This document shows positions 1 through 64,000 of a stretch of 64,000 nucleotides of DNA, one piece after another. The notes under the pieces are model-generated. The model had not been told where the DNA came from. It saw only the letters and a list, made by a program, of their open reading frames with translations, and did not search any database. This DNA is from Clostridia bacterium (GTDB taxonomy: Bacteria > Bacillota > Clostridia > Oscillospirales > CAG-272). The stretch is taken from positions 168,952-232,951 of the forward strand of contig JAFVUF010000012.1 in the NCBI GenBank assembly GCA_017502875.1, written 5' to 3'. Positions within the stretch are counted from its first letter, which is position 1. Each line of letters begins with the position of its first letter. The position numbers and the translations under genes are program-made.

Positions 1-98
1 GGAGGAGTTTTACGGAGAAATACGCGCTTTCTAAAGAAAGCTGAGCAAAGACTTTTGTATAACCCCACCTCCGCAAAAACGGAGGCGAGGTTATATAT
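1..98 (+). repeat. Family-B hairpin repeat B1, head-first on + strand (left edge may be cut by window start)
   Basis: GGAGAAATACGCGCTTTCTAAAGAAAGCTGAGCAAAGACTTTTGTATA, then 13-bp-stem hairpin (AACCCCACCTCCG / CGGAGGCGAGGTT), then TATATA; same layout as other B copies. Confidence 0.8.
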
Positions 99-188
99 TT
101 CCTTGTCAGTTTTTCAAACAACTCGAACTACTCAAAACACATCTATTTTCCAAAAAAATGTACTCAAAATTATATAGATAGTAAAACT

Positions 189-842
189 ATGAAAAAAATC
201 AACTACGGAAAGCTTCTTGAAGCTAAATTAAAGGAATTAAATGAAAAGGGCGAGCGTCCAAGACTGCTTTTGCACGCGTGTTGCGCCCCATGCTCAAGCT
301 ATGTGCTTGAATATCTGCATAAATATTTTGACATCACCCTGCTCTACTATAACCCGAACATCTCACCCGAAACCGAGTATTTCACTCGCGCCGAGGAGCT
401 TAAACGGCTTGCGGGTGCGATGAACGAGGCTTTTTCACTAAACGGGCAGCCTATAAAGGTCGAGATAGCTCCTTATGACCCTGCGCCCTATGAGGCGATA
501 GCTAAGGGCAGAGAAACGCTTGCCGAGGGCGGCGCGAGATGTATGGACTGCTACCGTCTCCGACTTGAATACGCCGCAAAAGCGGCAAAGGACGGCGGCT
601 ACGACTATTTCTGCACCACGCTCTCTATCAGTCCGCACAAGAACGCCGCGGCGCTCAACGCAATCGGCGGTGAGCTTTCAGAAAAATACGGCGTGCCGTA
701 CCTGTTTTCCGACTTCAAAAAGAACGGCGGCTATCTGCGCTCCTGCGAGCTTTCAAAGGAATACGGGTTATACCGCCAGAACTATTGCGGATGCCAGGCA
801 AGCGCCAGGCGAGCGCCTGGAGGCGAAAAGGCGACCGTTTAA
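189..842 (+). CDS. queH: Epoxyqueuosine reductase QueH (DUF208)
   Basis: 217-aa ORF; HACCAPCSSY and C-terminal YRQNYCGC motifs typical of QueH; last ~16 codons and the stop lie inside repeat A1. Confidence 0.8.
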   Translation: MKKINYGKLLEAKLKELNEKGERPRLLLHACCAPCSSYVLEYLHKYFDITLLYYNPNISPETEYFTRAEELKRLAGAMNEAFSLNGQPIKVEIAPYDPAPYEAIAKGRETLAEGGARCMDCYRLRLEYAAKAAKDGGYDYFCTTLSISPHKNAAALNAIGGELSEKYGVPYLFSDFKKNGGYLRSCELSKEYGLYRQNYCGCQASARRAPGGEKATV

Positions 843-1080
843 TCTGGCCGTTTCACGTCGAAGGTCGCTAAGTCGAGGTTCGCTAAGGTTTAAACAGAGT
901 TTGACAGTGTTCAGAAGTTTTTGCCAAGCTTTTTCTAAAAAGCTTGTGCTGTCAAGGGCGCGGAGCCCTTGTCGTCCGTCGCAACGGACGAAATACTCTA
1001 ACCGGCGTTTCTTTTTTGTTACTTTTTTCTTTGCGCCTACTTCTTGCAAAGAAAAAAGTCATTGTGCCGATAGGCGCAAG
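793..1080 (-). repeat. Family-A composite hairpin repeat A1 (reverse orientation relative to A2)
   Basis: Modules GCCAGGCGAGCGCCTGGAGGC, GCTAAGTCGAGGTTCGC, AGAAGTTTTTGCCAAGCTTTTTCTAAAAAGCTTG, GTCGTCCGTCGCAACGGACGA, CTTTGC..GCAAAG arm hairpin, GTGCCGATAGGCGCA; matches 3334-3670 module by module. Confidence 0.85.
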
Positions 1081-1138
1081 ATAAACATACATTCAAGTTC
1101 CATCAAGCCCAAAATCTAAAATTTAAAAAGGAATTAAG

Positions 1139-1972
1139 ATGTCAAAGGAATACAAAGGTCTTATTTTAGACGAAGAAAGAGCGCTTTACGGCGTTATGGG
1201 TGCGATCGTGTGCGACTGTCTGTTCGCCGGTGAGGCTGACGGCGAATCCGCCTTAAAGGAAACAAGCGGACTTAAAATCGAAAATTGTGAGTTTGGTCTG
1301 CGTTACCCGATGTGGCATATGAGCGACTCAACCGTTTCCGACTGTAAACTCACCGAAGCCTGCCGCGCGGCTCTCTGGTACTGCGATAATCTACATATCA
1401 AGAGCTCCCGTCTTGGCGGCATCAAGGCGTTACGTGAATGCAGTCGGGTAAGCGTTTCCGATAGCGAGGCTTTTTCAACGGAGCTTGACTGGTTCTGCAA
1501 GGATATCTCGATTACGGGTTGCGCTTTTGCGGGCGAATACCCCTTCTTAATGACCGTCGGACTGAAAATGAACAACTCAACCCTCAACGGAAAATACAGC
1601 TTTCAATACGTCGAAAACGCCGAGATAACAAATTGCGACCTCAACACAAAGGACGCCTTCTGGCACGCCAAAAACGTTACCGTAACGGACTGTACCGTAA
1701 GGGGCGAGTACCTCGGCTGGTACTCCGAGAACCTCACCTTTATCCGCTGCAAAATCATCGGCACTCAGCCGCTTTGCTACTGCAAGAACCTGACGCTTAT
1801 CGACTGCGAGATGATAGACTGCGACCTATCGTTTGAGAGAAGCTATGTCAAAGCAAGCGTTACGGGCGCGATTGAAAGCGTAAAAAACCCGATTTCGGGT
1901 GAGATAATCGCTGATAAAATCGGCGAAATCATACTTGATATTCCGAGCGAGTGCGAGATAAGGATAAGGTAA
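1139..1972 (+). CDS. DUF3737 family beta-helix repeat protein
   Basis: 277-aa ORF with RBS AAGGAA; N-terminal LILDEERALYG..LKETSGLKIENCEF..YPMWH pattern as in DUF3737 proteins. Confidence 0.6.
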   Translation: MSKEYKGLILDEERALYGVMGAIVCDCLFAGEADGESALKETSGLKIENCEFGLRYPMWHMSDSTVSDCKLTEACRAALWYCDNLHIKSSRLGGIKALRECSRVSVSDSEAFSTELDWFCKDISITGCAFAGEYPFLMTVGLKMNNSTLNGKYSFQYVENAEITNCDLNTKDAFWHAKNVTVTDCTVRGEYLGWYSENLTFIRCKIIGTQPLCYCKNLTLIDCEMIDCDLSFERSYVKASVTGAIESVKNPISGEIIADKIGEIILDIPSECEIRIR

Positions 1973-1980
1973 ACTATAAA

Positions 1981-2016
1981 GAGCCTATGCGGAAAACTCC
2001 GTATAGGCTCTTTTTT
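1981..2016. terminator. Intrinsic terminator between convergent genes
   Basis: GAGCCTATGCGGAAAACTCCGTATAGGCTC stem-loop followed by TTTTTT. Confidence 0.7.
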
Positions 2017-2036
2017 ATTTTAGCTTATGATAAGTC

Positions 2037-2279
2037 TTACTCCATTCCTAAAAGATACTCTGGTGACACATTTAAAACTTTACTAAGCGCCAAAAGCTCG
2101 TAATCCGCGACAAAGCGCGTGCCTATTTCAATTCTGCTCACACTGTCCCGTTCTATTATTACTCCCTCTATCTGCAATTTTGCCGCAAGATTATCCTGAG
2201 AAAGCTTAAGCTTTTTACGCGCTTCCTTTACCCTACCGCCACAAATATTCTTGCTCCCATTAAAATCGTAAATCTTCAT
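2037..2279 (-). CDS. XRE-family HTH transcriptional regulator (80 aa)
   Basis: HTH_3-like LKLSQDNLAAKLQIEGVIIERDSVSRIEIG; RBS GGAGGAA. Confidence 0.75.
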   Translation of the reverse strand: MKIYDFNGSKNICGGRVKEARKKLKLSQDNLAAKLQIEGVIIERDSVSRIEIGTRFVADYELLALSKVLNVSPEYLLGME

Positions 2280-2316
2280 AATTCCTCCACTTTTTGTGTT
2301 AATATTAAGAATTCAC

Positions 2317-2345
2317 TTGACTTTAACATATTTTTGGTCTATAAT
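2317..2345 (+). promoter_or_regulatory. Sigma-A-type promoter for the AbrB-like gene
   Basis: TTGACT, 17-nt spacer, TATAAT. Confidence 0.55.
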
Positions 2346-2399
2346 TGTGTTAAAGATAAGAATACTTGTAATTATTATTAATTTTTCAGGAGAAATTTT

Positions 2400-2600
2400 A
2401 TGAATGAAATTGGAGTTTTAAAGGAAATCGACAAAGTGGGCAGAATTGTCATACCAAAAGAGCTTAGAGAACGATATGCATTTAATGATGAAATAGAGAT
2501 AATCGCAACAAGCGAAGGAGTTCTTATAAAGAATCCTGAATATTTCTTAACAAAAATAGAGGAAATTAAGGAATCACCTCTGGGAAAAACCCAAGAATAG
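2400..2600 (+). CDS. AbrB/MazE/SpoVT-family DNA-binding protein (66 aa)
   Basis: SpoVT-AbrB swapped-hairpin motif KVGRIVIPKELRERY; RBS AGGAGA. Confidence 0.7.
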   Translation: MNEIGVLKEIDKVGRIVIPKELRERYAFNDEIEIIATSEGVLIKNPEYFLTKIEEIKESPLGKTQE

Positions 2601-2613
2601 TATTATACAAAAA

Positions 2614-2651
2614 GGAGCTGAGCCACAATAAATGGACTAAGCTCCTTTTTT
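2614..2651 (+). terminator. Intrinsic terminator
   Basis: GGAGCTGAGCC..GGACTAAGCTCC imperfect stem followed by TTTTTT. Confidence 0.55.
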
Positions 2652-2656
2652 CGGGA

Positions 2657-2750
2657 GGTGCGTATTTCTCTTTTCGTGAAGCGCGTATTTCTCTTTTCGT
2701 GAAGCGCGTATTTCTCTTTTCGTGAAGCGTGTATCTCTCTTATTTCACAA
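2657..2750 (-). repeat. Four tandem 23-nt units, each a family-B head fragment (copy B2)
   Basis: GCGCGTATTTCTCTTTTCGTGAA x4 (last unit degenerate); reverse complement GAGAAATACGCGC equals the B head; array ends flush with the ppiB stop codon at 2740. Confidence 0.85.
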
Positions 2751-3243
2751 AATAAACGCTCTTCATTTTCTGCTCCTCGTAGGGCTTATCGCGGAAATCG
2801 GTCTTAACGGCGGCAATCTTGTCAACCGTCTCGATTCCCTCGACAACCGCGCCGAAGCCCGCGTACTGTCCGTCAAGGAATGTAGCGTCGGCGTGGCAGA
2901 TAAAGAACTGACTCGAAGCGCTGTCGGGAATCTGTGTACGCGCCATCGAAATCACACCTCTCTTGTGAGAAAGTGTGTTATTTACGCCGTTTATCTTAAA
3001 CTCACCCTTAATGGTCTTTTTAGAGCCGCCCATTCCCGTTCCCGTCGGGTCGCCGCCCTGAATCATAAAGCCCGCGATAACACGGTGAAAGATTATACCG
3101 TCGTAATAGCTCTCGGAAACGAGCCTTTTGAAGTTTTCAACGGTTATGGGTGCGATGTCGGGGTAAAGCTCAACGACAATTTTGTCGCCGCTTTCCATTT
3201 CTATCGCAACGAAATTCGTTACCTCATCGGTTCTTGTAAACAT
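2740..3243 (-). CDS. ppiB: Cyclophilin-type peptidyl-prolyl cis-trans isomerase
   Basis: 167-aa ORF; FHRVIAGFMIQGGDPTGTG cyclophilin signature. Confidence 0.9.
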   Translation of the reverse strand: MFTRTDEVTNFVAIEMESGDKIVVELYPDIAPITVENFKRLVSESYYDGIIFHRVIAGFMIQGGDPTGTGMGGSKKTIKGEFKINGVNNTLSHKRGVISMARTQIPDSASSQFFICHADATFLDGQYAGFGAVVEGIETVDKIAAVKTDFRDKPYEEQKMKSVYFVK

Positions 3244-3333
3244 TTGATTTTTCTCCTTCTTGGGATTAATTTTGCTATATTATACCACAGTTTTTCGGTT
3301 TTGTAAACCCTTATTTAATCTCGAATTTCGGTT

Positions 3334-3670
3334 GTGCCGATTGGCGCAATGACTTTTTCTTTGGGAAGAAGCAGAGCCCAAAGAAAAAGTAACAAAAAGA
3401 AAGGCTCGTTTGGGATATTTCGCTCTCTGCGGAGAGCGAGGAGGGCTACTCGCCCGTCCACCTCGCAAGCTTTTTGAAAAAAGCTTGGCAAAAACTTCTA
3501 AATACTATGAACTTCTGTTTAAGTCTTAGCGTAGCGAAGCGAACCTCGACTTAGCGACCTTCGACGTGAAACGCCCAGATTAGACGGTCGCCTTTTTGCC
3601 TCCAGGCGCTTGCCTGGCGCCGCCATTTGCCCACGGGGGGCGTCCCCGGTCGCCGCAGGTCGTTACCTGC
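3334..3670 (+). repeat. Family-A composite hairpin repeat A2 (near full length, reference copy)
   Basis: GTGCCGATTGGCGCA; GACTTTTTCTTTGGG..CCCAAAGAAAAAGT; CGCTCTCTGCGGAGAGCG; CAAGCTTTTTGAAAAAAGCTTGGCAAAAACTTCT; GCGAACCTCGACTTAGCG; CCAGGCGCTTGCCTGG; GCCGCAGGTCGTTACCTGC abutting the stop at 3671. Confidence 0.9.
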
Positions 3671-5662
3671 TTAGTCAAGCTCACGGACACCTGTGTAAAG
3701 CTCGTAGTATCTGCCCTTCATTTCAAGCAGCTGCTCGTGAGTGCCGCGCTCAATTATCTCACCCTTTTCAAGCACCATTATAGCGTCGGAATTGCGGACA
3801 GTGGAAAGCCTGTGCGCTATAACAAAGGTCGTCCTGCTCTTCATCAGTCTGTCCATTCCGTGCTCGATATGGCGCTCTGTTCTCGTGTCAACCGAGCTTG
3901 TCGCCTCGTCAAGAACAAGTATAGGCGCCTTAGAGAGCGCCGCGCGGGCAATGTTGATAAGCTGCCTCTGACCCTGCGAAAGATTCGCTCCGTCGCCCTC
4001 AAGCAGAGTATTGTATCCGTTTTCCAGCCTCATAATAAAGCTGTGCGCCGATGCGGTCTTTGCGGCGGCAACAACCTCGTCATCAGTCGCGTCAAGGCGT
4101 CCGTAACGAATGTTCTCCATCACCGTTCCCGTGAAAAGATGCGTGTCCTGAAGCACCATCGCTATATTTGAACGAAGCGTTTCGCGCTTAATATCGTAAA
4201 GGTCTATACCGTCTATTGTTATTTTACCCGAATCAATATCGTAAAAACGGGAAAGAAGATTAGTAACCGTCGTCTTGCCCGCGCCCGTAGAGCCAACGAA
4301 GGCTATTTTCTGACCGGGGTGAGCGTAAAGCGAAATGTTCTTTAAGATAACCTTATCAGGCTCATAGCCGAAGGTAACATTCTCAAACACAACGTCGCCG
4401 ATAAGCGCGGTAGCCTCAGCCGCATCCTCTTTGTCAGGAGTTTCTGGCAGCTCATCCATTACCGCAAAAACCCTTTCAGCGCCGGCAAGCGCCGAGAAAA
4501 TAGATGCGGTCTGCTGAGAAATGTTGTTTATCGGCATAGAAAACTGCTTTGAATACTGCGCGAAAAGCTGAAGCGCTCCTGGGTCAAGTCTGCCAAGCAC
4601 CATCAGTATACCGCCTACTCCTATCGTTACGGAATAGCTTATCATACTCGTATTGTGCATTATAGGTCCCATAATGCCGCCGAAGAACTGCGCCTTCATC
4701 TGCTTTCCACGCAGGTCCTCGTTAAGCGTTTCGAACTCCTCGCAGCACTCTCCCTCGTGATTAAAGACCTTAACCACCTTTTGTCCCGTAACGGTCTCCT
4801 CAATGTAGCCGTTAGCCGCGCCGAGCGCCGCCTGCTGTCCCGAATAGTACTTTCTTGACGCCTTTGCTATCTTAGCGCCGCCTATCGCGAAGAACGGAAC
4901 GAAAACTACGGTTATCAGAGTCAGCCAGATATTAGTGGTTATCATAAAAACAAGCGTACCGACAAGCGAGATAACGCCCGAAACAATAGACGTAAGCGAG
5001 TTGTTGAACATAACGTCAATGTTGTCGATGTCGTTTGTAAAACGGCTCATCACCTCACCCGTCGGGTGAGTATCAAAGTAGCGCACAGGGAGTCTTTGAA
5101 GCCTTGTAAAGAGGTCGTTTCTTATTTTCTCTATGGCGTTTTGGGAAATCGTCATCATTACGCGCGCCTGCATATAGTTAGTTATTATACCGAAAAGGTA
5201 GATAAAGACAAGTATCATTATAGTCGCGAGAATGTAGAACATTACCGATGCCGCAACGTCATTGTAGCCGTCGCCGACTATACCCGCGATAAATCCCGTC
5301 GCGCCGTTCTTTACATTTTCTATAAGACCGTCGAGCGCTCTGTAAATAGGAGTGTCAAGGCTTTCGACGTTTCCTACCTCGCCCACGTACGCCCAGAGTC
5401 TGTTGATAATAGGTCTGGTCATATAACCGCCGATAAGCGACATCACCGTGTTGAGAATCATAAAGAAGAACACTACGAAAAGAAGCGCCTTGTATTTTCC
5501 GACGTAGGAAAGAAGTCTCGCTACCGTCTTTTTGGCGTTTTTAGGCTTGCCGCCCATTCCCATCTGACCTCTGCCCGAAGGGCCTCCTCTGCCGGACTTG
5601 GGAGAGTCGGGTCTTGCTGAGCTATGATACTGCTTTTGCAGCTCCTGTAAGCTTCTTGCCAT
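3671..5662 (-). CDS. ABC transporter ATP-binding/permease (multidrug-exporter type, half of heterodimer)
   Basis: Walker A GSTGAGKTT, signature LSQGQRQ, Walker B ILVLDEATS; start moved to MARSLQ (ATG 5662), 1 nt after upstream stop. Confidence 0.85.
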   Translation of the reverse strand: MARSLQELQKQYHSSARPDSPKSGRGGPSGRGQMGMGGKPKNAKKTVARLLSYVGKYKALLFVVFFFMILNTVMSLIGGYMTRPIINRLWAYVGEVGNVESLDTPIYRALDGLIENVKNGATGFIAGIVGDGYNDVAASVMFYILATIMILVFIYLFGIITNYMQARVMMTISQNAIEKIRNDLFTRLQRLPVRYFDTHPTGEVMSRFTNDIDNIDVMFNNSLTSIVSGVISLVGTLVFMITTNIWLTLITVVFVPFFAIGGAKIAKASRKYYSGQQAALGAANGYIEETVTGQKVVKVFNHEGECCEEFETLNEDLRGKQMKAQFFGGIMGPIMHNTSMISYSVTIGVGGILMVLGRLDPGALQLFAQYSKQFSMPINNISQQTASIFSALAGAERVFAVMDELPETPDKEDAAEATALIGDVVFENVTFGYEPDKVILKNISLYAHPGQKIAFVGSTGAGKTTVTNLLSRFYDIDSGKITIDGIDLYDIKRETLRSNIAMVLQDTHLFTGTVMENIRYGRLDATDDEVVAAAKTASAHSFIMRLENGYNTLLEGDGANLSQGQRQLINIARAALSKAPILVLDEATSSVDTRTERHIEHGMDRLMKSRTTFVIAHRLSTVRNSDAIMVLEKGEIIERGTHEQLLEMKGRYYELYTGVRELD

Positions 5663-5663
5663 A

Positions 5664-7418
5664 TTAAGCGCCCTCCTTTCCCGAAATCTGAGAGGTATAT
5701 ATCTCCTGATACTCAACGTTGCTCTGCATAAGAGAGTCGTGAGTGCCTGTACCGGTTATTTTTCCGTCGTCCATAACGACTATCATATCCGCGTCCTTAA
5801 CCGAGGAAATCCTCTGCGCTATAATTATTTTGGTGGAATTTGCAAGCTCCTCGCGGAAGGCGCGGCGAATCTGAGCCTCGGTTGCCGTATCAACGGCGCT
5901 GGTGCTGTCGTCAAGAATGATTATCTTAGGCTTTTTGAGCAGGGCGCGAGCGATACAAAGCCTCTGCTTCTGACCGCCCGAAACGTTTACTCCGCCCTGA
6001 CCGAGCACGGTCTGATATCCGCCCGTGAAGTTTCGGACGAACTTATCCGCCTGAGCGCTCTCGGCGGCGGCGAAAAGCTCCTCGTCGGTAGCGTTTTCAT
6101 CGCCCCAACGGAGATTTTCCTCAATAGTGCCGGAGAAAAGAACGTTCTTCTGAAGCACCATACCAACGCCCTCTCGGAGATTAAAAAGCGTGTACTCCTT
6201 TACGTCCTTGCCGTCGATAAGCACCTGACCCTCGTCGGTGTCGTAAAGACGCGGGATAAGCGAGACGAGAGTGGTCTTGCCGCAGCCCGTAGAGCCGATT
6301 ATACCAACCGTAGAGCCGGGCTGTATAGTAAGATTTATATTGTCAAGCACAGGCTCGGCGCTGTTTTTGTAGTATCTGTACGTAACGTTACGGAACTCTA
6401 TAAGCCCATTTGTAACAGTGTTATTTACGTCAGCCATCTCGCTATCCTTTATGTCGATATCCTCGGTAATAACCGCCGAAATTCTCTTTGCGGACGCAAA
6501 CGCGCGCGAGGAAAACATAAGCATCATAGTAACCATCATAAGCGAGAACAGTATCTGCGTAACGTAGTTGATAAACGCCGAAAGCTCGCCTACGCTAAAG
6601 CCCTTTATGCCCGCGTCGAAATTGTTTATAACGAGCTGGCTTCCGAACCAGATGACAAGTCCCGTAGCGATATACATAAACAGCGTCTGTACCGGCTGCA
6701 TAAATATCATATTTTTCATTGCGGACATACCCGCTTCCTTTAGCTCCCCGTTGGCTTTGGCGAACTTCTTCGTTTCATAGCCCTCACGTGTAAAGGATTT
6801 AACAACACGCACGTTGGTGATGTTCTCCTGAACGGTAGAGTTGAGGTTATCAACCTTAGTCTGCATTTTTGAAAATCTCGGCAGACCGCGCACGATGATA
6901 AACGTAATAGCGAGTATCATAAGCGGCATAGTAATCGCGAAAACGAGCGAAAGCGAGCGACTGAGACGAACCGCCATAATAACTCCGCCAATAAGCATAC
7001 CGGGGGCACGCAGCATCATACGCAGCACCATATTGATGAAGTTCTGCATCTGCGTAACGTCGTTTGTAAGGCGTGTAACGAGCGAGCCGGTTGAAAATCT
7101 GTCGATGTTGGCAAAGCTATAGCCCTGAACCTTGCGGAAAAGGTCGGCGCGCAGGTCTGCGGCGAAGTTTACCGACGCCTTGGCTCCAAAATATGAGCCG
7201 CCAACACCGCCTATCATCATAAAAATAGCGGTCCCAATCATTTTAAGCATCACAAGCAAGCTGCCCTGTGTCGTGAGTGTACCCTCAACAGCGCCCGTTA
7301 TTACCTCGGCAAGGTATAAAGGCATAAGCACCTCACCCAGAACCTCAACTATCATACACAGAGGTCCTAAGATAAAGTAAAGCGTATAGGGCTTAATGTA
7401 TTTTACCCAGGTTTTCAT
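5664..7418 (-). CDS. ABC transporter ATP-binding/permease (partner subunit)
   Basis: Walker A GSTGCGKTT, signature VSGGQKQR, Walker B IIILDDSTS; N-terminal TM domain. Confidence 0.85.
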   Translation of the reverse strand: MKTWVKYIKPYTLYFILGPLCMIVEVLGEVLMPLYLAEVITGAVEGTLTTQGSLLVMLKMIGTAIFMMIGGVGGSYFGAKASVNFAADLRADLFRKVQGYSFANIDRFSTGSLVTRLTNDVTQMQNFINMVLRMMLRAPGMLIGGVIMAVRLSRSLSLVFAITMPLMILAITFIIVRGLPRFSKMQTKVDNLNSTVQENITNVRVVKSFTREGYETKKFAKANGELKEAGMSAMKNMIFMQPVQTLFMYIATGLVIWFGSQLVINNFDAGIKGFSVGELSAFINYVTQILFSLMMVTMMLMFSSRAFASAKRISAVITEDIDIKDSEMADVNNTVTNGLIEFRNVTYRYYKNSAEPVLDNINLTIQPGSTVGIIGSTGCGKTTLVSLIPRLYDTDEGQVLIDGKDVKEYTLFNLREGVGMVLQKNVLFSGTIEENLRWGDENATDEELFAAAESAQADKFVRNFTGGYQTVLGQGGVNVSGGQKQRLCIARALLKKPKIIILDDSTSAVDTATEAQIRRAFREELANSTKIIIAQRISSVKDADMIVVMDDGKITGTGTHDSLMQSNVEYQEIYTSQISGKEGA

Positions 7419-7458
7419 TGTGTTGTATCTGTCCTTTCAAAAATGTGCTGGAATAAAG

Positions 7459-7929
7459 TTATTTTTTAAAGTACGGGGGTGTTTCGTCCTCCGCGCCAAG
7501 CATAAGAAGATTTGAAACAAACTTGTCAAGAACAGCGTCAAACGTCTCAAACTCACTCTCAGTTACACCCTCAATCATCGCTCGGTCGGTTTTTTCCATA
7601 AGCAGCTTGTTGCACTCCATTATCTCCCTACCCTTTTCGCTGATAGCGATGAGGTTGACACGGCTGTCATCAGGCGAGGTTATCCTTTCGATAAGACCCT
7701 TCTGCTCCATTTTTTTGAGCGACATGGCGATAGCCGCGGGCGTTATTTCAAACGCCGCCGCAAGCTCCTTCTGAGAGGGCGGAGTGGTTGCCTTCATTAA
7801 ATATATAAGGATATGGTGCTGGCTTCTGTGAATACCTGCGTCGCGGGTGGTTTTTTCGACGTAGGTTCTGTGAAGACGGTTAGCGCGAATCATTTTGCCG
7901 ATTAGCTTTCTTGCTTCGGTTGCGTCCAT
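7459..7929 (-). CDS. MarR-family transcriptional regulator
   Basis: 156-aa ORF, winged-helix MarR pattern (PPSQKELAAAFEITPAAIAMSLKKMEQKGLIER); heads the ABC pair operon. Confidence 0.8.
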   Translation of the reverse strand: MDATEARKLIGKMIRANRLHRTYVEKTTRDAGIHRSQHHILIYLMKATTPPSQKELAAAFEITPAAIAMSLKKMEQKGLIERITSPDDSRVNLIAISEKGREIMECNKLLMEKTDRAMIEGVTESEFETFDAVLDKFVSNLLMLGAEDETPPYFKK

Positions 7930-8077
7930 TTTAAGTACCTTCCTTTTATTTTGTTAAGCAGTTAACAGTTCACCGCTTAACAGTATACTACTTAACCTTT
8001 TAAAAATCAACAGTTAAGTTGTTAACTTTTCGAGTGAGTTCACAGCAATCAAAAGTTTCGTCAACCTTTTGATAAAA

Positions 8078-8310
8078 TCGAGCGCCGCTAAGTCGAGGTT
8101 CGCTACGCTACGCTAAGACTTAAACAGAAGTTCATAGTATTTAGAAGTTTTTGCCAAGCTTTTTTCAAAAAGCTTGCGCCGTCAAGACCGCGTAGGTCTT
8201 GTCGTCCGTCGCAACGGACGAAATACTCTTATCGACCTTTTCTTTTTGTTACTTTTTCTTTGGGGTCTGCTTCTGACCAAAGAAAAAGTTATCGCTCCGC
8301 AGGCGCGACC
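8078..8310 (-). repeat. Family-A repeat A3 (left inverted repeat of the 8349-8890 cassette)
   Basis: GCTAAGTCGAGGTTCGC..AGAAGTTTTTGCCAAGCTTTTTTCAAAAAGCTTG..GTCGTCCGTCGCAACGGACGA..CTTTGGGGTCTGCTTCTGACCAAAG..ATCGCTCCGCAGGCGCGACC. Confidence 0.85.
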
Positions 8311-8347
8311 AAAACAAAAACAGCAAGCACTGAAAAATCGCCTGCTG
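8311..8347 (-). terminator. Intrinsic terminator of the 68-aa gene
   Basis: On minus strand CAGCAGGCGATTTTTCAGTGCTTGCTG stem-loop followed by TTTTTGTTTT. Confidence 0.6.
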
Positions 8348-8348
8348 C

Positions 8349-8555
8349 TCACGTGTTGATTTTCTCCGCCCTCTCCAAAACAAGAGCCTTGACCTTTTCA
8401 TCGTCATACCCCTTTTCATACAGCTCTTGGATAAAATTGATTCCGACCTTTTCTGTTTCGGCAGGACTTAATCCAAATAAACCAACTCTCCTTATGGCGC
8501 TCTCCCCCATTTCGCGTATCTCTCGGTTTAATCTTTGAGCCTCTGATTTTTCCAT
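8349..8555 (-). CDS. Hypothetical small protein (68 aa)
   Basis: ORF trimmed to MEKSEAQ (ATG 8555) preceded by RBS AGAGGTG; no family recognised. Confidence 0.5.
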   Translation of the reverse strand: MEKSEAQRLNREIREMGESAIRRVGLFGLSPAETEKVGINFIQELYEKGYDDEKVKALVLERAEKINT

Positions 8556-8656
8556 TTCTACACCTCTGTAATATCTTACTGATAATATCTTAGAAATTAC
8601 ATATTTATTATAACTCGTGTATACTATAATTGTCAATACGTATTTGGAGAATAAAT

Positions 8657-8890
8657 ATGCAAAAGTTCGGAAAGATAGTTATAAAGGTAGAAGAAAAGAT
8701 AGCGGAAAAAGGATTTAGCAAAAACAGATTCACGCACGAGGCTCATATGGAGCACACTCAGTTAAATAAATTTTGCAGAAATGAAATAACTCAGCTCGAT
8801 ACGGACGTTCTCGCGAGAATTTGCACCGTTCTTGATTGCGAAATAGGCGAAATTCTTGAATTTATCCCGCCGTCAGAGGAAGAAAAGTAA
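8657..8890 (+). CDS. XRE/Cro-C1-type HTH regulator (77 aa)
   Basis: ORF trimmed to MQKFGK; HTH pattern FSKNRFTHEAHMEHTQLNKFCRNE..DTDVLARICTVLDCEIGEILEF. Confidence 0.7.
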   Translation: MQKFGKIVIKVEEKIAEKGFSKNRFTHEAHMEHTQLNKFCRNEITQLDTDVLARICTVLDCEIGEILEFIPPSEEEK

Positions 8891-8894
8891 AATC

Positions 8895-9064
8895 GGCTCG
8901 CACCTTCGGAGCGATAACTTTTTCTTTGGTCAGAAGAAGACCCCAAAGAAAAAGTTACAAAAAGAAAAGGTCGAAGGGAGAGTTTCGCTCTCTGCGGAGA
9001 GCGAGGAGGGCTACTCGCCCGTCCACCTCGCAAGCTTTTTGAAAAAAGCTTGGCAAAAACTTCT
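8895..9064 (+). repeat. Family-A repeat A4 (right inverted repeat of the cassette)
   Basis: GGCTCGCACCTTCGGAGCGATAACTTTTTCTTTGGTCAGAAGAAGACCCCAAAGAAAAAGT..CAAGCTTTTTGAAAAAAGCTTGGCAAAAACTTCT; first ~80 nt nearly identical to the reverse complement of the A3 inner end. Confidence 0.85.
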
Positions 9065-9116
9065 CTCTATCAAATACGCCGCTTTATTAACAAAATGTAA
9101 ATTTACCCACCCCCTA

Positions 9117-9145
9117 TTGACAAAGCGGTTTTAATATGCTATACT
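9117..9145 (+). promoter_or_regulatory. Sigma-A-type promoter of rplJ-rplL
   Basis: TTGACA, 17-nt spacer, TATACT. Confidence 0.6.
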
Positions 9146-9149
9146 AATC

Positions 9150-9334
9150 AAGTCAAACAAACCAAAGACAGTAGGTTTAAGTAATAATTCAGCTATGCCG
9201 AATTTCCTACCGAGGCGAAAAGACACGGACAAAATAGCATAATTTTTCGTTATGCCCAAGGTACGTATATTTTTCAGTTCTCGGTCGCCGAAATCGGTTA
9301 TCGGGATTTTTTATTTGCCTACGAAAAATCTGTT
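9150..9334 (+). promoter_or_regulatory. Probable L10 (rplJ) ribosomal-protein leader
   Basis: ~185-nt structured untranslated leader between promoter and rplJ, ending in a hairpin plus TTTTTT; assignment is by position, I cannot verify the covariance model by eye. Confidence 0.4.
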
Positions 9335-9349
9335 ATGGAGGTAAAACTA

Positions 9350-9865
9350 ATGCCCAGCGCAAAAATACTTGCAAAGAAGCAGGCTGAGACCGAAGCACTT
9401 ACCGAAAAGGTAAAGAAGGCAGCAGCAGGCGTTCTCGTTAACTACACAGGTATTACCGTTGAACAGGACACAGCTCTTCGTAACGAGCTCCGCAAGGCAG
9501 GCGTTGACTATCACGTATACAAGAATACGATGACCAAGCGCGCATGTGAGGCGGCAGGCTACGGCGAAATGGCTCAGTACCTTAACGGAATGAACGCTTT
9601 CGCGGTAAGCGAAAACGATCCCGTTGCAGCGGCAAAGATACTCAAGGGTTATGCCGATAAGCTCGAGAGCTTCAATCTCGTAGCAGGCTTCGTTGACGGA
9701 AACGTTATTGATGCAAAGCAGGTTGAAGAGCTTGCAAAGACTCCCTCGAAAGAGGTACTTCTCGGAAGACTTCTCGGAAGTCTCCAGGGACCGCTTTACT
9801 CTCTCGCAAGAGTACTTACCGCGGTTACCGAAAAAGACGGCGAAAGCGCCGCCGCAGCGGAATAA
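9350..9865 (+). CDS. rplJ: 50S ribosomal protein L10
   Basis: ORF trimmed to MPSAKILAKK (RBS GGAGG 8 nt upstream); L10-like sequence, followed by rplL. Confidence 0.9.
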   Translation: MPSAKILAKKQAETEALTEKVKKAAAGVLVNYTGITVEQDTALRNELRKAGVDYHVYKNTMTKRACEAAGYGEMAQYLNGMNAFAVSENDPVAAAKILKGYADKLESFNLVAGFVDGNVIDAKQVEELAKTPSKEVLLGRLLGSLQGPLYSLARVLTAVTEKDGESAAAAE

Positions 9866-9935
9866 TTTATTATATCCGCAAACAAAAACAGCTTAATAAA
9901 AAAACAAAAAGAACTTTTTACGGAGGATTATTAAA

Positions 9936-10319
9936 ATGGCTGCAGAAAACATTACCGCTATTGTTGAAGCAATTGAGAAGCTCACTCTTCTTGAGCTCAA
10001 GGATCTCGTATCTGAGATTGAAACCAAGTTCGGTGTATCCGGCGCTATCATGGTAGGAGGCGCTGCACCCGCTGCTGACGGAGCTGCTGCACCCGCTGCT
10101 GAGGAGAAGACTGAGTTCGACGTCGTTCTCGCATCTGCCGGCGACAAGAAGCTCAACGTTATCAAGGTTGTTAAGGACGCTCTTGGTCTCGGACTTAAGG
10201 ACGCTAAGGACCTCGTTGACGGAGCTCCCAAGACCGTTAAGGAGGGCGCTTCCAAGGAGGAGGCAGAGGCTCTCAAGAAGGCTCTTGAAGAGGCTGGCGC
10301 AACTGTTGAGATTAAGTAA
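9936..10319 (+). CDS. rplL: 50S ribosomal protein L7/L12
   Basis: 127 aa; Ala/Gly/Pro hinge and C-terminal [28 protein letters not shown] typical of L7/L12. Confidence 0.95.
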
Positions 10320-10350
10320 TCTTACAGTACACCCAAAAATAACAGATGAA

Positions 10351-10385
10351 AAAATAGCGTTTCCGAAAGGAAACGCTATTTTTGT
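10351..10385 (+). terminator. Intrinsic terminator after rplL
   Basis: ATAGCGTTTCC GAAA GGAAACGCTAT followed by TTTTTG. Confidence 0.8.
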
Positions 10386-10496
10386 CAAACAATGTAATGC
10401 CTTATTTCTCCAAAATATCCTTTGCTTCGACTTCGCTTTGTGCAATCCGCAACAACTTTTCTGACAATATTTGGAAATGTTATTTCATTTTTTCTA

Positions 10497-10525
10497 TTGC
10501 AATATTTGGTAAAATATGGTAAAAT
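10497..10525 (+). promoter_or_regulatory. Candidate promoter of spo0A
   Basis: TTGCAA, 17-nt spacer, TAAAAT. Confidence 0.4.
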
Positions 10526-10590
10526 ATATTCAACATTGGTAATTATTGCCAAAAAGAAAAAGGATAACAAAAAATAAGGAGAATTCAGGT

Positions 10591-11442
10591 ATGGATATCA
10601 CAACTAAAATACTTATCTGCGACGAAAACGAGGATTTCAGGAGAGTTACGAGAGAGGCGTTAAAAAGCGCAGGCTTTCGAACACCCGACGAGGCATTGAA
10701 CGGCGAGGACACCTTGGCAAAAATATCAAGACTTCACCCCGATATCGTTATAATCGACGTATGGCTTGGCGGCATCGACACTCCCTCGGTCATCAGGCAC
10801 ACCAAAACCATGGACCTCTATCCCGACAAAGCGCCGTATTTTATTGTTACGAGTCAGTTCAACAACCCCGCATTGCTCACCGAGGCCTCTGAGGCCGGCG
10901 CTGACTACTGTATGCTCAAGCCGCTTTCCTACCCTTCGCTCATTGAGCGTATTCGCAGGCTTATGACTAAGCGCAAGGCGGAAACCGAATCTGCATTTGG
11001 CGTTATCAACCCTGAATCATCTAACCCGAAACCCGTAATTTATAAAAACACAGACAGCGTAAGCGCCCAAGGCGGAAACTCAGACTACGCAAGCGCGGAG
11101 CTTGAGTCGCAGGTAACGAAGGTCATTCACCAGATAGGCGTGCCGGCTCACATCAAGGGCTATCAATATCTCCGCACGGCGATACTTATGACGATAAACG
11201 ATAACGACATCATCAATTCCGTAACCAAAATTCTATATCCATCAGTCGCAAAGCAGTACAAAACCACCTCGTCAAGAGTCGAGCGAGCCATTCGCCACGC
11301 CATTGAGGTCGCCTGGGACAGAGGCGACGTAGATACCCTCAATTCCTATTTCGGCTATACGATACAGACCAGCCGCGGCAAGCCTACCAACAGCGAGTTC
11401 ATCGCTATGATTGCCGACAATCTGCGCCTTGCGAATATGTAA
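10591..11442 (+). CDS. spo0A: Sporulation master regulator Spo0A
   Basis: Receiver domain ([14 protein letters not shown]) plus Spo0A C-terminal domain ([34 protein letters not shown]); start at MDITTK with RBS AAGGAG. Confidence 0.9.
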
Positions 11443-11445
11443 ATG

Positions 11446-11484
11446 AAAATGGCAGAGAAATTTCATCTTCTCTGCCATTTTTCT
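11446..11484 (+). terminator. Intrinsic terminator after spo0A
   Basis: AATGGCAGAGAA..TTCTCTGCCATT stem followed by TTTCTC. Confidence 0.65.
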
Positions 11485-11598
11485 CGCTTTTAGTGAAGTT
11501 AAGCTTGCCCTGCTTTGCCGCGCAAAACTTCACTGACCGCAGGACAACTTCACTTACAAGGCAAACTTAGCCGCTTTGTGTCCAAGGACATAAAGCAA

Positions 11599-12792
11599 TT
11601 AATCAACCATAACCGCTTTATCAAGAATGTGCTTCTTTACCTTTTCCCAGATTACCGTACGCTCGGCGAGGTCTTTTCCGTAGTTCTCCTCAACCTGCTC
11701 CGCGGTCTCGCCGCTTTCCGCGGCAATCTTTATCAGCCCCTCGTCGTACTCCTTACCCGAAATGCGTATCTTCTCCGCCTGGATTATCTCGTAAAGAATC
11801 ATCTCCTCCTTTACTATACCCTCGGCGTATTCCTGTCTTGTGCTAATATAGCCGTTCTGGTCGGTGCCAAGCTCCTTTAAAAGCTCCTCAAAGGTCAGCT
11901 CGTTCTGCTCCATCATGGCGTTGTAGTAAGCATCAAACTCGTCTGTATACATCTTTATCTTCTTTTCGGGGTACTTGATTACCTTGCTGTTGTCAACTAT
12001 GCTGTTCCAGAGAAGATTGAGCTTTATCTGCTCGTACATATAGTCCTCGTAAGCCTTAACAGTCGTAAAGCCCTTTTTCAGTCCGAGGAACTCATCAATC
12101 TTTTCGGTGTTGCTTGCGAACAGCTCGTCATTCCATTCGGGAGCAAGGGTTTTTGAAACACTCTTAATGTATATCTCGTGATAAACCTTCTTGCCCTTAG
12201 CCTCAGTTACGTTGTAGTCGTTCGGATAGGTATAGATAAGCGCGGGGACCTTATTCTCATAGTACTCGGTGTTGAAATTGAAGGAGGTTCCTATTATCTG
12301 ATTTTGAAGCTCTGGGAAAAACAATTCAGAGTTTTCGGGAAGATTGTTAAGGTCGTACTTCTTTATTGACTTAATCTCCTTGTCGGAAAAGGAAAGCTTT
12401 GAAAGCTGAGCGCCCTTTACGTCGCCCGTATAGTCGTATGCGACTAATGAAATAACAACGTTGTGTCCCTCGGCAATTTTACCGCTATTTATCAGTTCAA
12501 TGTAAGAAAGAGAGTTGATTAACTCATTCTTTGCCTTATCATATTCGCTCTGTACCTTCGACTGCGAAAGCTCCGCGCCAATATACTTAGCTACCTGAAT
12601 GTGTTCGGGAAGCCTTACAGAGTCGTAGGGGGTGTCGACGAGTATATAGTCAACGGTAAAGAATACGCCAAAGCCTATTCCTATGAGGAGAATAACCGCC
12701 ACGCAGCACATAAGCACGCGTTTTTTTGCCTTAGCGGTAAGCTTCTCTTTATTTTTGGCAGGCCTTCTTGCCGCCTTTTCTTTGTTTTTCAT
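11599..12792 (-). CDS. Membrane-anchored trigger-factor-like / FKBP-PPIase-domain protein
   Basis: 397 aa; Lys-rich N-terminus plus one TM; central FKBP-like and C-terminal trigger-factor-like regions; paralog of the next gene. Confidence 0.45.
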   Translation of the reverse strand: MKNKEKAARRPAKNKEKLTAKAKKRVLMCCVAVILLIGIGFGVFFTVDYILVDTPYDSVRLPEHIQVAKYIGAELSQSKVQSEYDKAKNELINSLSYIELINSGKIAEGHNVVISLVAYDYTGDVKGAQLSKLSFSDKEIKSIKKYDLNNLPENSELFFPELQNQIIGTSFNFNTEYYENKVPALIYTYPNDYNVTEAKGKKVYHEIYIKSVSKTLAPEWNDELFASNTEKIDEFLGLKKGFTTVKAYEDYMYEQIKLNLLWNSIVDNSKVIKYPEKKIKMYTDEFDAYYNAMMEQNELTFEELLKELGTDQNGYISTRQEYAEGIVKEEMILYEIIQAEKIRISGKEYDEGLIKIAAESGETAEQVEENYGKDLAERTVIWEKVKKHILDKAVMVD

Positions 12793-12825
12793 CTTGGAAA
12801 CGCTCCTTTGAATTTATATAACGTT

Positions 12826-13905
12826 TTAATTGCTTTCTATCTTAACATAACCGTTTATGACCTGACAAAGACGGACGTTCAGTACGGTTATAATTGCTAC
12901 GTTCTCGCCCTTGCTTGAAACAAGCGCCTCGTACGTCATACCCTGCTCCGCTTCGACCAGCTTTACAGCCTCGTCAAACTCAGCTCCCTCAGTCTTTATA
13001 CCCTCGGCGCGGACTATGGAATAGGTAAGAAGGTCGTTTACGAGGTTGCTCTTGGCGTAATTGGTTGCGACCTCCTCAAAATCCATCTGATTCATGCCGG
13101 AATATAAGCCAAACTCGGCGTACTTATCGCCGTTTGCCGAGATAAACTCCGCAAATGAAAGCCCGTTCTGCTCCGCAAGCAGCTGGAAATTGCCTTTAAA
13201 ATCCTGATAATATTCCGTGTACTCGGTTGGGTAGCTTTTTATGACGCATTTCGTCATCAGGTCGTCCCATACGTATAGGAAAATACAGCGCTCCCTGACA
13301 AATTTCAGGTACTGCCCCGCCGTATCGAATGCGGTATGCTCGGCGCAAAGCGCGTCGGTAAGCGTTGGCGCGCGATAAATACGGTTGACCGTTACCGAAT
13401 AGGAAACGTCCTTGCCCGCGTAAAGCTCGCTCGGATAATCGCTTGCGAATTTAAGGGAAAGCGTCTTGCTCTGCCCCGCGCTCATTCCGATAATTCCATT
13501 TTCAAAGCCATCTACGTAAAAGGTGTCGGAGCCAAGCGCAAGCAGGTAGCTTTCAGCGCAAAGCGCCTCATCGGGAACGCCGTCGATATAACCCGTAAAT
13601 GAGATTTCAACCATATCCCATTCCTTTGCGCCCTCGTGCGCGACCTCGGTATCAATACTGTTTTCGCGGTAGAAATAAGCAAGCTCGGTGTTTACCAAGC
13701 GGCTCACAAGAGACTCGGAAAGCGTTATGTTCTTGTAATCGGGAACGTCCATAAAGACCGAAAGGTCGTCGTACGGATATGGATTAAACTCCCCGTCGCC
13801 GTCCTCGTCGCCGTCATTGCCGTTACACGATATCAGAAAAACCAGCGAACCCGCAATAAGCCAAACGGCTAAAAATAAGCTTAGAAATTTGATTAATTTA
13901 CGCAT
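12826..13905 (-). CDS. Trigger-factor-like / FKBP-PPIase-domain lipoprotein
   Basis: 359 aa; lipoprotein signal peptide with lipobox LISC; FKBP-like segment VEISFTGYIDGV..GFENGIIGMSAGQSK. Confidence 0.5.
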   Translation of the reverse strand: MRKLIKFLSLFLAVWLIAGSLVFLISCNGNDGDEDGDGEFNPYPYDDLSVFMDVPDYKNITLSESLVSRLVNTELAYFYRENSIDTEVAHEGAKEWDMVEISFTGYIDGVPDEALCAESYLLALGSDTFYVDGFENGIIGMSAGQSKTLSLKFASDYPSELYAGKDVSYSVTVNRIYRAPTLTDALCAEHTAFDTAGQYLKFVRERCIFLYVWDDLMTKCVIKSYPTEYTEYYQDFKGNFQLLAEQNGLSFAEFISANGDKYAEFGLYSGMNQMDFEEVATNYAKSNLVNDLLTYSIVRAEGIKTEGAEFDEAVKLVEAEQGMTYEALVSSKGENVAIITVLNVRLCQVINGYVKIESN

Positions 13906-13983
13906 AACGGTTATTATTATACCACACCTTTATATACACGTCTTTAAGAAAAAGTAAAAAATAATCCCCATATAAACTATTGG

Positions 13984-14997
13984 TTAGTTTTTATAAATCC
14001 CGAATCTAACGGTGGCGTAACCGAAGGCAAGCGCAAGTAAAATCACGCCGACAATCTCACCCGCAACCGAGATATTGAGAGTTACCGCTATCCCGACAAG
14101 CACTATCGCGTATACGTACATAATAGCTACGGCAAGTTTCTGTCCGTATCTTTCGCATAAGCGGTGATGAACGTGCTTCTTGTCTCCGCAGAAAATGCTC
14201 TGCTTTGACATAAGTCTGCGTATAATGGCGAATGACGTGTCAAACACAGGCAGTCCAAGAATCGCAAGCGCCGTAAAGGCGGAAAGCGTGTAGCCCTCAA
14301 CTGTCGGCGAGGAAAATACCGACTCGCAAAGCATTGCGGTAAGCATAAATCCAAAGAACATCGAGCCCGCGTCCCCTAAAAACGTCTTTGCGGGATTTGC
14401 GTTGTGAGGAAGGAAGCCAAGCGCCGCGCAAAGCAGGGTAAGCGCTATCGCAACCACGTTTCCGTCATAGAAAAGGAACGATACGAGCGCTATTCCACCG
14501 CACCCGAAAATCGCGATTCCGGTGCAAAGCCCGTCTACGCCGTCTATTAAATTGATAATATTCGTTACCGCGATAACCATAAATACAGTAACGGGATAAG
14601 CAAAAATCCATAGGTCAAACGTAACGCCGAAAAGCGTTATAAACTGCGCCGTAACGCCAAACGCGCAAAGCGCCACGCCCGCTAAGGCTTGTCCGAGTAT
14701 CTTTATCATCGGTTTAAGACCGAATTTGTCGTCAAGCATGCCTACGGTAACGATTATCAGTCCGCCAACTATGTAAGGAAGCGCCTCAAAGAAGTAACCC
14801 GTAACGCTTATAGCGATAGAAAACGCGAGAAATACCGCTGCTCCGCCAATTCGTGGGGTGGCGTCCTTGTGCATTCTTCGCTCGTCCTTCGGTATGTCCA
14901 TAAACCCTAAAACAGGCGCAAGTCTTATCGCCGGGAACGTCAGTCCAAATCCCAGCCCTAACGCTATTACACATGCTATTAATGTATATAGTTCCAT
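13984..14997 (-). CDS. Glycosyltransferase family 4 (MraY/WecA/TagO-like undecaprenyl-phosphate sugar-1-phosphate transferase)
   Basis: Polytopic membrane protein; DIPKDERRMHKDATPRIGG motif; start trimmed to MELYTL (ATG 14997) because the upstream 43 codons translate repeat B3. Confidence 0.75.
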   Translation of the reverse strand: MELYTLIACVIALGLGFGLTFPAIRLAPVLGFMDIPKDERRMHKDATPRIGGAAVFLAFSIAISVTGYFFEALPYIVGGLIIVTVGMLDDKFGLKPMIKILGQALAGVALCAFGVTAQFITLFGVTFDLWIFAYPVTVFMVIAVTNIINLIDGVDGLCTGIAIFGCGGIALVSFLFYDGNVVAIALTLLCAALGFLPHNANPAKTFLGDAGSMFFGFMLTAMLCESVFSSPTVEGYTLSAFTALAILGLPVFDTSFAIIRRLMSKQSIFCGDKKHVHHRLCERYGQKLAVAIMYVYAIVLVGIAVTLNISVAGEIVGVILLALAFGYATVRFGIYKN

Positions 14998-15016
14998 TTT
15001 ATACCCTTTCGTTAAA

Positions 15017-15105
15017 GAGATACGCGCTTTCTTGAAAGAAAGCTGCGCAAAGAACTTTTGTATACTCGTTGCTCCGCACAAGCACGAAGCAACAAGCATA
15101 TATAG
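15017..15105 (+). repeat. Family-B repeat B3, head-first; head ~20 nt from the GT4 start codon
   Basis: GAGATACGCGCTTTCTTGAAAGAAAGCTGCGCAAAGAACTTTTGTATA plus hairpin CTCGTTGCTCCG/CGAAGCAACAAG plus TATATAG. Confidence 0.9.
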
Positions 15106-15240
15106 TTTTTTCGTGGCTTTTTCCAAAAATATACATTCCCTTAAACAATAAGATTATCACAAAAGGGAACGAAAAATAAATCGCAACGTGAACTTTAAAT
15201 GAGTTATCGCTTTTGAAGAAGTTACATCATTTGAAAAAAC

Positions 15241-15334
15241 TGTGTAAGGATATATAATCGATGCTTCGTATATATGCGAGGCATCGATTATACAGAAGTC
15301 TTTGCGCAGCTTTCTTCAGAAAGCGCGTAACCCC
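15241..15334 (-). repeat. Family-B repeat B4, tail-first; head ~20 nt from the trpS stop codon
   Basis: TATATAATCGATGCTTCGTATATATGCGAGGCATCGATTATACAGAAGTCTTTGCGCAGCTTTCTTCAGAAAGCGCGTAACCCC. Confidence 0.9.
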
Positions 15335-15353
15335 TTCAAGCGCGATAATCCCT

Positions 15354-16352
15354 TTACAGTCCAACGTAACCGATTTTTCTGTGGACCTTAGAGATAGTTT
15401 TACGAGCGATATAATTTGCGCGCTCGGCTCCGTTTTTCATAACGTCCTCAAGGTACTTTTTATCCTTCATCAAGGCGTCGAATTTCTCACGGAGAGGCGC
15501 GAGGCAATCGGCAACAGTCTCACCGACGGCGAGCTTGAAATCTCCGTAGCCCTTGCCCTCAAACTCACGCTCGATAGCCTCAAAGTCCTTACCCGTAAAG
15601 CAGGAATATATGCTCATCAGGTTGTTTATTCCGTCCTTGCCCTCGGCGTAGCGAACAACGGTATCGCTGTCAGTTACCGCGCGCCTGAACTTACGGATAA
15701 TGTCATCACGGGAATCGAGAATACCGACGGAGGCGTTTGGATTTGCGTCCGACTTGCTCATCTTCTTGGTAGGCTCCGCAAGCGACATTATCTTCATACC
15801 CGTCTTTGCGATATAGCCCTCAGGCACAGTAAACGTGTCGCTGTAGCTGTTATTGAAGCGAGTAGCGATATCGCGCGCAAGCTCTAAATGCTGGCGCTGG
15901 TCCTGACCGACGGGAACGAGGTCCGCCTGATAAAGCAGAATATCCGCCGCCATAAGCACAGGATAGGTAAAAAGACCGGCGTTTATGTTGTCCGCGTGCT
16001 TTAAGCTCTTGTCCTTGAACTGCGTCATTCGAGAAAGCTCGCCGAACATCGTGTAGCAGCCGAGGTCCCACGCGAGAACCGCGTGCGCGGGCACGTGGCT
16101 CTGTACGAAAAGGGTGTTCTTTTCGGGGTCAAGCCCTGCCGCCATATAGACCGCAAGCGTCTCGTAGGTACGGGCGCGAAGCTCCGCGGGCACCTGGCGC
16201 ACCGTTATCGCGTGCATATCAACTACACAGTAAATGCAGTTGTATTCATCTTGAAGCGCAGTCCAGTTCTTTATCGCTCCAAGATAGTTTCCTATCGTTA
16301 AATTTCCGCTCGGCTGAACTCCCGAGAATATCGTTTTCTTCTGTTGTTCCAT
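15354..16352 (-). CDS. trpS: Tryptophan--tRNA ligase
   Basis: 332 aa; class I motifs (GVQPSGNLTIGNY, KMSKS). Confidence 0.95.
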   Translation of the reverse strand: MEQQKKTIFSGVQPSGNLTIGNYLGAIKNWTALQDEYNCIYCVVDMHAITVRQVPAELRARTYETLAVYMAAGLDPEKNTLFVQSHVPAHAVLAWDLGCYTMFGELSRMTQFKDKSLKHADNINAGLFTYPVLMAADILLYQADLVPVGQDQRQHLELARDIATRFNNSYSDTFTVPEGYIAKTGMKIMSLAEPTKKMSKSDANPNASVGILDSRDDIIRKFRRAVTDSDTVVRYAEGKDGINNLMSIYSCFTGKDFEAIEREFEGKGYGDFKLAVGETVADCLAPLREKFDALMKDKKYLEDVMKNGAERANYIARKTISKVHRKIGYVGL

Positions 16353-16380
16353 GGTGTACCCTTTCTAAATTTGTACAAAA

Positions 16381-16467
16381 GGGATTACGCGCTTTTCGAG
16401 AAAAGCTACGCAAAAGCTTCTGTACGACGAAGCCGCACCCCACGGGGTATCGCTTCGTCATATGTAG
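16381..16467 (+). repeat. Family-B repeat B5, head-first; head ~29 nt from the trpS start codon
   Basis: GGGATTACGCGCTTTTCGAGAAAAGCTACGCAAAAGCTTCTGTAC plus hairpin GACGAAGC../..GCTTCGTC plus TATGTAG. Confidence 0.85.
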
Positions 16468-16604
16468 TTTTTATAGCTTTCACAAACACCGTACCGCTTC
16501 TATACATACCTGAATAGGTATAAAACGGAACGGAGAATGATATATCTCATTGTTAGATAAGATTGATAAGCATTTTTGCAGGAATTACGGAATTTTTGAA
16601 AACC

Positions 16605-16741
16605 GTGTAAGGATATATAATCGATGCTTCGTATATATGCGAGGCATCGATTATACAAAAGTCTTTGCGCCGACGTTTGCAAAGCAAACTCGTAAGAAAA
16701 CTTTAGTTTTTAAAGCTTCTCTTCAGAAAGCGCGTAACCCC
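16605..16741 (-). repeat. Family-B repeat B6 (extended variant), tail-first; head ~23 nt from the rimO stop
   Basis: Same tail hairpin as B4, then GCGCCGACGTTTGCAAAGCAAACTCGTAAGAAAACTTTAGTTTTTAAAGC insert, then TTCTCTTCAGAAAGCGCGTAACCCC. Confidence 0.9.
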
Positions 16742-16763
16742 TTCAAAACGCTAATCACTCTTA

Positions 16764-18101
16764 TTATTTCCCAATTTGAGCTATTTCGCAAACGAGGTCA
16801 TAGTCAATGGCGTCTGTAATAACGACGTCAACCATATCCCCCGGTGCGAAGGCGTTTTTCGGAGCGCCGACGAGATAAAGCTTCCCGTCGATTTCGGGCG
16901 CCTCCTTTTCGGTGCGGCAGAAATAGCTGTCGGAAACGGGGTCGTAGCCCTCGACCATAGCAATCTCTCGTTTACCAACACGCGCGGAATTTATCCTCTC
17001 GGCAATTTTGTTCTGCTGCTTCATTACGGCGTCGTAACGGCGCTTTTTCTTCTGCTCCGGCAGATGACCGTCAAGCTTTTCGGCAGGCGTACCCTCCTCT
17101 TTTGAGTAGGTAAACGCCCCGAGGCGCTCAAACTTAGTATCGGCAAGATAATTTATCAGCTCCTCAAACTGCTCGCCCGTCTCACCGGGAAAGCCGACGA
17201 TGACCGTGGTGCGAATGATGATACCGGGACAAGCCTTTCTAAGTCTTGCAACGGCGTCCTCGATAACCGCGCGTCCGCCGTGTCGGTTCATTCTTTTCAG
17301 AACCCCGTCGCTGATGTGCTGAATAGGCATATCTATGTATTTAACAAGCCTGTCGTTGCTTCTGAACTGCTCGCAAAGCCCGTCGGTTATCTTGTCAGGG
17401 TAGCAGTAAAGCACCCTTATCCACGGAATATTCGTTTCGTCGGTTATGCGCTGAATAAGCATATCAAGCTTAAAATCTCCGTAAATATCTAACCCGTAAC
17501 GCGTGGTGTCCTGCGCCACAAGTATAAGCTCGCGTACGCCGAGCGCCTCCATATCCTTTGCCTCGGCAATAAGCTCCTCGATAGGTCTTGAACGGAACGC
17601 GCCGCGAATATCGGGGATAGCGCAGTAGGTGCAGCGGTTGTCGCAGCCCTCGGCTATCTTCATATATGCGTAATGCTCAGGCGTGGTTACTATACGGTCT
17701 CCGCCAAGCGCCGCCTCCTCAGGCTTTTTCAGCACCGAAAAGCGCTCGCCCTTCACAACTCTTTGAACAACACTTACAACGTCGTGAATAGCGCCGACTG
17801 ACATTATGGCGTCAACCTCGGGGAACTGTGCGAGTATCTCGTCGCCGTATCTCTGCACGAGGCAGCCGCAAACAACAAGCTTTTTAAGCCTTGCGTTCTC
17901 TTTAAGCCACGCAAGGTCGAGAATGTTGTCAATCGCCTCCGTTTTGGCGTCCTTTATGAAGCCGCAGGTATTCAGAATGATTACGTCAGCCTCGGTCTCC
18001 TCGGCGCATATCTCGTAACCCGCGGCGTTTAATTCACTTAACATTACCTCAGTGTCAAGCTGATTTTTAGGACACCCAAGGCTTACAAATCCTACTTTCA
18101 T
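16764..18101 (-). CDS. rimO: Ribosomal protein S12 methylthiotransferase RimO
   Basis: N-terminal VSLGCPKNQLDTE, radical-SAM CDNRCTYC, C-terminal TRAM domain; start trimmed to MKVGFV (RBS GGAGATG). Confidence 0.8.
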   Translation of the reverse strand: MKVGFVSLGCPKNQLDTEVMLSELNAAGYEICAEETEADVIILNTCGFIKDAKTEAIDNILDLAWLKENARLKKLVVCGCLVQRYGDEILAQFPEVDAIMSVGAIHDVVSVVQRVVKGERFSVLKKPEEAALGGDRIVTTPEHYAYMKIAEGCDNRCTYCAIPDIRGAFRSRPIEELIAEAKDMEALGVRELILVAQDTTRYGLDIYGDFKLDMLIQRITDETNIPWIRVLYCYPDKITDGLCEQFRSNDRLVKYIDMPIQHISDGVLKRMNRHGGRAVIEDAVARLRKACPGIIIRTTVIVGFPGETGEQFEELINYLADTKFERLGAFTYSKEEGTPAEKLDGHLPEQKKKRRYDAVMKQQNKIAERINSARVGKREIAMVEGYDPVSDSYFCRTEKEAPEIDGKLYLVGAPKNAFAPGDMVDVVITDAIDYDLVCEIAQIGK

Positions 18102-18126
18102 AGATACATCTCCAAAAAGAGTTTTC

Positions 18127-18290
18127 ATTCTTTCTTAAAAGAAAGAATCAAAGAACTTCTCTTACAAGCGAGGACGCTTTGTAAGAGCAAATCTTCGGCT
18201 TTTAAGCTTTTTCGTCCTCGCTTGTAAGAGAAAGCACTTGATTTTCTCTCACAAAACTATGAGAACACTTCAAAAGAACTAACCCAAAAA
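18127..18290 (+). repeat. Family-B-like repeat B7 (variant head), head next to the rimO start
   Basis: ATTCTTTCTTAAAAGAAAGAATCAAAGAACTTCT plus long hairpin CTTACAAGCGAGGACG../..CGTCCTCGCTTGTAAGAG; second small hairpin follows. Confidence 0.7.
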
Positions 18291-18296
18291 CCGAAT

Positions 18297-18899
18297 TTAG
18301 TCTATCTCACCTATCGCATAGGTTATTTCGCTCGCGGAAAAGCCCGCGTTTGAAAGCGAACGCATTATCTGCTCCTTGGTCTTGCCAAGCGCTCTCATTT
18401 TTTCAGCGGCGCGCGCGCAATTCTCCCTAAAATCTATCTCGCTTAAATCAAGAGCCTCGACGGTTTCCCTTGAAATGCCCTTTGAGGCGAGATAGGCGAA
18501 AATTTTGCGTCTGCCGTTAAGCTTAGCGGCAAGCTTTTCGGCGGCGTTTTGAGCCAGACGGATATCGTTTATATACCCAAAGCCCTTGAGATAATCAACG
18601 GCGTCGTCCGTTTCATCGCGCCCGTAACCGCGAATTCTCATTTTTTCACGAAGTCCGCGCTCGGTATATGCGCTTCTTGCGACAAGCGACATAGCGTATT
18701 CTCTTGGTGGGCGCCGACCAGCAGCGGCAGAAGCTCCCGGTCGACGTATAGAGTCGCCATCGTCCTCTACGTCCCGTTCAATCGCACCCGGCAGGGACCG
18801 CCCTGCAGCGGTAAAGGCTCCCGCCCGGTGCACAGTTCCATCTGTTAAACGCTCAGCCCTTTTTCTGTTTTCATCAGGCTCACCAAGTTTTTTTCGCAT
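18297..18899 (-). CDS. recX: Recombination regulator RecX
   Basis: 200 aa; downstream of recA; RecX three-helix repeats (YTERGLREKM.., DDAVDYLKGFGYINDIRLA.., RRKIFAYLASKGIS..); N-terminal part holds an atypical GC-rich segment. Confidence 0.75.
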   Translation of the reverse strand: MRKKLGEPDENRKRAERLTDGTVHRAGAFTAAGRSLPGAIERDVEDDGDSIRRPGASAAAGRRPPREYAMSLVARSAYTERGLREKMRIRGYGRDETDDAVDYLKGFGYINDIRLAQNAAEKLAAKLNGRRKIFAYLASKGISRETVEALDLSEIDFRENCARAAEKMRALGKTKEQIMRSLSNAGFSASEITYAIGEID

Positions 18900-18925
18900 G
18901 TATTACCCCTAAGATTTTAAACATA

Positions 18926-19477
18926 TGTCGTGCCGACAGCACGATGACTTTTTCTTTTGGAAGAAGCAGAGCCATTTAACCTCGAATTCGCTCTGCGACA
19001 AACAGTAAGCCGCAGCTTTGCTTCGCATAGACGCAAATTCTGGCAGATGACTGAGATTAAGTGTAAATTCAAGTAACAAAAAGAAAGGCTCGGTAAAAGC
19101 ATGTCGTCCGTTACGACGGACGACAAGACCTACGCGGTCTTGACTGCGCAAGCTTTTTGAAAAAAGCTTGGCAAAAACTTCTAAATACTATGAACTTCTG
19201 TTTAAGTCTTAGCGTAGCGTAGCGAACCTCGACTTAGCGGCGCTTGAAATGCTCGACGTTCTCAAAAGCACGCGCCGCCATTTGCCCCCGGGCGCGCGCC
19301 CGGTGAAAAAGGTGGGCGAAAACTTTTTTAACACTGTGAACTTCTGTTTAAGCCTTAGCATAGCGTATCGAACCCCGACTTAGCGACCTTCGACGTGAAA
19401 CGCCCAGATTAAACGGTCGCCTTTTTGCCTCCAGGCGCTCGCCTGGCGCCGCAGTTTCGCCGCAGGTCGTTACCTGC
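18926..19477 (+). repeat. Family-A composite A5 (about two elements; first hairpin arm replaced by a 97-nt segment)
   Basis: All A modules in order, ending GCCGCAGGTCGTTACCTGC at 19459-19477, directly abutting the recA stop (19478). Confidence 0.9.
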
Positions 19478-20596
19478 TTAGTCGTCGAGCTTTACGTCAA
19501 AGAGGTCGTCGTCATCGTCGTCAAGGGCGTCCGCCTTGTCGCTTTCGGTCATCTCCATAGCTTCAAGATTACCGCTTGCTCTGACCTTTTTCTCAACCTC
19601 GGCAAACAGCTCTCTGTCGCTTTCAAGCACCGCGCGGATATTATCCTTACCCTGTCCGAGACGTTTTCCGTCAAAGCTGAACCACGAGCCGCTTTTTTCA
19701 ATTATATCAAGCTCGATAGCAAGGTCAAGCAGCTCGCCCGACTTTGAAATTCCCTTTCCAAACAGGATATCGAACTCCGCGGTCTTGAACGGGGGCGCAA
19801 CCTTGTTCTTAACGACCTTGCACTTAACTCTGTTTCCGTAGGTTTCGGCGCCGTTTTTAAGCGCCTCTCCCTTTCTGACCTCGATACGAACCGAGGCGTA
19901 GAATTTAAGCGCGCGTCCACCCGTCGTTACCTCGGGGTTTCCGTACATAACGCCAACCTTTTCACGAAGCTGGTTAATGAAGATACAAACGCAGTTTGCC
20001 TTAGCGACAGCGCCCGAAAGCTTTCTCATCGCCTGGCTCATAAGCCTTGCGTGAGCGCCGACGTTTGACTGACCCATATCGCCGTCAATCTCCTGCTGGG
20101 GAACGAGCGCGGCAACGGAGTCGATAATTATGGCGTCGATAGCGCCCGAGCGAACCAGCGCCTCGGTAATTTCAAGCGCCTGCTCGCCGCTGTCGGGCTG
20201 AGATATAAGAAGCTCGTTGATATCAACGCCGAGCGCCTTTGCGTAAACAGGGTCAAGAGCGTGCTCCGCGTCGATAAAAGCGGCGGTTCCGCCCGTTTTC
20301 TGAACCTCCGCGGCGACGTGAAGCGCAACGGTGGTCTTACCTGACGACTCAGGTCCGTAAATTTCAATTATTCTACCTCTCGGCATACCGCCTATACCGA
20401 GGGCGGCGTCAAGCATAATAGAGCCTGTCGATACGGCGCTGACCTGCATTTTGGCATTTTCGCCAAGACGCATAATAGTACCCTGGCCGTAAGCCTTGGT
20501 TATATGAGCGATAGCTGTATCGAGAGCCTTCTTTTTATCAAGGGCGGGGTTGCCTGTGCTTTCCGCTTCCTTTACTTCCTTTTTAGCCTTTGCCAT
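19478..20596 (-). CDS. recA: Recombinase RecA
   Basis: Walker [10 protein letters not shown], highly conserved RecA core; start placed at MAKAKK (ATG 20596, RBS AAGGAA); alternative ATG at 20614. Confidence 0.95.
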
Positions 20597-20642
20597 AGTT
20601 TTAGTTCCTTTCATTTCAAAAATTTAGGAGTTATCTTTTACA

Positions 20643-20760
20643 AAAGTTTTCGTCCACCTTTTTCAAAAGGTGGCGCGGTCAAGGCTGCGAAAGCCTTGTC
20701 GTCCGTCATAGCGGACGAAACCTTCCCTGCGGCGATTTTTTTTGCGAGCTTTTGCGTAGG
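20643..20760 (-). repeat. Family-A partial repeat A10
   Basis: AAAGTTTTCGTCCACCTTTTTCAAAAGGTGGCG; GTCAAGGCTGCGAAAGCCTTGTC; GTCCGTCATAGCGGACGAAA. Confidence 0.75.
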
Positions 20761-20761
20761 C

Positions 20762-21337
20762 TTACGCTAAATTATCAAAGCGCCAGCCGTTTTCTGTCAT
20801 TATCATCGTGGTTTTCTTGTCGGACGCCTGCTTTACCCCGTTTAGGTAACGGGGAGCGCCTATTTCGACTGTTCCCGACGAGGAACGGATAACGTACGCT
20901 GCGTCAAGGTCGTTCCTTGCGCCCGTTATGCTCTCAAAGGCGTCGTACGTAACGTCCGTCATAAGAGCTCCGTCCTGCACCTTGTACCTCGGATAAACAG
21001 TCGCGTACTTGTCCTCAATACCGTCAAACAGAACCGCTTTAAGCACGTCGTTATAGTAATCCTCGGTGTAAACGTCAAGCACCGCCTTCTCGATATCTTC
21101 AAGGCTTTTGTACGGACAGTCCTCTGAAACCGCTACGTAGTGAGGAGCCGTAAGCTCGCTTACATCTCCCCCGTAGCCGTGCATAAGTCCGTTTCCGTAA
21201 ACTATTCCGTTTACCGCCTGCGCCTTTTCATAAAGCGCCTTGTATTCGGCAAGCGCCTCGCTGTCGCTTATCTTACCGCAGGACACCGCCGTAAGCGCTG
21301 TTATAACGGCTAACACTAATATCAGGAATTTTTTCAT
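20762..21337 (-). CDS. Hypothetical lipoprotein
   Basis: Start trimmed to MKKFLILVLAVITALTAVSC (lipobox); no family recognised. Confidence 0.55.
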   Translation of the reverse strand: MKKFLILVLAVITALTAVSCGKISDSEALAEYKALYEKAQAVNGIVYGNGLMHGYGGDVSELTAPHYVAVSEDCPYKSLEDIEKAVLDVYTEDYYNDVLKAVLFDGIEDKYATVYPRYKVQDGALMTDVTYDAFESITGARNDLDAAYVIRSSSGTVEIGAPRYLNGVKQASDKKTTMIMTENGWRFDNLA

Positions 21338-21341
21338 TTGC

Positions 21342-23882
21342 TTATTCCTTAGTTTCGTCATTTGAGGGTGCGATTGAAGCTTCGTTTTCCTCACTTAGCG
21401 GCTGCTCGTCAGAGGTGTCATCGCCGCGACCGACGTTGGCAACCGCGCTGACCTTACCCTCTCCCGTCCTCATAACGATAACTCCGCTTGCGGTTCTGCT
21501 GTACTCGGATATATCGCGAACGTGGGTGCGTATGGTAATTCCGTTGTCGGAAATGATAACTATATCGTCCTCGTCCTCAACCGCCGTTATCGCCGCAAGC
21601 TTACCGGTCTTGTCGCTGAGTCCGTGAACTCTTACGCCCTTACCGCCTCTGTTAGTCGTTCTGAAATCGTCAAAGCCGCTTCTCTTTCCAAAGCCGTTCT
21701 CGGTCATCGTGAGAAGCTTCTTCGTTTCGTCAACCAGCACGCAGCCGACTACGTAGTCGCCCTCGCCAAGTCTTATACCGCGGACTCCGCGAGCGCCTCT
21801 GCCCATTACTCTGGCGTTGTTCTCGTCAAAGCGGACGGCGTTACCGTCGTGGCTCGCTATTACGATAGCGTCCTGACCTGAGGTGTGGCGAACGTAAACC
21901 AGCTCGTCGTCCTCGTCAAGATTAATCGCCTTCTTACCCTTCTTGCGCTGGAACGCGAACTCGGAAAGCGCCGTTCTCTTGACGGTTCCCTTCTTTGTAA
22001 CCATAAGCAGATACTCGTCGTCATTGTACGACTCGTCGCTTACAGATATCATCGAGGTTATCTTCTCGCCCTTTTCAATCTCAATTACATTTACGGCGTT
22101 GATTCCCTTAGCGATTCTGCTCGCCTCAGGCACCTTGTACGCTCTTATCGTGAATACCTTGCCAAGACTTGTGAACATCATAAGGTCGGAGTGCGTATCG
22201 CACGCGATAACCGTCTCAACGAAGTCCTCTTCCTTGGTCGTAATTCCCTTTACGCCCTTGCCGCCTCTTGCCTGAGCGTTATACGCCTCGGCAGACATAC
22301 GCTTTAAGTAGCCGCTGTGCGTCATCGTGATAACGCAGGTGTGGCGGTCGATAAGGTCCTCGTCGTCAAGGTCGGCGTCGAAGCTTATCTCCGTTCTTCT
22401 CGGGTCGGCAAACTTGTTCTTTATCTCGGTTATCTCGTCCTTTATTATCTGCTTTATCTTGTCCATGCTCGAAAGCTTGTCCGTTATGTCAAAGATTACC
22501 GCTTCAAGACGAGCAAGTCTTTCCTCTATCTTTGCCCTTTCAAGTCCCGTCAGCTTTCCAAGCGTCATCTCGACTATCGCCTGAGCCTGCGGCTCTGTAA
22601 GTCCGTAAATATCGCAGAGCTTTGCCTTTGCGTCGGGAATGCTGTCGGCGCCCTTGATAAGCGCGATAATGTCGTCTATATTATCGGAAGCTATTTTCAG
22701 TCCCTCTAAAATGTGCGCTTCCTTTTTCGCCTTTTCAAGCTCATATTTAAGACGGCGGACCGTAATGTTCTCCTGATGCTCAATATAGTGATTAAGCATA
22801 GCCTTGAGTCCGAGAACTCTCGGCACGTTGTCCACCAGCGCCAGCATATTAGCGGCGAAGGTGTCTTCAAGACGGGTGTACTTGTAAAGCTGGTTTAAAA
22901 GCACATGTCCGTTTACGTCGCGGCGGTACTCGATAACGATACGCAGACCGTCCTTGCCCGACTCATCGCGGACGTCGGTTATTCCGTCTACCTTCTTGTC
23001 CTTTTTGTCCTTCTTGTCCTTGCTCTCGTTTGCGCAGTTACATATTCCCTCGACAAGCGAGACCTTGTTCACCTGATAAGGTATTTCTGTAACGATTATG
23101 CGGTGGTTCTCCTCGTCAACCGTTGCTCTGGCTCTTACCTTGATGTGCCCCTTACCCGTCTCGTAGGCGTTACGTACTCCGGAAAGTCCGCAGATTATAG
23201 CGCCCGTCGGGAAGTCGGGAGCCTTGATGAACTGCATAAGGTCGTCGGTTGTAGCGTCGGGGTTGTCCATTAAATAGATAACTCCGTCTATTATCTCGCC
23301 TAAGTTGTGGGTTGGAATATTCGTCGCCATACCGACAGCGATTCCTATTGAGCCGTTAACCAGCAGGTTCGGGAAACGCGCGGGAAGAACAACAGGCTCT
23401 TTGAGCTTGTTGTCGAAGTTCGGGGTGAAGTCTACGACGTCCTTTTCGATGTCCGTAAGCATATGGTCGGCAAGCTTGCTCATTCTCGCCTCGGTGTAAC
23501 GGTAAGCGGCAGCGCTGTCTCCGTCAATGTTACCGAAGTTTCCGTGTCCGTCAACAAGCGGATAGCGGAGCGAGAAATCCTGCGCCATTCTTACCATCGT
23601 GTCGTAAACCGCCGTGTCTCCGTGAGGGTGATAGCGGCCAAGCACGTTACCTACCGTGGTCGCTGACTTGCGGAACGGCTTGTCGTACGTAAGGTGGTCC
23701 TCGTACATAGCGTAAAGTATGCGGCGGTGTACGGGCTTGAAGCCGTCGCGTACGTCAGGCAGAGCTCTGGACATTATTACACTCATCGCGTAGTTGATGA
23801 AGGATGTCTTTACCTCCTGTCCCATGTTTACCGGTACTATCTTTTGTTCCTTAAATTCGATATCGTCCTGTTTCTTTTCCAT
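21342..23882 (-). CDS. gyrA: DNA gyrase subunit A
   Basis: 846 aa; active-site region [14 protein letters not shown]-like [11 protein letters not shown]-terminal beta-pinwheel repeats. Confidence 0.97.
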
Positions 23883-23922
23883 CTTGATATCCTTTCGTTA
23901 TGAGAGTAAGCGCCACACGCAA

Positions 23923-24004
23923 GGGAATACGCGCTTTTCGAGAAAAGCTGCGCAAAAGCTTTTCTACGACGAAGCCACCCCAAAAGGAGTACCTTCGTCG
24001 TAAA
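23923..24004 (+). repeat. Family-B repeat B8, head-first; head ~41 nt from the gyrA start
   Basis: GGGAATACGCGCTTTTCGAGAAAAGCTGCGCAAAAGCTTTTCTAC plus hairpin GACGAAGCC../..CCTTCGTCG. Confidence 0.9.
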
Positions 24005-24120
24005 TCAGGCATTGTGAGCTCTGCCCAAAAAACGAACCCCTCTGCGTAAAGTGCGTATTTCGCTGAAATAATATTTTGTTCTTTTTGATGTGTAATTTTT
24101 TTGTGTATGTATAAGAAATA

Positions 24121-24399
24121 TGTGGAAAAATGTTGAAAAATGGGGGTAAAAATTTTTGTCCACACGAAATCAACAGAAAAACGGAAGTTTTCCACAGTTT
24201 TGGAGAGTTTTCCACATAGGTTTTCCACAGTTTATGTTAAAAAGCGGTTTTTTTGAGGTGCGATATGGGGTTTTCGGGTGTTGAAAACTCAATTTTTGAG
24301 GTTTTCCCTAAGCAACAATTTATTGTGAATAGCAATTTTCAAGAAGTTTTCCACAATCTTTTTCATACCCTGTGGAAAACTTTTTCATCTCTTTCCACA
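24121..24399. promoter_or_regulatory. DnaA-box cluster (8 box-like 9-mers) with adjacent AT-rich tract
   Basis: TTTTCCACA at 24188, 24208, 24221, 24347; TGTGGAAAA at 24121, 24371; TTGTCCACA at 24156; CTTTCCACA at 24391; AT-rich 24061-24120. Confidence 0.75.
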
Positions 24400-24535
24400 T
24401 TATTTATAACTCTCCGCTTTTTAACGGATTACCTGTTAATACTTTTTAGTCTTGATATTTTGCCGGTCGAAGTAATAGGAACAAGCGCTTCTTTTTAAGA
24501 GAATATCACATTTTGCGGAGAGCCGAACAGAAACC

Positions 24536-24666
24536 TATATATAATCGACGCATCGTGCTTTTTACGAGGCGGCGATTATACAGAAGCTTTTGCGCCGACG
24601 TTTGCAAAGCAAACTCGTAAGGAAACTTTAGTTTCTAAAGCTTCTTCTCGAAAAGCGCGTATCCCC
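24536..24666 (-). repeat. Family-B repeat B9 (extended variant), tail-first; head ~38 nt from the gyrB stop
   Basis: TATATATAATCGACGCATCG..CGAGGCGGCGATTATACAGAAGCTTTTGCGCCGACGTTTGCAAAGCAAACTCGTAAGGAAACTTTAGTTTCTAAAGCTTCTTCTCGAAAAGCGCGTATCCCC. Confidence 0.9.
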
Positions 24667-24703
24667 TTAGAAAGCCTGCGTTTACTCCTATTACCCCCAA
24701 CCG

Positions 24704-26839
<2,136 letters not shown>

Positions 26840-26930
26840 TCAGTTGGGTTTATTAAATTTTTATTGGATAGATATGATGTTGTGAGGTAGGTGAACGTTC
26901 TTTTGATTAAATCTACGAAATAATTCTTTT

Positions 26931-27037
26931 GCGCCGATAGACAAAAGCGATCATAGTTTAGCCTTGAACTAATATTAAGTCTATCGGTGTAAAAGAAGTT
27001 TTTGCGCAGCTTTTTTCAAAAAGCGCGTATTCCCCCC
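26931..27037 (-). repeat. Family-B repeat B11, tail-first; head overlaps the DUF370 stop codon
   Basis: Hairpin GCGCCGATAGAC../..GTCTATCGGTGT then AAAAGAAGTTTTTGCGCAGCTTTTTTCAAAAAGCGCGTATTCCCCCC. Confidence 0.85.
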
Positions 27038-27285
27038 TATCTAAACACATATTTAGTACGGGCGGCGAGGATTTTGACGGCGTACTGAGAAAGGTAAACC
27101 GTACCGTCCTTCATAACGATAAAGGACTTTGGAAGCTCTGTTCCCGTCATAATAACTCTGCCCTGCTTTTCCGCCGTTTTAAAATACTCCTTAGCGGTTT
27201 TAGTCTGCTGTGCCGTATCAAGATCGAAAATTCCGACTATCTCGTCAGTCCGAACTATCTTTTCCGGCGCTATCGTTATAAACAT
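27037..27285 (-). CDS. DUF370 protein (RemB/YaaB-like)
   Basis: 82 aa; conserved position between recF and gyrB as in other Firmicutes; DUF370-like sequence (IVGIFDLD..). Confidence 0.75.
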   Translation of the reverse strand: MFITIAPEKIVRTDEIVGIFDLDTAQQTKTAKEYFKTAEKQGRVIMTGTELPKSFIVMKDGTVYLSQYAVKILAARTKYVFR

Positions 27286-27371
27286 TTGTTTCTCCGAAAT
27301 TTAAGTAATGCTTTAAATGCTTTGTGCCTGCTCTGATTTCTTTTACTCTGTTTTGGTAAAAAACGAGGATT

Positions 27372-27447
27372 TCTCACACAAATAATGTCCTTTTTGGATA
27401 TTGTTTGTGTGAGAGAAGTTCTTTGTTTCTTTCTTTTAAGAAAGAAT
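27372..27447 (-). repeat. Family-B-like repeat B12 (variant head), tail-first; head ~12 nt from the recF stop
   Basis: Hairpin TCTCACACAAA../..TTTGTGTGAGA then GAAGTTCTTTGTTTCTTTCTTTTAAGAAAGAA. Confidence 0.7.
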
Positions 27448-27458
27448 AAAAAAGAAAA

Positions 27459-28514
27459 TCAAAGTAGAACCGAGCCGTTTGAAACGTTAAATATTTTACC
27501 GGTACGGATATCGTCGCAGCCGGTGATAATAACCTGCTTATCGTAAAGCCCGGTAAGAATAAACGCCTTTCTGTTCTTATCAAGCTCGCTCATAATATCG
27601 TCAAAGAGGAAAACGGGATACTCTCCGCAAATCTCATTGGAAATCTCACCCTCCGCAACCTTCATTGCAAGCGCGATACTTCTCTGCTGTCCCTGCGAGG
27701 CGTACACACGGCTATCAAGACCGTTAAGCGTAACGGAAATATCGTCCTTTTGAATACCGTAGAGCGTGGTTTTCGCCATTATTTCCTTTTCGATATTACC
27801 CGTAAGCAGACGGACGTACTCGTCCTCGCCCAGCAGCGTCTCATATGAGAGCTTAACCTTTTCCATTCCGCCCGTCATATTGTAAATGAGATGCTCGACG
27901 TGTCCGTGCAGCCTCTTAATATACCTATCGCGGTGCGCCGAAATAAACGCCGCCTCCTTTGCCATCTGCAAGGAAATAACGTGGATAAGGTCGTAAAAGC
28001 CGACGGTTTCTGGCTCTTTTAGCAGCGCGTTTCTCTGTGTAAGCAGCTTTTTGTACGTAGACAGCGCCGCCATATAAGCGGGATATATCTGCGAAATCGC
28101 TATATCGCAAAAATTTCGCCTCTCGCCCGGTCCGTCCTTAATTATAGATAGATGCTCAGGACTGAACAGTACCGCCCTGAAAACGCCGATAAAATCGCTC
28201 ATACGGGAAATTTTTATTCCCTCTTTAAAGCAAAGCTTACGTTCTCCCGAAAAAAGTCTTACCTCGTGGGTACGTTCTCTTTCCTCATCGGAAAAGCAAA
28301 TTGTAACGCTTCCCTCGTCCTGACCTATACGGACAAGCTCACGGTCGCAAGCGCCCCGAAAGCTCTTTCCGCAAGCGAAATAGTATATACCCTCAAGCAG
28401 ATTTGTCTTTCCCTGCGCGTTAAAGCCTTGAAAAACGTTAACCTCTCTGTCGGGCTTAATCTCCGCGTATTCAATATTGCGGTAATTTTTGTAGATTATT
28501 TTTGTGATGTACAT
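27459..28514 (-). CDS. recF: DNA replication/repair protein RecF
   Basis: Walker A GFNAQGKTNLLE, SMC-like signature; start trimmed to MYITKIIYKNYRN (ATG 28514). Confidence 0.9.
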   Translation of the reverse strand: MYITKIIYKNYRNIEYAEIKPDREVNVFQGFNAQGKTNLLEGIYYFACGKSFRGACDRELVRIGQDEGSVTICFSDEERERTHEVRLFSGERKLCFKEGIKISRMSDFIGVFRAVLFSPEHLSIIKDGPGERRNFCDIAISQIYPAYMAALSTYKKLLTQRNALLKEPETVGFYDLIHVISLQMAKEAAFISAHRDRYIKRLHGHVEHLIYNMTGGMEKVKLSYETLLGEDEYVRLLTGNIEKEIMAKTTLYGIQKDDISVTLNGLDSRVYASQGQQRSIALAMKVAEGEISNEICGEYPVFLFDDIMSELDKNRKAFILTGLYDKQVIITGCDDIRTGKIFNVSNGSVLL

Positions 28515-28543
28515 AATTTTATTAAAACATTTTAATTGTTGTT

Positions 28544-29131
28544 GTGCCTGTTGGCACAAGCTTTTTGAAAAAAGCTTGACCAAAACTTCTCTTACGGGCT
28601 GCCGCCCAACACTTAACAAACACTTACTCTGTTTAAAATCTTTACAAGGAAGCCGTAGGCTTTAACTTAGCGGCGCTCGAAATGCTCAACGTTCTCAAAA
28701 GTACGCGCCGCCAATTCGCCAACGGGGGCGTCCCCGGTCGCCGCAGGCCGTTGCCTGCCGTCGCCATTTGCCTCCAGGCGCTCGCCTGGCGCAATGACTT
28801 TTTCTTTGGGAAGAAGCAGAGCCCAAAGAAAAAGTAACAAAAAGAAAGGCTCGTTTGGGATATTTCGCTCTCTGCGGAGAGCGACAAGGCTCCGCGCCTT
28901 GACTGCGCCGCCTTTTGAAAAAGGTGGGCGAAAACTTCTAAGCATTGTGAACTTCTGTGCAAACCTTAGTGTAGCGAAGCGAACCTCGACTTAGCGGCGC
29001 TCGAAATGTTCGACGTTCTCAAAACTACACGCCGCCATTTGCCTCCGGGCGCTTGCCTGGCGCCGCCATTTGCCTACAGGCGCTTGCCTGGCGATTGCCA
29101 TTTGCCTACAGGCGCTCGCCTGCCGATTGCC
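28544..29131 (+). repeat. Family-A composite array A6 (at least two elements plus extra CCAGGCG hairpin units)
   Basis: GTGCCTGTTGGCACAAGCTTTTTGAAAAAAGCTTG..; GCAGGCCGTTGCCTGC variant hairpin; second full module series; three tandem GCCATTTGCCT(C/A)C(A/G)GGCGCT(T/C)GCCTGGCG units; overlaps the degV 3' end. Confidence 0.9.
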
Positions 29132-29996
29132 AGAAGAACAGCGCGACTGTTCCGGGACCGGTATGGCTTCCTATGGCAGTGCCGATATTTTTTATCTCGA
29201 CCTTGCCGTCAAGCTTGGGGAAATACTCCTCGATAAGCCGCGCGAGCGCTACGGCGTCCTCCTCACAGGCGGAATGAGAAATATAGCACTTCCCGCTGTA
29301 ATCCTTGCCGTCCATCGCCAGCTCAGCCATTTTACCAAACGCCGCCTTGATAGCGTTCTTTTTGGCGCGGTGCTTTTCCCTAGGAACGAGCTTGCCCTCG
29401 GACGAAACGTGCATAAGAGGGCATATCCTCAGAATAGTTCCGACGAAGCCCGCAACCCTTGAAACGCGTCCGCCCTTGACAAAAAAGGTAAGGTCGCTTG
29501 AAAAGAACCAATGCGCTAGTCTAAGCTTGTTTTCCTCAGCCCAGCTCGCTAGAGACTCAATATCCATTCCCTCGTCTCGCTTATCGGCGAGCGCGTCCAT
29601 AAGCAGACCGTAGCCCGACGCGGCGCAAAGCGAATCGACAATGATAAGCTTCCTTTCGGGGAATTCCTCCATTAATATCTCTCGCGCCTGCACAGCCGAA
29701 TTGTAAACCCCCGAAAGCCCCGACGAAAGCGAGACGTGGATAACGTCCCTTCCCGCCTTCAAAAACGGCGTGAAATACTCAACAAACTCATCAATATTTA
29801 TCTGAGAGGTCTTGGTCTCCGCACCGTTTGCCATCGACTCGTAAAACTTATCTATCGGCATACTCTGTCCGAGGTCGTCCGTGTACTCAACGCCGTCAAG
29901 ATAGTAATGGAAGCAGGCGTAGCTTATATCCCTTTTCTCAAAATGCTCCTTTGTCAAATCCGCCGTCGAACAGCAGCTTAATACGTAATTTGTCAT
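29106..29996 (-). CDS. DegV-family fatty-acid-binding protein
   Basis: Start trimmed to MTNYVLSCCSTADL; DegV-like throughout; last ~7 codons and the TAG stop lie in repeat A6. Confidence 0.8.
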   Translation of the reverse strand: MTNYVLSCCSTADLTKEHFEKRDISYACFHYYLDGVEYTDDLGQSMPIDKFYESMANGAETKTSQINIDEFVEYFTPFLKAGRDVIHVSLSSGLSGVYNSAVQAREILMEEFPERKLIIVDSLCAASGYGLLMDALADKRDEGMDIESLASWAEENKLRLAHWFFSSDLTFFVKGGRVSRVAGFVGTILRICPLMHVSSEGKLVPREKHRAKKNAIKAAFGKMAELAMDGKDYSGKCYISHSACEEDAVALARLIEEYFPKLDGKVEIKNIGTAIGSHTGPGTVALFFWQSAGERL

Positions 29997-30149
29997 GTCT
30001 TTTACATTTCCTTTCGTACCCCGTCTCCGAGGGGGTGATGCTTTACGGTACAATTATACCCACATTTCCCGCCTTATGCAACCTACTGCTCCGTTTTAAT
30101 ACTCTACCTGTAAAAGCCGCCTGTGTAGAGTTGAAAAAATCAACCTCTA

Positions 30150-30192
30150 CGAAAAAGAAAATGCGACTCCACGAATCGTGGAATCGCATTTA
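30150..30192 (-). terminator. Intrinsic terminator of the small N-rich gene
   Basis: On minus strand AATGCGATTCCACGATTCGTGGAGTCGCATT followed by TTCTTTTTC. Confidence 0.65.
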
Positions 30193-30212
30193 AGGGTTAA
30201 ATAAAACGGCGC

Positions 30213-30437
30213 TTATCTGTCCTGCTCGAAGCCTACGCCCATACCGCTTTGGTAACGGTTATCCTGCATAGCCGCCTTAGTCTTGTTCTGAGAAGCGGCG
30301 CCGTTATTTGTGCCGGAGCCTTGCTTTTTGCCGCTTGCCTTGTTATTCTGAGCCTTGCCGTTATTGCTATTTACAACCTTAACGTTATTTAAGGCGTTTT
30401 TGCCATTTTTGTTTTCACAGTTCTTTTCGTTATTCAT
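30213..30437 (-). CDS. Hypothetical small Asn/Gly/Lys-rich protein (74 aa)
   Basis: Low-complexity ORF with own terminator; RBS GGAGAG upstream; composition reminiscent of small spore proteins but no family recognised. Confidence 0.45.
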   Translation of the reverse strand: MNNEKNCENKNGKNALNNVKVVNSNNGKAQNNKASGKKQGSGTNNGAASQNKTKAAMQDNRYQSGMGVGFEQDR

Positions 30438-30552
30438 TTTCGCACTCTCCTTTCCGATTTTAGTATGTCATATCAAACGAAAATTATACTTTGCCGCCGA
30501 TAGCTGATTTTTGTTCAACAGTAAATTTTTTTTAAACTTCGACATAATAGTA

Positions 30553-30581
30553 TTGAAAACCTCTTTTAAAAGAGGTATAAT
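30553..30581 (+). promoter_or_regulatory. Sigma-A-type promoter
   Basis: TTGAAA, 17-nt spacer, TATAAT. Confidence 0.6.
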
Positions 30582-30659
30582 ATGGTTATGAAAAGCCCGT
30601 TTTCAGCGTTTTCGGCGGTTGCGGGCGCGATGAAAACTAAGGAAAGGAAGCCGTAAGCC

Positions 30660-31298
30660 GTGAAGGAGCTAAAGGAAATAACCGCAAAAAACATAACCGA
30701 GCTGCGCCTTCGCGCTAAAATGACTCAGCTTGAGCTCGGCAACGCCATCAGCTACTCCGACAAAGCAGTATCAAAGTGGGAGCGAGGCGAGGCGATTCCG
30801 GACGCGTACGTGCTTCTTCAGCTTTCGGAGATTTTCGGGGTAAGCGTTGACTATCTCCTCAAAGACCACGAGGGAGAGCCTATACCGAGGGCGCGCAGAA
30901 GCCGAGCAAATCACGCAAGCATAACGGCTCTGGCGATAATTGCCGTATGGACGGTCTTCGCCGTGGCGTACATTGCGGTTAATCTGGCGACGAAGGGCTA
31001 CTCTTATTGGCTGTTTTTTGTATACGCAACCGTCGTTTCGCTTATAATACTGACGGTATTCAATACCATCTGGGGTAAAAAGTCGCTCAACATACTGATA
31101 GTGGGAGCGCTGGTCGCCTCGCTTATCGCCACGGTATACCTTATCCTGCTTTCAGTCGGTAATTTCTGGCAGATACTGCTGCTCATCATACCCGCCGAGC
31201 TTATCGTGATATGCTGCTTCAAGCTGAAAATAAAAAAGGTAACGGACATTTTCAAGCCTAAAAATACCGCGGAAAAGCACGCGCAGGAAAACGAATAA
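30660..31298 (+). CDS. XRE-family HTH protein with four C-terminal TM helices
   Basis: GTG start after RBS AAGGAAAGGAAG; HTH MTQLELGNAISYSDKAVSKWERGEAIPD; hydrophobic C-terminal half. Confidence 0.7.
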   Translation: MKELKEITAKNITELRLRAKMTQLELGNAISYSDKAVSKWERGEAIPDAYVLLQLSEIFGVSVDYLLKDHEGEPIPRARRSRANHASITALAIIAVWTVFAVAYIAVNLATKGYSYWLFFVYATVVSLIILTVFNTIWGKKSLNILIVGALVASLIATVYLILLSVGNFWQILLLIIPAELIVICCFKLKIKKVTDIFKPKNTAEKHAQENE

Positions 31299-31311
31299 AA
31301 CCGGTTCTACC

Positions 31312-31341
31312 AAGGTCGCCGCGCACGGCGGCCTTTTTTGT
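31312..31341 (+). terminator. Intrinsic terminator
   Basis: AAGGTCGCCG CGCA CGGCGGCCTT followed by TTTTGT. Confidence 0.8.
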
Positions 31342-31399
31342 CGCCGATTTACTCTCACAAAAGCCTTAGTAATTTTTATGCCAAAGTTGAAAAACCCCC

Positions 31400-31428
31400 T
31401 TGAATTTTTTTAATACTGATGTTATAAT
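31400..31428 (+). promoter_or_regulatory. Sigma-A-type promoter of ftsK
   Basis: TTGAAT, 17-nt spacer, TATAAT. Confidence 0.55.
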
Positions 31429-31502
31429 ATAATCTGTATAATTATTTTTATTTAGAGTAATAATATCTTTTGTGTTAGATCTAAGCGGAAAGGACGTACA
31501 GA

Positions 31503-34500
31503 ATGAAGAGCAAAAAAAGTGTCAAAAAACCAAATGGCGCGCGAGCTTCCTCCAAATCGGGAGCGAAAAGACGCGTTGCCTTGAATAAAAGCGGCAGAAC
31601 CTCGATACCGAAACAAAAGCTCTCTGACAAGCGCAAGAAATCAATATTCTCCGCTATAACGCCCTTTATTCTGTTTGCGGTGTCGCTTCTGCTTGAAACC
31701 TGCTTTCTGCTGCCGGAGAAGTCAGGCGGCGCGGGAATACTTGTCCACGACCTTTTCTTCGGGCTTTTCGGCTCGGTTTCGCACGTGATAGCGATAGGCT
31801 TACTGCTTATCTCATTCTTCTACAAGGATTTGAGCGAGCGCGGAGCTTTGCGCTATAAGCTCGTGCTTTTTGCCGTTCTCGCAGCCGTACTCACCTCCGC
31901 TAACACCTTGGCGGCGCAGAACGGCCTAAAAGACGCCGCGTTCTCTTTAAATACATTTTGGCAGACGGGAACGCTCGCTGAAAGCGGCGGAGTTTTCGGG
32001 GGAGTACTTGGCTTCCTGTTCTCAAAATTATTCGGCGGCATAGCCGCCACCGTGATAACCGTTATCGTCTCAGTAGCGCTGGCAAGCCTTTGCTTTGGAA
32101 AGACCAGGCTCGGCGTTTGGCAAGTATTCGTCAGGGATAAAAACGGCGAAAGCGCTATGCGCCCGCAGCAGCATACCGCGCCCGCAATGCCCGAAAGTGC
32201 CCCCGTCGTAGCAAACGCCGGCGCCCCTCAGATAACGGAGATAACCGTTCCGAGAAGAATAGACACCCTTCTTTCTAATGATATCACAGAAAGCGAGCCG
32301 TCCGCGCCGCAGCTTTCCGAGCCTGAGCAGCTTATCCCAGAGCTTGTCGGCGGAGAGGCGGAAAACGCGCCCGAATATGCCGACGGCGTGCAGTCGGACG
32401 GTCAACTTACCGACCTTGACGATTTCGACGACAGCCTCGGCGAGGGAGACGGACTTCGTTCAAGCTATCGCCCCGCGGACTTAATGGAGGATTTCGGCTT
32501 CCGAGCCGAGCAGACGAAAAAAACGGAAAAGCAGGATATTTACAGCGAGGAGCCGAAGCCTGCGCCCGCAAGGCCTATTGAAGTGCCGAGAACAGCGCCC
32601 GCAGCGCCCAAAAAGCAGGAAAGCCCCGAAGCTCCAAGAGGATATTCACCGTTTGCGACCATTATGTCCAAGGAGGAGTTTTTTGGCGAAAGAGACGCCA
32701 AAAAAACCTACGATACCCCTGAAAATACAGCCGCCCCGTCCGTTAAGACAGTGGCTTATTCCCCGTTTTCCGACCCGATTGCAAGTATGAACGCGCCTAA
32801 GCGCGATGTAACCGACCTTCCTCCCCAGAGCTATATAGCCGCGGGTCAGGAAAAAATATGGGAGGATATGCGCGAGCAGGCTCGGATTATCGAAAATGAG
32901 CATAATGCCGCCGCAAAGGCAGCCGAGGAGACGGAAAACGAGCCTGTTTTCTCAAAAGCCGCACTGTCGTTCAACGAATTCAGTCATAACGACGGCACCG
33001 GTCGTAGCGACGACACCGCTTATGAGCCACATTTCTGTGCAAAAAATGATGTTTCAAGCGTATCCGGTCGTAGCGACGGCACCGATAATTACGGTATTTC
33101 CGCTAAGTTTTCAGCTATTGAGGATAACCAAAATAGCTTTTCACCCGTACCCACCAAGGACGAGCTTTATTCAAGTGATCCGATGGCAGACTTCGCCCCC
33201 GCCCAAAACGAAAAGCCGAGCTTTTCCTCGGCGTTCCCCGAAAGACACGAGCCTGTTCAGTCAGCGCCCGTATTCACTAATGAGCCTAAGCCGACGCCCA
33301 CTTATACTGAGTCGGCGCCCGCCCAGCCTAAAAATCCAATAATTCCACCTGCCCAACCGAAAATTTCCGTTACGAGCGCACCCGTAACACCCGAAAGGGC
33401 CGTTCCCGTAATGCCTGCGGAAAACACCCATTCCGCGTTTGACGACGATATAACGGCACCCGAGCAGGAGGACGAAATCGCCCGTCCCGTAGCCGAGCAA
33501 GAGCCGGAGCGCGACCCAAGAGTTATAAATCCGTTCAGCCGATACACCAAGCTCCGCTATCCGAAATACGTAAAGCCGCCGACGTCCCTTCTCGACGAGG
33601 CGGATAACACAAAAAAGATATCCGAGGAAGAAATCCACGCGGTAATGCGGAAGATACTCGACAAATTCGAATCCTTCCACGTTGACGTGTCGATTACCGG
33701 TTACAGCGCCGGCCCGTCAATTACTCGCTATGAGGTTACCCCCGGACCGGGCGTAAAATACAAGCAGGTAACGGGACTTGCCGAGGATATAGGACTTGCC
33801 CTGCAATCCGACACTATAAAGGGCGAGGTGCGTATAGTTACGGTTCCGGGTAAGCCCGTAATCGGTATCGAGGTGCCAAACAGCGTGGTCTCCAAGGTAT
33901 CGCTGCGTAGCCTTGTCGAAAATCCCGACTTTCAGAAGGCTAAGAGCAAGATAACCGTATGCGTAGGCCTTACGGTTTCGGGTAAGCCTGTCTATATGAA
34001 TATAGACGATATGCCCCACGTTCTCGTCGCGGGTCAGACAAAGTCGGGTAAATCTGTCGCTATCAACGCTATGATTATGAGTATAATCTACCGCGCCTCT
34101 CCCGACGAGGTTCAGTTCATTCTCGTTGACCCAAAGCAAGTAGAGCTGAGCATATACAACGATATTCCGCATATGGTAATGCCCGTTATAGACGACCCAA
34201 AGCGCGCGGCGGGAGCGCTGCAATGGGCAGTCGCGGAGATGGAGCGCCGTTATACCCTCATCAAAAACGCGCGTGTGCGCGACCGTGAGGAGTATTACAG
34301 AATGAAGGACCAGAACCCCGACTTTGAGTATATGCCTCAGATAATAATTATTATCGACGAGCTTGCCGACCTTATGCTTCAAGTGCGTGAGCACGTTGAG
34401 GAGCCTATCAACCGACTTGCCGCTAAGGCAAGAGCCTGCGGAATCAACCTCGTTATCGGTACGCAAAGACCGTCAACGGATATCGTTACAGGTCTGATTA

Positions 34501-35060
34501 AGGCTAATATTCCGTCGAAAATAGCGTTCCGAGTCGCCTCAAACGTTGACTCGCGAGTCATTCTCGGTAACGTAGGCGCCGAAAAGCTGCTTGGCCGTGG
34601 CGATATGCTCTATCACCCCACGGGCGGCAACCAGATAAGAGCGCAAGGCGCTTTCGTCGATACGCCTGAGATAAAGCGCGTGCTTGACTTCATTATCGAA
34701 AACAACGGCGCGGTTGAATACGACCCCGAAATTCTTTACAGACTCCAAAGCGAGACGGATAAGCTGAATAAGACGGATAAGAAATCCGCCATAGGAGGCG
34801 ACGACGACTTTGCCGTTGATACCGCCGATATAGATTTTGACTATCTCTGCCAAGCTGTTGAGCTTGTCATTAATCTCGGAAAGGCGACCACAAACGTTAT
34901 CCAGAGACACTTGAAAATCGGCTTCAACCGAGCGTCAAATATAGTTGATAAGCTTGAGGACCTCGGCTTTATCTCCAAGAGCAACGGAAGCAGTAAGCCA
35001 AGAGACGTAACCGTTACTATGGCTGAATACCTCGAATGGAAAAACTCACACCAGAAGTAA
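31503..35060 (+). CDS. ftsK: DNA translocase FtsK/SpoIIIE
   Basis: 1185 aa; N-terminal TM helices, ~480-aa Pro/Ala/Glu-rich linker, motor domain with Walker A GQTKSGKSV and IIIIDELADLM, C-terminal gamma winged helix. Confidence 0.93.
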   Translation: MKSKKSVKKPNGARASSKSGAKRRVALNKSGRTSIPKQKLSDKRKKSIFSAITPFILFAVSLLLETCFLLPEKSGGAGILVHDLFFGLFGSVSHVIAIGLLLISFFYKDLSERGALRYKLVLFAVLAAVLTSANTLAAQNGLKDAAFSLNTFWQTGTLAESGGVFGGVLGFLFSKLFGGIAATVITVIVSVALASLCFGKTRLGVWQVFVRDKNGESAMRPQQHTAPAMPESAPVVANAGAPQITEITVPRRIDTLLSNDITESEPSAPQLSEPEQLIPELVGGEAENAPEYADGVQSDGQLTDLDDFDDSLGEGDGLRSSYRPADLMEDFGFRAEQTKKTEKQDIYSEEPKPAPARPIEVPRTAPAAPKKQESPEAPRGYSPFATIMSKEEFFGERDAKKTYDTPENTAAPSVKTVAYSPFSDPIASMNAPKRDVTDLPPQSYIAAGQEKIWEDMREQARIIENEHNAAAKAAEETENEPVFSKAALSFNEFSHNDGTGRSDDTAYEPHFCAKNDVSSVSGRSDGTDNYGISAKFSAIEDNQNSFSPVPTKDELYSSDPMADFAPAQNEKPSFSSAFPERHEPVQSAPVFTNEPKPTPTYTESAPAQPKNPIIPPAQPKISVTSAPVTPERAVPVMPAENTHSAFDDDITAPEQEDEIARPVAEQEPERDPRVINPFSRYTKLRYPKYVKPPTSLLDEADNTKKISEEEIHAVMRKILDKFESFHVDVSITGYSAGPSITRYEVTPGPGVKYKQVTGLAEDIGLALQSDTIKGEVRIVTVPGKPVIGIEVPNSVVSKVSLRSLVENPDFQKAKSKITVCVGLTVSGKPVYMNIDDMPHVLVAGQTKSGKSVAINAMIMSIIYRASPDEVQFILVDPKQVELSIYNDIPHMVMPVIDDPKRAAGALQWAVAEMERRYTLIKNARVRDREEYYRMKDQNPDFEYMPQIIIIIDELADLMLQVREHVEEPINRLAAKARACGINLVIGTQRPSTDIVTGLIKANIPSKIAFRVASNVDSRVILGNVGAEKLLGRGDMLYHPTGGNQIRAQGAFVDTPEIKRVLDFIIENNGAVEYDPEILYRLQSETDKLNKTDKKSAIGGDDDFAVDTADIDFDYLCQAVELVINLGKATTNVIQRHLKIGFNRASNIVDKLEDLGFISKSNGSSKPRDVTVTMAEYLEWKNSHQK
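33000..33152 (+). repeat. Family-C intragenic element, two tandem in-frame copies (66 nt + 87 nt) inside the ftsK linker
   Basis: Both start GGTCGTAGCGACG(A/G)CACCG; the 87-nt copy (33066-33152) matches the mnmG copy at about 72/87 ungapped positions (hand count). Confidence 0.85.
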
Positions 35061-35076
35061 CCGTTTGTTGAAACGT

Positions 35077-35164
35077 TTTTCCGGCTTTCTTGAAAGAAAG
35101 CCTCGGCAAAGAACTCTGTACACCGCCAGCCCCCAATTTTATAGGAAACTGTCGGTGTATATAA
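35077..35164 (+). repeat. Family-B-like repeat B13 (variant head), head-first; ~17 nt after the ftsK stop
   Basis: TTTTCCGGCTTTCTTGAAAGAAAGCCTCGGCAAAGAACTCTGTACACCGCCAGC..CTGTCGGTGTATATAAT. Confidence 0.8.
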
Positions 35165-35342
35165 TTTTCACGAGGTTTGCTCAAAAAAGGGAAAACCCTC
35201 CGTTCCAATGGGCTTGTACACCGCATCAGGTTAGGATTTGAGTTATATAGTCTACGTTTATACATTCAGATTATGTGCTTTTTAATCCAAGCCTTTTCGT
35301 CGAAGTAGATACACTGTTTTATTTGAAGCTTTGTAAAAAAGA

Positions 35343-35471
35343 CTATATAATCAATGCTTCGTATATATGCGAGGCATTGATTATACAAAAGCTTTTGCGC
35401 CGACGTTTGCAAAGCAAACTCGTAAGGAAACTTTAGTTTCTAAAGCTTCTTCTCGAAAAGCGCGTATCTCC
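35343..35471 (-). repeat. Family-B repeat B14 (extended variant), tail-first; head ~30 nt before the DJ-1 start
   Basis: TATATAATCAATGCTTCGTATATATGCGAGGCATTGATTATACAAAAGCTTTTGCGCCGACGTTTGCAAAGCAAACTCGTAAGGAAACTTTAGTTTCTAAAGCTTCTTCTCGAAAAGCGCGTATCTCC. Confidence 0.9.
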
Positions 35472-35500
35472 TTCTACCAAAACGTTGAAAGGAAAATCAT

Positions 35501-36046
35501 ATGATATATATTTATTTAGCGCAGGGCTTTGAGGAAACGGAGATGATATTTCCTCTCGACCTTATGCGTCGCGCGGGACTTGACGTAAAAACCGTATCGG
35601 TTACGGGCGAGCTTAACGTAACCGGCTCACACGGCATAACCGTAAAGGCGGACATGCTGGTAAGCGACCCAAGCTACGACCTGTCAGACGTCCAGCTCGT
35701 TATGCTTCCGGGCGGAATGCCGGGCACGATAAATCTCGAAAAAAGCGCAGAGGTGCAAAAGGCGATACGCTACGCCTACGACAGCGGCAGATACATTGCC
35801 GCTATATGCGCCGCCCCCCTCGTTCTCGGAAACGCTGGACTGCTTAAAGGAAAAAAGGCGGTGTGCTACCCGGGCTTTGAAAAGTACCTTGCGGGCGCCG
35901 AAAACCCCGCCAACAGATGCGTAACGGACGGAAAAATAATCACGGCAGTCGGCTGCGGCGCGGCGGCGGAGCTTGGCTTTGCTATAATAACCGAGCTTTG
36001 CGGCGCGCAGACAGCGGAGAGTATAAAAAATGGAATTCTCGCATAA
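35501..36046 (+). CDS. DJ-1/PfpI-family protein
   Basis: 181 aa; nucleophile elbow AAICAAP; DJ-1/ThiJ-like throughout. Confidence 0.85.
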   Translation: MIYIYLAQGFEETEMIFPLDLMRRAGLDVKTVSVTGELNVTGSHGITVKADMLVSDPSYDLSDVQLVMLPGGMPGTINLEKSAEVQKAIRYAYDSGRYIAAICAAPLVLGNAGLLKGKKAVCYPGFEKYLAGAENPANRCVTDGKIITAVGCGAAAELGFAIITELCGAQTAESIKNGILA

Positions 36047-36659
36047 GAGCTTCGGGGACAGAGCCCCGCGTGTTAACCTGAGAGAGCTTAAAAACGAGCT
36101 TAGAAAAACCTACCGAGCCAAGCGCGCGGCGCTTGATGCGGACGAAAAGGCGGAAATGGACGCCGCTATATGCGCAAGACTAACTTCGCTTGTCAGCGTT
36201 CGCTACGCGGACGAAATTTTAAGCTTTTCGCCACTTGCGGGTGAAATCGACGTAACGGCTTTTAACCTCTACGCCCTCAAAAACGGCAAGGAGCTATACC
36301 TTCCGAGGTGCGTTAAGGGGACGCCGGAGATGAATTTCCACCTTGTTGACAGCCTTGACTGTCTTGAAGCAGGCTCGTTTTCGATAAGCGAGCCAAGCCC
36401 TGACGCGCCAATCTGGAAAAACGAGCAGGGAAAGCGCGCGGTCTGCATTATACCCGCAATGTCGTACGACCGAAACGGATACCGCCTCGGCTACGGAAAG
36501 GGCTACTACGACCGCCATCTTTCAAGCAAAAGCGCGCTGAAAATCGGCGTCTGCTATACCGATTTTCTTTCCGACTCGATACCCAGAGGCAGATATGACC
36601 TCGCGGTTGACGTCATAGTTACCGAAAAGGGCATTATTACCGTAGGAAAAAAGGGTTAA
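36030..36659 (+). CDS. 5-formyltetrahydrofolate cyclo-ligase
   Basis: 209 aa; GYRLGYGKGYYDR motif; overlaps the previous gene by 17 nt. Confidence 0.8.
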   Translation: MEFSHKSFGDRAPRVNLRELKNELRKTYRAKRAALDADEKAEMDAAICARLTSLVSVRYADEILSFSPLAGEIDVTAFNLYALKNGKELYLPRCVKGTPEMNFHLVDSLDCLEAGSFSISEPSPDAPIWKNEQGKRAVCIIPAMSYDRNGYRLGYGKGYYDRHLSSKSALKIGVCYTDFLSDSIPRGRYDLAVDVIVTEKGIITVGKKG

Positions 36660-36729
36660 AAGAACGTCTATAAAGGAAAACTAAGTTTATAACAGTTCAT
36701 TTTTCGGGTATTCAAGCACTATCGCGCAA

Positions 36730-37767
36730 ATGAAAAAATTCTTTACCCTGAAATACTTTACTTTGGTTCTTGTCGCCTCGCTTGGCTTGACGGCGCTTGC
36801 CGTTTTTCTGGCAAACGACGCCTTTGCGCTCACCGCCCCCGACGGAGAGGCGGAGATTATCATACCGCCCGATTGCTCTAAATCCGAGCTTGCGGACACG
36901 TTAAAGGAAAACGGGCTTATAAAAAGTAAGCTTTGGTTTAATACCTACCTCGCGCTCCGTGGCAAAAGCCTGAATGTCGAGGCGGACACCTACTTGGTTC
37001 CCTACGGAAGCGGCTTTGACGGCATAGTCCGTATTCTGACCTACGGAAGCCCCGACTCGCACGTGCAGGTGCGCGTGGTTATCCCCGAGGGCAGCAGTAT
37101 CGAGAATGTTATGGAGATAATCTGCGATAAGTACGGTATCTGCGAAAGAGCCGAATTTACCGACGCGGTACAAAACGGCGATTTCTCAAAATATAGCTTT
37201 GTTTCCGCACCTTCATCTAACCCGCAGGGCAGAAAATACCGACTTGAAGGCTATCTCTACCCCGACACCTATTGCTTTTACTCGGACAGCTCGGCGTATA
37301 CGGTAATTGATAAAATGCTGTCCAATTTTAACTCTAAATTCGATAAAAAATATCTTGCCGCGTGCGAAAAACAGGGTATGACCGTAAATGAGGCGGTTAC
37401 GCTCGCCTCGATAATTATCCGCGAGGGAAAATACGTCTCGGATTACGGCAAAATCTCGTCCGTTTTCCATAACAGACTGAAAAGCCCGTCCTTTTCGGGC
37501 AGACTTCAAAGCGACGCCACCCTCGTCTATGCGCTCGGCAGAGAAATGCAGCCCGAGGATAAGGAGCTTGACTGCCCCTATAACACCTACAAATACGGCG
37601 GTCTGCCGCCCTCTCCCATCTGCTCCCCCGACCTCAACGCCATTTCCTACGCAATCTACCCCGATAGCACCCGATATTACTATTTCGTTACTAAAAAGGA
37701 CGGCTCCGTCCTTTACGCCCATGATTATTACACCCATCAGCAAAATATAAGAAAAGCAACCGCGTGA
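36730..37767 (+). CDS. mltG: Endolytic murein transglycosylase MltG (YceG-like)
   Basis: N-terminal TM, YceG-like motifs (EGYLYPDTY, ASIIIREG, NTYKYGGLPPSPI). Confidence 0.88.
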   Translation: MKKFFTLKYFTLVLVASLGLTALAVFLANDAFALTAPDGEAEIIIPPDCSKSELADTLKENGLIKSKLWFNTYLALRGKSLNVEADTYLVPYGSGFDGIVRILTYGSPDSHVQVRVVIPEGSSIENVMEIICDKYGICERAEFTDAVQNGDFSKYSFVSAPSSNPQGRKYRLEGYLYPDTYCFYSDSSAYTVIDKMLSNFNSKFDKKYLAACEKQGMTVNEAVTLASIIIREGKYVSDYGKISSVFHNRLKSPSFSGRLQSDATLVYALGREMQPEDKELDCPYNTYKYGGLPPSPICSPDLNAISYAIYPDSTRYYYFVTKKDGSVLYAHDYYTHQQNIRKATA

Positions 37768-37772
37768 GTAAA

Positions 37773-37981
37773 GGGGATACGCGCTTTATGGTGGCGCATA
37801 GCGTTAATGCGCGCCTTAAATTCAATTGCGCCACCATCGAATATTTTTCTTGGTCGGAGCGACCAAGCTTTTGCGCTAAACGGCAAAAGACAAAATATTC
37901 CCATAATCTGTGTAGCCTCCGCTGCGCAAAAGCTTCTGTATACTCGGTCTCCCGCACACGTACGGGACTCCGAGTATATAG
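37773..37981 (+). repeat. Family-B repeat B15 with nested insertions, head-first; 6 nt after the mltG stop
   Basis: GGGGATACGCGCTTT interrupted by a 60-nt palindromic unit (ATGGTGGCGC..GCGCCACCAT, 37788-37847); resumes ..GCTGCGCAAAAGCTTCTGTATA plus hairpin CTCGGTCTCCCG../..CGGGACTCCGAG plus TATATAG. Confidence 0.8.
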
Positions 37982-38110
37982 CTCTGCGAATTTCACTTGA
38001 ATAGTGTACTCCCTTAATCACAAGAAGCTTTGTTCTATAATAACTCACATTATATTTTGAAATTAATACAGATTGATATGCAATATGCCGTTTTTGAACA
38101 ACCCCCAGAA

Positions 38111-38194
38111 TTATATAATCGGCGTTCCGTGCTTGTACGGTGCGGCGATTATACAGAAGTTTTGCGGAGCTTTTTCAAAAGCGACCGTATCCCC
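38111..38194 (-). repeat. Family-B repeat B16, tail-first; head ~36 nt before the U32 start
   Basis: TTATATAATCGGCGTTCCGT..ACGGTGCGGCGATTATACAGAAGTTTTGCGGAGCTTTTTCAAAAGCGACCGTATCCCC. Confidence 0.85.
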
Positions 38195-38238
38195 TATCAA
38201 AACGTTATTAATCCTCAAAATACATAAGGATGATTACT

Positions 38239-39480
38239 ATGACAAAACCTGAAATTTTAGCGCCTGCGGGCAATTTTGAGAAATTAAAGAGCGCCGTAGC
38301 GTTTGGCGCGGACGCGGTATACCTTGCGGGCATAAGCTTCGGAATGAGAAGCGCCGCGGGAAACTTTACCGCCGAGGAGCTGCCCCTTGCGGCAAAATAC
38401 TGCCACGAGCGAGGCGTAAAGCTTTACGTTACAGTCAACACCATGCCCAGAACAAACGAATACGAAAGACTTGAAGCGCACCTGAAAACGCTTGAAGCGG
38501 CAGGCGTTGACGCCCTTATCATCTCCGACCTTGGCGTATTTATGACGGCAAAGGAGGTCGTGCCGAATATGACTCTGCACGTCTCCACACAAGCAAGCGT
38601 GGTCAGCGCCCGAACCTGCGCCGAATGGTACAAGCTCGGCGCAAAAAGAATAATTCTGGCAAGGGAGCTTTCTCTTGACGAGATAAAGGAGATACGGGCG
38701 AAGATACCGAAGGAGCTTGAGCTTGAAGCATTCGTCCACGGCTCGATGTGCGTGGCGTACAGCGGACGGTGTCTGCTCTCTAACTACCTCACGGGCAGGG
38801 ACGCCAACCGAGGCGCGTGCGCTCAGCCGTGCCGTTGGGAATACAAGATGTATACGGCAGAAATCGAGGAGGTCAAGCGAAAGGACGAGCGACTTGTCAT
38901 GATTGAGGAGGGCGGCGAAACGTTCACGTTCAGCTCGCGCGACCTGTGTATGATAGAGCATATCCCGGAGCTTGCGGAAAGCGGACTTTCCTGCCTTAAA
39001 ATCGAGGGCAGAATGAAGAGCGCCTGCTACGTCGGCGCGGTAACAAACGCCTACCGAATGGCGCTGGACAGTTACTTTTCCGACCCCGCGGGTTACGTCT
39101 ACGACGAAAAATGGCTTGACGAGCTTGAAAGCGTATGCCACCGTCAGTACTGTACAGGCTTCTTCTTTGGCGAGACAGTCGATACGGCAAAGGTCTGCGC
39201 CCAGCCCGGCTACATAAAGGAGCAGGCGGCGCTCGGCGTATGCGTTGGCTACGACAGCGAAAGGCAGCTCGCCCACTTCACCCAGAAGAACAAATTTTCG
39301 GCAGGCGAAGCCGTGGAGCTGCTCGTTCCCGGCAAGACCGCAGTGTCCTTCAAGGCTGACAAAATCTACGGCGAAAAGGGCGAGGAAATCGAAAGCACTC
39401 CCCACCCGATGATGAAATTCTCAATCCACGTACCCTTCCCCGTACCCGAGCAGTCGATTCTAAGGTACGCAAAATCTTAA
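38239..39480 (+). CDS. Peptidase U32 family protein
   Basis: PEILAPAGNFEKLKSAVAFGADAVYLAG and U32 core; start at second ATG (RBS AAGGA); ATG 38230 is possible. Confidence 0.85.
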   Translation: MTKPEILAPAGNFEKLKSAVAFGADAVYLAGISFGMRSAAGNFTAEELPLAAKYCHERGVKLYVTVNTMPRTNEYERLEAHLKTLEAAGVDALIISDLGVFMTAKEVVPNMTLHVSTQASVVSARTCAEWYKLGAKRIILARELSLDEIKEIRAKIPKELELEAFVHGSMCVAYSGRCLLSNYLTGRDANRGACAQPCRWEYKMYTAEIEEVKRKDERLVMIEEGGETFTFSSRDLCMIEHIPELAESGLSCLKIEGRMKSACYVGAVTNAYRMALDSYFSDPAGYVYDEKWLDELESVCHRQYCTGFFFGETVDTAKVCAQPGYIKEQAALGVCVGYDSERQLAHFTQKNKFSAGEAVELLVPGKTAVSFKADKIYGEKGEEIESTPHPMMKFSIHVPFPVPEQSILRYAKS

Positions 39481-39528
39481 AGCTAAGCTAAAAAGCTTTC
39501 AAACAACATATAAAAGGAAACTACGCTT

Positions 39529-40866
39529 ATGCAAAACATTACCGAATACGTAAACGGACTCTGCGCCGAGGTCAAAACGGCGCAAAAGGCTCTTGCGCTC
39601 GCAAAAGCAAGCGAAAAAAACGGCGCGCTCCTGAAAATCGCCGAGGCGCTCAGAGAAAGCAAAGCCGAGATACTTAAAGCAAATGAGCAGGACATATCCT
39701 CAGCCTCGGAAAACGGCGTTCCGAAAACAATGATTGACCGACTGACCTTAACCGAGGCGAGAATTGACGCCATTGCTGACTCGCTTCTTGACGTGGCGGC
39801 TCTGCCCGACCCTTGCGGAAACGGCTCTGTTTCAGTCCGTCCAAACGGACTGAAAATAACAAAAACGAGTGTTCCGCTAGGCGTTATCGGTATCATTTAC
39901 GAGGCTCGCCCCAACGTTACGGTTGACGCCGCGGCGCTCTGCCTCAAAAGCGGAAACGGCGCCGTTTTGAAGGGCGGCAAGGAGGCGCTTAACACCAACC
40001 GCGCGCTTATGAGCGTTATGAAAAGGGCGCTTAATCGCACCCGTATTCCGCCAAACGCCATTTCTCTCATCGACAGCGCTGAACGCACGGCAACCGCGGC
40101 GCTTATGAACGCCAGAGGTTTGATTGACGTGCTTATCCCCAGAGGCGGCAAGGGTCTTATCAAGGCGGTAGTGGAAAACGCCGCCGTTCCGGTCATTGAG
40201 ACGGGAGCCGGCAACTGCCATATCTATATCGACGAAAGCGCCGATCTAAAAAAAGCGCTCGCTGTCGCGGTAAACGCAAAAATGTCTCGTCCCTCGGTCT
40301 GCAACGCCGTTGAGACTATGCTCGTTCACGAAGCCGTAGCGGAGAAATTTTTGCCTATGTTCGCAAGGGAAACCGAGGGCAAGCTTGAAATTCGCGGCTG
40401 CAAAAAGACCGTTTCAATTATTAGAGGTTCGATGGAAGTATCGTACAGGGCACCCACATTAGCTGAAAATTCACTACAAACGCCGTCTGTAGCGGTGTCG
40501 CCGTTGCGACAGGGTGCGATAGAAGCCACCGAGCAGGACTACGACACCGAGTTTAACGACTACGTTTTGGCGGTCAGGGTTGTTTGCTCGCTTGACGAGG
40601 CTATCGAGCATATCAGACGCTATTCAACGGGACACAGCGAGGCAATAATTACCGAAAATATTGCTTGTGCGCGTAAGTTCACCGAAAGCATAGACTGCGC
40701 GGCGGTCTACGTCAACGCCTCCACCCGCTTTACCGACGGAGGTGAATTCGGCTTTGGCGCCGAGATAGGCATTTCCACCCAGAAGCTTCACGCCCGCGGA
40801 CCTATGGGTCTAAGCGAGCTTACCACCGTCAAATATATCGTCGAGGGCGACGGTCAAATACGGTGA
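39529..40866 (+). CDS. proA: Glutamate-5-semialdehyde dehydrogenase (gamma-glutamyl phosphate reductase)
   Basis: 445 aa; ProA-like throughout (catalytic region SRPSVCNAVETMLVH); carries a ~29-aa extra segment between ..EIRGC.. and ATEQDYDTEF. Confidence 0.92.
   Translation: MQNITEYVNGLCAEVKTAQKALALAKASEKNGALLKIAEALRESKAEILKANEQDISSASENGVPKTMIDRLTLTEARIDAIADSLLDVAALPDPCGNGSVSVRPNGLKITKTSVPLGVIGIIYEARPNVTVDAAALCLKSGNGAVLKGGKEALNTNRALMSVMKRALNRTRIPPNAISLIDSAERTATAALMNARGLIDVLIPRGGKGLIKAVVENAAVPVIETGAGNCHIYIDESADLKKALAVAVNAKMSRPSVCNAVETMLVHEAVAEKFLPMFARETEGKLEIRGCKKTVSIIRGSMEVSYRAPTLAENSLQTPSVAVSPLRQGAIEATEQDYDTEFNDYVLAVRVVCSLDEAIEHIRRYSTGHSEAIITENIACARKFTESIDCAAVYVNASTRFTDGGEFGFGAEIGISTQKLHARGPMGLSELTTVKYIVEGDGQIR
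40426..40519 (-). repeat. Family-C intragenic element, reverse orientation, in-frame inside proA
   Basis: Reverse complement reads TCGCACCC TGTCGCAACGGCGACACCGCTACAGACGGCGTTTGTAGTGAATTTTCAGCTAATG..CCATCGAACC, colinear with the mnmG/ftsK copies over the first ~65 nt. Confidence 0.75.
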
Positions 40867-40883
40867 ATTAACAGTTCCTGAAT

Positions 40884-41000
40884 GGAGATACGCGCTTTCT
40901 TGCAAGAAAGCTGCGCAAAGAACTCTTTTACACCGACAGTCTCATAATTTTGTGAAATTTTTTCGCTCAGCTATGTGAGACTGTCAGTGTAAAAGATAAC
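40884..41000 (+). repeat. Family-B repeat B17, head-first; ~18 nt after the proA stop
   Basis: GGAGATACGCGCTTTCTTGCAAGAAAGCTGCGCAAAGAACTCTTTTACACCGACAGTCTCA..TGAGACTGTCAGTGTAAAAGATAAC. Confidence 0.9.
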
Positions 41001-41070
41001 TTTGTAAAGTATCTTTTAAAAAATAAGTATTCCACTCAGGAATTATTACTACACGAGAAATTTGAGAAGT

Positions 41071-41724
41071 ATGTCAAAAATTAAAATCATCTACAAAAGC
41101 AGCGACATAGCCGTCGTTGAAAAGCCCTACGGAACGCTTTCTCAGCGCGACGCCAAGGGCGAGGACGGGCTTGTCGAGATGCTTTCAAGGCAATTAAATA
41201 CCGCGGTCTACCCCGTTCACCGTCTTGACCGCAACGTCGGCGGAGTTATGGTGTTCGCTCTTACAAAAAGGGCGGCGGCTCAGCTTTCCGTCGAGAACGC
41301 CTTTGAAAAAAACTATCTTGCCGTAGCTACGGGCGTTTCTGACGGATTTGCCGATACGGGTGAGATGACCGACTATCTCTTTAAGGACGGCGCCAAGGGT
41401 AAAAGCTTCGTCGTAAAGGGTGAACGCAAGGGCGCAAAGCTCGCCCGTCTTGCCTATGAGATACTTTCCACCGTCGAAACAGAGCAGGGCAGACTGACGC
41501 TTTTCAAAATACGGCTCTTTACGGGCAGAACTCACCAGATAAGAGTACAACTCGCTTCAAGAGGTATGCCGCTTGTCGGAGACGGAAAATACGGCAGCAG
41601 GATAAAGAGCGAAAGCATTGCGCTTTGGTCTAATAAAATCAAGTTGAACGCACCCGTAAACGCCGAAAAATCGGTTTTTGAAGCTCTGCCGAGCGAAAAC
41701 GAGTGGTTTAAGCTATTTATTTGA
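41071..41724 (+). CDS. RluA-family pseudouridine synthase
   Basis: HRLDRNVGGVMVFA catalytic motif, GRTHQIRVQLA; start at ATG 41071 (MSKIKI). Confidence 0.85.
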   Translation: MSKIKIIYKSSDIAVVEKPYGTLSQRDAKGEDGLVEMLSRQLNTAVYPVHRLDRNVGGVMVFALTKRAAAQLSVENAFEKNYLAVATGVSDGFADTGEMTDYLFKDGAKGKSFVVKGERKGAKLARLAYEILSTVETEQGRLTLFKIRLFTGRTHQIRVQLASRGMPLVGDGKYGSRIKSESIALWSNKIKLNAPVNAEKSVFEALPSENEWFKLFI

Positions 41725-41762
41725 AAATAATAAAATACATATAAAAAAGGAAGAAAACCGTT

Positions 41763-42752
41763 ATGAACCTGAAAGGAAGAAGCTTTTTAAAGCTTATCGA
41801 CTACACCCCTGAGGAGATTGAATACTTAATCGACCTCGCCGCAGACCTCAAAGCAAAGAAAAAGTCGGGAATTCCCGTTTTTGATATGCACAGAGGCAAG
41901 AACATCGTTCTCATTTTCGAGAAAACCAGCACCCGTACCCGCTGCTCCTTTGAGGTAGCGGCGCACGACCTCGGCATTACTACCACCTATCTTGACCCCG
42001 CAGGCTCGCAGGTTGGCAAAAAGGAGAGCATTGCGGACACCGCGAGAGTTCTGGGCAGAATGTACGACGGAATTGAGTACAGGGGCTTCGGTCAGGAATT
42101 GGTCGAGGAGCTTGCTAAACATGCGGGCGTTCCCGTTTGGAACGGTCTGACAAACGAATTCCACCCCACTCAGATACTTGCCGATTTCTTAACGATTCGC
42201 GAGCGCTTCGGTAAACTTAAAGGCATAAATTTTGTTTATATGGGCGACGCCCGTTACAATATGGGTAACTCCCTTATGGTCGGCTGCGCCAAGATGGGAC
42301 TGAACTTCACCGCCTGCGCCCCGAAGAAATACTTCCCCGACCCCGCCCTTATCAAGCTCTGCGAGGGCTACGCCAAGGAAAGCGGCGCGACTCTGCGCTT
42401 CATCGAGGAGCCAACCGAGGCAGTAAAGGGCGCAGACGTCATCTACACGGACGTCTGGGTGTCGATGGGAGAGCCTATCGAGGTCTGGGAGCAACGTATT
42501 AACGACCTCGGCGCGTACCAGGTCAACCGCGCGCTTATGGACGCTACATCTAACCCGCAATGCGTATTTATGCACTGTCTGCCCGCATTCCACGACTTAA
42601 AAACCAAGGTCGGCGCGGAGATGTGCGCCAAGTTCGGCAGAACCGAAATGGAGGTTACCGACGAGGTATTCGAAAGCCCGGCGTCCATTGTTTTCGACGA
42701 GGCTGAAAACCGTATGCACACGATAAAGGCGGTTATCGCCGCTACATTATAG
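41763..42752 (+). CDS. argF: Ornithine carbamoyltransferase
   Basis: [24 protein letters not shown] motifs. Confidence 0.93.
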
Positions 42753-42916
42753 GAAAGTTTTGGTCGAGCTTTTTTAAAAGCTCGCGCCATCAAGGGCGCG
42801 CGCCCTTGTCGCTCGTCGCAACGAGCGAAACACCCCTACGACCTTTTCTTTTTGTTACTTTTTCTTTGGGGTCTGCTACTGACCAAAGAAAAAGTCATTA
42901 CGGCACAGACGTAACC
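42753..42916 (-). repeat. Family-A partial repeat A7, starting right after the argF stop
   Basis: GAAAGTTTTGGTCGAGCTTTTTTAAAAGCTCG; ATCAAGGGCGCGCGCCCTTGTC; GCTCGTCGCAACGAGCGAAA; CTTTGGGGTCTGCTACTGACCAAAG; GTCATTACGGCACAGACGTAAC. Confidence 0.85.
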
Positions 42917-42961
42917 CGAAATTGCATCACGTTCTGATACAAAACTGTCAGGAGACCACAT

Positions 42962-44110
42962 ATGAAACAAATAGTCAACGCAAAAATCGTTACATCAAGC
43001 GGGATAATCGAGGGAAAAGCTCTCGTTTTCGGCGAGCGCATAGAAGCAATCCTCGATTCTCCCTCGGAAAACGCCGAAACCGTGGACGCAAAGGGAAATT
43101 ACGTAATTCCCGGTCTTATCGACCTTCATATCCACGGCTATAACGGCTACGACGCCATTGACGGAACCGAGGAGGCTATCGAAAAGATGGCTGAGGGAGT
43201 CATTAAAAACGGCGTAACGGCGTTTCTGCCCACCACCCTCACCGTATCCTACGACACGCTTGAAAGGGCGTTTGATTGCGCCCGTAACGTAAGAAACCGC
43301 CAAATTTCCGACGCCGAATACGCCGCTAAGGGCGCAACTGTACTTGGTATGCACGCCGAGGGGCCGTACGTAAACGAAAGCAAGAAGGGCGCGCAGAACG
43401 CAAGCTACATAAAAAAGCCCGACTTCGATTTCGTAAAGAAGCATTCGGACATAATAAAGCTGATAACACTCGCGCCCGAGACCGACGAGGGCTTTGAGGC
43501 GATAAGGAAAATAACGGGCGAAACGGACGTAGTAGTCTCTGCGGGGCACACCAACGCCGATTTCGATACCATGCAGGCGGCAATCGACGCGGGCGTAACC
43601 CACGGCACGCACCTTTTCAACGCCATGAGCGCCTTTTCACACCGAGCGCCCGGCGGAACAGGAGCGCTTCTGTTCTCCGACAAGGTCAGCTGCGAGCTTA
43701 TCTGCGACGGCGTACACGTCCACCCCGCGTGGTTCAAGCCCGTTTTCGCTATCAAAGGCAGAAAGCTCAACCTCATCACCGACTGTCTGAGCGCCTGCGG
43801 TCTGCCAAACGGAAAATACGAGCTTGGCGGCCAGAGCTTTGACCTTAACGGAATTGAGTGCAGGCTGCCCGACGGCACTATTGCGGGAAGCGTTTTAAAG
43901 CTTAACCAAGCGGTCTATAACCTTTACAAAAACGGCGTTCCGCTTCACGAGGCGGTGAACTGCGCTTCTCTTTACCCCGCCGAGACGCTCGGTATTCAGG
44001 GCGAAAGAGGTGAAATTAAGGCGGGACTTTTGGCGGATATCTGTATCTGCTCGCCCGAAATGGACGTCATAAAGGTGTTCAAGGGCGGAAGACTGTGTGT
44101 TTCGGTTTAA
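42962..44110 (+). CDS. nagA: N-acetylglucosamine-6-phosphate deacetylase
   Basis: IDLHIHGYNGYD, HLFNAMS motifs; amidohydrolase fold. Confidence 0.9.
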   Translation: MKQIVNAKIVTSSGIIEGKALVFGERIEAILDSPSENAETVDAKGNYVIPGLIDLHIHGYNGYDAIDGTEEAIEKMAEGVIKNGVTAFLPTTLTVSYDTLERAFDCARNVRNRQISDAEYAAKGATVLGMHAEGPYVNESKKGAQNASYIKKPDFDFVKKHSDIIKLITLAPETDEGFEAIRKITGETDVVVSAGHTNADFDTMQAAIDAGVTHGTHLFNAMSAFSHRAPGGTGALLFSDKVSCELICDGVHVHPAWFKPVFAIKGRKLNLITDCLSACGLPNGKYELGGQSFDLNGIECRLPDGTIAGSVLKLNQAVYNLYKNGVPLHEAVNCASLYPAETLGIQGERGEIKAGLLADICICSPEMDVIKVFKGGRLCVSV

Positions 44111-44125
44111 TAATCCCAAAATATA

Positions 44126-44154
44126 TTGATTTTTTTATGAATATGTGATATAAT
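44126..44154 (+). promoter_or_regulatory. Sigma-A-type promoter
   Basis: TTGATT, 17-nt spacer, TATAAT. Confidence 0.55.
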
Positions 44155-44190
44155 ATACAAAATTTGAAGACATCAGTCAGGAGAAAAAAC

Positions 44191-45549
44191 GTGGAACAGT
44201 CAAAAAGAAGCTCTTTTACGGGCAAGATAGGCTTTGTTCTTGCCGCAGCGGGCTCGGCGGTAGGACTTGGTAACATCTGGCGATTTCCCTATCTCGCCGC
44301 GAAATACGGAGGGGGAATTTTCCTTCTCGTATATATAATCCTTTCAGTTACCTTCGGCTTTTCGCTTATGATAGCCGAAATAACTATCGGAAGAAAAACT
44401 CAGCTAAGCCCCGTTGAAGCCTATAAATCGCTTGATAAGCGCTTCTCGTTTATCGGATATTTATCCGCTATCGTGCCTATGCTTATTCTCCCCTACTACT
44501 CCGTTATCGGAGGCTGGGTAATGAAATACGCGTTTTCGTTTACGCTCGGTCAGGGCAGCGATATGGCAAACGGCTCGTTCTTTACGGGCTTTATCGGCAA
44601 AGCAGGCGAGCCTATACTGTGGTTTGCTATCTTTGTAGCTCTTACCGCGGGGGTTATCTTTCTCGGCGTGCAAAAGGGTATTGAAAAGGTGAGCAAGATA
44701 ATGATGCCCGCGCTGGTAGTGCTTATGCTCTTTATCGTTATCTATTCGCTCTGCACCGTTGACGGAGCGCTTGACGGCGTGCTGTATTATATCACCCCCG
44801 ACTTTTCAAAGTTCTCGGTGATGACGGTGGTCGCCGCCATGGGTCAGCTTTTCTACTCAATGTCGCTGGCGATGGGCATTATGATAACCTTCGGCTCGTA
44901 TATGAAGAAGGAAATTAGCATTGAAAAATCCACCCACCAGATAGAGATTTTCGATACGGGTATAGCGTTCCTTGCGGGACTTATGATAGTTCCCGTGTGC
45001 GTGGCGACGGACCCGAATAACCTCACCGCAGGCCCCAGCCTTATGTTCATTACCATGCCGAAAATATTTGACGGAATGCCCGCGGGCAACGTAATAGGAG
45101 CTATTTTCTTCCTTATGGTGCTTTTGGCCGCGCTCACCTCGTCTATTTCCCTTATGGAAACCGTCGTATCCACCATTCAGGACAAATGGCGTCTCAGCCG
45201 TAACGTCTCCTGCTTCACCGTAATCGGAATAAGCATTACGCTCGGACTTCTCTCCTGCTTCGGATTTAGCATCTGGTCGGGCTTCAAGCCTCTCGGTCTT
45301 GATGATATCCTCACCTTCTTCGACTTCTTAACCAACAGCGTAATGATGCCGATAATCGCGCTTTCTACCAGCATTTTCATAGGCTACTTCTTAAAGCCGA
45401 AGGCTGTTATCGACGAGGTGGAGCTTAATGGCAACAAGCTGAGCTTAAAGGGTATGTTCTCCGTTATTATCCGATATATAGCGCCTGTAATGCTTTTGAT
45501 AATTCTCGTTTCGTCCGTTCTCGACGGCTTCGGAATTATAAATATCTGA
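44191..45549 (+). CDS. Sodium-dependent transporter, SNF (neurotransmitter:sodium symporter) family
   Basis: GLGNIWRFPYLAAKYGGG motif, ~12 TM; GTG start at 44191 after RBS AGGAGA (track start 44164 is TTG). Confidence 0.85.
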   Translation: MEQSKRSSFTGKIGFVLAAAGSAVGLGNIWRFPYLAAKYGGGIFLLVYIILSVTFGFSLMIAEITIGRKTQLSPVEAYKSLDKRFSFIGYLSAIVPMLILPYYSVIGGWVMKYAFSFTLGQGSDMANGSFFTGFIGKAGEPILWFAIFVALTAGVIFLGVQKGIEKVSKIMMPALVVLMLFIVIYSLCTVDGALDGVLYYITPDFSKFSVMTVVAAMGQLFYSMSLAMGIMITFGSYMKKEISIEKSTHQIEIFDTGIAFLAGLMIVPVCVATDPNNLTAGPSLMFITMPKIFDGMPAGNVIGAIFFLMVLLAALTSSISLMETVVSTIQDKWRLSRNVSCFTVIGISITLGLLSCFGFSIWSGFKPLGLDDILTFFDFLTNSVMMPIIALSTSIFIGYFLKPKAVIDEVELNGNKLSLKGMFSVIIRYIAPVMLLIILVSSVLDGFGIINI

Positions 45550-45595
45550 TAGAAAATCAAGAGGCTTGGTCGGTAAAAAACATCGATCAAGCCTC

Positions 45596-45624
45596 TTGCA
45601 AAAAATATACTGTTATGCTATAAT
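45596..45624 (+). promoter_or_regulatory. Sigma-A-type promoter
   Basis: TTGCAA, 17-nt spacer, TATAAT. Confidence 0.55.
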
Positions 45625-45666
45625 AAAGTTTATGTTATAATGAACAACAGAAAGGATTTTCTTAAT

Positions 45667-46944
45667 ATGAAAGCAACCTCTCTTTTAAACGAAATCAAAA
45701 GCGGCTCGCTTGACACCACTCTTGTCCGTCTCTACGGAAGCGCTCGCCTTGAAGCCCAGAAGGTAAGATACACCGAGGCTGTCGGGGAGTTCGTCGCCAT
45801 TTACGGAGACCTTGACGTCTCTGTTTTCTCAGTTCCGGGAAGAACCGAGGTTTCGGGTAACCACACCGACCACAATAAAGGCTGCGTTCTCGCGGCGGCG
45901 CTCGACCTCGATATCATAGCTATCGCAGCTAAGACCGACGATAAAATGATATCAATAAAGAGCAAGGGCTTTGACCGCGACGACGTTGATATAACCAACC
46001 TTAACCCCTCCGCCTACGCCGATTACGGCTCCGCGTCTATCATTGCGGGTATCTGCGACGGCTTTGCGAAAAGAGGCTTTGGCTACGGCGGCTTTAAGGC
46101 GTACACCACCTCTGATGTCTTCAAGGGAAGCGGTATCAGCTCGTCAGCCGCATTCGAGGTTCAAGTCTGCAATGTGATAAACCACTTCTATAACGATGGC
46201 AAGGTAGACGCCCCCGAGCTTGCTAAAATTTCTCAGTACGCCGAGAACGTTTTCTTCGGTAAGCCCTGCGGACTTATGGACCAGACCGCATGCGCCGTCG
46301 GGGGATTTGTCGCCATAGATTTTGCCGATCCGACAAAGCCCGTAATCGAGAAATTGAATTTTGACCTCGGAAAAGCGGGCTACTGCCTCTGTATCGTGAA
46401 CACGGGCGGAAACCACGCCGATCTCAACGAGGATTACGCCTCCGTTCCCGCTGAAATGAAGGCGGTGGCAAGAGAGCTTGGCAAGGAGGTTCTCCGCGGA
46501 CTAACCTATGACGATATCCTGAAAAAGATACCCGAGCTTCGCGCAAAGGTCGGAGACAGAGCTATTATGCGCGCTATCCACTTCGTCGAGGAGAATATTC
46601 GTGTCGCGGCGCAGAAGGAAGCGCTTATCAAGGGCGATACCGACGCCTTCTTTAAGGGGGTCTTAGCTTCGGGAGACAGCAGCTTTAAGCAGCTCCAGAA
46701 CGTCTATACCGTCAAAAACGTCGAGGAGCAGGGACTTTCACTTGCGCTTGCGCTTTGTAAGCACGTGCTTGACGGCAAGGGAGGCGCTTGGCGTGTTCAC
46801 GGAGGCGGCTTTGCGGGTACCGTACAGGCATTTGTTCCGTTTTCGGTTAAAGATGAATTCAGAGGCGTAATGGACGGCGTTTTCGGCGACGGCGCCTGCG
46901 CCGTACTCAATATTCGCCCCGAGGGAGCGATAAGAGTAAAATAA
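45667..46944 (+). CDS. galK: Galactokinase-family GHMP kinase
   Basis: GRTEVSGNHTDHN (GalK signature-like) and GSGISSSAAFE (GHMP ATP site); start at ATG 45667 with RBS AAAGGA; ATG 45640 is possible. Confidence 0.8.
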   Translation: MKATSLLNEIKSGSLDTTLVRLYGSARLEAQKVRYTEAVGEFVAIYGDLDVSVFSVPGRTEVSGNHTDHNKGCVLAAALDLDIIAIAAKTDDKMISIKSKGFDRDDVDITNLNPSAYADYGSASIIAGICDGFAKRGFGYGGFKAYTTSDVFKGSGISSSAAFEVQVCNVINHFYNDGKVDAPELAKISQYAENVFFGKPCGLMDQTACAVGGFVAIDFADPTKPVIEKLNFDLGKAGYCLCIVNTGGNHADLNEDYASVPAEMKAVARELGKEVLRGLTYDDILKKIPELRAKVGDRAIMRAIHFVEENIRVAAQKEALIKGDTDAFFKGVLASGDSSFKQLQNVYTVKNVEEQGLSLALALCKHVLDGKGGAWRVHGGGFAGTVQAFVPFSVKDEFRGVMDGVFGDGACAVLNIRPEGAIRVK

Positions 46945-46963
46945 GTTCCGCCCCCAAAAGAGT

Positions 46964-47075
46964 TTTCCGGCTTTCTTGAAAGAAAGCCTCGGCAAAGAAC
47001 TTCATTTACGCCGATAGCCGTTTGTTTTGCTTAAATTTCAGTCTCTTACTCCAAACGGCTATCACCGTAAATAAT
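46964..47075 (+). repeat. Family-B-like repeat B18 (variant head), head-first; ~20 nt after the galK stop
   Basis: TTTTCCGGCTTTCTTGAAAGAAAGCCTCGGCAAAGAACTTCATTTACGCCGATAGCCGTTTG..CAAACGGCTATCACCGTAAATAAT. Confidence 0.8.
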
Positions 47076-47187
47076 TCTCTTTGATATCTCTATCAAAATA
47101 GCGGAAGCCCCTTGCGGTAGAATTTATATTCCTATATCTCCAAAACAAAATGCCCTACGGCATAAAAACCATCGAACAGGGATAACT

Positions 47188-47985
47188 ATGTCAAAGCCAC
47201 TTATTGTTTCTCTCGCCTCGGGCTCAAAGGCTAACTGCACGCTCGTAAGCGACGGAAAAACTCATATTCTTATAGATTTCGGTCTGTCCTGCCGCAAGGT
47301 TAAGCAGTCCTTGAAGGATTACGGGTTAGATTTAAGCAACGTAAGCGCCGTTTTTATCACCCACGAGCATTGCGACCACGTGGCAGGTCTGCCCACGTTT
47401 TTTAAAAATTACGACGTACCCGTCTACATAACTGAGCCGTCATATCTCGACTACATTCGAGGCAAGGGCTTTGAGTTTCGCTCTCGCTTCACAGTTGTCA
47501 GCGAGACCTTTTCCGTCTCCGTAGACAAAATCCGCGTTTGCTCAATGCCGGTTCGCCACGATAGCGCCGCTTGCGTTGCGTATAAGCTGTCGGGAGATGG
47601 CATTTCACTTGGAATTTGCACCGACGTCGGCTCGCCCACAGAGGAGCTTTTTGCCTTTTTCAAGGATTGCGGGTGCGTTATAACCGAGTCTAACTACGAC
47701 GAGAAAATGCTCCGCTGCGGTATCTATCCGCAGGAGTTAAAGTACAGAATAATGTCCCAAAGCGGTCATACCTCAAACGATGACTGCGCCCGTTTCGTTG
47801 CCCGTCTGGCAAAAAATGGAGTGAAAAACGTGCTGCTTGCGCATATCAGCCCCGAAAACAACACCCCCGAGCTTGCAGTTTACGTTACCGCCGAGGCGCT
47901 GCGGGATAACGGCGTGTCGCTTGATTTCCTTGCCGCCGCGCCAAGAGACGGAGCGATAGCGTTTCCGCCCGTCGTAAACGACTGA
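47188..47985 (+). CDS. MBL-fold metallo-hydrolase (YycJ/WalJ-like)
   Basis: HEHCDH motif; adjacent to rlmH as in Bacillus yycJ-rlmH. Confidence 0.8.
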   Translation: MSKPLIVSLASGSKANCTLVSDGKTHILIDFGLSCRKVKQSLKDYGLDLSNVSAVFITHEHCDHVAGLPTFFKNYDVPVYITEPSYLDYIRGKGFEFRSRFTVVSETFSVSVDKIRVCSMPVRHDSAACVAYKLSGDGISLGICTDVGSPTEELFAFFKDCGCVITESNYDEKMLRCGIYPQELKYRIMSQSGHTSNDDCARFVARLAKNGVKNVLLAHISPENNTPELAVYVTAEALRDNGVSLDFLAAAPRDGAIAFPPVVND

Positions 47986-48012
47986 AAATTGACAAAAAAG
48001 GGAGAGCGCTTT

Positions 48013-48438
48013 ATGCTTAACGTAAAAATCGTATGCGTCGGAACGCTGCGCGAGGCGTTTCTTCGCGACGCGGTAAAGGAGTACGAAAAACGCCTGCAAG
48101 CCTACTGTAAGCTTACAACAGTTGAGCTTAAAGAGGATAGCAAGCTGCCGAGCGCCGTTGAGGGAAAGGGCTATAAAATCGCGCTTTGTGTGGAGGGCAA
48201 GCAGCTTTCCTCGCCTGAGCTTGCCGAGCTTATAGAAAGCGGTACGGTAACGGGACAGGGCAACCTCACGCTCGTCATCGGAGGCGCTGACGGACTGCCC
48301 GAGGGCGTTAAGGCGATGTGCGATTACCGACTTTCCTTTTCAAAAATGACCTTCCCCCACCAGCTTATGCGCGTTATTCTGCTCGAACAGCTCTACCGCG
48401 CCCTCAATATCCTAAACGGCGGTCATTATCATCATTAA
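48013..48438 (+). CDS. rlmH: 23S rRNA (pseudouridine1915-N3)-methyltransferase RlmH
   Basis: SPOUT-family RlmH pattern (LVIGGADGLPE.., SFSKMTFPHQLMRVILLEQLYRA); start at ATG 48013 (RBS GGGAGAG). Confidence 0.88.
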   Translation: MLNVKIVCVGTLREAFLRDAVKEYEKRLQAYCKLTTVELKEDSKLPSAVEGKGYKIALCVEGKQLSSPELAELIESGTVTGQGNLTLVIGGADGLPEGVKAMCDYRLSFSKMTFPHQLMRVILLEQLYRALNILNGGHYHH

Positions 48439-48451
48439 ATTCCAAGCACAA

Positions 48452-48535
48452 GGAGAGATACGCGCTTTCTTGAAAGAAAGCTGCGCAAAGAACTCTCTTA
48501 CCGCGACAGCAGGAGCTATCGCGGTAAGAGATAAC
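48452..48535 (+). repeat. Family-B repeat B19, head-first; ~14 nt after the rlmH stop
   Basis: GGAGAGATACGCGCTTTCTTGAAAGAAAGCTGCGCAAAGAACTCTCTTACCGCGACAGC..GCTATCGCGGTAAGAGATAAC. Confidence 0.9.
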
Positions 48536-48689
48536 TCTGTGTATCTCCTTTGAGGAAACTCGGACACTCCTGCCGCTAAACATACTTTTGATATAACCCG
48601 TAATCGATAAAATTAATAAAAATAGGACGTACAGGTTCTTCATTTGGAAAGAAAAACGTCCTTTTAGAAAGAAGTTATCGAAAATTTTT

Positions 48690-48768
48690 ATTAAACCCAA
48701 CTCCTTTTTGAGGGGTTGGGTTTAATACAGAAGCTTTTGCGCAGCTTTTCTCGAAAAGCGCGTATCTC
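48690..48768 (-). repeat. Family-B repeat B20, tail-first; head ~23 nt before the mnmG start
   Basis: Hairpin AAACCCAACTCC..GGGGTTGGGTTT then AATACAGAAGCTTTTGCGCAGCTTTTCTCGAAAAGCGCGTATCTC. Confidence 0.88.
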
Positions 48769-48790
48769 TTTTCAACCGGAAGGAACACAA

Positions 48791-50788
48791 ATGAACGAAT
48801 TTGTAGCAGAGAAGGCGGATATCGCCGTAATAGGAGCAGGCCACGCGGGCGTGGAGGCGGCGCTTGCGAGCGCGAGAATGGGTTTAAAGACCATACTTTT
48901 CACGTTAAGCCTTGACCAGATAGCGAACATGCCCTGCAACCCGTCGATAGGCGGCACAGGCAAGGGACACCTCGTTTACGAGATTGACGCGCTGGGCGGA
49001 GAAATGGGCAGAGCAGCCGACCTTGTAACCATGCAGAGCCGCACCCTGAACCTCGGAAAAGGCCCTGCGGTCCACAGCAAGCGTATCCAGGCAGACCGTA
49101 TGCTCTACCACTCGGTAATGAAGAAAACGCTTGAGGACTGTGAAAACCTGCGGATTATTCAGTCCGAGGTAACCGATTTAGAGGTAACTGACGGCGCTCT
49201 TTCTGCGGTCATCACCCGTCTCAAAGCCAAATACGAGGTCAAGGCGGCGATAATCTGCTCCGGCACATATCTGCGCGGCAGAGTTATAATCGGCGACACG
49301 GCGTACGCCTCCGGGCCTGACGGCTCTCTCCCCTCAGTCGGCTTAAACGAGCGCCTTAGCGAGCTTGGAATTAAGCTTCTCCGCTTTAAGACGGGAACTC
49401 CGCCCCGTATCCACCGCCGTTCAATCGACTTTTCAAGGCTTGAGCGTCAGGACGGCGAGACGGACGTTACGCCATATTCTTACCGTTCCGTCGCACCCGG
49501 TCGTAGCGACGACACCGATAATTACGATGTTTCCACTGATTTTTCAGCTATTGAGGACATTCAAAAAAACGTTTCAATCGCACCCACAAATGAGATTTCT
49601 AATAAAAATCAACCTAATCTCTTCACTCGCCAGACTCCTTGCTACATCGCATATACAAACGAGCGCACCCACGAGATAATCAGACAAAACCTCCACCGTT
49701 CTCCCCTTTACAGCGGAATGATAGAGGGAACCGGACCCCGCTACTGTCCGAGCATTGAGGACAAGGTCGTCCGCTTCTCCGACAAGCCCCGACACCAGCT
49801 TTTTGCCGAGCCGATGGGCTACGACACCGACGAAATCTATCTGCAAGGCTTCAGCTCCTCGCTTCCCGCCGAGGTTCAGCTTGAAATGCTGCACTCCATT
49901 GAGGGCTTCGAAAACGCCGAGGTAATGCGTTTCGCCTACGCCATAGAGTACGACTGCATAGACCCCTCGCAGCTTCTCCCTACGCTCGAATTTAAGGCCA
50001 TCTCAGGTCTATACGGCGCAGGACAGTTCAACGGCACCTCAGGCTACGAGGAAGCGGCGGCGCAGGGACTTATCGCGGGCATAAACGCCGCCTATAAGAT
50101 AAAGGGCGAGCCTCCACTTACTCTCAGCCGTGATAGCAGCTACATCGGAACGCTTATCGACGACATCGTTACCAAGGGCACAAACGAGCCGTACAGAATA
50201 ATGACCTCGCGCTCCGAATACAGACTGCTGCTGCGCCAGAGCAACGCGGCGTTTCGCCTGATGGACGAGGGCAGACGCAGCGGACTGATAAGCAAAGAGC
50301 GCTACGCAAGACTAATTGAGCTAAAAGAGCAGATAAACGCCGAGATTAAGCGTGTTAAAGCCAAAACCGTCGCCCCAAGCGAGAGCTTAAACGCGATCCT
50401 CACCGCCTGCGGCACGACGCCGATAAGCACAGGAGTAAGGCTCAGCGAGCTTATAAAGCGCCCACAGCTCTCATACGAGGCGCTCAGAGAGATTGACGAC
50501 ACATACCTATCCCTTGATAAAACGGTGCGTACAGAGGCTGAAATAATGCTAAAATACGACGGCTACATCGCGCGTCAAATAGAGGACGCGCAGAAAATGG
50601 AAAAGCTTGAAGCAAAGCTTCTTCCGACCGATATCGATTACGAGAAGATAACCGGACTTCGCCTTGAAGCAAGACAGAAGCTGAGTAAGGTTCGCCCGAT
50701 GAATATAGGTCAGGCGAGCCGAATAAGCGGAGTTTCGCCTGCGGACATATCGGTACTAATGATATATTTAAAGGTAAATAAGCTTTAA
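48791..50788 (+). CDS. mnmG: tRNA uridine 5-carboxymethylaminomethyl modification enzyme MnmG (GidA)
   Basis: FAD site VIGAGHAGVEAA, GPRYCPSIEDK; start trimmed to MNEFVAEK (ATG 48791); carries an extra segment between TPYSY and TPCYIAYTNE. Confidence 0.95.
   Translation: MNEFVAEKADIAVIGAGHAGVEAALASARMGLKTILFTLSLDQIANMPCNPSIGGTGKGHLVYEIDALGGEMGRAADLVTMQSRTLNLGKGPAVHSKRIQADRMLYHSVMKKTLEDCENLRIIQSEVTDLEVTDGALSAVITRLKAKYEVKAAIICSGTYLRGRVIIGDTAYASGPDGSLPSVGLNERLSELGIKLLRFKTGTPPRIHRRSIDFSRLERQDGETDVTPYSYRSVAPGRSDDTDNYDVSTDFSAIEDIQKNVSIAPTNEISNKNQPNLFTRQTPCYIAYTNERTHEIIRQNLHRSPLYSGMIEGTGPRYCPSIEDKVVRFSDKPRHQLFAEPMGYDTDEIYLQGFSSSLPAEVQLEMLHSIEGFENAEVMRFAYAIEYDCIDPSQLLPTLEFKAISGLYGAGQFNGTSGYEEAAAQGLIAGINAAYKIKGEPPLTLSRDSSYIGTLIDDIVTKGTNEPYRIMTSRSEYRLLLRQSNAAFRLMDEGRRSGLISKERYARLIELKEQINAEIKRVKAKTVAPSESLNAILTACGTTPISTGVRLSELIKRPQLSYEALREIDDTYLSLDKTVRTEAEIMLKYDGYIARQIEDAQKMEKLEAKLLPTDIDYEKITGLRLEARQKLSKVRPMNIGQASRISGVSPADISVLMIYLKVNKL
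49491..49585 (+). repeat. Family-C intragenic element, in-frame inside mnmG (87 nt plus an 8-nt direct repeat)
   Basis: TCGCACCC [GGTCGTAGCGACGACACCGATAATTACGATGTTTCCACTGATTTTTCAGCTATTGAGGACATTCAAAAAAACGTTTCAA TCGCACCC]; bracketed part = 87 nt = 29 codons. Confidence 0.85.
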
Positions 50789-50820
50789 TCCTCAATGGCA
50801 ACATAACACCAAAATCCCAA

Positions 50821-51579
50821 ATGGAGCAATATATGTCTACTTTTAACAACACATTGCTTGAAGTTTTAGAATTAAACGGCATGTCCGATTTTAGCAGTCG
50901 AGCCGATAAGCTTGAAGCGCTCTATAAAGCTCTGGTTGAGACCAACAAGCTCTACAATCTGACCGCTGTAACCGACGAGCTTGGCGTTTCGGCTCTGCAT
51001 TTTGCCGACAGCCTGATGGCAATGCCGTATATCTACGAATTTATAGGTAAAAATGGCGAGCTTAGCGGTAAAAAAGCGCTTGATATTGGCTGCGGAGCAG
51101 GGTTTCCGTGCCTCCCCATCGCTATTTCAGCCCCGGAAATGACCGTTAACGGCGTTGACAGCACCGCAAAAAAGGTTGATTTTTCAAATAAATTCGCCGC
51201 TTCAATCGGTCTTGACGGATTTTCTTCCATAGCAGCAAGAGCCGAGGAGCTTGCCGGAACCGAAATGCGTGAGACCTATGACTTCGTTACCGCGAGAGCA
51301 GTTTCAAGACTGAACGTTCTATGTGAGCTTGCGCTTCCGTTTGTAAAGGAAGGCGGGTATTTCCTCGCTATGAAGGGCTCAAAAGGCGCAGAGGAATACG
51401 AGGAAGCCAAAAACGGCATAGAAATATTGGGCGGAAAGCTGATAAGACTCGATGAAAAAGAGCTTATACTTCCTTCAGAAGCTCAAAAAAGAACCCTTAT
51501 TTTGATAAAAAAGGTTCGTTCAACCGATAAAAAGTACCCGAGAATGTATTCAAAAATAGTGAAATCACCACTAAAATAA
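50821..51579 (+). CDS. rsmG: 16S rRNA (guanine527-N7)-methyltransferase RsmG (GidB)
   Basis: SAM-MTase motif LDIGCGAGFPCLPIAI; conserved position after mnmG. Confidence 0.9.
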   Translation: MEQYMSTFNNTLLEVLELNGMSDFSSRADKLEALYKALVETNKLYNLTAVTDELGVSALHFADSLMAMPYIYEFIGKNGELSGKKALDIGCGAGFPCLPIAISAPEMTVNGVDSTAKKVDFSNKFAASIGLDGFSSIAARAEELAGTEMRETYDFVTARAVSRLNVLCELALPFVKEGGYFLAMKGSKGAEEYEEAKNGIEILGGKLIRLDEKELILPSEAQKRTLILIKKVRSTDKKYPRMYSKIVKSPLK

Positions 51580-51724
51580 GCTTTACAGGTAAAATTGTTA
51601 CGAAACTTCTACAAGCTGTCGTTAAAGCGCGCGTACTCATAAAACAACCGAGTTTTCAACGCAAAATCCGCATATAAAGCTTAAATAGCGATAATTTTAA
51701 ACAGTAAATAATTAAATATCCCCG

Positions 51725-51752
51725 AAAACGCCGTAAATCTACGGCGTTTTTC
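51725..51752 (+). terminator. Intrinsic terminator
   Basis: AAAACGCCGTA AATC TACGGCGTTTT followed by TCG; T-run is part of the stem end. Confidence 0.6.
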
Positions 51753-51816
51753 GCTTGTAAATTCAAATAAAAGATGGTAAAATAACACCAAAAGGAATAG
51801 AAAAGAGGGGAATATT

Positions 51817-52650
51817 ATGGTTACTGAAGCAAAAATAAAGGAAATTTATCAAACAAGTGAGATAATTTGGGTTAAAACAGAGACGATAATGCCAAACCGA
51901 GCGCAGCCCAGAACGGTTTTTGACGCGGAAGGTCTGAACGAGCTTGCAGAAAGCATAAAAAAATACGGGATTTTACAGCCGCTTACAGTCAGAACAAACC
52001 CTGAAAAGTCGCAATTTTCGCATTTTCAGTATGAATTGATAGCTGGAGAGCGCAGATTAAGGGCGTCAAAGCTCCTCGGACTTGATAAAGTCCCCTGTGT
52101 AGTAATCGAAAGCGACACAAAAACGTCGGCGGCGCTGGCTATAATTGAAAATCTGCACAGAAAAGACCTTGGTATCTTCGAGGAGGCTTCGGCAATAGCG
52201 TCGCTAATCGAAATACATAAGCTAACCCAAGAGCAAATCGCCTCCAAGCTTTCTCTAACACAGGCGGCGGTAGCGAATAAGCTCAGACTTTTAAGGCTGA
52301 CAGAAGAGGAAAAAGAGGTAATTTCGACAAATAACCTGACAGAACGCCATGCCAGAGCGCTTTTAAGGCTAAAAAACCCGTCTATGCGGCTCGCGGTACT
52401 TAATCACATAGTACGAAACAACCTTAACGTAAAGCAATCCGAGGACTATATCGAAAAAAAGCTTCAGCCGGCAATGGAAACGGATTTGCCGCAGAAAAAG
52501 CTCCGTGATCCCGCAATAGAACGCAAAAGCCTGATAAGTTCAATTAAAAAAGCGATTGAAGCAACCCGCACATGCGGAATAAGGGTAAAAACCCAGCAAA
52601 CCGAGACAGACAGCGACATTGTTTTAACTATTTCAATACCCAAATCCTGA
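51817..52650 (+). CDS. ParB-family protein, Noc-like paralog
   Basis: 277 aa; ParB N-domain (GILQPLTVR, LIAGERRLRASKL), HTH; position between rsmG and parA matches Noc of Bacilli, but function is not shown. Confidence 0.75.
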   Translation: MVTEAKIKEIYQTSEIIWVKTETIMPNRAQPRTVFDAEGLNELAESIKKYGILQPLTVRTNPEKSQFSHFQYELIAGERRLRASKLLGLDKVPCVVIESDTKTSAALAIIENLHRKDLGIFEEASAIASLIEIHKLTQEQIASKLSLTQAAVANKLRLLRLTEEEKEVISTNNLTERHARALLRLKNPSMRLAVLNHIVRNNLNVKQSEDYIEKKLQPAMETDLPQKKLRDPAIERKSLISSIKKAIEATRTCGIRVKTQQTETDSDIVLTISIPKS

Positions 52651-52691
52651 AAAGCGGTCATGTTTTACTAAAACACAGAGCTAAACATAAG

Positions 52692-52707
52692 TGTTTCACG
52701 TGAAACA
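52692..52707. promoter_or_regulatory. parS site 1
   Basis: Perfect 16-bp palindrome TGTTTCACGTGAAACA (Firmicute parS consensus TGTTNCACGTGAAACA). Confidence 0.9.
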
Positions 52708-52755
52708 TACCCTTAAACTAAATCACATAGCTGAAATTTATGTTAGCAACGCAAG

Positions 52756-52771
52756 TGTTTCACGTGAAACA
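52756..52771. promoter_or_regulatory. parS site 2
   Basis: TGTTTCACGTGAAACA within the extended palindrome GCAAGTGTTTCACGTGAAACACTTGC. Confidence 0.9.
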
Positions 52772-52870
52772 CTTGCGTTTTGATTTTAGAGGAAAATAGA
52801 AACTTTCGTCTTATCGGTAGCTTGCTTAAACAAATTTTTACATATTTATATAATAATTTGCGCAAAATTA

Positions 52871-52899
52871 TTGACAAGAACCCTCAAAACTGATATAAT
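52871..52899 (+). promoter_or_regulatory. Consensus sigma-A promoter of parA-parB
   Basis: TTGACA, 17-nt spacer, TATAAT (perfect consensus hexamers). Confidence 0.7.
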
Positions 52900-52963
52900 G
52901 TTCTTACATCGATTACCCATCGTAATGCCGCTGCTTGCTCAGCGGAGAAAGGAACCGTTATTG

Positions 52964-53734
52964 ATGATAATTTCAATCACTAATCAGAAGGGCGGAGTTG
53001 GAAAAACCACGACGGCTGTCAATGTTGCCGCAACCGTAGCGGCGCTGGACAAAAGGGTTCTTCTTATAGACCTCGACCCCCAGGGCAACGCTTCGACGGG
53101 CGTAGGCTTCATGGACCGCGCTTCTCTAAACTCCAGCTATAACGTTATCACCGAAAATCTTCCTATAACCGACGCGATTTATCACACGGAGTTTAAAAAC
53201 CTCGATATTGTACCCTCGGCAAACCATTTGGCTGCCGCGGAGCTTGAAATCGCGGATTTTGATGCCCGTGAACGTATACTCAAGGGCGCAATTTCAGTCA
53301 TCAAGGATAGGTATGACTACATATTTATCGACTGTCCGCCAGCCCTCGGACTCCTTACCATAAACGCTCTTGTCGCAAGCGACGGGGTGATAATCCCTTG
53401 TCCGTGCGAATTTTACGCGCTTGAAGGGCTTGTTCAGCTCACTAACACCGTTGAGAGCATAAAGGAATACCACAATCCCAAGCTTGAAATTATTGGTGTT
53501 CTTGTAACAATGTATAACAGCAGACTGAACATTTCGCAATCAATAATGAACGACCTACGCGGATATTTTGGCAATCTTCTGTTCAAAACAACCGTTGTTC
53601 GAAACGTCAGATTAGCGGAAGCCCCTTCGTACGGCACACCGGTGCTTTACCTCGACAAATTTTCCAAAGGCGCTCAGAACTACATTTCAGTAACAAAAGA
53701 GCTTATTGAGCGTGTCGAGCACCAAAATTACTAA
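52964..53734 (+). CDS. soj: Chromosome partitioning ATPase ParA/Soj
   Basis: Deviant Walker A NQKGGVGKTT; start trimmed to MIISITNQ (ATG 52964). Confidence 0.93.
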   Translation: MIISITNQKGGVGKTTTAVNVAATVAALDKRVLLIDLDPQGNASTGVGFMDRASLNSSYNVITENLPITDAIYHTEFKNLDIVPSANHLAAAELEIADFDARERILKGAISVIKDRYDYIFIDCPPALGLLTINALVASDGVIIPCPCEFYALEGLVQLTNTVESIKEYHNPKLEIIGVLVTMYNSRLNISQSIMNDLRGYFGNLLFKTTVVRNVRLAEAPSYGTPVLYLDKFSKGAQNYISVTKELIERVEHQNY

Positions 53735-53744
53735 AATCAGCGTA

Positions 53745-53760
53745 TGTTTCACGTGAAACA
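53745..53760. promoter_or_regulatory. parS site 3 (between parA and parB)
   Basis: TGTTTCACGTGAAACA. Confidence 0.9.
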
Positions 53761-53791
53761 TTGCATTTTGTAGAAAGGAACGGTAACAAAA

Positions 53792-54673
53792 ATGATAAAT
53801 AAAGGACAAGCCAAAGGCTTAGACGCGCTTTTTAAGACACAGGGCGTCAGAAAACAGGACAGCGACTCGGTAAAATCCCTCCGTATCTCCGAGCTTGAGC
53901 CAAGAAAAGACCAGCCAAGACGTATTTTCGACGAAACCGCCTTAAATCAGCTTGCTGATTCAATAAAATCCAACGGTGTTCTTCAACCTATTCTTGTAAC
54001 CAAGCAGCCGAACGGTTTTTATAGCATAGTTGCCGGTGAGCGCCGTTACAGAGCGTCTAAAATCGCGGGGCTTACCGAGGTTCCCGCGCTTATTATCGAC
54101 GCGGACGAGAAGAAAATTGCCGAAATCGCGCTTATTGAAAATCTTCAAAGAGAGGATTTAAACCCAATTGAAGAAGCCGCGGCATATCGTTCACTCATGA
54201 AAGAGCATGAAATGACTCAGGAGGAGCTTTCGCAGCGAGTTGGAAAAAGCAGAAGCGCTATCGCAAACAGCACCAGACTTCTTGAGCTTCCCGATGAGGT
54301 TACCGAAATGGTCATCGAGGGCGTTTTAAGCGCTGGACACGCCAGAACTCTTCTCGGACTCACCAAATCCGATGATATTTTAAAAGCGGCGCAGGCCGTA
54401 GTAACCCGTGAGCTTTCAGTCAGAGCCACCGAGGCGCTTGTAAAAACCCTCAATTCAGCCGCCGCAAAGGCAGAAAACGAGCAAATTCCTGAGAAAATCA
54501 AGGTAAATTATTGTGCGGAGCTTGAAAAGAGAGTTGAGGACGCAATTGGCAGAAAAGTCAAAATCACATCAAGAGGCTCGGCAAAGAGAATTGAAATATC
54601 ATTTTCATCCAACGAGGACCTTGAAGAGCTGCTCAAGCTGCTCTGCGGCCAGGAATTCTTCGAGGATATCTAA
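53792..54673 (+). CDS. spo0J: Chromosome partitioning protein ParB/Spo0J
   Basis: ParB box GVLQPILV, VAGERRYRASK, HTH region, C-terminal dimerisation domain. Confidence 0.93.
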   Translation: MINKGQAKGLDALFKTQGVRKQDSDSVKSLRISELEPRKDQPRRIFDETALNQLADSIKSNGVLQPILVTKQPNGFYSIVAGERRYRASKIAGLTEVPALIIDADEKKIAEIALIENLQREDLNPIEEAAAYRSLMKEHEMTQEELSQRVGKSRSAIANSTRLLELPDEVTEMVIEGVLSAGHARTLLGLTKSDDILKAAQAVVTRELSVRATEALVKTLNSAAAKAENEQIPEKIKVNYCAELEKRVEDAIGRKVKITSRGSAKRIEISFSSNEDLEELLKLLCGQEFFEDI

Positions 54674-54742
54674 TAATACATTCTTCAGCAACTTCTTCCA
54701 TAAAGAAAGTGGCATAATATATAAATAGGAAGGCAATTACAA

Positions 54743-56014
54743 ATGTTAGACATTAAAGTCATCAGAGAAAACCCCGACGAGGTGAAGGCTCGCCTCGCCA
54801 CCAGAAACAAGGATTACAGCGCCGAAATCGATAAAATCCTGGCGCTTGACGAGGAGCGCAGAGCCTTAATCAGCGCAACCGAAACAATAAAAGCGAGAAA
54901 AAACGAGGTATCTAAGCAAATACCTATGTTAAAAAAGCAGGGCAAGGATGTCGCGCCCATATTTGAGGAGATGAAAAAGCTCTCTGACGAGATGAAGGAC
55001 GACGAGGACAAGCTTGCCGAGACCGACAGAGAGCTTGAAATGCTTCTTCTCTCCGTTCCAAACCTTCCTCACCCCTCCATTCCCGTAGGAAAAGACGACT
55101 CCGATAACGTTGAGATAAGACGCTACGGAGAGCCGAGAAAGTTCGATTTTGAGCCAAAAGCCCACTGGGAGCTTGGTCAAAGACTTGGAATTCTCGATCC
55201 CGAAACCGCGGGAAAGGTTACAGGAGCCCGTTTCCACTTCTACAAGGGCCTGGGAGCAAGACTTGAGAGAGCAATTATCTCATTCTATCTCGATACTCAC
55301 ACTGAGCGCGGATACACCGAGGTGTTCCCTCCGTTCATGGTCAACAGAAACTCCATGCAGGGCACAGGACAGCTTCCCAAGTTCGAGGAGGACGCCTTTA
55401 AGGTTGCAAACACCGATTATTTCCTCATTCCGACTGCTGAGGTTCCCGTAACCAACATGCACAAGAACGAGATAATGGACGCGGCGGCGCTTCCGACCAA
55501 GTATTGCGCTTATTCCGCTTGCTTCAGAGCCGAGGCGGGAAGCGCGGGCAGAGACACCAGAGGTCTTATCCGTCAGCACCAATTCAACAAGGTTGAGCTT
55601 GTTAAGTTCGCTCACCCCGACCGTTCCTATGAGGAGCTTGAAAGCCTCACACTCGACGCGCAGAACGTTCTTCAGCTCTTAGGTCTTCCCCACCGCGTTG
55701 TCTGCCTCTCCTCCGGAGATATCGGCTTCAGCTCTGCAAAAACCTACGACATTGAGGTCTGGATGCCCTCCTACAACAGATACGTTGAGATAAGCTCCTG
55801 CTCCAACTTTGAGGATTATCAGGCTCGCAGAGCAAATATCCGCTTCAAAGAGGACGTAAAGGATAAGGCTCGTTACGTTCACACTCTCAACGGCTCCGGC
55901 GTAGCGGTTGGAAGAACCGTTGCGGCGATAATGGAGAACTTCCAGAGAGATGACGGCGGAATAGACGTTCCTGAGGTGCTCAGAAAGTATATGGGCACTG
56001 ACGTAATCAGATAA
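54743..56014 (+). CDS. serS: Serine--tRNA ligase
   Basis: 423 aa; N-terminal coiled-coil arm and class II core (e.g. [21 protein letters not shown]). Confidence 0.96.
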
Positions 56015-56083
56015 ACACCAAAAACGACAAAAACGCACTTCAAGCTACGACTTTTGCGGCTTTGGGTGCGTTTTCTACTACTA

Positions 56084-56099
56084 TGTTTCACGTGAAACA
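56084..56099. promoter_or_regulatory. parS site 4
   Basis: TGTTTCACGTGAAACA. Confidence 0.9.
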
Positions 56100-56118
56100 T
56101 TTCACAAAAGGAGAACAA

Positions 56119-56856
56119 ATGGAATTATCCGATATTTTTATTTACAGAGGCTCAACGCCTATCGAGCTGATACTTTGGTCGTTCTATATAGCGATAGTTA
56201 TCGGAACGGTTATTATGTATTTAACAAAGGCTAAGTTCGGCAAGCTTATTCACGCGCTTCTTGAAAATGGCGCCTGCTCTCCCGAAAACGCTCGCAGCTT
56301 AGACGAAATAGGCGTAAAACCAAGCATTTTTATCAAGCTCGGACTTAAAAATTACCTTAATTACAAGGACCTGCTGGTAGCGATTACCGAGGACGGCAAA
56401 TATTACGCAAACACAGTATACACAGACGAACCGCCAGAGCTTAGAACTCTTGTGGCAATTACAAGAAAAAAGCGTTCAAGAATAACCGAAGCAGAAAAAA
56501 CGGACGAAACAGGAGCAGAAACCGACGCAGAAAGCCTTGCTTCAGACAGCTCTGCACCGAACATAACCGTAACCGAGCCTATTTCGGAGACCTCAAGCGC
56601 AGCCGATACGGCAAACACAGAAGCAGAGCGCGAGGCTAAAACACAAAAGCCTGAAAGAGTAAAATTTGACGTGCTTAGCGCAAGGTATTATATACCGAGC
56701 GAAATACACGCAAAGGTTCGAACTCTTTACAAGGACAGCTCAATAAAGCTTCACTGGGTTATCATCGTACTGATAGCGCTCGGAATTATTACTTATTTCG
56801 CGGGCTTTGTTACCGAGGAGCTTATCCGTATGCTTCAAACGTTCAAATCTAAATAA
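56119..56856 (+). CDS. Hypothetical membrane protein
   Basis: Start trimmed to MELSDIF (RBS AAAGGAGAA); N- and C-terminal TM helices, acidic Thr/Ser/Glu-rich centre. Confidence 0.55.
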   Translation: MELSDIFIYRGSTPIELILWSFYIAIVIGTVIMYLTKAKFGKLIHALLENGACSPENARSLDEIGVKPSIFIKLGLKNYLNYKDLLVAITEDGKYYANTVYTDEPPELRTLVAITRKKRSRITEAEKTDETGAETDAESLASDSSAPNITVTEPISETSSAADTANTEAEREAKTQKPERVKFDVLSARYYIPSEIHAKVRTLYKDSSIKLHWVIIVLIALGIITYFAGFVTEELIRMLQTFKSK

Positions 56857-56858
56857 TC

Positions 56859-56891
56859 AAAAAAGAGAATGGATATATCCATTCTCTTTTT
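56859..56891. terminator. Bidirectional intrinsic terminator
   Basis: AAAAAGAGAATGGATATATCCATTCTCTTTTT. Confidence 0.8.
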
Positions 56892-56917
56892 GTCTAAGTA
56901 TAGCAATATTTAACTAA

Positions 56918-57487
56918 TTACTTAACAAGCTCGCCGTAGCACTTGCCAAATCCGCAAACAGCGTTAGACTCGTCAGTGTCGATATGCATTGCGAGAGCGA
57001 ACTTGGGGCTTACTCTTACAACGACATCGCCGAGAAGCGCGGAGCGTCCGCTTTCAATCTTAACGCTTACAACCTGACCGTTCTCAACGCCGAAATTAGC
57101 GGCGTCATCGGGAGTCATGTGGATATGACGCTTAGCGATAATAACGCCGTCCTTGGTCTCAACCTCACCGCAGGGACCGACAATCTTAATTCCGGGAGTT
57201 CCGGCAAGGTCTCCGCTTTCACGCAGAGGAGCGTCAACGCCCAGGGTTCTGGCGTCGGTATAAGACAGCTCAACCTGAGTAGCGGGGCGAACAGGGCCGA
57301 GAATGATAACGTTAGCAATCTCCTTTTTGGGACCGACAAGCTTTACTCTCTCCTCGCACGCGAACTGACCGGGCTGACTTAAATCCTTCTTAAAGGTAAG
57401 GCTCGCGCCCTTTCCGAACAGTGTTTCAAGATCCTCTGCAGAGAGATGAACGTGTCTTGCGGAGGTTTCAACAAGAATTTTTTCCAT
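56918..57487 (-). CDS. pduL: Phosphate propanoyltransferase PduL-type phosphotransacylase
   Basis: 189 aa; two PduL repeats with SARHVHLS and AKRHIHM motifs. Confidence 0.85.
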   Translation of the reverse strand: MEKILVETSARHVHLSAEDLETLFGKGASLTFKKDLSQPGQFACEERVKLVGPKKEIANVIILGPVRPATQVELSYTDARTLGVDAPLRESGDLAGTPGIKIVGPCGEVETKDGVIIAKRHIHMTPDDAANFGVENGQVVSVKIESGRSALLGDVVVRVSPKFALAMHIDTDESNAVCGFGKCYGELVK

Positions 57488-57632
57488 TTTTTTATGTCCT
57501 TTCGTATAATCATCGTTAGATTAATTATACTATATTTAAATAAAAAAGTAAAGGGTTTTGCCAGAAATAATTCCAATAATTTTGCTCGGTTTGGCAGTTT
57601 TTGGCAATCTATTTAGATGAAAGGAAATAATA

Positions 57633-58832
57633 ATGAAATATCAAAATTATAGCGGAGAAAAATCCGGCACTGTCGGCAGAACGCAGGAAAAGGTTGATAT
57701 GAAGCAGCGCCCGAGGGCAGACGTTAACAGGCAATACGGCGGGGCGCGCAATGAGACGGAGGAAAACGGTCTTGCCACTCCGACTCTGCGAGGAGGTTTT
57801 ATTTCGGACGGCGACGTTTTCGGCACGGGTGAGGACAAAGGCGTAAATAAGGACGCTGAAAACACCGAAAAGGCGCTGAATAACGAACCCGTAATCACCG
57901 AAACAGGCGTTACGGGCGCGGAGAACGGTCTCACGATAGATAAAAACGGAACAGTTACCGCAAAACACGGTAAAAAAACGCAAATTTCGGATTGCGGGTG
58001 CGATAAAACGGGCAAAAGCAGTAGCTCCGACAATGGAGCCGCGCAAAACGTCCTTGGCGACTCGGATTTTTCAGACTACGGAGATTTTGAGCCGAGCGTA
58101 TCGAGCGCCGAGTGGCACACGCTCAGCCAAGGCGTAGACGACGGGGACGGTACAGTGGAAGAGGAGGACGAAAGCAAAACGAGCGCGCCCCAAAACCGTG
58201 AAAACGATGAAAAGCACGACAAAGCTGTTGTAACAAAAAGCGGCGAGAAGCTGATAAAAACCATCGTTATCGCGGGTCAGATAGAGGGACACTCTCAGCT
58301 GCCGCAGGGACAGAAGGCGACGAGGTACGAGGAGCTGATACCGCAGCTGGTTGAAATAGAGGAGAGCGAGGAGATAGGCGGACTGCTTATCATTTTAAAC
58401 ACCGTAGGCGGCGACGTTGAAGCGGGACTTGCGCTCTCCGAGCTTATCGTGGGTATGAAAAAGCCCACCGCTTCGCTTGTGCTTGGCGGCGGACATTCTA
58501 TCGGCGTGCCCCTGGCGGTCTCAACAAACAGGTCGTTTATCGTGCCGAGCGCCACAATGACGCTCCACCCGGTTAGAATAACGGGAATGATTCTCGGCGC
58601 TCCTCAGACCTACGTTTACCTTAACAAAATGCAGGAGAGGATTACCCGTTTCACCTGCAACCATTGCAATATGAGCCCTAAGCGCTTTAACGAGCTTATG
58701 CTCAGCCGCGACGAAATGTCCACTGACCTCGGCTCCGTCCTTGACGGACATCAGGCGGTAGAGGAGGGGCTTATCGACTCCCTCGGCTCTCTGAGCGACG
58801 CAATTGAGTTTTTGAAAAGAGCTATGGGTTGA
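57633..58832 (+). CDS. ClpP/TepA-family (Clp-protease-fold) protein with ~200-aa N-terminal extension
   Basis: C-terminal ~190 aa resemble TepA/ClpP-like proteins (LIILNTVGGDVEAGLALSELI.., MTLHPVR); N-terminal half is Gly/Asp/Glu-rich low complexity. Confidence 0.6.
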   Translation: MKYQNYSGEKSGTVGRTQEKVDMKQRPRADVNRQYGGARNETEENGLATPTLRGGFISDGDVFGTGEDKGVNKDAENTEKALNNEPVITETGVTGAENGLTIDKNGTVTAKHGKKTQISDCGCDKTGKSSSSDNGAAQNVLGDSDFSDYGDFEPSVSSAEWHTLSQGVDDGDGTVEEEDESKTSAPQNRENDEKHDKAVVTKSGEKLIKTIVIAGQIEGHSQLPQGQKATRYEELIPQLVEIEESEEIGGLLIILNTVGGDVEAGLALSELIVGMKKPTASLVLGGGHSIGVPLAVSTNRSFIVPSATMTLHPVRITGMILGAPQTYVYLNKMQERITRFTCNHCNMSPKRFNELMLSRDEMSTDLGSVLDGHQAVEEGLIDSLGSLSDAIEFLKRAMG

Positions 58833-58856
58833 GTTTTTGACAGAAGCCCGCAATAT

Positions 58857-59186
58857 CTAAACTGTTCCCACTGTCAGCTTGATTATCTTGCGGATATCGT
58901 CCGGCTGAACGGGCGCCTCGTGCGCTGATTTATTTCTGCGGACCGCGCCGCATTTTCTGCACCTGCTGACGATAATATAACCCTTTTTGGCGTCGGGCAG
59001 GGCGCTTATCGGCTCAAGCAGTCCGCCGCAATCCGACGCCCTGTCGCCCGGATTTACGTCCACGTGGAGCGAAAAAAGGCAAAACGGGCAATGATTTCTC
59101 GACGTGTAGCCGAGTGGCAAAACCTCTTTTCCGCAGTTAACGCAGGTAAAACCGCTGTCGTTTTTCTTAAAAAGTTTGTCTTGCAT
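58857..59186 (-). CDS. RNHCP-domain zinc-ribbon protein
   Basis: Literal RNHCPFC motif plus CVNCG and CRKCG pairs; start at MQDKLF (RBS GAAAGGAAG). Confidence 0.7.
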   Translation of the reverse strand: MQDKLFKKNDSGFTCVNCGKEVLPLGYTSRNHCPFCLFSLHVDVNPGDRASDCGGLLEPISALPDAKKGYIIVSRCRKCGAVRRNKSAHEAPVQPDDIRKIIKLTVGTV

Positions 59187-59335
59187 AACGTGTTTGCTTC
59201 CTTTCTCACGGCGATACACCGCAAGTTTCAATTAATTAACATTTTAGTAAAAAAATAATCATCTTGTAGATATATTTTTTTGTTATCCTATCAAAGCATT
59301 ATATTTTAAAAATATATCGAAAGGATAGATTTATT

Positions 59336-59707
59336 ATGATAAATACTTCAAAGAGCAGACTTCTTACTCTGCTTTCATTCGTAATGATACTCGCAATGAT
59401 GCTTTGCGCTATGAGCGTAAGCGTTTTCGCCGCTGATGTTGCTCACGACCACGACGGAGACGGAGTTGCTGACCACACCGACGCCGAGCACGACCACGAG
59501 GAAGATGACGACAAGGAAAAGACTCTTGGCGAAAAGATTTCCGCTTGGTTTGAGGGCAAGGTTGGCCAGATAGTCGGTTACTGCGTTGCGGGCGTTATTT
59601 TCGTGGTAATCGTTGTCGTAATCATCATCTGGATTCCCAAGGATTCCGACAAGAAGGCGGGCAAGAAGCTCGAAAAGAAGAACGCCAAGGCAAATAAATC
59701 CAAATAA
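59336..59707 (+). CDS. Hypothetical small membrane protein with His/Asp-rich ectodomain
   Basis: Signal/TM, AHDHDGDGVADHTDAEHDHEEDDDKEK, second TM, Lys-rich tail. Confidence 0.55.
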   Translation: MINTSKSRLLTLLSFVMILAMMLCAMSVSVFAADVAHDHDGDGVADHTDAEHDHEEDDDKEKTLGEKISAWFEGKVGQIVGYCVAGVIFVVIVVVIIIWIPKDSDKKAGKKLEKKNAKANKSK

Positions 59708-59766
59708 TTCAATATCACAAATCACGGGTCGCTTCGTTTAATACGGGGCGGCCCGATTTCTTTATA

Positions 59767-60269
59767 AAGCTTGGCAAAAACTTCTGAACACTGTGAACTT
59801 CTGTTTAAGCCTTAGCATAGCGAAGCGAACCTCGTCTTAGCGGCGCTCGACGTGAAACGCCCAGATTAAACGGTCGACTTTTTGCCTCCAGGCGCTTGCC
59901 TGGCGCCGCCAATTCGCCGCAGGTCGTTACCTGACGCCATTTGCTTCCGGGCGCTCGCCCGGCGCAATGACTTTTTCTTTGGGAAAAAGCAGAGCCCAAA
60001 GAAAAAGTAACAAAAAGAAAGGCTCGTTTGGGATATTTCGCTCTCTGCGGAGAGCGAGGAGGGCTACTCGCCCGTCCACCTCGCAAGCTTTTTGAAAAAA
60101 GCTTGGCAAAAACTTCTGAACACAGTGAACTACTGTGTAAACCTTAGCATAGCGAAGCGAACCTCGACTTAGCGGCGCTCGAAATGCTCGACGTTCTCAA
60201 AACTACACGCCGCCATTTGCCTCCAGGCGCTTGCCTGGCGCCGCCAATTCGCCGCAGGTCGTTACCTGC
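59767..60269 (+). repeat. Family-A composite A8 (two tandem elements), ending at the mnmE stop
   Basis: Two successive series ..AAGCTTGGCAAAAACTTCT..GCGAACCTCG(T/A)CTTAGCGGCGCTCGA..CCAGGCGCTTGCCTGG..GCCGCAGGTCGTTACCTG(A/C); the last C of the second is the G of the mnmE TAG stop. Confidence 0.9.
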
Positions 60270-61687
60270 TATTTGCCAACGCAGAAATTGTGGAAGATTT
60301 CATTTGTTATCCTGTCAGTAACCGTTCTGCCGTCAAGTAAGCCTATCGCGGCAAGCGCAGCTTCAAGGTCAAGTCCGCAAACGTCCGCGCCCATTCCACA
60401 CTCAAAAGCCGCTATTGCGCGTTTGAGCGCACCCATAGCCTCGCAAACCGCGGAATTCTGCCTTGCGTTAGCTATCACCGCCACACTTCCGTAGTCAACG
60501 TAGCCCTCGCAAAAGAACGCTTCGGCAATGCCTTTAAGCTCCTCAACTCCCTGCCCCGTCTGAGCGCTTATCTTACAGAGCTTCACCCTGTTTTCATCAA
60601 ACGGACGGTTACGGGTTGCGTCATCAAGCGCCTTTTTAACGTCATCAGTATCAAAACGCGGCTCCGTATCGCACTTGTTCAGCGCCAATATCACGCTTTT
60701 TCCGCTAATCACCGCCTCGGCGGCTAAGGAAATAATCTCGCCGTCCTCTTGGTCAAGCGGACGTGAGGTGTCAAGCACAGCGATAATAAGCTCCGCCTCG
60801 TCAGCCTTGGCTCTGGCGCGCTCAATACCTATTTTTTCAACAACGTCGTCGCTTTCACGGATACCCGCAGTATCAAAAAGACGGAGCGTTATCCTGCCTG
60901 CGTTAACCTTCTCCTCAATAACGTCGCGCGTCGTACCCGCAACCGAGGTTACTATCGCCTTCTGCTCACCCGCAAGCGCGTTTAAGAGCGAGGACTTGCC
61001 CGTGTTTGGCTTGCCGACTATCGCCGTATAAACACCCTCGGAGACTGCCTTTCCCTGCTTGTAGGTTGCGGCGGTGGCGCTTAAAAGCCCGTAGATAGCC
61101 TCCATCTCTGCCTTAAAATCCGATTCACTGACCTCCGCTAAATCCTCCTCAGGATAGTCAAGCTTGACGTAAACGGACGAAAGAAGCTTAATCAGACGCT
61201 CGCTTATCTCATCGCACCTTTTTTTAAGCACCCCTGAGGCGTGCGAGGCGCAAAGACGGAGCTTTTCCTCATTTTCGGCGTCGATCAGACCTATTACCGC
61301 CTCAGCGCCCGAAAGGTCGATTTTTCCGTTCAGAAAAGCCCTCTGCGTAAACTCTCCGGGGCCCGCCTGCGTGGCGCCGAGGTCAAAAGCGGTCTTTAAA
61401 ACCCTCTCGGTAAGCAGTATTCCGCCGTGGCAGCTTATCTCAACGATGTCCTCGCCCGTGTACGACCTCGGAGCGCGGAAAACGGTAGCTATTCCGTCGT
61501 CAATGCGCTCGCCGCCGCTGATTATTTTTCCGTAAACGGCGCTGCCGCCCTCAATTTCCGAAAGAGCCGTCCCGCAGCCCGTAATAAACATTTTTTCAGC
61601 TACTCCGAGCGCGTTCTCGCCCGAAATTCTTATTACCGCTATTCCGCCTCTGCCAAAAGGCGTAGCTATCGCCGCTATCGTACTCAT
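60269..61687 (-). CDS. mnmE: tRNA modification GTPase MnmE (TrmE/ThdF)
   Basis: G-domain GKPNTGKSSLLN, DTAGIR; C-terminal FCVGK. Confidence 0.95.
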   Translation of the reverse strand: MSTIAAIATPFGRGGIAVIRISGENALGVAEKMFITGCGTALSEIEGGSAVYGKIISGGERIDDGIATVFRAPRSYTGEDIVEISCHGGILLTERVLKTAFDLGATQAGPGEFTQRAFLNGKIDLSGAEAVIGLIDAENEEKLRLCASHASGVLKKRCDEISERLIKLLSSVYVKLDYPEEDLAEVSESDFKAEMEAIYGLLSATAATYKQGKAVSEGVYTAIVGKPNTGKSSLLNALAGEQKAIVTSVAGTTRDVIEEKVNAGRITLRLFDTAGIRESDDVVEKIGIERARAKADEAELIIAVLDTSRPLDQEDGEIISLAAEAVISGKSVILALNKCDTEPRFDTDDVKKALDDATRNRPFDENRVKLCKISAQTGQGVEELKGIAEAFFCEGYVDYGSVAVIANARQNSAVCEAMGALKRAIAAFECGMGADVCGLDLEAALAAIGLLDGRTVTDRITNEIFHNFCVGK

Positions 61688-61710
61688 AAGTTAACCCTCT
61701 GCATTAAATA

Positions 61711-61797
61711 GGAGATACGGTCGCTTTTGAAAAAGCTCCGCAAAACTTTTGTATCGCAAAGCTCTCCCCGTGGGGAGAGACTTTGCAATATATATAT
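61711..61797 (+). repeat. Family-B repeat B21, head-first; ~24 nt from the mnmE start
   Basis: GGAGATACGGTCGCTTTTGAAAAAGCTCCGCAAAACTTTTGTATCGCAAAGCTCTCCCCGTGGGGAGAGACTTTGCAATATATATAT. Confidence 0.85.
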
Positions 61798-61865
61798 TTC
61801 TGTAACTTTCATAAACGACGTAGCTTCTTTTCACCGCAAGGGACATCAGCTCGTCGATTTTTATC

Positions 61866-61900
61866 AAAAAGCGGAGCTGTCGCATTTTAGACAGCTCCGT
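61866..61900 (-). terminator. Intrinsic terminator after jag
   Basis: On minus strand ACGGAGCTGTCTAAAATGCGACAGCTCCGC followed by TTTTT. Confidence 0.75.
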
Positions 61901-61904
61901 CCTT

Positions 61905-62588
61905 TTAATTTTCGTTTTCCTGCGCGCTTTCGCTGCGCTTCTGGTTGCCAACGTAATGGATAACGACCTTGCGGTTCTCGTCGCTTCCGACAGAAGCGGT
62001 CATAACAAGGCTATCGTTCTGAAGCGCGGAATGTATAATACGGCGCTCGTAGGGTGTCATCGGGTCAAGAGCAATATTTCTCTTAAATCTCTTAACCTTG
62101 TCGGCGGTTCTCTTAGCGAGATTGCGCAGCGTTTCCTCTCTGCGCGCGCGGTAACCCTCAATATCGACGGAAATCTTGGGACATTCCTCGCCCGTCTTAT
62201 CAAGCTGGGCGTTAAGAGCGAGGTTGGAGAGGTACTGAAGCGCGTCAAGCGTCTCGCCGTGTCTGCCGATAAGCACGCCCGCGTCCGCGCCCTCTATCTT
62301 TATAACCTTGCCACCCTCGGAGTTAAGCTCTCTGCCGAGGCTTGCGCGGGTATTCTTCATACCCATAACGTCCATTACGCCATTGAGGTAATCAAGAGCA
62401 GTCTGCTCTGGGCCTATCTCTACGAAAACCTTTACCTTAGCGGGCGCTTCTCCAAAGCCGAGGAAGCCCTTCTTGGGAGCCTCGATTATCTCGTACTCTA
62501 TTCTTGAAGCGTCAACGCCGAGCTTTTGGGCGCCGTCCGCTATCGCCGCCTCAACGGTGCGGCCACATCCGATTTCTTCTCTTAACAT
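61905..62588 (-). CDS. jag: Jag/KhpB RNA-binding protein (KH + R3H domains)
   Basis: N-terminal Jag_N, KH and C-terminal R3H (RRIIHSALQND); ATG at 62588 preferred over TTG at 62600. Confidence 0.88.
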   Translation of the reverse strand: MLREEIGCGRTVEAAIADGAQKLGVDASRIEYEIIEAPKKGFLGFGEAPAKVKVFVEIGPEQTALDYLNGVMDVMGMKNTRASLGRELNSEGGKVIKIEGADAGVLIGRHGETLDALQYLSNLALNAQLDKTGEECPKISVDIEGYRARREETLRNLAKRTADKVKRFKRNIALDPMTPYERRIIHSALQNDSLVMTASVGSDENRKVVIHYVGNQKRSESAQENEN

Positions 62589-62630
62589 TTCAAAATCCAA
62601 TCCTTATATAAATAGTTTTAATTTTCAGTG

Positions 62631-63746
62631 TTACTTTTCACTCTTATCTTTCTTATATTCCTTCATCGGAACGGGTGAAAGCAAGCCCTTGGGGTCGGCG
62701 GACGCCTTGCTTTCGGTAGGAATACCGTCGTTTTCGGGCATTACGACCTTAGCGTTATACTCGTCGTCGTCGATATGGTGAAGCGAGCGAACTCTCGGAC
62801 GGTCAGGGTCCTTGGACTTATTAAGTCCTGTTTTTAGCTTTTTCTTTTTGCCGAGAACCTCTCTTTCAGCCTCCTTGTAGTCCTCCTCGGTAAATACGGG
62901 GTAGGGCTTTATCTTTACCATAATGAACTGCTGGAGAACGCCGAGAAGGCTCTGGTACATCCAGTACAAGCCGATAACTCCGGGCACGCTGAAGGTAATC
63001 CAGGTAGAAATAAGAGGAAGTATAAGGTCCATAATTGTCATCGAAAGCTTTGCGTCGCCGGTCTGCTGCTGCATAACGGGAGACTGATACGAGAGCTTAC
63101 GGGTGAGCTTGGACGTAAGGAAGGTAAGAACAAAGGTAAACAGCGGAATAAGCATAAGGATATTCGCGCCAAACTCAGGGGTCTGGGAAAGGTCAATACC
63201 CTTTATCCAAAAAAACGAGAAGTCCGGGAGCGCGTCAAGCGAAACGCCCTCAATGCTAAGATAAGGATTTATATCGGCTCTCATATTTGCAAGAACGGCT
63301 ATCTCGTCGAGCTTAGCCGCCTCTGTGCCGAGGATACCCGAAGCGACGTTTTTAACAGCCGTTACCGCTTCTTTTGTGAGACCGCAGAGATAGGTAAGAG
63401 GACTTCTGATGACGTTATAAATAAAAATAATGATGGGAAGCTGGATAAGCATAGGCAGACAGCCCGCAAGCTGACTGTAACCGGCTCTCTGCTGAAGCTC
63501 CTGAATTTCCATCTGGCGCTTCTGCTGGCTGGCTCTGTCGTTTCTGCCCTTGTACTTTTTGACTATCGCGGCTTCCTTAGGGCGAAGCGACGCCTGCTTT
63601 AAAGAGTTAGAATGCTGCTTGATACCCAAGGGGAGAAGGATTATCTTCATAAAGAACGCGAACACGAGAAGCGCGAGCGCGTAATTGAAGGTAAAGCTGT
63701 AACAAATTTCAAGCAGCCACGCAATCGGCTTGTTTATAAAATCCAT
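62631..63746 (-). CDS. yidC: Membrane protein insertase YidC/SpoIIIJ
   Basis: YidC core with polar C-terminal tail; start trimmed to MDFINKPIAW (ATG 63746); upstream codons run into repeat A9. Confidence 0.9.
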   Translation of the reverse strand: MDFINKPIAWLLEICYSFTFNYALALLVFAFFMKIILLPLGIKQHSNSLKQASLRPKEAAIVKKYKGRNDRASQQKRQMEIQELQQRAGYSQLAGCLPMLIQLPIIIFIYNVIRSPLTYLCGLTKEAVTAVKNVASGILGTEAAKLDEIAVLANMRADINPYLSIEGVSLDALPDFSFFWIKGIDLSQTPEFGANILMLIPLFTFVLTFLTSKLTRKLSYQSPVMQQQTGDAKLSMTIMDLILPLISTWITFSVPGVIGLYWMYQSLLGVLQQFIMVKIKPYPVFTEEDYKEAEREVLGKKKKLKTGLNKSKDPDRPRVRSLHHIDDDEYNAKVVMPENDGIPTESKASADPKGLLSPVPMKEYKKDKSEK

Positions 63747-63794
63747 TTTGTTAAAATTCCTCTCTAATTGCTTCCGCAGAAGCTCATAATATTT

Positions 63795-64000
63795 AAAAGT
63801 TTTTGCCCACCTTTTTGCAGGCAACGGCCTGCGGCGAAATGGCGGCGCGTGCTTTTGAGAACGTCGAGCATTTCGAGCGCCGCTAAGTCGAGGTTCGCTT
63901 CGCTACGTTAAGATTTACACAGAAGTTCACTGTGTTCAGAAGTTTTTGCCAAGCTTTTTTCAAAAAGCTTGCGAGGTGGACGGGCGAGGAGCCCTCCTCG
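63795..64000 (-). repeat. Family-A repeat A9 (cut by window end)
   Basis: AAAAGTTTTTGCCCACCTTTTTGCAGGCAACGGCCTGCGGCG..CATTTCGAGCGCCGCTAAGTCGAGGTTCGC..AGAAGTTTTTGCCAAGCTTTTTTCAAAAAGCTTG.. Confidence 0.85.

Follow-up and report, generated by a model that had tools for sequence, protein, structure and literature searches.

A dispersed, in-frame and very probably RPE-like repeat in housekeeping genes of uncultured Clostridia

The ftsK locus and its two repeat units

The window (i.e., the whole 64,000-nucleotide stretch of DNA that was analysed) contains an ftsK gene whose 1185-aa product is found in identical form on eight independent contigs, from different samples, assemblies, and assemblers, and is annotated there with FtsK_alpha, FtsK_SpoIIIE, and FtsK_gamma domains. 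Two units of a repeat that we call family C sit in the Pro/Ala/Glu/Ser-rich linker of this protein (12% Pro and 11% Ala), directly preceded by a partial head:

31503 to 35060, forward strand: ftsK, the host gene of units U1 and U2 (ORF of 1185 aa)
32982 to 32999, forward strand: partial head only, AGTCATAACGACGGCACC, read as SHNDGT (matches the head pattern with three mismatches)
33000 to 33065, forward strand: U1, a 66-nt unit, GRSDDTAYEPHFCAKNDVSSVS, with its best match in the window in the gyrA copy
33066 to 33152, forward strand: U2, the resident 87-nt unit, GRSDGTDNYGISAKFSAIEDNQNSFSPVP, with 72 of 87 positions identical to the mnmG unit

U1 (FtsK residues 500–521) and U2 (residues 522–550) lie head-to-tail, and both are read in the ftsK frame. 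The initial annotation had described two tandem in-frame units of these lengths at this position, read in the same element frame as a copy in mnmG, and the translations (GRSDDT.. / GRSDGT..) bear out both points. Exact matches to GGTCGTAGCGACG(A/G)CACCG occur at positions 33000, 33066, and 49499, compared to a chance expectation of 0.05 matches, and a copy of this pattern with three mismatches overlaps at 32982; the 3′ end of the partial head (CGGCACC) is similar to the unit tail and abuts U1.

U1 and U2 have the head and part of the tail in common, but their bodies are unrelated (the U1 body being CTTATGAGCCACATTTCTGTGC), which rules out U1 as a recent duplicate of U2. The end of U1, CAAAAAATGATGTTTCAAGCGTATCC, is unique in the window and gives a right-anchored alignment of 17/26 to the mnmG tail (p = 5e-5), and when the units are aligned together, U1 shows a 21-nt gap against the 87-nt units. 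Thus, of the earlier description of U1 as an internally deleted full unit, the length of 66 nt and the tail-like end stand, but U1 is not a shortened U2, since its body is unrelated and the gyrA copy is closest to it. Likewise, of the proposal that the unit can duplicate or insert next to itself, insertion fits better than duplication because U1 is too different to be a recent local duplicate.

Copies in other genes of the window

Further copies lie in three other genes, with a fourth gene as a candidate:

49499 to 49585, forward strand: 87-nt unit that codes for part of an MnmG surface loop (gapless match to U2)
49486 to 49498, forward strand: tail-like 13-mer TTCCGTCGCACCC, which is native to mnmG and borders the unit on its 5′ side (11 of 13 positions as in the unit tail)
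40425 to 40511, reverse strand: 87-nt unit in proA, in reverse orientation, where ProA reads (G)SMEVSYRAPTLAENSLQTPSVAVSPLR
40512 to 40524, reverse strand: tail-like 13-mer TTCTATCGCACCC, which borders the proA unit on its 5′ side as the unit itself reads (12 of 13 positions as in the tail)
21366 to 21431, reverse strand: 66-nt unit in the GyrA C-terminal tail, coding for 22 residues (nhmmer E = 2.4e-7)
18739 to 18789, forward strand: candidate short unit of 51 nt that lies antisense in the part of recX coding for its N-terminal extension (GGTCG start and exact 13-nt tail)

Units in unrelated genes are 63–83% identical, of the same lengths, and found in both orientations; the four loci are set against a complex pattern of gene orientation and GC skew. 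The match between U2 and the mnmG unit is ungapped (blastn 53/59, E = 4.5e-15 within the window) and extends past the head (positions 20–87, permutation p < 5e-5). The proA copy agrees with the mnmG unit at 55/87 positions on the opposite strand, and no other segment of the window reaches 45/87. The closest relative of U1 in the window is the gyrA copy, with 44/66 identities overall and 29/47 past the head (p < 5e-5). For the 51-nt recX segment, recX uses the reverse frame that proA uses for its copy; the segment was not picked up by the nhmmer unit profile, and judging by its two ends we assign it to the family only tentatively. The initial annotation had linked the ftsK units to mnmG and proA while allowing that the likeness might be confined to linker composition. 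This membership holds, with the proA copy reversed and the gyrA and possible recX copies added, and composition does not account for it: at the nucleotide level, the match with the segments in mnmG and proA is significant.

The inserts (66, 87, 87, 66, and possibly 51 nt) are all multiples of three without stop codons, and every host ORF is open. Alignments place them at permissive sites: the FtsK linker, the MnmG surface loop, the GyrA C-terminal tail, and a variable loop of ProA. Disorder is predicted for the insert in MnmG (loop pLDDT of about 24, against a model mean of 71.6). So far, intergenic copies have not been seen in the sequence that served for comparison, all of it from metagenome assemblies and amounting to about 80 kb for the source genome and about 245 kb for the clade. 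No similarity beyond 10–13-mers links family C to the abundant intergenic repeat families of the window, and no Rfam 15 family matches any unit at its gathering score. The sole match of the Rfam 15 scan of the window is an L10 leader at 9144–9322.

Anatomy of the unit

Each family C unit consists of an 18–19-nt head, a variable body, and a 13-nt tail, TTCAATCGCACCC, which is present in exact form in the gyrA copy. The head holds a 5-bp hairpin, GTCG[T/C]-NNCG-[A/G]CGAC, that spans 14 nt and starts 1 nt from the left junction. Across 15 distinct heads, 97% of cells are paired, and one pair alternates between T-A and C-G; this covariation concerns one base pair and probably one or two events, and quasi-palindrome correction could yield it without any function. 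RNA or DNA folding of whole units is no better than that of shuffled sequence (z-scores of −0.35 to −1.37), and no long palindrome was found. A search for terminal inverted repeats was also negative, as GG..G is all that the 5′ end, GGTCGTAGCGACG, has in common with GGGTGCGATTGAA, the 3′ end in reverse complement. The right end carries no hairpin unless another unit follows. The tetranucleotide GTAG occurs only inside head variant A, never as a terminal tag, and variant B does not have it.

The left flanks resemble the unit's own tail. Identity to the tail reaches 11/13 in mnmG and 12/13 in proA, for which the chance at a fixed position is estimated at about 1e-5; a clear tail-like left flank was looked for at the gyrA copy and not found. 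In most copies, the left flank and the right end both read ..CACC(C). Direct repeats of 12–13 nt flank the mnmG and proA inserts, with one consensus at both loci that equals the tail of the gyrA copy. Aligned to the empty site of a relative (L056), proA shows a 12-nt direct repeat on either side of its 87-nt insert, one of them being the 13-mer TTCTATCGCACCC. The similarity between target and tail spans 12–13 nt, and the repeats surround a core of 74–75 nt. The junction between the ftsK units had been likened to the mnmG junction, and this analogy can be sharpened: the CGCACCC to the left of the mnmG unit is native sequence, kept in insert-free orthologues, and equals the unit's own tail. As a separate observation, a tail-like 19-mer stands alone in a mazF gene of relative L024, which the best explanation given below leaves unaccounted for.

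Gain, loss, and rearrangement in relatives

MnmG orthologues with 80–86% identity carry zero, one, or at least two units at the same loop. Without an insert, the site is CGTTCAATCGCACCC in L024, where 12 of 12 positions agree with the tail, and CGTTCAAACGCACCC in L023. ProA of L056 is 29 aa shorter, with an empty site from which exactly 87 nt are missing, and the site in L055 is filled. Comparison of FtsK linkers among related genomes, as proposed in the initial annotation, shows that copy number varies at this locus too. The ftsK gene of L020 (98.4% identical overall and 98.2–98.6% beside the indel) is without exactly the 66 nt of U1, and the array of L055 (FtsK 85% identical) is rearranged, with a U2-type unit, internal 42-nt duplications, and no U1. 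Both relatives have units orthologous to U2 and keep the upstream partial head as a partial head; U1 is specific to the strain of the window, which belongs to a source contig of about 238 kb. Sister strains are present in ENA ERZ28654312, ENA ERZ28018977, and JGI 3300029305, and samples that carry the species include SRR12529312, SRR12529306, SRR31077510, and the XIEF21 samples. Homology of U1 to the first L055 unit was considered and rejected, as that unit aligns to U2 with a score of 74 and to U1 with a score of 43. The direction of the U1 indel is uncertain: a deletion between two 19-nt heads would also fit, because the single head of L020 is of the U1 type.

The window MnmG and the MnmG proteins of L053 and L054 are 99% identical, and the 4 nt by which their units differ all fall in head positions 1–11. 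These four differences give the mnmG head of the window 19/19 identity to the ftsK head, while the outgroup L021 keeps the other of the two head types. By the position of the changes, this difference between strains resembles a conversion patch that does not reach beyond the head. L021 also has tandem partial heads of 12 and 18 nt, which, together with the 42-nt repeats of L055, read as signatures of slippage.

Searches beyond the clade and for machinery

Searches of public contig and protein collections found no copies of family C outside this narrow clade. Among public genome contigs other than the source genome, the exact head 19-mer gave 19 single matches in unrelated records (Actinomycetota, Proteobacteria, and others), which we take as chance. 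In metagenome contigs, a strict pattern that fits every known 87-nt unit gave zero matches, and a head-gap-tail pattern gave 81 that were head-only by construction, with a best nhmmer E of 0.007 and a median GC content of 65%. A degenerate head gave 28 chance matches in viral contigs, mostly GC-rich phage contigs. At the protein level, a word-indexed search with alignment of doubled unit peptides returned none at E ≤ 10, and a profile search of 1.84 billion representative proteins had the FtsK of a sister strain as its sole match; because that search gave this protein alone, the unit peptide is not a conserved domain. Finally, no transposase, recombinase, TnpA, or RAYT was found among the 30 scanned ORFs of the window or in the gene tables of two flank extensions. 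The machinery scan consisted of these 30 ORFs; the identification of ftsK, mnmG, proA, gyrA, and some further genes came from other evidence.

Proposed origin and alternative explanations

In our assessment, family C is very likely a dispersed, in-frame, RPE-like repeat. It is non-autonomous, has length classes of 87 and 66 nt with shorter derivatives, and is hosted by one narrow lineage of uncultured, Spo0A-positive Clostridia, in linkers, surface loops, and termini of housekeeping proteins. The whole package, in which such a repeat inserts at tail-like sequence by the mechanism outlined here, we hold to be probable with a good deal less assurance. Under this proposal, new units would be copied in directly 3′ of a tail-like sequence, which may be native to the gene or may end another head or unit, with an expected left flank of TTCNATCGCACC. 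The only insertions to survive would be those that are stop-free and keep the reading frame by a length divisible by three, and the host protein would thereby gain a polar, disordered filler peptide. At ftsK, U2 and its partial head would be old and common to relatives, and U1 would be an extra 66-nt unit of another subfamily, placed head-to-tail before U2. The most likely route would be homology-guided copy-paste, through replication template switching or ectopic gene conversion, for which the tail and the head hairpin would serve as microhomology, and arrays could then grow, shrink, and rearrange via slippage or unequal recombination between heads. Which enzymes act, and in which direction U1 changed, are inferred points, and that template switching or conversion specifically is the engine seems plausible, with a chance somewhat short of even. 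A transposase with a 12–13-nt target preference and target-site duplication would leave equal traces around the 74–75-nt core, as would a site-specific recombinase acting on a core site.

Mobilisation of the same element in trans, by an HUH/Y1 transposase of the IS200/IS605 or RAYT type (the leading candidate) or by a site-specific recombinase, is possible, if rather unlikely. A transposase of this kind would find the unit by its head hairpin and cleave behind CACC(C) at either end, the unit then landing 3′ of a CACCC-type target, while a recombinase would cross over within the 13-nt core. The conserved 5-bp hairpin 1 nt from the left junction is consistent with such an enzyme, as are the ..CACC(C) common to the left flank and right end of most copies and the apparently orientation-specific insertion beside a defined sequence by an element with no terminal inverted repeats. 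The targets of IS200/IS605 elements are 4–5 nt long, however, and are exceeded by the 12–13-nt similarity between target and tail; furthermore, the hairpin is missing at the right end unless the next unit follows, the head-only patch and the arrays of partial units resemble recombination or slippage rather than cut-and-paste, and the scanned ORFs and flanking gene tables supply no candidate enzyme. REP-like hairpin repeats are nonetheless abundant in the genome, and the literature records both intragenic REPs in replication and repair genes and the cleavage by RAYT of REP DNA in single-stranded form (PMC3733652).

That the 22–29-residue peptide is a selected module (e.g., a linear motif) recruited into several proteins is very unlikely. 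The forward copies all share frame F1, although F2 is likewise stop-free, and the motifs GR[SN][DG]DT and SIAP recur among the units. Yet proA, and possibly recX, read the opposite strand and therefore an unrelated peptide; the identity between unit peptides is 31–62%, with most nucleotide differences non-synonymous; close relatives function without the insert, which is predicted to be disordered; and nothing similar beyond the sister strain was found in the 1.84 billion representative proteins.

An ordinary local tandem repeat, generated by slippage in a low-complexity linker with a merely compositional likeness across genes, is more improbable still. FtsK linkers are highly variable and repeat-prone, and relatives do show partial heads and internal duplications, but the cross-gene nucleotide alignments refute this reading: U2 is 83% identical over 87 nt to the mnmG segment and related to the reverse-strand proA segment, the best match of U1 lies in gyrA, and the bodies of U1 and U2 are unrelated though the strains differ by about 1.5%. 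A VNTR would consist of near-identical local copies with none elsewhere, and here related copies occur in three other genes. An assembly or scaffolding artefact behind the tandem arrangement or the 66-nt difference is barely conceivable, for while every sequence is a metagenome assembly and the synteny of the window with a 99.99%-identical contig ends exactly inside a repeat cluster at 28779, the ftsK ORF is intact, the same FtsK allele with U1 and U2 recurs on the eight contigs, and U1 and U2 have no more than 19 nt in common, which is much shorter than the k-mers that assemblers use. An intein or intron was rejected, as the units do not come near the length of either.

A bolder version of the preferred reading holds that family C is a currently active, coding-adapted mobile module that homes to its own 12–13-nt tail by a hairpin-dependent mechanism undescribed for any repeat family (enzyme-free template switching or a dedicated trans-acting nuclease), altering essential proteins between strains less than 2% apart. 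We consider this unlikely; if true, it would be the first RPE-type system with insertion events that can be caught and a mechanism that can be dissected. For annotators, family C is in any case a source of insertions and deletions in marker genes, and it shows how the essential proteins FtsK, GyrA, MnmG, and ProA gain lineage-specific disordered inserts.

Comparison with known systems

Elements of the IS200/IS605 group have no terminal inverted repeats, carry hairpins near their ends, and insert in one orientation 3′ of a short specific sequence. Family C resembles them in being without terminal inverted repeats, in its hairpin near one end, and in its oriented position 3′ of a specific sequence, but it has the hairpin at one end only, its target-like sequence is 12–13 rather than 4–5 nt, and a TnpA/RAYT gene was not found in the sequence searched; family C is at most a possible member of this group. 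Single-strand transposition of this type, including its REP/RAYT derivatives, has been described (PMC6006769; PMC5581495).

An element counts as a MITE by its terminal inverted repeats and the short target-site duplications beside it (PMC10969869; PMC2229807). Like intragenic members of this group (ERIC, BOX, etc.), family C is small and non-autonomous and forms in-frame fusions with host ORFs, but the terminal inverted repeats that define the class are absent from it. PARCEL is outlined as a palindromic, amphipathic coding repeat in repeat proteins with surface phenotypes, spread horizontally among diverse microbes (PMC2996958). To judge from that outline, family C is similar in coding for a peptide, forming intragenic tandem arrays, and having a distribution that suggests gene-to-gene spread, but differs in being non-palindromic, in residing in cytoplasmic housekeeping enzymes, and in being limited to one clade.

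REPs are 20–40-bp palindromes with a GTAG or CGTC tag at one end (Di Nocera et al., 2013; PMC3733652). Many intragenic REPs lie in replication and repair genes, often as dimers or groups that encode 20–30 residues (PMC3733652), and CGTC-type REPs are said to have no dedicated transposase (PMC10969869; PMC3733652). Family C shares with them a small hairpin repeat inside coding regions and a REP-rich host genome; in contrast, its hairpin takes up just the opening 15 nt, and the unit as a whole is longer, is not a palindrome, and has a defined tail, such that family C is neither a 20–40-bp palindrome nor terminally tagged.

The closest resemblance in behaviour is to the "selfish DNA inside genes" of Rickettsia, because family C is present, absent, or multiplied in close relatives. 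As summarised in two reviews, RPEs are palindromic elements of about 100–150 bp (Ogata et al., 2000, via PMC10969869 and PMC3733652), found as in-frame, stop-free, translated inserts in unrelated housekeeping genes, with a presence that varies between related genomes (PMC10969869; PMC3733652); these reviews give no transposase or insertion mechanism. Family C is likewise short and dispersed, in frame and stop-free, in several unrelated housekeeping genes, translated as an extra peptide at permissive surface sites compatible with protein fold and function, and present or absent between relatives (orthologues without an insert exist for MnmG, ProA, and FtsK), with no known transposase. It differs in its length of 51–87 nt and its head hairpin of just 5 bp, in place of a palindromic unit with a long hairpin, and its fold energy is no better than that of shuffled sequence; it makes head-to-tail arrays, adjoins the 3′ side of a 13-mer like its own tail, and has shown no intergenic copies so far in the sequence compared. 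Its host is a free-living, gut-type member of the Clostridia, whereas that of the RPEs is an alphaproteobacterium with an obligate intracellular life. Selfish DNA set in frame within genes has classically been a Rickettsia curiosity, and a comparable element is now seen in free-living gut-type Clostridia. To this picture, family C adds a short non-palindromic unit, empty and filled sites, a consistent tail-like target, and strain-level differences, with which its mechanism becomes testable.

Tandem units in the FtsK linker

The FtsK protein of the window (ORF 31503-35060, 1185 aa) has a linker, residues about 210-690, composed of 12% Pro, 11% Ala, 10% Glu and 9% Ser; FtsK_alpha, FtsK_SpoIIIE and FtsK_gamma domains are annotated for the identical protein on other contigs. 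The head 19-mer of family C, GGTCGTAGCGACG(A/G)CACCG, matches at 33000, 33066 and 49499 in the window (0.05 matches expected by chance), and an overlapping copy with three mismatches lies at 32982. The two tandem in-frame units that the initial annotation described in this linker were confirmed in their coordinates, their lengths (66 and 87 nt) and the element frame that they share with the copy in mnmG.

Family-C units and candidate in the window
33000-33065, U1, 66 nt, FtsK residues 500-521
33066-33152, U2, 87 nt, FtsK residues 522-550
49499-49585, mnmG unit, 87 nt
40425-40511, reverse orientation, proA unit, 87 nt, within proA (39529-40866), 55/87 identical to the mnmG unit
21366-21431, minus strand, gyrA unit, 66 nt, in the C-terminal tail of GyrA
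18739-18789, plus strand, recX candidate, 51 nt, antisense within the recX ORF (18297-18899, minus strand)

U2 and the mnmG unit align without gaps at 72 of 87 identical positions (53/59 by blastn, E = 4.5e-15), and their similarity extends beyond the head (permutation p < 5e-5); the likeness is therefore genuine at the nucleotide level and not a product of low-complexity linker composition, the explanation against which the initial annotation had asked its reading to be checked. U2 and the proA copy aside, no other window sequence reaches 45/87 against the mnmG unit. U1 itself is matched best, across the whole window, by the gyrA unit (44/66 overall; 29/47 beyond the head, p < 5e-5), and in a multiple alignment both show the same gap of 21 nt against the 87-nt units. 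U1 is therefore a member of a 66-nt length class, and its earlier reading as an internally deleted full unit, in effect a damaged U2, was rejected. With such refinements, the original observation and its interpretation are supported.

The recX candidate starts with GGTCG, ends in the exact 13-nt tail, lies in the ~65-aa N-terminal extension of RecX and is read by recX in the reverse frame that proA uses for its own copy (GAIE.. against GSME..); we tentatively regard it as a family-C derivative. No intergenic copy turned up when about 245 kb of clade sequence was searched with a DNA profile.

Encoded peptides

Most units lack stops in frames F1 and F2, with F2 interrupted by a stop in the gyrA and recX copies, and forward copies use F1 only. 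The encoded peptides are polar and acidic, correspond to no known domain and, among 1.84 billion representative proteins, matched only the FtsK of a sister strain; the MnmG insert has a pLDDT of about 24 in an AlphaFold model averaging 71.6. Just 3' of the mnmG unit, a second variable insert (49586-49633, TNEISNKNQPNLFTRQ) is longer in relatives (L021:4828-4920, ..EKIEVFAEQKQPNLFTLHSSLFTNQ, where CTCTTCACT recurs) and either short or missing (VTEQ / VTENSEQ) in orthologues without a family-C unit; a further small in-frame repeat or slippage may account for it.

Head, tail and flanks

The head consists of a 5-bp hairpin, GTCG[T/C]-NNCG-[A/G]CGAC, followed by ACC, and pairing holds in 97% of cells across 15 distinct heads. 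Pair 6-11 is T-A in six heads, C-G in eight and mismatched in one; this switch probably reflects one or two events only and could stem from quasi-palindrome correction, and we regard it as suggestive. The tail, TTCAATCGCACCC, occurs without change in the mnmG copy, the gyrA copy and the recX candidate, and in degenerate form in U1, U2 and proA. Family-C units have no terminal inverted repeats and match no Rfam family, and none folds as a whole better than shuffled sequence.

The 13 nt immediately left of the mnmG unit, TTCCGTCGCACCC, are native sequence. Since insert-free mnmG orthologues carry tail-like sequence at this site (CGTTCAATCGCACCC in L024, CGTTCAAACGCACCC in L023), the target equals the tail. 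On the plus strand, direct repeats of 12 nt, GGTTCGATGGAA on one side and GGTGCGATAGAA on the other, bracket the 87-nt proA insert, and the empty site has one GGCTTAATGGAA only. In ftsK, CGTTCAACGAATTC lies upstream of the array and U1 directly follows a partial-head end, ..CGGCACC, that mimics the tail; the gyrA copy has no clear tail-like left flank.

Tail-like motifs also occur alone. On L024, whose mnmG is unit-free, the 3' extension of a PemK/MazF toxin gene (1241-1684) contains at ~1596-1621 a 19-nt TCAAACGCACCCGTAACCG (tail-like motif plus GTAACCG) without head or body, which matches the empty mnmG site of L023 at every base; the window's DUF3737 gene carries a similar TTCAATCGCGCCC-GTAACGC in antisense (1864-1876, minus strand). 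Possible readings are solo tails, footprints of excision and a separate target motif.

Gain, loss and apparent recent exchange

MnmG orthologues at 80-86% identity (e.g., P0006-P0013) have a unit-free loop of ordinary length, P0003 and the 99% identical sister-strain protein P0002 have one unit each, and P0004 (L021) has two full 87-nt units. Ahead of the first of these, tandem partial heads (AGTCGCAGCGGC, GGTCGCGACGGCGACACC, GGTCGCAACGGC; L021:4612-4653) show that the head with its hairpin can multiply by itself, in steps of 12 and 18 nt. ProA is filled in L055 (445 aa) and empty in L056 (416 aa), where exactly 87 nt are missing.

Copy number in ftsK likewise varies among strains, as the initial annotation had proposed to check: L020 lacks exactly 66 nt, with 98.2-98.6% nucleotide identity on both sides of the indel. 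When linkers of relatives were compared, L055 FtsK (85% protein identity) proved rearranged, with a partial head and a U2-type unit containing internal 42-nt duplications but no U1, and the more distant L056, L068 and P0126 have GR(S/N)(D/G)DT...IAP-type units elsewhere in the linker. An artefactual U1+U2 allele was rejected, since eight contigs, obtained from different samples with different assemblers, encode the identical protein. With U1 missing from two outgroups, its gain in the window lineage is the more parsimonious reading; L020 could instead have lost 66 nt by a deletion between the two 19-nt heads, because the one head in L020 belongs to the U1 type.

Between the window and the sister strain (L053/L054), the mnmG unit differs by four substitutions (G1A, T6C, G8A, A11G), all within the head; the remaining 76 nt and the compared flanks are identical. 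The window's mnmG head matches that of ftsK U1 at 19/19 positions, and the sister's head type is that of proA and of the outgroup L021. The simplest reading is that the ftsK head overwrote the mnmG head by a short ectopic conversion of 11-20 nt in the U1-carrying lineage. Arrays of relatives contain partial heads of 12 and 18 nt and partial units of 42 nt, a pattern typical of slippage or unequal exchange.

Mechanism of dispersal

Family C has dispersed at the DNA level in both orientations; its presence is lineage-specific and its length changes between strains, with tail-like left flanks and a strain difference confined to a patch in the head. We favour a model in which units would be copied in 3' of tail-like sequence by homology-guided template switching or ectopic conversion and then altered by local slippage, with selection sparing only inserts that stay in frame, lack stops and lie at disordered positions. 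The model draws on the hybrid flanking repeats, the conversion patch and the partial-unit arrays, and on the absence of terminal inverted repeats and of any transposase among the 30 window ORFs scanned and in the gene tables of two flank extensions. The main rival is mobilisation in trans, either by a HUH/Y1 single-strand enzyme of the IS200/IS605 or RAYT type or by a core-site recombinase; its product would have the same structure, and the head hairpin would have a function.

Genomic surroundings

The window's intergenic DNA is crowded with direct and inverted repeats of 35-220 nt that fall into several families (direct repeats, at least 60 families; inverted repeats, at least 124 pairs), at sites including 3343-3650, 8078-8320, 8898-9129, 19071-19466, 28557-29125, 59752-60278 and 63777-64000. 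Many carry REP-like hairpins (e.g., GTCGTCCGTCGCAACGGACGA), and none resembles family C beyond short words. The L064 contig, with identical FtsK, agrees with the window at 99.99% over 28779-45060; left of 28779, a point within the repeat cluster 28557-29125, it has rpsO and pnp, not recF-gyrB-gyrA, and the rpsO arrangement is common to L020, L022 and L068. The break reflects a rearrangement mediated by repeats or, alternatively, a chimeric join made at the repeat during assembly.

The right end of the window (58900-64000) adjoins the replication-origin region: after yidC, jag, mnmE, rnpA and yidD, dnaA and dnaN follow within about 7 kb past it (L057). Genes switch orientation at about 30.5 kb and again at about 59 kb, and GC skew, near 0 between 30 and 58 kb, is about -0.06 to -0.1 on either side, so this 28-kb block may be an old inversion. 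A ClpP-family protein (57633-58832, plus strand, 399 aa against 237-316 aa in relatives; Pfam match at residues 223-384) has a low-complexity, Ser/Asp-rich N-terminal extension of roughly 220 aa. The only window Rfam match at gathering score is a ribosomal protein L10 leader (RF00557, 47 bits; 9144-9322, plus strand) upstream of rplJ/rplL.

Comparison with known systems

The host lineage comprises uncultured, Spo0A-positive Clostridia, and sample names alone suggest the ruminant gut as habitat. Strain-level polymorphism and the availability of empty and filled sites allow tests of how in-frame elements of this kind insert. The nearest analogue of family C is the Rickettsia palindromic element (RPE), which is inserted in frame and translated in unrelated housekeeping genes and is tolerated at positions compatible with fold and function (PMC10969869, PMC3733652), features that family C shares. 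Intragenic GTAG/CGTC REPs, which lie in replication and repair genes and encode 20-30 residues (PMC3733652), are likewise close. The unit is not palindromic as in RPEs, is not bounded by terminal inverted repeats as in MITEs, and lacks the tag plus palindrome that defines REPs; family C is therefore not filed as a member of any of the three. It works like these elements and differs from them in its non-palindromic unit, its head-hairpin-plus-tail architecture, its tail-like target, its head-to-tail arrays and its Clostridia host.

Follow-up and report, generated by a model that had tools for sequence, protein, structure and literature searches.

Among the closest described counterparts of the repeat analysed here are the REPs, which form complementary stem subfamilies with G-T pairing, occur as inverted dimers and lie no more than 20 bp from the 3′ end of the preceding ORF (PMC3733652), and the MITE-like repeats, which can provide terminators, promoters and processing sites (PMC10969869; PMC3733652). 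REP-like repeats and their mobilising enzymes have been well studied in Proteobacteria, but hardly in gut Clostridia.

We analysed family B, a short non-coding modular intergenic repeat that is present in at least 15 copies in the window (the whole stretch of DNA under study, 64 kb in length), where it lies between housekeeping genes such as gyrA, gyrB, recA and trpS. In metagenome contigs of the same organism, the repeat segments reached a word depth about 20–30 times that of their flanks. Family B is best read as a repeat of the REP/BIME or MITE kind that has spread within one uncultured gut Oscillospiraceae-like Clostridia lineage. According to our main reading, to which we assign a probability of roughly 45%, it is a REP/BIME-like mosaic repeat family whose hairpin is constrained on one strand, probably as single-stranded DNA (ssDNA) handled by an enzyme.

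Anatomy and copies of the element

The family-B element consists of a conserved 45-nt head, in which a purine run comes after a GC-clamped A/T palindrome and which is present across several Clostridia families, and of a tail, a hypervariable hairpin of 14–18 bp that spans 38–44 nt. Further shared modules continue past the hairpin, distal to the head. The hairpin flank reads (C)TGTA and then T or C in class I, and CTTC and then R-TTTAC in class II. Heads always adjoin a gene end, and inverted pairs with the heads outward are common, with five or six such pairs in the window. The head lies behind a stop codon in 43 of the 61 placed copies, at a median distance of 15 nt, and in 18 copies a gene that has the tail-first strand as its sense strand begins past the head, at a median distance of about 25 nt. 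Both orientations are about equally frequent inside the co-directional gene blocks of the window. In the SIG673 copies, the head weakly resembles the far end, and conservation runs on past that end. A short tail-first ORF in one SIG673 copy raised a protein-coding reading, which was ruled out by indels among the copies that are not multiples of three. Separately, pairing of the outer end of the head with the downstream ribosome binding site (SD/anti-SD) was seen by eye in some copies. The copies, their parts and the related elements in the window are given below; the strand named for an element is the one that reads tail-first.

17..95, minus strand: B1; head at about 17–60, hairpin at 58–95, two G·T pairs on the minus strand
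15017..15100, minus strand: B3; head at 15017–15063, with about 14 nt between it and the start of GT4 on the minus strand (ATG at about 15003), hairpin at 15061–15100, three G·T pairs on the minus strand; forms an inverted pair with B4, heads outward
15253..15335, plus strand: B4; tail-first, hairpin at 15253–15292, short head to about 15335, element end 19 nt from the stop of minus-strand trpS (gene 15354–16352)
16381..16462, minus strand: B5; head 29 nt upstream of the trpS start (16352); forms an inverted pair with B6
16616..16744, plus strand: B6; tail-first, hairpin at 16616–16655, long head with a 49-nt insert as in B14, element end 20 nt from the stop of a minus-strand miaB-like gene (16764–18128)
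23923..24002, minus strand: B8; head 41 nt from the gyrA start (23882)
24540..24667, plus strand: B9; hairpin at 24540–24580 with two A·G mismatches, head of the long form that includes the 49-nt insert; located behind the stop codon of gyrB (24704)
26682..26765, minus strand: B10; head adjoins the gyrB start, with a second, partial head at 26665–26678
26925..27035 (approximate), plus strand: B11; class II tail with a 19-bp stem, a 36-nt loop and two G·T pairs on the plus strand; head abuts the stop of a remA-like gene (27037)
35077..35160, minus strand: related element in the ftsK-to-DJ-1 spacer, where its partner is B14; carries the head variant CCGGCTTTCTTGAAAGAAAGCC, reads head-first along the plus strand and follows the ftsK stop (35060) at a distance of about 17 nt
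35343..35471, plus strand: B14; tail-first, 30 nt upstream of the start of the DJ-1/PfpI gene (35501)
35346–35385, plus strand: B14 hairpin, with the compensatory pair A35353:T35378
35386–35400, plus strand: B14 segment CAAAAG-CTTTT-GCGC
35401–35449, plus strand: B14 nested insert of 49 nt with two mini-hairpins
35450–35471, plus strand: remaining head of B14, TTCTCGAAAAGCGCGTATCTCC
about 37921–37980, head-first: partial copy that follows a yceG-like gene
38114..38192, plus strand: B15; hairpin at 38114–38153, head separated by 38 nt from the downstream peptidase U32 gene (38230)
40885..40993 (approximate), minus strand: B16; 19 nt behind the stop of the gene at 39529–40866, class II tail with one G·T pair on the minus strand
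46963–47050: second copy of the related element with the CCGGCTTTCTTGAAAGAAAGCC head variant
48455..48528 (approximate), minus strand: B17; 17 nt behind the stop of a SPOUT methyltransferase gene (48438); its class II tail resembles the one in the relative SIG673
48689..48770, plus strand: B18; hairpin at 48689–48727, head upstream of mnmG (ATG at about 48803); forms an inverted pair with B17
61712..61792, minus strand: B19; head adjoins the mnmE start (61687), one bulged base in the hairpin

Selection maintains pairing in the tail hairpin

The tail hairpins of B4, B6 and B14 were compared base by base. A 34-nt hairpin string occurs exactly at both 15256–15289 (B4) and 16619–16652 (B6), which confirms the identity of these two hairpins proposed by a sequence-only reading of the locus; at 35349–35382 (B14) the same string is found with two mismatches, where the chance expectation is 0 matches. 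The full stem, TATAATCGATGCTTCG-loop-CGAGGCATCGATTATA, is 16–18 bp long and lies at 15253–15292, 16616–16655 and 35346–35385, and is longer than in the earlier reading. The sole two differences of B14 are an A at 35353 and a T at 35378, where B4 and B6 carry G and C, respectively. Indeed, these positions pair mutually, and the pair changes from G:C in B4 and B6 to A:T in B14, just as the proposed compensatory G-to-A and C-to-T substitutions require. The three hairpins also share one wobble pair, which in B14 is T35358·G35373 on the plus (tail-first) strand, and the RNA fold energy of the B14 hairpin is −22.7 kcal/mol for the plus strand versus −16.4 for the minus strand.

We then looked for statistical support for covariation in a larger sample. 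As a result, 10 of the 16 stem pairs of class I and 11 of the 18 of class II were found to have changed on both sides, and the observed covariation score was reached by none of 500 shuffles of either set. On the tail-first strand, 96.9% of the class I cells and 100% of the class II cells are paired, as against 29–58% in a control with slid partners. Furthermore, the orthologous hairpins at the B3 and B5 sites, in strains whose TrpS proteins are 89–96% identical, differ strongly yet remain paired. These results establish that the tail hairpin is under selection to pair. In addition, the tail-first strand is the more stable one in all seven window hairpins analysed (7/7), by a mean of about 6.9 kcal/mol with RNA parameters and 3.2 with DNA parameters.

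Strand polarity of the wobble pairs

The strand on which the wobble pairs lie was examined in 69 head-adjacent hairpins from the window and from related metagenome genomes (52 distinct stems in 34 sequence clusters), detected with a hairpin finder that penalised G·T and A·C equally. G-T and C-A mismatches were not equally frequent on a given strand in this sample: the grouped events comprised 35 G·T on the tail-first strand (A·C head-first), 6 G·T on the head-first strand and 9 other mismatches, and the 35 versus 6 events correspond to a binomial p = 4.9e-6, although many copies share ancestry, so that the events are not fully independent. Four of the six counter-examples are at the outermost stem edge, and 52 versus 2 was obtained over all copies when the outer three stem positions were left out; the bias ranges from about 6:1 to 26:1, depending on the treatment of the edge positions. 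Both alignments together contain 42 G·U cells and at most one A·C cell on the tail-first strand, and the wobble bias was seen again in at least three genomes. The counts that the sequence-only reading had given for single copies were essentially right (two in B1 and one each in B4, B6 and B14), except that B3 has three wobble pairs rather than two. Among the other mismatches that it listed, the C-C of B10 and the two A-G of B9 were recovered, and the inner stem of B8 was checked by hand only.

The polarity amounts to 29:1 in the copies that follow a stop codon and to 12:1 in those that precede a start codon, which upholds the proposal that the bias follows the element and not the neighbouring gene. 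In agreement with the same proposal, B4 and B6 lie behind the stops of minus-strand genes (trpS and the miaB-like gene) yet wobble on the plus strand. These results support the conclusion that one strand only, the tail-first strand, is kept foldable and that the polarity belongs to the element. Transitions that yield G·T on the tail-first strand thus persist under selection, and those that yield A·C there are removed.

In the non-hairpin columns of 36 aligned copies, the transition classes were balanced (21 versus 26 events; 82 versus 85 by sequence), which argues against a purely mutational origin, in which palindromes without any single-strand function would be restored by replicative template switching and the leftover mismatches would reflect strand-biased deamination. 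Correction of quasi-palindromes by template switching is well established as a mutational mechanism and would give paired changes without selection, and a tail-first G·T arises by C>T or A>G, both deamination-type changes. However, the same polarity was found in both gene-relative orientations, it holds in inverted pairs that lie a few hundred bases apart and share their replication direction, and the common biases of transcription and replication would be expected to put the majority class on the other strand, making this origin very unlikely.

The flanking mRNA was also considered, since the hairpins might be terminators or 3′-end stabilisers of the adjacent genes, selected after insertion in the sense of the neighbour. 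The short distance of the 43 heads from the preceding stop (median 15 nt) fits this possibility, as does a T-rich tract that comes after the hairpin in 33 of the 69 copies when they are read head-first and in none of them (0/69) when they are read the other way, and REPs are thought to work as terminators or 3′ stabilisers (PMC3733652). In the copies behind stops, however, it is the sense RNA that bears the mismatches, with 29 A·C to 1 G·U, and it folds worse than the antisense by 1.2–14 kcal/mol. Since a polarity opposite to the observed one would be expected from mRNA selection, use as a terminator is not the source of the bias, and this explanation is the least likely of those weighed here, while individual copies may still act as terminators. 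Because the wobble polarity marks the strand that is read single, and the flanking mRNA is excluded as its cause, the question of RNA or DNA becomes testable in this system.

An RNA carried by the element is a possible but rather doubtful answer to this question. Transcripts of the tail-first strand would then start at a promoter situated in the far end of the element or past it, or would form the leader of the gene downstream, and might serve as a 5′ stabiliser, as a processing site or as a small antisense RNA ending at the head. G·U is near-neutral in RNA, and with RNA parameters the two strands differ in energy by twice as much as with DNA parameters. Moreover, a tandem 5′-UG-3′/3′-GU-5′ is kept in 12–14 of the 20 distinct class II sequences, and in some class II copies the tail-first strand carries a UUCG or UGCG loop; these features are more RNA-like and speak against ssDNA, as does the fact that G·T is only weakly tolerated in DNA hairpins. 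The tail-first strand is also the sense of the downstream gene in the 18 copies mentioned above, and a head is covered at 85–95% likeness by bovine gut metatranscriptome contigs, which come from distant relatives and carry no strand information.

B4 contains TTGAAA-16-TATAAT in the tail-first direction (11/12 match), but a sigma-70 match of at least 10/12 in that direction is found in only 1 of the 15 window copies, and an element-internal sigma-70 promoter, convincing in B4 alone, was rejected as a general feature. Where present, the TATAAT forms the base of the left arm, so that transcription would start inside the stem, downstream of B14 position 35353, and the transcript would begin past the compensatory position. 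In addition, in 43 of the 61 placed copies a tail-first RNA would lie antisense to the neighbouring gene at its 3′ end. A search of the whole window with Rfam 15 at the gathering score gave the L10 leader (9144–9322) as the sole match, nothing with an E-value <0.1 was found at 14950–16800, and none of the RNA runs searched for the element region contained it.

We thus slightly favour ssDNA handled by a putative mobilising enzyme over an element-borne RNA. In this mechanism, the pairing constraint would be imposed while the element is copied; the tail-first strand would be handled folded and single, most likely as ssDNA, and recognised by a candidate strand-specific enzyme (HUH/RAYT-like or other) encoded elsewhere in the genome. 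After insertion, the copies would be tolerated or co-opted: behind a stop codon, where the element is read head-first, the hairpin and the T-rich tract would resemble a terminator, and ahead of a start codon, where it is read tail-first, the hairpin would join the leader. No transposase, including the IS200/IS605/RAYT type, was found among the about 50 window genes, and a crude regular-expression scan of about 600 kb of element-bearing DNA from several genomes, in which a single-copy gene is easily missed, returned no HUH/Y1-like ORF.

Insertion sites and comparison with known systems

Family-B elements are insertions, as close relatives hold the same operon with gaps of 10–30 nt. The miaB–trpS gap is 10 nt in the relative L152 versus 412 nt in the window, where it contains B6 and B5, and the trpS–GT4 gap is 29–31 nt in L150 and L151 versus about 350 nt in L147, L148 and the window, with B4, a spacer and B3 inside it; no heads were found in L152–L155. 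In one lineage, gaps of 10–30 nt have thus grown to 350–410 nt, and the repeats split ancestral housekeeping operons (recF, gyrB, gyrA, recA, miaB and trpS) that remain compact in sister lineages. Owing to divergence of the flanks, comparison of filled with empty sites revealed neither a target-site duplication nor an exact element end. Family B may have spread between spacers by gene conversion rather than by transposition. A metagenome scan with GyrB yielded only homologues of 51–61% identity, without elements. Contigs of related strains assembled from DNA runs end at the repeats, which disrupt short-read assembly of the organism and also give false ORF extensions.

The order of the parts in the head, a pyrimidine arm, a loop, a purine arm, a linker and a second purine run that mirrors the first, resembles that of intrastrand triplex motifs (Hoyne et al. 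2000; Holder et al. 2015, PMC4666352). The mirror rule is obeyed by 150 of 155 heads, and all six informative variant classes fit it; Watson–Crick pairing of the purine run with the palindrome arms did not fit, leaving the mirror relation alone. Read tail-first, 5′-UUCUUU-GCGCAGC-UUUCUU-UC-AAGAAA-3′ gives an exact U·A-U / C+·G-C register. The known motif is G/C-rich and enterobacterial (PMC4666352), whereas the family-B head is A/T-rich, is joined to a variable hairpin and shows co-variation of all three segments across subfamilies. An undescribed two-part single-strand device, with a hypervariable hairpin checked on one strand and an intrastrand triple-helix head, seems improbable. If real, it could be the recognition structure of a new, non-RAYT mobilisation system of Clostridia, or a bacterial counterpart of the triple-helix RNA stability elements of eukaryotes and viruses.

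The sequence-only reading had suggested that one specific strand folds, either as RNA or as ssDNA of the IS200/IS605/RAYT type. Foldability of one strand stands, but an IS200/IS605-derived (PATE-like) element is a poor fit because the inverted pairs have opposite polarity: such elements have end hairpins of the same polarity, act on one strand only and show an orientation bias relative to replication, with the active strand on the lagging-strand template, whereas family-B pairs are inverted, with their foldable strands opposite. Integron attC sites keep an imperfect hairpin but little sequence, lie directly behind a gene and fold on the bottom strand, a single DNA strand that is antisense to that gene. 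Family B likewise combines a conserved hairpin of variable sequence with a position behind a gene and a foldable strand that is antisense to it, but it comes without an integrase, an R/L box consensus or an array of like-oriented cassettes, and it is flanked by housekeeping genes in both orientations. With RUP, BOX, bcr1, EFAR, Correia/NEMIS and ERIC it shares a non-autonomous nature, a length of 100–200 nt, a location beside coding regions and stable folds. Those transcribed MITE-like repeats of Firmicutes and other bacteria differ in having defined terminal inverted repeats and target duplications, and a strand polarity of wobbles has not been reported for them, whereas the family-B stem is hypervariable between copies.

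The REP/BIME/REPIN elements are likewise short imperfect palindromes of intergenic location and high copy number (PMC3733652, PMC2817692). Alternative complementary stem subfamilies and frequent G-T pairing are found in both REP/BIME and family B, as are a position near the 3′ end of the preceding ORF, inverted dimers, mosaic joining with other motifs and an element-defining polarity. On the other hand, family B lacks the conserved GTAG/CGTC tag of RAYT-associated REPs, its hairpin is coupled to the 45-nt conserved head, and its host belongs to a Clostridia lineage, whereas REP/RAYT systems are proteobacterial; a RAYT (Y1 HUH, PF01797), the transposase that mobilises REPs and is encoded by a single-copy gene usually flanked by them, was not found among the about 50 window genes or in the crude 600-kb motif scan. 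The members of family-B pairs, unlike those of REPINs, carry unlike hairpins, so that a single long REPIN stem is impossible. G-T pairing and compensatory subfamilies have already been described for REPs, and family B is best read as a new REP/BIME-like family.

Modules of the repeat and of copy B14

The stretch 35343-35471 is B14, one of at least 15 copies of a repeat (family B, B1-B19) within the 64-kb window. Read head-first, the element begins with the purine-rich rGGrGATACGCGC, followed by a GC-clamped A/T palindrome and a purine run (for example GCGC-TTTCTT-GA-AAGAAA-GC-T-GCGC-AAAGAA-CTT), which together we call the head; the tail follows as TGTATA and a hypervariable hairpin closing with TATA. 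B14 is tail-first on the plus strand, and the DJ-1/PfpI gene starts 30 nt past its end. Its parts are as follows, the coordinates of some element parts being good to a few bases only.

35346-35385, plus strand: tail hairpin
35386-35400, plus strand: complement of the purine run, with GCGC
35401-35449, plus strand: nested insert of 49 nt with two mini-hairpins
35450-35471, plus strand: remainder of the head

The 49-nt insert, CGACGTTTGCAAAGCAAACTCGTAAG.AAACTTTAGTTT.TAAAGCTTC, sits in the head linker and recurs with both mini-hairpins in B6 (16671-16719) and B9 (24596-24644), the three copies differing in their tail hairpins. In metagenome contigs the insert reaches about 20-30 times the word depth of its flanks, and a related locus, L147, carries a different insert at this position. 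Partial or whole heads also stand in tandem at 2678-2715, where the 23-nt head unit AAAAGAGAAATACGCGCTTCACG is repeated, at 26665-26678 and in loci L020, L022, L058 and L063, which suggests that the head module can duplicate by itself.

In 150 of 155 heads, the purine run past the palindrome is complementary to the pyrimidine arm without reversal and thus mirrors the purine arm. This mirror rule holds for all six informative variants, none of which fits a direct repeat (window 15026-15058, 35386-35400 with 35450-35466, and all other heads; loci L001-L066 and L147-L151).

Table. Pyrimidine arms of the head and their purine runs
Pyrimidine arm; purine run
TTTCTT; AAAGAA
TTTTTC; AAAAAG
TTTTC; AAAAG
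TTTTCT; AAAAGA
TTTCT; AAAGA
TTTTCTTT; AAAAGAAA

The three-way co-variation of these segments is in the register of an intrastrand triple helix (U.A-U / C+.G-C, tail-first strand). Since templated copying is unable to homogenise mirror repeats, the pattern points to selection, and the head would share the architecture of intrastrand triplex motifs (PMC4666352).

Pairing and wobble polarity of the tail hairpins

The sequence-only reading had described a 34-nt tail hairpin shared by B4 and B6 and changed in B14 at two paired positions. Indeed, the 34-mer is exact at 15256-15289 and 16619-16652, and recurs with two mismatches at 35349-35382, where chance predicts no match. The two differences, A35353 and T35378, pair with each other within a 16-18 bp stem, converting G:C to A:T, and the copies share the plus-strand wobble T35358.G35373. 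The wobble counts made by hand for each copy were correct to within one position, and B4 and B6 do lie behind minus-strand genes, 19-20 nt past the stops of trpS and the miaB-like gene.

The compensatory change belongs to a covariation found in both tail classes, although the shuffle control overstates its significance because the sequences are related. The slid-partner controls, and how many different pair types occur, nonetheless make the stem secure.

Table. Covariation in 20 distinct SIG673-type tails (class II) and 10 distinct tails including B4/B6 and B14 (class I)
Measure; class II; class I
Stem pairs changed on both sides; 11/18; 10/16
Cells with a standard pair, tail-first strand; 100% of 360; 96.9% of 160
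G.U cells; 30; 12
Covariation score (shuffled in brackets); 0.547 (0.192); 0.544 (0.242)
Shuffles scoring at least as high (significance overstated by kinship); 0/500; 0/500
Cells pairing with slid partners; 29-52%; 32-58%

Between strains with 89-96% identical TrpS proteins, the hairpins occupying the B3 and B5 sites have diverged at many stem positions and remain paired, with G.T on the tail-first strand. This strand folds better in all seven window hairpins tested, with both RNA parameters (-16.6 to -28.4 vs -9.5 to -19.5 kcal/mol head-first) and DNA parameters (-10.0 to -14.4 vs -5.1 to -12.5 kcal/mol).

A head-pattern scan of one genome per species, in a collection without the window's own genome, yielded 66 loci, all from uncultured gut or rumen Clostridia (Oscillospiraceae SIG673 and CGS10Y1-bin10, Eubacteriales EPI_MAG_00016, a goat caecum MAG, and Flemingiibacterium, Lachnospiraceae and Christensenella MAGs). 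The best match to the window there is SIG673, with genes about 75-80% identical, and the window itself is present in gut metagenome runs. Contigs with close TrpS orthologues added five element-bearing and four element-free loci. With G.T and A.C penalised equally by the hairpin finder, 69 head-adjacent hairpins were obtained, comprising 52 distinct stems in 34 sequence clusters. As a result, A.C on the head-first strand, equivalent to G.T on the tail-first strand, accounted for 35 clustered events against 6 of the opposite type (binomial p = 4.9e-6, the events being not fully independent since copies share ancestry), with 9 other mismatches. Four of the six counter-examples lie at the outermost stem position, and the ratio over all copies became 52 vs 2 once the outer three positions were dropped. 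The strand-consistent bias first counted by eye thus persists in place of equal numbers, and it recurs in SIG673, EPI_MAG_00016 and the TrpS-linked relatives.

Position between genes and spread

The window genes are housekeeping only, including queH, ABC exporters, spo0A, trpS, miaB-like, recX, recA, gyrA, gyrB, recF, ftsK, mnmG, rsmG, parAB, serS, mnmE, jag and yidC, and no transposase is among them. All window copies turn the head towards the nearest gene end. Across all loci, with genes of the related loci taken from simple ORF calls, a gene context could be assigned to 61 copies. In 43 of them the head lies past a stop codon (median distance 15 nt), with head-first as the sense of that gene, and in 18 it lies before a start codon (median distance 24.5 nt), with tail-first as sense. 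Co-directional genes are usually separated by a stop, a head-first copy, a spacer, a tail-first copy, a ribosome binding site and ATG, as in B4/B3, B6/B5, B9/B8, B11/B10, B17/B18 and the CCGG-head copy at 35077 with B14.

Wobbles are polarised 29:1 behind stops and 12:1 ahead of starts, in agreement with the earlier claim that the bias follows the element and not the gene direction. With the same polarity in both classes, most copies have their foldable strand antisense to the gene next to them, which excludes flanking-gene mRNA as the origin of the bias. In the non-hairpin columns of 36 aligned SIG673 copies, the transition classes are symmetric (21 vs 26 events; 82 vs 85 by sequence). The two members of an inverted pair, which lie a few hundred bases from each other and are replicated in one direction, also agree in polarity, as do copies in either orientation to the adjacent gene. 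From these symmetries, the most fitting reading of the bias would be that purifying selection removes A.C from the tail-first strand and tolerates G.T.

Read head-first, 33 of the 69 hairpins run into a T-rich tract, whereas in the opposite direction none of the 69 does; since the tract is confined to the head-first direction, co-option as a terminator after insertion seems plausible.

In copies before start codons (15003-15030, 16352-16395, 35460-35503, 48760-48805), the sense-strand sequence of the outer head end is UCUCC, CCCUU or UCCCUUU. Judged by eye, it could pair with the purine-rich ribosome binding site that follows after 10-25 nt, as UCCCUUU would with the AAAGGGU in front of trpS. 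The B4-B3 spacer (15150-15215; L147:11180-11240) holds a further conserved stem, GTTCCCTT...AAGGGAAC, and in the window an extended -10-like TGTGATAAT directed at the downstream gene.

In the element-free relative L152 (TrpS 90% identical), dnaN, recF, remA, gyrB, gyrA, recA, recX, miaB and trpS are consecutive with gaps of 0-20 nt, the gyrB-gyrA spacer being the sole wider one. Its miaB-trpS gap is 10 nt vs 412 nt in the window (B6 and B5); similarly, the trpS-GT4 gap is 29-31 nt in L150 and L151, which count among the element-free or less invaded relatives, vs about 350 nt in the window and its close relatives L147 and L148 (B4, spacer and B3). No heads were found in L152-L155. Repeat segments reach about 20-30 times the flank depth in contigs of the window's organism. 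In SIG673, conservation runs several hundred bases past the hairpin through additional hairpin modules, variously combined into a mosaic that matches the BIME pattern. These comparisons indicate that family-B elements are insertions, whose exact ends and target duplications are unreadable because the flanks have diverged.

The gyrB-gyrA spacer of L152 (3510-3860) contains many copies of the DnaA-box-like TGTGGAAAA/TTTTCCACA and may thus act as an origin of replication or be under DnaA control. The window also contains a second mosaic repeat, the longer family A, which combines a related head, CAAGCTTTTTGAAAAAAGCTTGGCAAAAACTTCT, with tandem 31-nt GC-rich hairpin units, GCCTCCAGGCGCTTGCCTGGCG, in 13 copies. 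It occurs at 802-1080, 3343-3650, 8078-8320, 8898-9130, 19071-19466, 28557-29125, 59752-60280 and 63777-64000, with copies complementary across the window at up to 95-98%. An L10 leader (Rfam RF00557, 47 bits; 9144-9322) directly follows one family-A repeat, upstream of rplJ-rplL.

The folded molecule and the REP families

The polarity that moves with the element, the clearly evidenced spread and the REP precedent argue for single-stranded DNA as the folded molecule, to which we assign a probability of about 0.45. However, neither the window genes nor a crude motif scan of about 600 kb of element-bearing DNA revealed an HUH/Y1 gene, the elements lack a GTAG/CGTC tag, and the inverted pairs are at odds with the IS200/IS605 layout. 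In favour of an RNA are the larger strand energy gap with RNA parameters, the tandem UG/GU kept in class II copies, the UUCG or UGCG loops of some copies and the 18 copies within leaders, but this reading is slightly less favoured: no promoter is consistent (an 11/12 consensus match occurs in B4 only), and TATAAT, where present, is the stem base, so that transcripts would begin within the left arm, past the compensatory position of B14. Moreover, such an RNA would be antisense to the adjacent gene in most copies, and it has no Rfam match.

Bovine gut metatranscriptome contigs (X25-X28) match the head (window 15017-15058) at 85-95% likeness before running on into unrelated sequence. From these matches, family heads therefore appear to be present in RNA preparations from other hosts, as RNA of either strand or possibly as carried-over DNA.

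The head sequence was not found in a literature search. Nevertheless, alternative complementary stem residues between subfamilies, frequent G-T pairing, positions no more than 20 bp from the 3' end of the upstream ORF and inverted dimers have all been reported for REPs (Di Nocera et al. 2013, PMC3733652). On this basis, family B is best read as a new family of a REP-like kind, in a host group barely described for such elements, and it extends that account in two respects: the polarity does not depend on gene direction, and no general asymmetry of mutation accompanies it.

Follow-up and report, generated by a model that had tools for sequence, protein, structure and literature searches.

How does a gene for a conserved protein come to carry 29 codons that its orthologues lack, and still remain open? 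The mnmG gene of an uncultured Clostridia bacterium (48791..50788, forward strand; 665 aa, ATG at 48791) raises this question in the 64,000-nt stretch of DNA analysed here, referred to below as the window. A first interpretation from the letters alone (the sequence-only reading) had described an 87-nt repeat inserted in frame within the mnmG core and recurring elsewhere, and we confirmed both its coordinates and its recurrence by blastn and ungapped counts. The 87-nt segment is a member of a small repeat family confined to a few related uncultured Clostridia, known from ruminant-gut metagenome assemblies. We suggest, with a probability of about 0.55, that this lineage-restricted, in-frame dispersed repeat has spread by motif-anchored microhomology copying and not by a transposase.

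Results

The mnmG unit, GRSDDTDNYDVSTDFSAIEDIQKNVSIAP (49499..49585, forward strand; 87 nt, 29 codons), is a long-form unit with no counterpart in the orthologues L024, L025 and L026. It starts with the 5' sub-module GGTCGTAGCGACGACACC (49499-49516, forward strand) and ends in TTCAATCGCACCC (49573-49585, forward strand). The adjoining upstream sequence TTCCGTCGCACCC (49486..49498, forward strand) corresponds to the native CGT TCA ATC GCA CCC of the empty-site orthologues, and together with TTCAATCGCACCC it forms a 13-nt direct repeat flanking the unit, identical at 11/13 positions. The 8-nt flanking repeat described before, TCGCACCC, is indeed found on both sides (49491-49498 and 49578-49585), with 13 nt as its true extent. 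The MnmG spacing from ...QDGE to PCY is 59 residues here versus 18-21 in the nearest empty-site orthologues. The loop is therefore longer by about 38 residues (the previous estimate was about 35), 29 of them from the 87-nt unit and about 9 from the adjoining expansion in the rest of the loop, TNEISNKNQPNLFTRQ (49586..49633, forward strand), which exceeds the empty-site orthologues by about 9 codons and is longer still in L020 and L022. The mnmG insertion is present in independent NCBI, ENA, JGI and Logan assemblies, which rules out an assembly artefact.

MnmG orthologues at 83-86% identity have 624-629 aa and lack the insert. The empty mnmG site of L024 reads CGT TCA ATC GCA CCC directly followed by GTA ACC, while the window reads ...GTC GCA CCC, then the 87 nt ending in TCA ATC GCA CCC, then ACA AAT. 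ProA has 445 aa in this species only and 412-423 aa in the other close homologues, apart from one homologue of 444 aa that has an N-terminal extension and no insert. The proA empty site of L028, read on the element strand, is GCTTCGATCGCACCC followed by GTAACC; the window unit sits exactly at this junction, with motif halves on both sides (11/13 identical). The empty mnmG (L024) and proA (L028) sites match each other at 18/19 nt, indicating that the target is defined by the motif. Judged from these filled and empty sites, the segments are secondary in-frame insertions of a DNA-level repeat into unrelated conserved genes, not ancestral loops. The host genes mnmG, ftsK, proA and also gyrA are all uninterrupted, as was noticed for the first three from the start.

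The blastn search of the window with 49471-49620 detected ftsK (33059-33160, 81% over 102 nt, E 4e-22) and, on the minus strand, proA (40454-40524, 75% over 71 nt, E 1e-9), with weaker matches at 32998-33023 (E 4e-4) and 21358-21388 (E 1e-3). Ungapped over 87 nt, the mnmG unit is identical to the ftsK unit at 72/87 positions and to the reverse complement of the proA unit at 55/87. The hand count of about 72 for ftsK was thus exact, with the same length and frame, and the inverted copy reported for proA was recovered. The similarity between mnmG, ftsK and proA survives alignment statistics, which refute chance or shared composition as its source. The pattern GGTCGTAGCGACGNCACCG has four matches versus 0.10 expected. 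An nhmmer profile built from five copies scored the window copies at E 5e-32 to 4e-28, values that are partly circular since the profile includes the window's three copies.

The FtsK linker carries the long-form unit (33066..33152, forward strand) in the same frame as mnmG, in tandem with a 66-nt short-form unit (33000..33065, forward strand) that is absent in the 98.5%-identical strain L029; an 18-nt stub (32982..32999, forward strand) represents an extra diverged 5' sub-module, AGTCATAACGACGGCACC. The long-form unit of proA is inverted (40425..40511, minus strand; the forward strand reads SMEVSYRAPTLAENSLQTPSVAVSPLRQG) and its motif halves lie at 40512-40524 and 40425-40437. A 66-nt short form (21366..21431, minus strand), equal in length to the ftsK short unit, makes up most of the GyrA C-terminal tail and is followed by SNDETKE and the stop; its 3' part scored E 0.012 in nhmmer. 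The gyrA copy and mnmG share about 10/15 further bases downstream of the unit. The sense copies of mnmG, ftsK and gyrA have one common reading frame, with GGT CGT AGC encoding G R S. A possible degenerate relative, which is uncertain, was detected at recX (18777..18850, forward strand), antisense in the recX N-terminal extension or 5' region, and has the order TTCAATCGCACCC, hairpin GCAGGG-ACCG-CCCTGC, then GGCTCCCGCCCGGT (common to the L023 intergenic short form).

The total is four loci (mnmG, ftsK, proA, gyrA) in about 81 kb of sequence of the species, and no further copies were found in the approximately 17 kb by which L030 and L033 extend the window. The copies within the genome are diverged (51-72/87 identical), the proA copy having 58/87 identity to the best other copy. 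The proA insertion is the youngest and is species-specific; its source may be either copies in unseen parts of the genome or DNA from outside.

Two forms of the unit make up the family, a long one of 84-87 nt and a short one of 66 nt, with lengths constant at independent loci (87, 87 and 87; 66, 66 and 66), all multiples of three and stop-free in the frame used. Both forms start with the 18-nt sub-module GGTCGYRRCGRCGACACC, itself amplifiable in tandem, and terminate in TTCNATCGCACCC. Host range was approached by several searches. The genome contig scan with GGTCGTAGCGACGRCACCG, in a collection without the source genome, gave 19 single matches, each in an unrelated organism, for the most part Actinomycetota, Proteobacteria and other MAGs. 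Two metagenome contig scans with two-anchor patterns, in a collection without the JGI contigs known to carry the unit, gave 0 matches, as did the viral contig scan, and a word-index protein search with alignment of a 43-aa peptide gave no candidates. The exhaustive profile search of 1.84 billion cluster representatives returned only the FtsK of the same species and two spurious repeat proteins, and it says nothing on host range because the representatives of the host families are without the insert.

The number of units differs between closely related strains. The ftsK 66-nt indel separates two strains of 98.5% identity (window versus L029), and its end-points lie within the 19-nt direct repeat GGTCGTAGCGACGRCACCG. 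Two 87-nt units and 18-nt arrays were detected in L022, 18-nt arrays occur also in L023 and L027, and the L023 mnmG has a 21-nt mini-duplication. These comparisons show copy number shifting between strains by deletion or duplication between direct repeats (slippage), and head-to-tail units of strain-variable number are those of a coding minisatellite or VNTR. Sequence exchange between copies was detected as well. Over 1998 nt, the mnmG genes of the window and of strain L036 differ at 24 positions, and four of these cluster in an 11-nt stretch of the 5' sub-module (permutation P ~0.0035). At each of the four the window has the base of the ftsK copy, and the outgroup L020 agrees with L036. The alignment shows the mnmG copy to have been overwritten across 11 nt by the ftsK version, a short-patch ectopic conversion.

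The empty mnmG and proA sites already contain the 13-nt motif ATCGCACCC^GTAA, of which TCGCACCC is the 5' half. The unit sits exactly inside this pre-existing motif, which places the 5' half on both sides. Since the same 13-nt sequence flanks copies in different genes and pre-exists at the empty sites, TCGCACCC is not an arbitrary target-site duplication. The motif ATCGCACCCGTAA has 24 matches in the window versus 1.5 +/- 1.2 in dinucleotide shuffles, and 23 matches versus 1.48 in codon shuffles, distributed over four orientation/frame classes. There are 3 matches in 146 kb of unrelated genomes, and 1.6-6.7 per 10 kb in this clade; the motif exceeds expectation about 15-fold across the carrier genomes, occurring within genes, in either orientation and in several frames. 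The extended consensus has A/T tracts with roughly 10-nt phasing, and an orthologous site can gain the motif with its length unchanged (proA, L028 versus L027). By unbiased k-mer ranking the motif is not the top word in coding DNA, where frame-locked codon-usage words reach similar raw counts, and it is exceptional only by its enrichment ratio and frame independence. We also considered that many genes might have motif-flanked in-frame inserts, and dropped this proposal, as it held for no case other than mnmG and a 33-nt pair in DUF3737.

The structure check places the MnmG insert in a predicted disordered loop (pLDDT 23-32, predicted coil). When MnmG and ProA are aligned to solved sequences of these proteins, the alignment is interrupted precisely at the insert. 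The ftsK copy occupies the linker that precedes the FtsK_alpha domain, and the gyrA copy follows the beta-propeller domain; the ProA AlphaFold model is poor (pTM 0.54) and was given little weight. By prediction the inserts occupy disordered loops, a linker or a tail, and are probably tolerated by the proteins. Of the two outcomes foreseen by the sequence-only reading, tolerance in the protein is favoured by these predictions, while post-transcriptional removal is unsupported, with no Rfam match even at E up to 1. The substitutions between the mnmG and ftsK units, counted from the sequences, are distributed 5/6/4 over codon positions 1/2/3, and identity between the window and L020 by codon position is 72/76/72% in the unit versus 92/95/59% in the host gene. 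This distribution shows that the encoded peptide evolves with no codon-position bias, as would an unconstrained sequence.

Discussion

Motif-anchored copying is the reading that we prefer, its mechanism being one that we infer. A new locus would arise when an existing copy serves as the template and microhomology anchors the copying, no dedicated transposase being needed. The copying might proceed by template switching during replication, by synthesis-dependent strand annealing or by an SPDIR-like annealing of ectopic single strands; SPDIR, the microhomology-anchored integration of ectopic single strands, is a described process (bioRxiv 10.1101/2023.11.22.568220). The abundant 13-nt motif would serve as the anchor on both sides, and the outcome would be exactly one repeat period, motif-flanked, in either orientation. 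Selection would keep only those copies that are in frame and in tolerant protein regions. Some observations weigh against this reading. As an anchor for RecA-dependent recombination 13 nt is short, which would make such events infrequent; the best match of the young proA copy elsewhere is only 58/87, so that no donor is in view, and no more than four loci were detected in about 81 kb. The constant lengths, the conserved 5' sub-module with its 5-bp hairpin and the ACCC^G joins would be equally explained by a site-specific enzyme.

In the latter alternative, possible and clearly the less probable of the two, the unit would be a non-autonomous mobile element that depends on a site-specific enzyme supplied in trans and recognising the 13-nt motif. 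This enzyme might be a recombinase with ACCC^G as its site, or a HUH/Y1 single-strand transposase of the IS200/IS605 or RAYT type, which inserts 3' of a defined sequence. The flanking halves would then represent either the target plus the right end of the element or a duplication that is long and sequence-specific. In mnmG and proA alike the insertion falls at one point of the motif, 3' of ...CACCC, and a 5-bp stem, GTCGY-NNCG-RCGAC, is found in the conserved 5' end right after the junction; IS200/IS605-derived and REP/RAYT-type elements are characterised by sub-terminal hairpins, duplication-free insertion 3' of a short specific sequence and a Y1/HUH transposase. The unit lengths of 87 and 66 nt, constant between independent loci, the presence of both orientations, and the L023 intergenic arrays, where different modules are always joined at ...ACCC^G..., also agree with such an element. 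However, the unit has no terminal inverted repeats (its ends GGTCGTAGCGAC... and ...TTCAATCGCACCC, read directly, are not complementary) and no significant fold as 117-nt DNA (z = -0.6 for the forward strand, -0.3 for the reverse). RNAalifold returned the 5-bp stem only, a 3' hairpin being unconvincing, and the sole apparent covariation in the stem, T:A to C:G, was rejected as evidence of structure, since a single gene-conversion patch explains it. No transposase-type (Y1 included) or RAYT Pfam family was detected among the called genes of the clade loci, about 200 kb, a systematic scan that covered genes other than the window's own. The copies are few and diverged, and the flanking bases shared by gyrA and mnmG resemble co-transfer of flanking DNA, which is unexpected for a defined transposon.

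A more speculative and rather improbable proposal makes the motif primary. ATCGCACCCGTAA would be an undescribed USS-like signal pervading an uncultured Clostridia lineage, possibly a DNA-uptake or recombination signal, with the 66/87-nt units as its by-products. Exchange of motif-bearing DNA, followed by microhomology-guided patching into other sites with the motif, would let the motif promote its own dissemination and at the same time add in-frame length to essential proteins. Similar to the USS of Pasteurellaceae and the DUS of Neisseriaceae, the motif has at least 10 nt, is strongly over-represented and mostly genic (PMC1939737, PMC3458573), occurs in both orientations and several frames, is common to related species, has A/T tracts and can be gained length-neutrally. 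Unlike them, it is less dense, with one match in about every 2.7 kb when up to 2 mismatches are allowed, and the likeness is one of sequence only. Only two proteobacterial families are known to have uptake sequences (PMC1939737, PMC3458573), and the over-represented motif is a more novel lead than the repeat itself.

That several proteins acquired the peptide because it is useful, as a functional module under selection (for example a tag for interaction or localisation), is very unlikely. The single frame of the mnmG, ftsK and gyrA copies would suit this explanation, but the inverted proA copy encodes an unrelated peptide, which rules out a shared peptide module. The equal frequency of substitutions at all codon positions, the predicted disorder of the region, the copy-number difference between 98.5%-identical strains and the restriction of the peptide to same-species FtsK in the profile search of 1.84 billion representatives argue against it too. 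Purely local slippage of ancestral loops, with the similarity between genes due to composition or chance, has a negligible probability: slippage does occur, as the tandem units in ftsK and L022 and the mini-duplication in the L023 mnmG demonstrate, but the cross-locus E-values (4e-22 and 1e-9), the partly circular nhmmer scores (5e-32 to 4e-28) and units that are ungapped, identical in length and in one case inverted speak against it. An intron or intein, removed after transcription or translation, is just as improbable, as functional host genes are all that favours it, while the Rfam result, the absence of a significant fold and a length and frame that fit direct translation oppose it, and neither a self-splicing intron nor an intein would fit into 87 nt or 29 aa.

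The sequence-only reading compared the unit with the Rickettsia palindromic elements (RPEs), which have approximately 105-150 nt, are palindromic and are inserted in frame in Rickettsia genes (Ogata et al. 2000, 2002, as summarised in PMC10969869 and PMC3184786). The comparison stands insofar as this is a short dispersed repeat in frame in unrelated housekeeping genes, presumably translated into an extra peptide, located where the protein fold tolerates it, and with non-genic copies in relatives too (L023). It fails in anatomy: the unit here is non-palindromic, with no terminal inverted repeats and no stable hairpin, has 66-87 nt, lies between two directly repeated copies of the conserved 13-nt motif that the target already carried, and forms tandem arrays with an amplifiable 18-nt sub-module. 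One copy is antisense, and the host belongs to uncultured Clostridia, not Rickettsia.

The further claim that no equivalent is known in Clostridia-like Firmicutes has to be narrowed, as in-frame repeat fusion was reported in Firmicutes: pneumococcal BOX and RUP are small repeats fused in frame to ORFs outside Rickettsia (PMC3184786). In-frame repeat insertion as a phenomenon is not new. MITEs and the ERIC, BOX, RUP and BRE repeats likewise produce in-frame fusions or internal insertions with comparable filled and empty sites (PMC3184786, PMC10969869). Unlike MITEs, the unit lacks terminal inverted repeats, a short arbitrary target-site duplication and a stable RNA fold, and no related insertion sequence is in view among the called genes of the clade loci (~200 kb). 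Mycobacterial MIRUs are dispersed minisatellites (VNTR) sited between the genes of operons. The family resembles them in having units of tens of bases at several loci, strain-variable tandem number and frame-compatible lengths, and differs from them in that the units are inside conserved genes and anchored on a separate abundant motif. By analogy with SPDIR, we may be seeing ectopic sequence at microhomologies, clustered substitutions (the 4-in-11-nt patch) and intragenomic micro-insertions; the SPDIR events described are, however, rare idiosyncratic microindels and not a fixed-length unit tied to an abundant motif. The copies do not behave as targets of a diversity-generating retroelement, as their differences, counted from the mnmG and ftsK sequences, are not adenine-specific and we noted no reverse transcriptase gene in their vicinity.

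Taken together, DNA of 66 or 87 bases lengthens core proteins without breaking them, in four essential genes, and extends selfish or accidental DNA in essential genes, best known from Rickettsia, to free-living gut Clostridia with a different anatomy. Length filters based on orthology, and MAG quality checks that use mnmG, gyrA and proA as markers, will be misled by the inserts. Empty sites, a single unit, tandem arrays, a strain-level indel and an ectopic conversion patch form a natural series on how such inserts arise. The 13-nt motif is a candidate uptake or recombination signal outside the two proteobacterial families, and, if the motif-anchored route is true, abundant short motifs would be a general risk factor and raw material for protein-loop expansion.

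Copies and anatomy of the unit

The mnmG left junction reads TAC CGT TCC GTC GCA CCC followed by the unit start GGT CGT AGC, and at the right junction the unit end GTT TCA ATC GCA CCC is followed by ACA AAT. The 87-nt repeat with TCGCACCC on both sides (49491-49498 and 49578-49585), proposed by the sequence-only reading, was confirmed, as were the ungapped ftsK copy at about 72/87 and the inverted proA copy, whose similarity stands under alignment statistics. Blastn with 49471-49620 as query against the window detected ftsK (33059-33160, 81% over 102 nt, E 4e-22; 72/87 identical in the ungapped unit), proA on the minus strand (40454-40524, E 1e-9; 55/87 ungapped for the reverse complement of 40425-40511), and two weaker matches (32998-33023, 21358-21388). 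A five-copy nhmmer profile gave E 5e-32 to 4e-28 for the window's three copies, a partly circular result, three of the five profile copies being from the window.

The ftsK gene carries an 18-nt stub (32982-32999), a 66-nt short unit (33000-33065), and the 87-nt unit (33066-33152). The 66-nt short form also constitutes the C-terminal tail of GyrA, named by Pfam (21366-21431, minus strand), starting with GGTCGCGGCGATGACACC and ending with TTCAATCGCACCC. Three independent short forms, in ftsK, in gyrA, and between genes in L023 (a locus from a relative), each measure 66 nt; six long-form units measure 87 nt and another 84 nt. Every one of these lengths, like that of the 18-nt sub-module, is divisible by three. 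Every sense copy has the reading frame GGT CGT AGC, encoding G-R-S. The recX N-terminal extension or 5' region (18777-18850, plus strand, in the minus-strand RecX ORF 18297-18899) may contain a diverged relative of the unit: the exact 13-mer TTCAATCGCACCC is followed there by another hairpin, GCAGGG-ACCG-CCCTGC, and by 14 nt that recur in the L023 short form.

The proposed likeness to Rickettsia palindromic elements (RPE) holds for behaviour, the unit being a dispersed repeat that lies in frame in core genes and is presumably translated, but not for the palindrome: a palindromic unit was rejected by folding (z-scores -0.6 and -0.3), and bases pair in a conserved way only in a 5-bp stem of the 5' sub-module, GTCGY-NNCG-RCGAC. 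The unit has no terminal inverted repeats and, unlike a MITE, shows neither TIR nor TSD; with minisatellites it shares the tandem dynamics. No Rfam family matched the mnmG insert region.

In L023, related copies were detected outside genes, on either side of an Mrr-type gene, an insertion that separates mnmG from rsmG. They form arrays in which 18-nt sub-modules are combined with an 84-nt and a 66-nt unit and with further modules, the joints always having the form ...ACCC|G.... The inserted region (L023:5731-8558) comprises the Mrr_cat/SWIM-domain gene and a membrane-protein gene; the composite arrays upstream and downstream of the Mrr gene have the same orientation, with one antisense frame open throughout. 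Different cargo occupies the mnmG-rsmG gap in the relatives' loci L024 and L026.

Filled and empty sites

Among the best 120 MnmG homologues, the long segment was found only in the window protein, a 99% identical strain (P0002), P0003 (676 aa), and P0004 (719 aa). The expected absence from relatives' orthologues was borne out: those at 83-86% identity have 624-629 aa, and the L024 site is empty, with ordinary loop length (CAC CGT TCA ATC GCA CCC GTA ACC GAA). The same site has one unit in L020, two units and an 18-nt sub-module array in L022, and just a 21-nt mini-duplication in L023. ProA is 445 aa in the window and a 98% relative and 412-423 aa in other close homologues, bar one protein that an N-terminal extension brings to 444 aa, and its alignment has a clean gap of 29 residues at the insert. 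When MnmG and ProA are aligned by HMMER to sequences with solved structures, the alignments break exactly at the inserts. The insert is present in independent assemblies (NCBI, ENA, JGI, Logan). The units compared are insertions, not ancestral loops.

The adjoining mnmG loop (49586-49633) is a second lineage-specific expansion, NKNQPNLFTR in the window and up to ~20 extra residues in L020 and L022, with internal direct repeats CTTTTCACT...CCTTTCACT; it is without counterpart in the other unit copies.

Probable tolerance, dynamics, and age

Between the window and L020, identity at codon positions 1/2/3 is 92/95/59% in the host gene and 72/76/72% in the unit, and the encoded peptide is unconstrained. 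The mnmG insert is predicted as coil by AlphaFold2 (pLDDT 23-32), the ProA insert has low confidence in a model that is poor overall, the ftsK copies are located in a linker, and the gyrA copy lies past the last propeller blade; the inserts are probably tolerated by the host proteins. The mnmG unit (49499-49585) is 64/87 = 74% identical to L020:993-1079, above the host-gene third codon positions (59%), and this lower divergence hints at DNA-level constraint, homogenisation, or later between-species exchange of the insert.

The 98.5% identical JGI strain (L029) is without the 66-nt ftsK unit; the indel end-points lie inside a 19-nt direct repeat, GGTCGTAGCGACGRCACCG, a case of slippage. The window and L036 mnmG genes have 24 differences in 1998 positions, four of them clustered in 11 nt of the 5' sub-module (permutation P ~0.0035), where the window has GGTCGTAGCGACGAC and L036 has AGTCGCAACGGCGAC. 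Here the window matches the ftsK copy exactly, and the outgroup L020 keeps the L036 state; this is a short-patch ectopic conversion from ftsK to mnmG, which also accounts for the apparent compensatory change in the 5' stem. The ftsK copy is common to L027, where it has diverged, and the mnmG copy to three related lineages. The proA copy is species-specific yet has diverged furthest, matching no other copy at more than 58/87 positions, and its donor is therefore not among the copies seen.

Genomic surroundings

The window is a replication-origin neighbourhood (gyrA, likely gyrB, ftsK, mnmG, rsmG, parAB, serS, mnmE, jag, yidC), with dnaA and dnaN just past its right end (L033). Its blocks lie on both strands and the GC skew does not switch clearly, a pattern suggestive of inversions about the origin. 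Repeat search detected 44 direct families and 105 inverted pairs, and several mosaic families pack the intergenic spaces (for instance, 802-1080, 3343-3650, 8078-8310, 8898-9129, 19071-19474, 28746-29125, 59757-60278, and 63777-64000). Among them are 31-nt hairpin modules arranged in tandem (GCCGCCATTTGCCTCCAGGCGCTTGCCTGG) and palindromes resembling terminators (CAAGCTTTTTGAAAAAAGCTTG); L029 also has the families, at 80-96% identity. The only Rfam family over its gathering score in the window is the ribosomal protein L10 leader upstream of rplJ (RF00557, 9144-9322, plus strand, 47 bits).

The 13-nt motif and a proposed copying mechanism

The empty sites of two unrelated genes, mnmG in L024 (TTCAATCGCACCC|GTAACC) and proA in L028 (element strand, TTCGATCGCACCC|GTAACC), are identical at 18/19 positions, and the unit stands exactly at the bar in both. 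After insertion, the 13-nt left half of the motif is found on both unit sides, 11/13 identical in mnmG and likewise in proA. The suggested target-site duplication did not hold, the motif preceding the insertion at both testable loci; the flanking repeat is this pre-existing motif, not a random duplication.

The motif ATCGCACCCGTAA has 24 matches in the window with at most two mismatches, against 1.5 +/- 1.2 in dinucleotide shuffles (~15-fold), and is almost only genic: 23 matches, against 1.48 with codons shuffled inside genes, of which 10 are sense and 13 are antisense, falling into four frame classes. Examples are 409-421, 1860-1872, 3144-3156, and 57992-58004 (minus strand) and 18615-18627, 33375-33387, 40034-40046, and 41647-41659 (plus strand). 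Other frequent coding 13-mers are enriched only 4-7-fold and are frame-locked. Within 183 kb of the clade, 59 instances yield the longer consensus ttc.ATCGCACCCGTAA.cg..gAAAc.....ttt, whose A/T tracts are phased at ~10 nt. The motif is common to relatives at ~80% amino-acid identity (L022-L028, L030, L033), and unrelated genomes gave 3 matches in 146 kb. In the DUF3737 gene (1139-1972), two direct motif copies stand 33 nt apart in frame (ATCTCACCCGAAA ... ATCGCGCCCGTAA; 1860-1905, minus strand), a possible further case of a small insertion flanked by the motif.

Overall, copying that uses this abundant motif as its anchor is the favoured reading, a step that we infer because exactly one period is inserted, the motif pre-exists insertion and then stands on both sides, both orientations and tandem arrays are found, an ectopic conversion patch is documented, and transposon features are absent. 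Such copying could proceed by template switching, by strand annealing that follows synthesis, or by an SPDIR-like route in which ectopic single strands are integrated. Chief among the alternatives is a motif-specific enzyme acting in trans, which would fit equally well with the fixed lengths of the units, the conservation of their 5' end, and the unchanging ACCC|G junction.

Small repeats fused in frame with genes are documented in several phyla (PMC3184786, PMC10969869), so in-frame insertion is not new as a phenomenon. Among the papers searched, none describes ATCGCACCCGTAA as a bacterial signal. In its statistics the motif is like DNA uptake sequences, so far a resemblance only, and the abundant 13-nt motif is the most novel lead.
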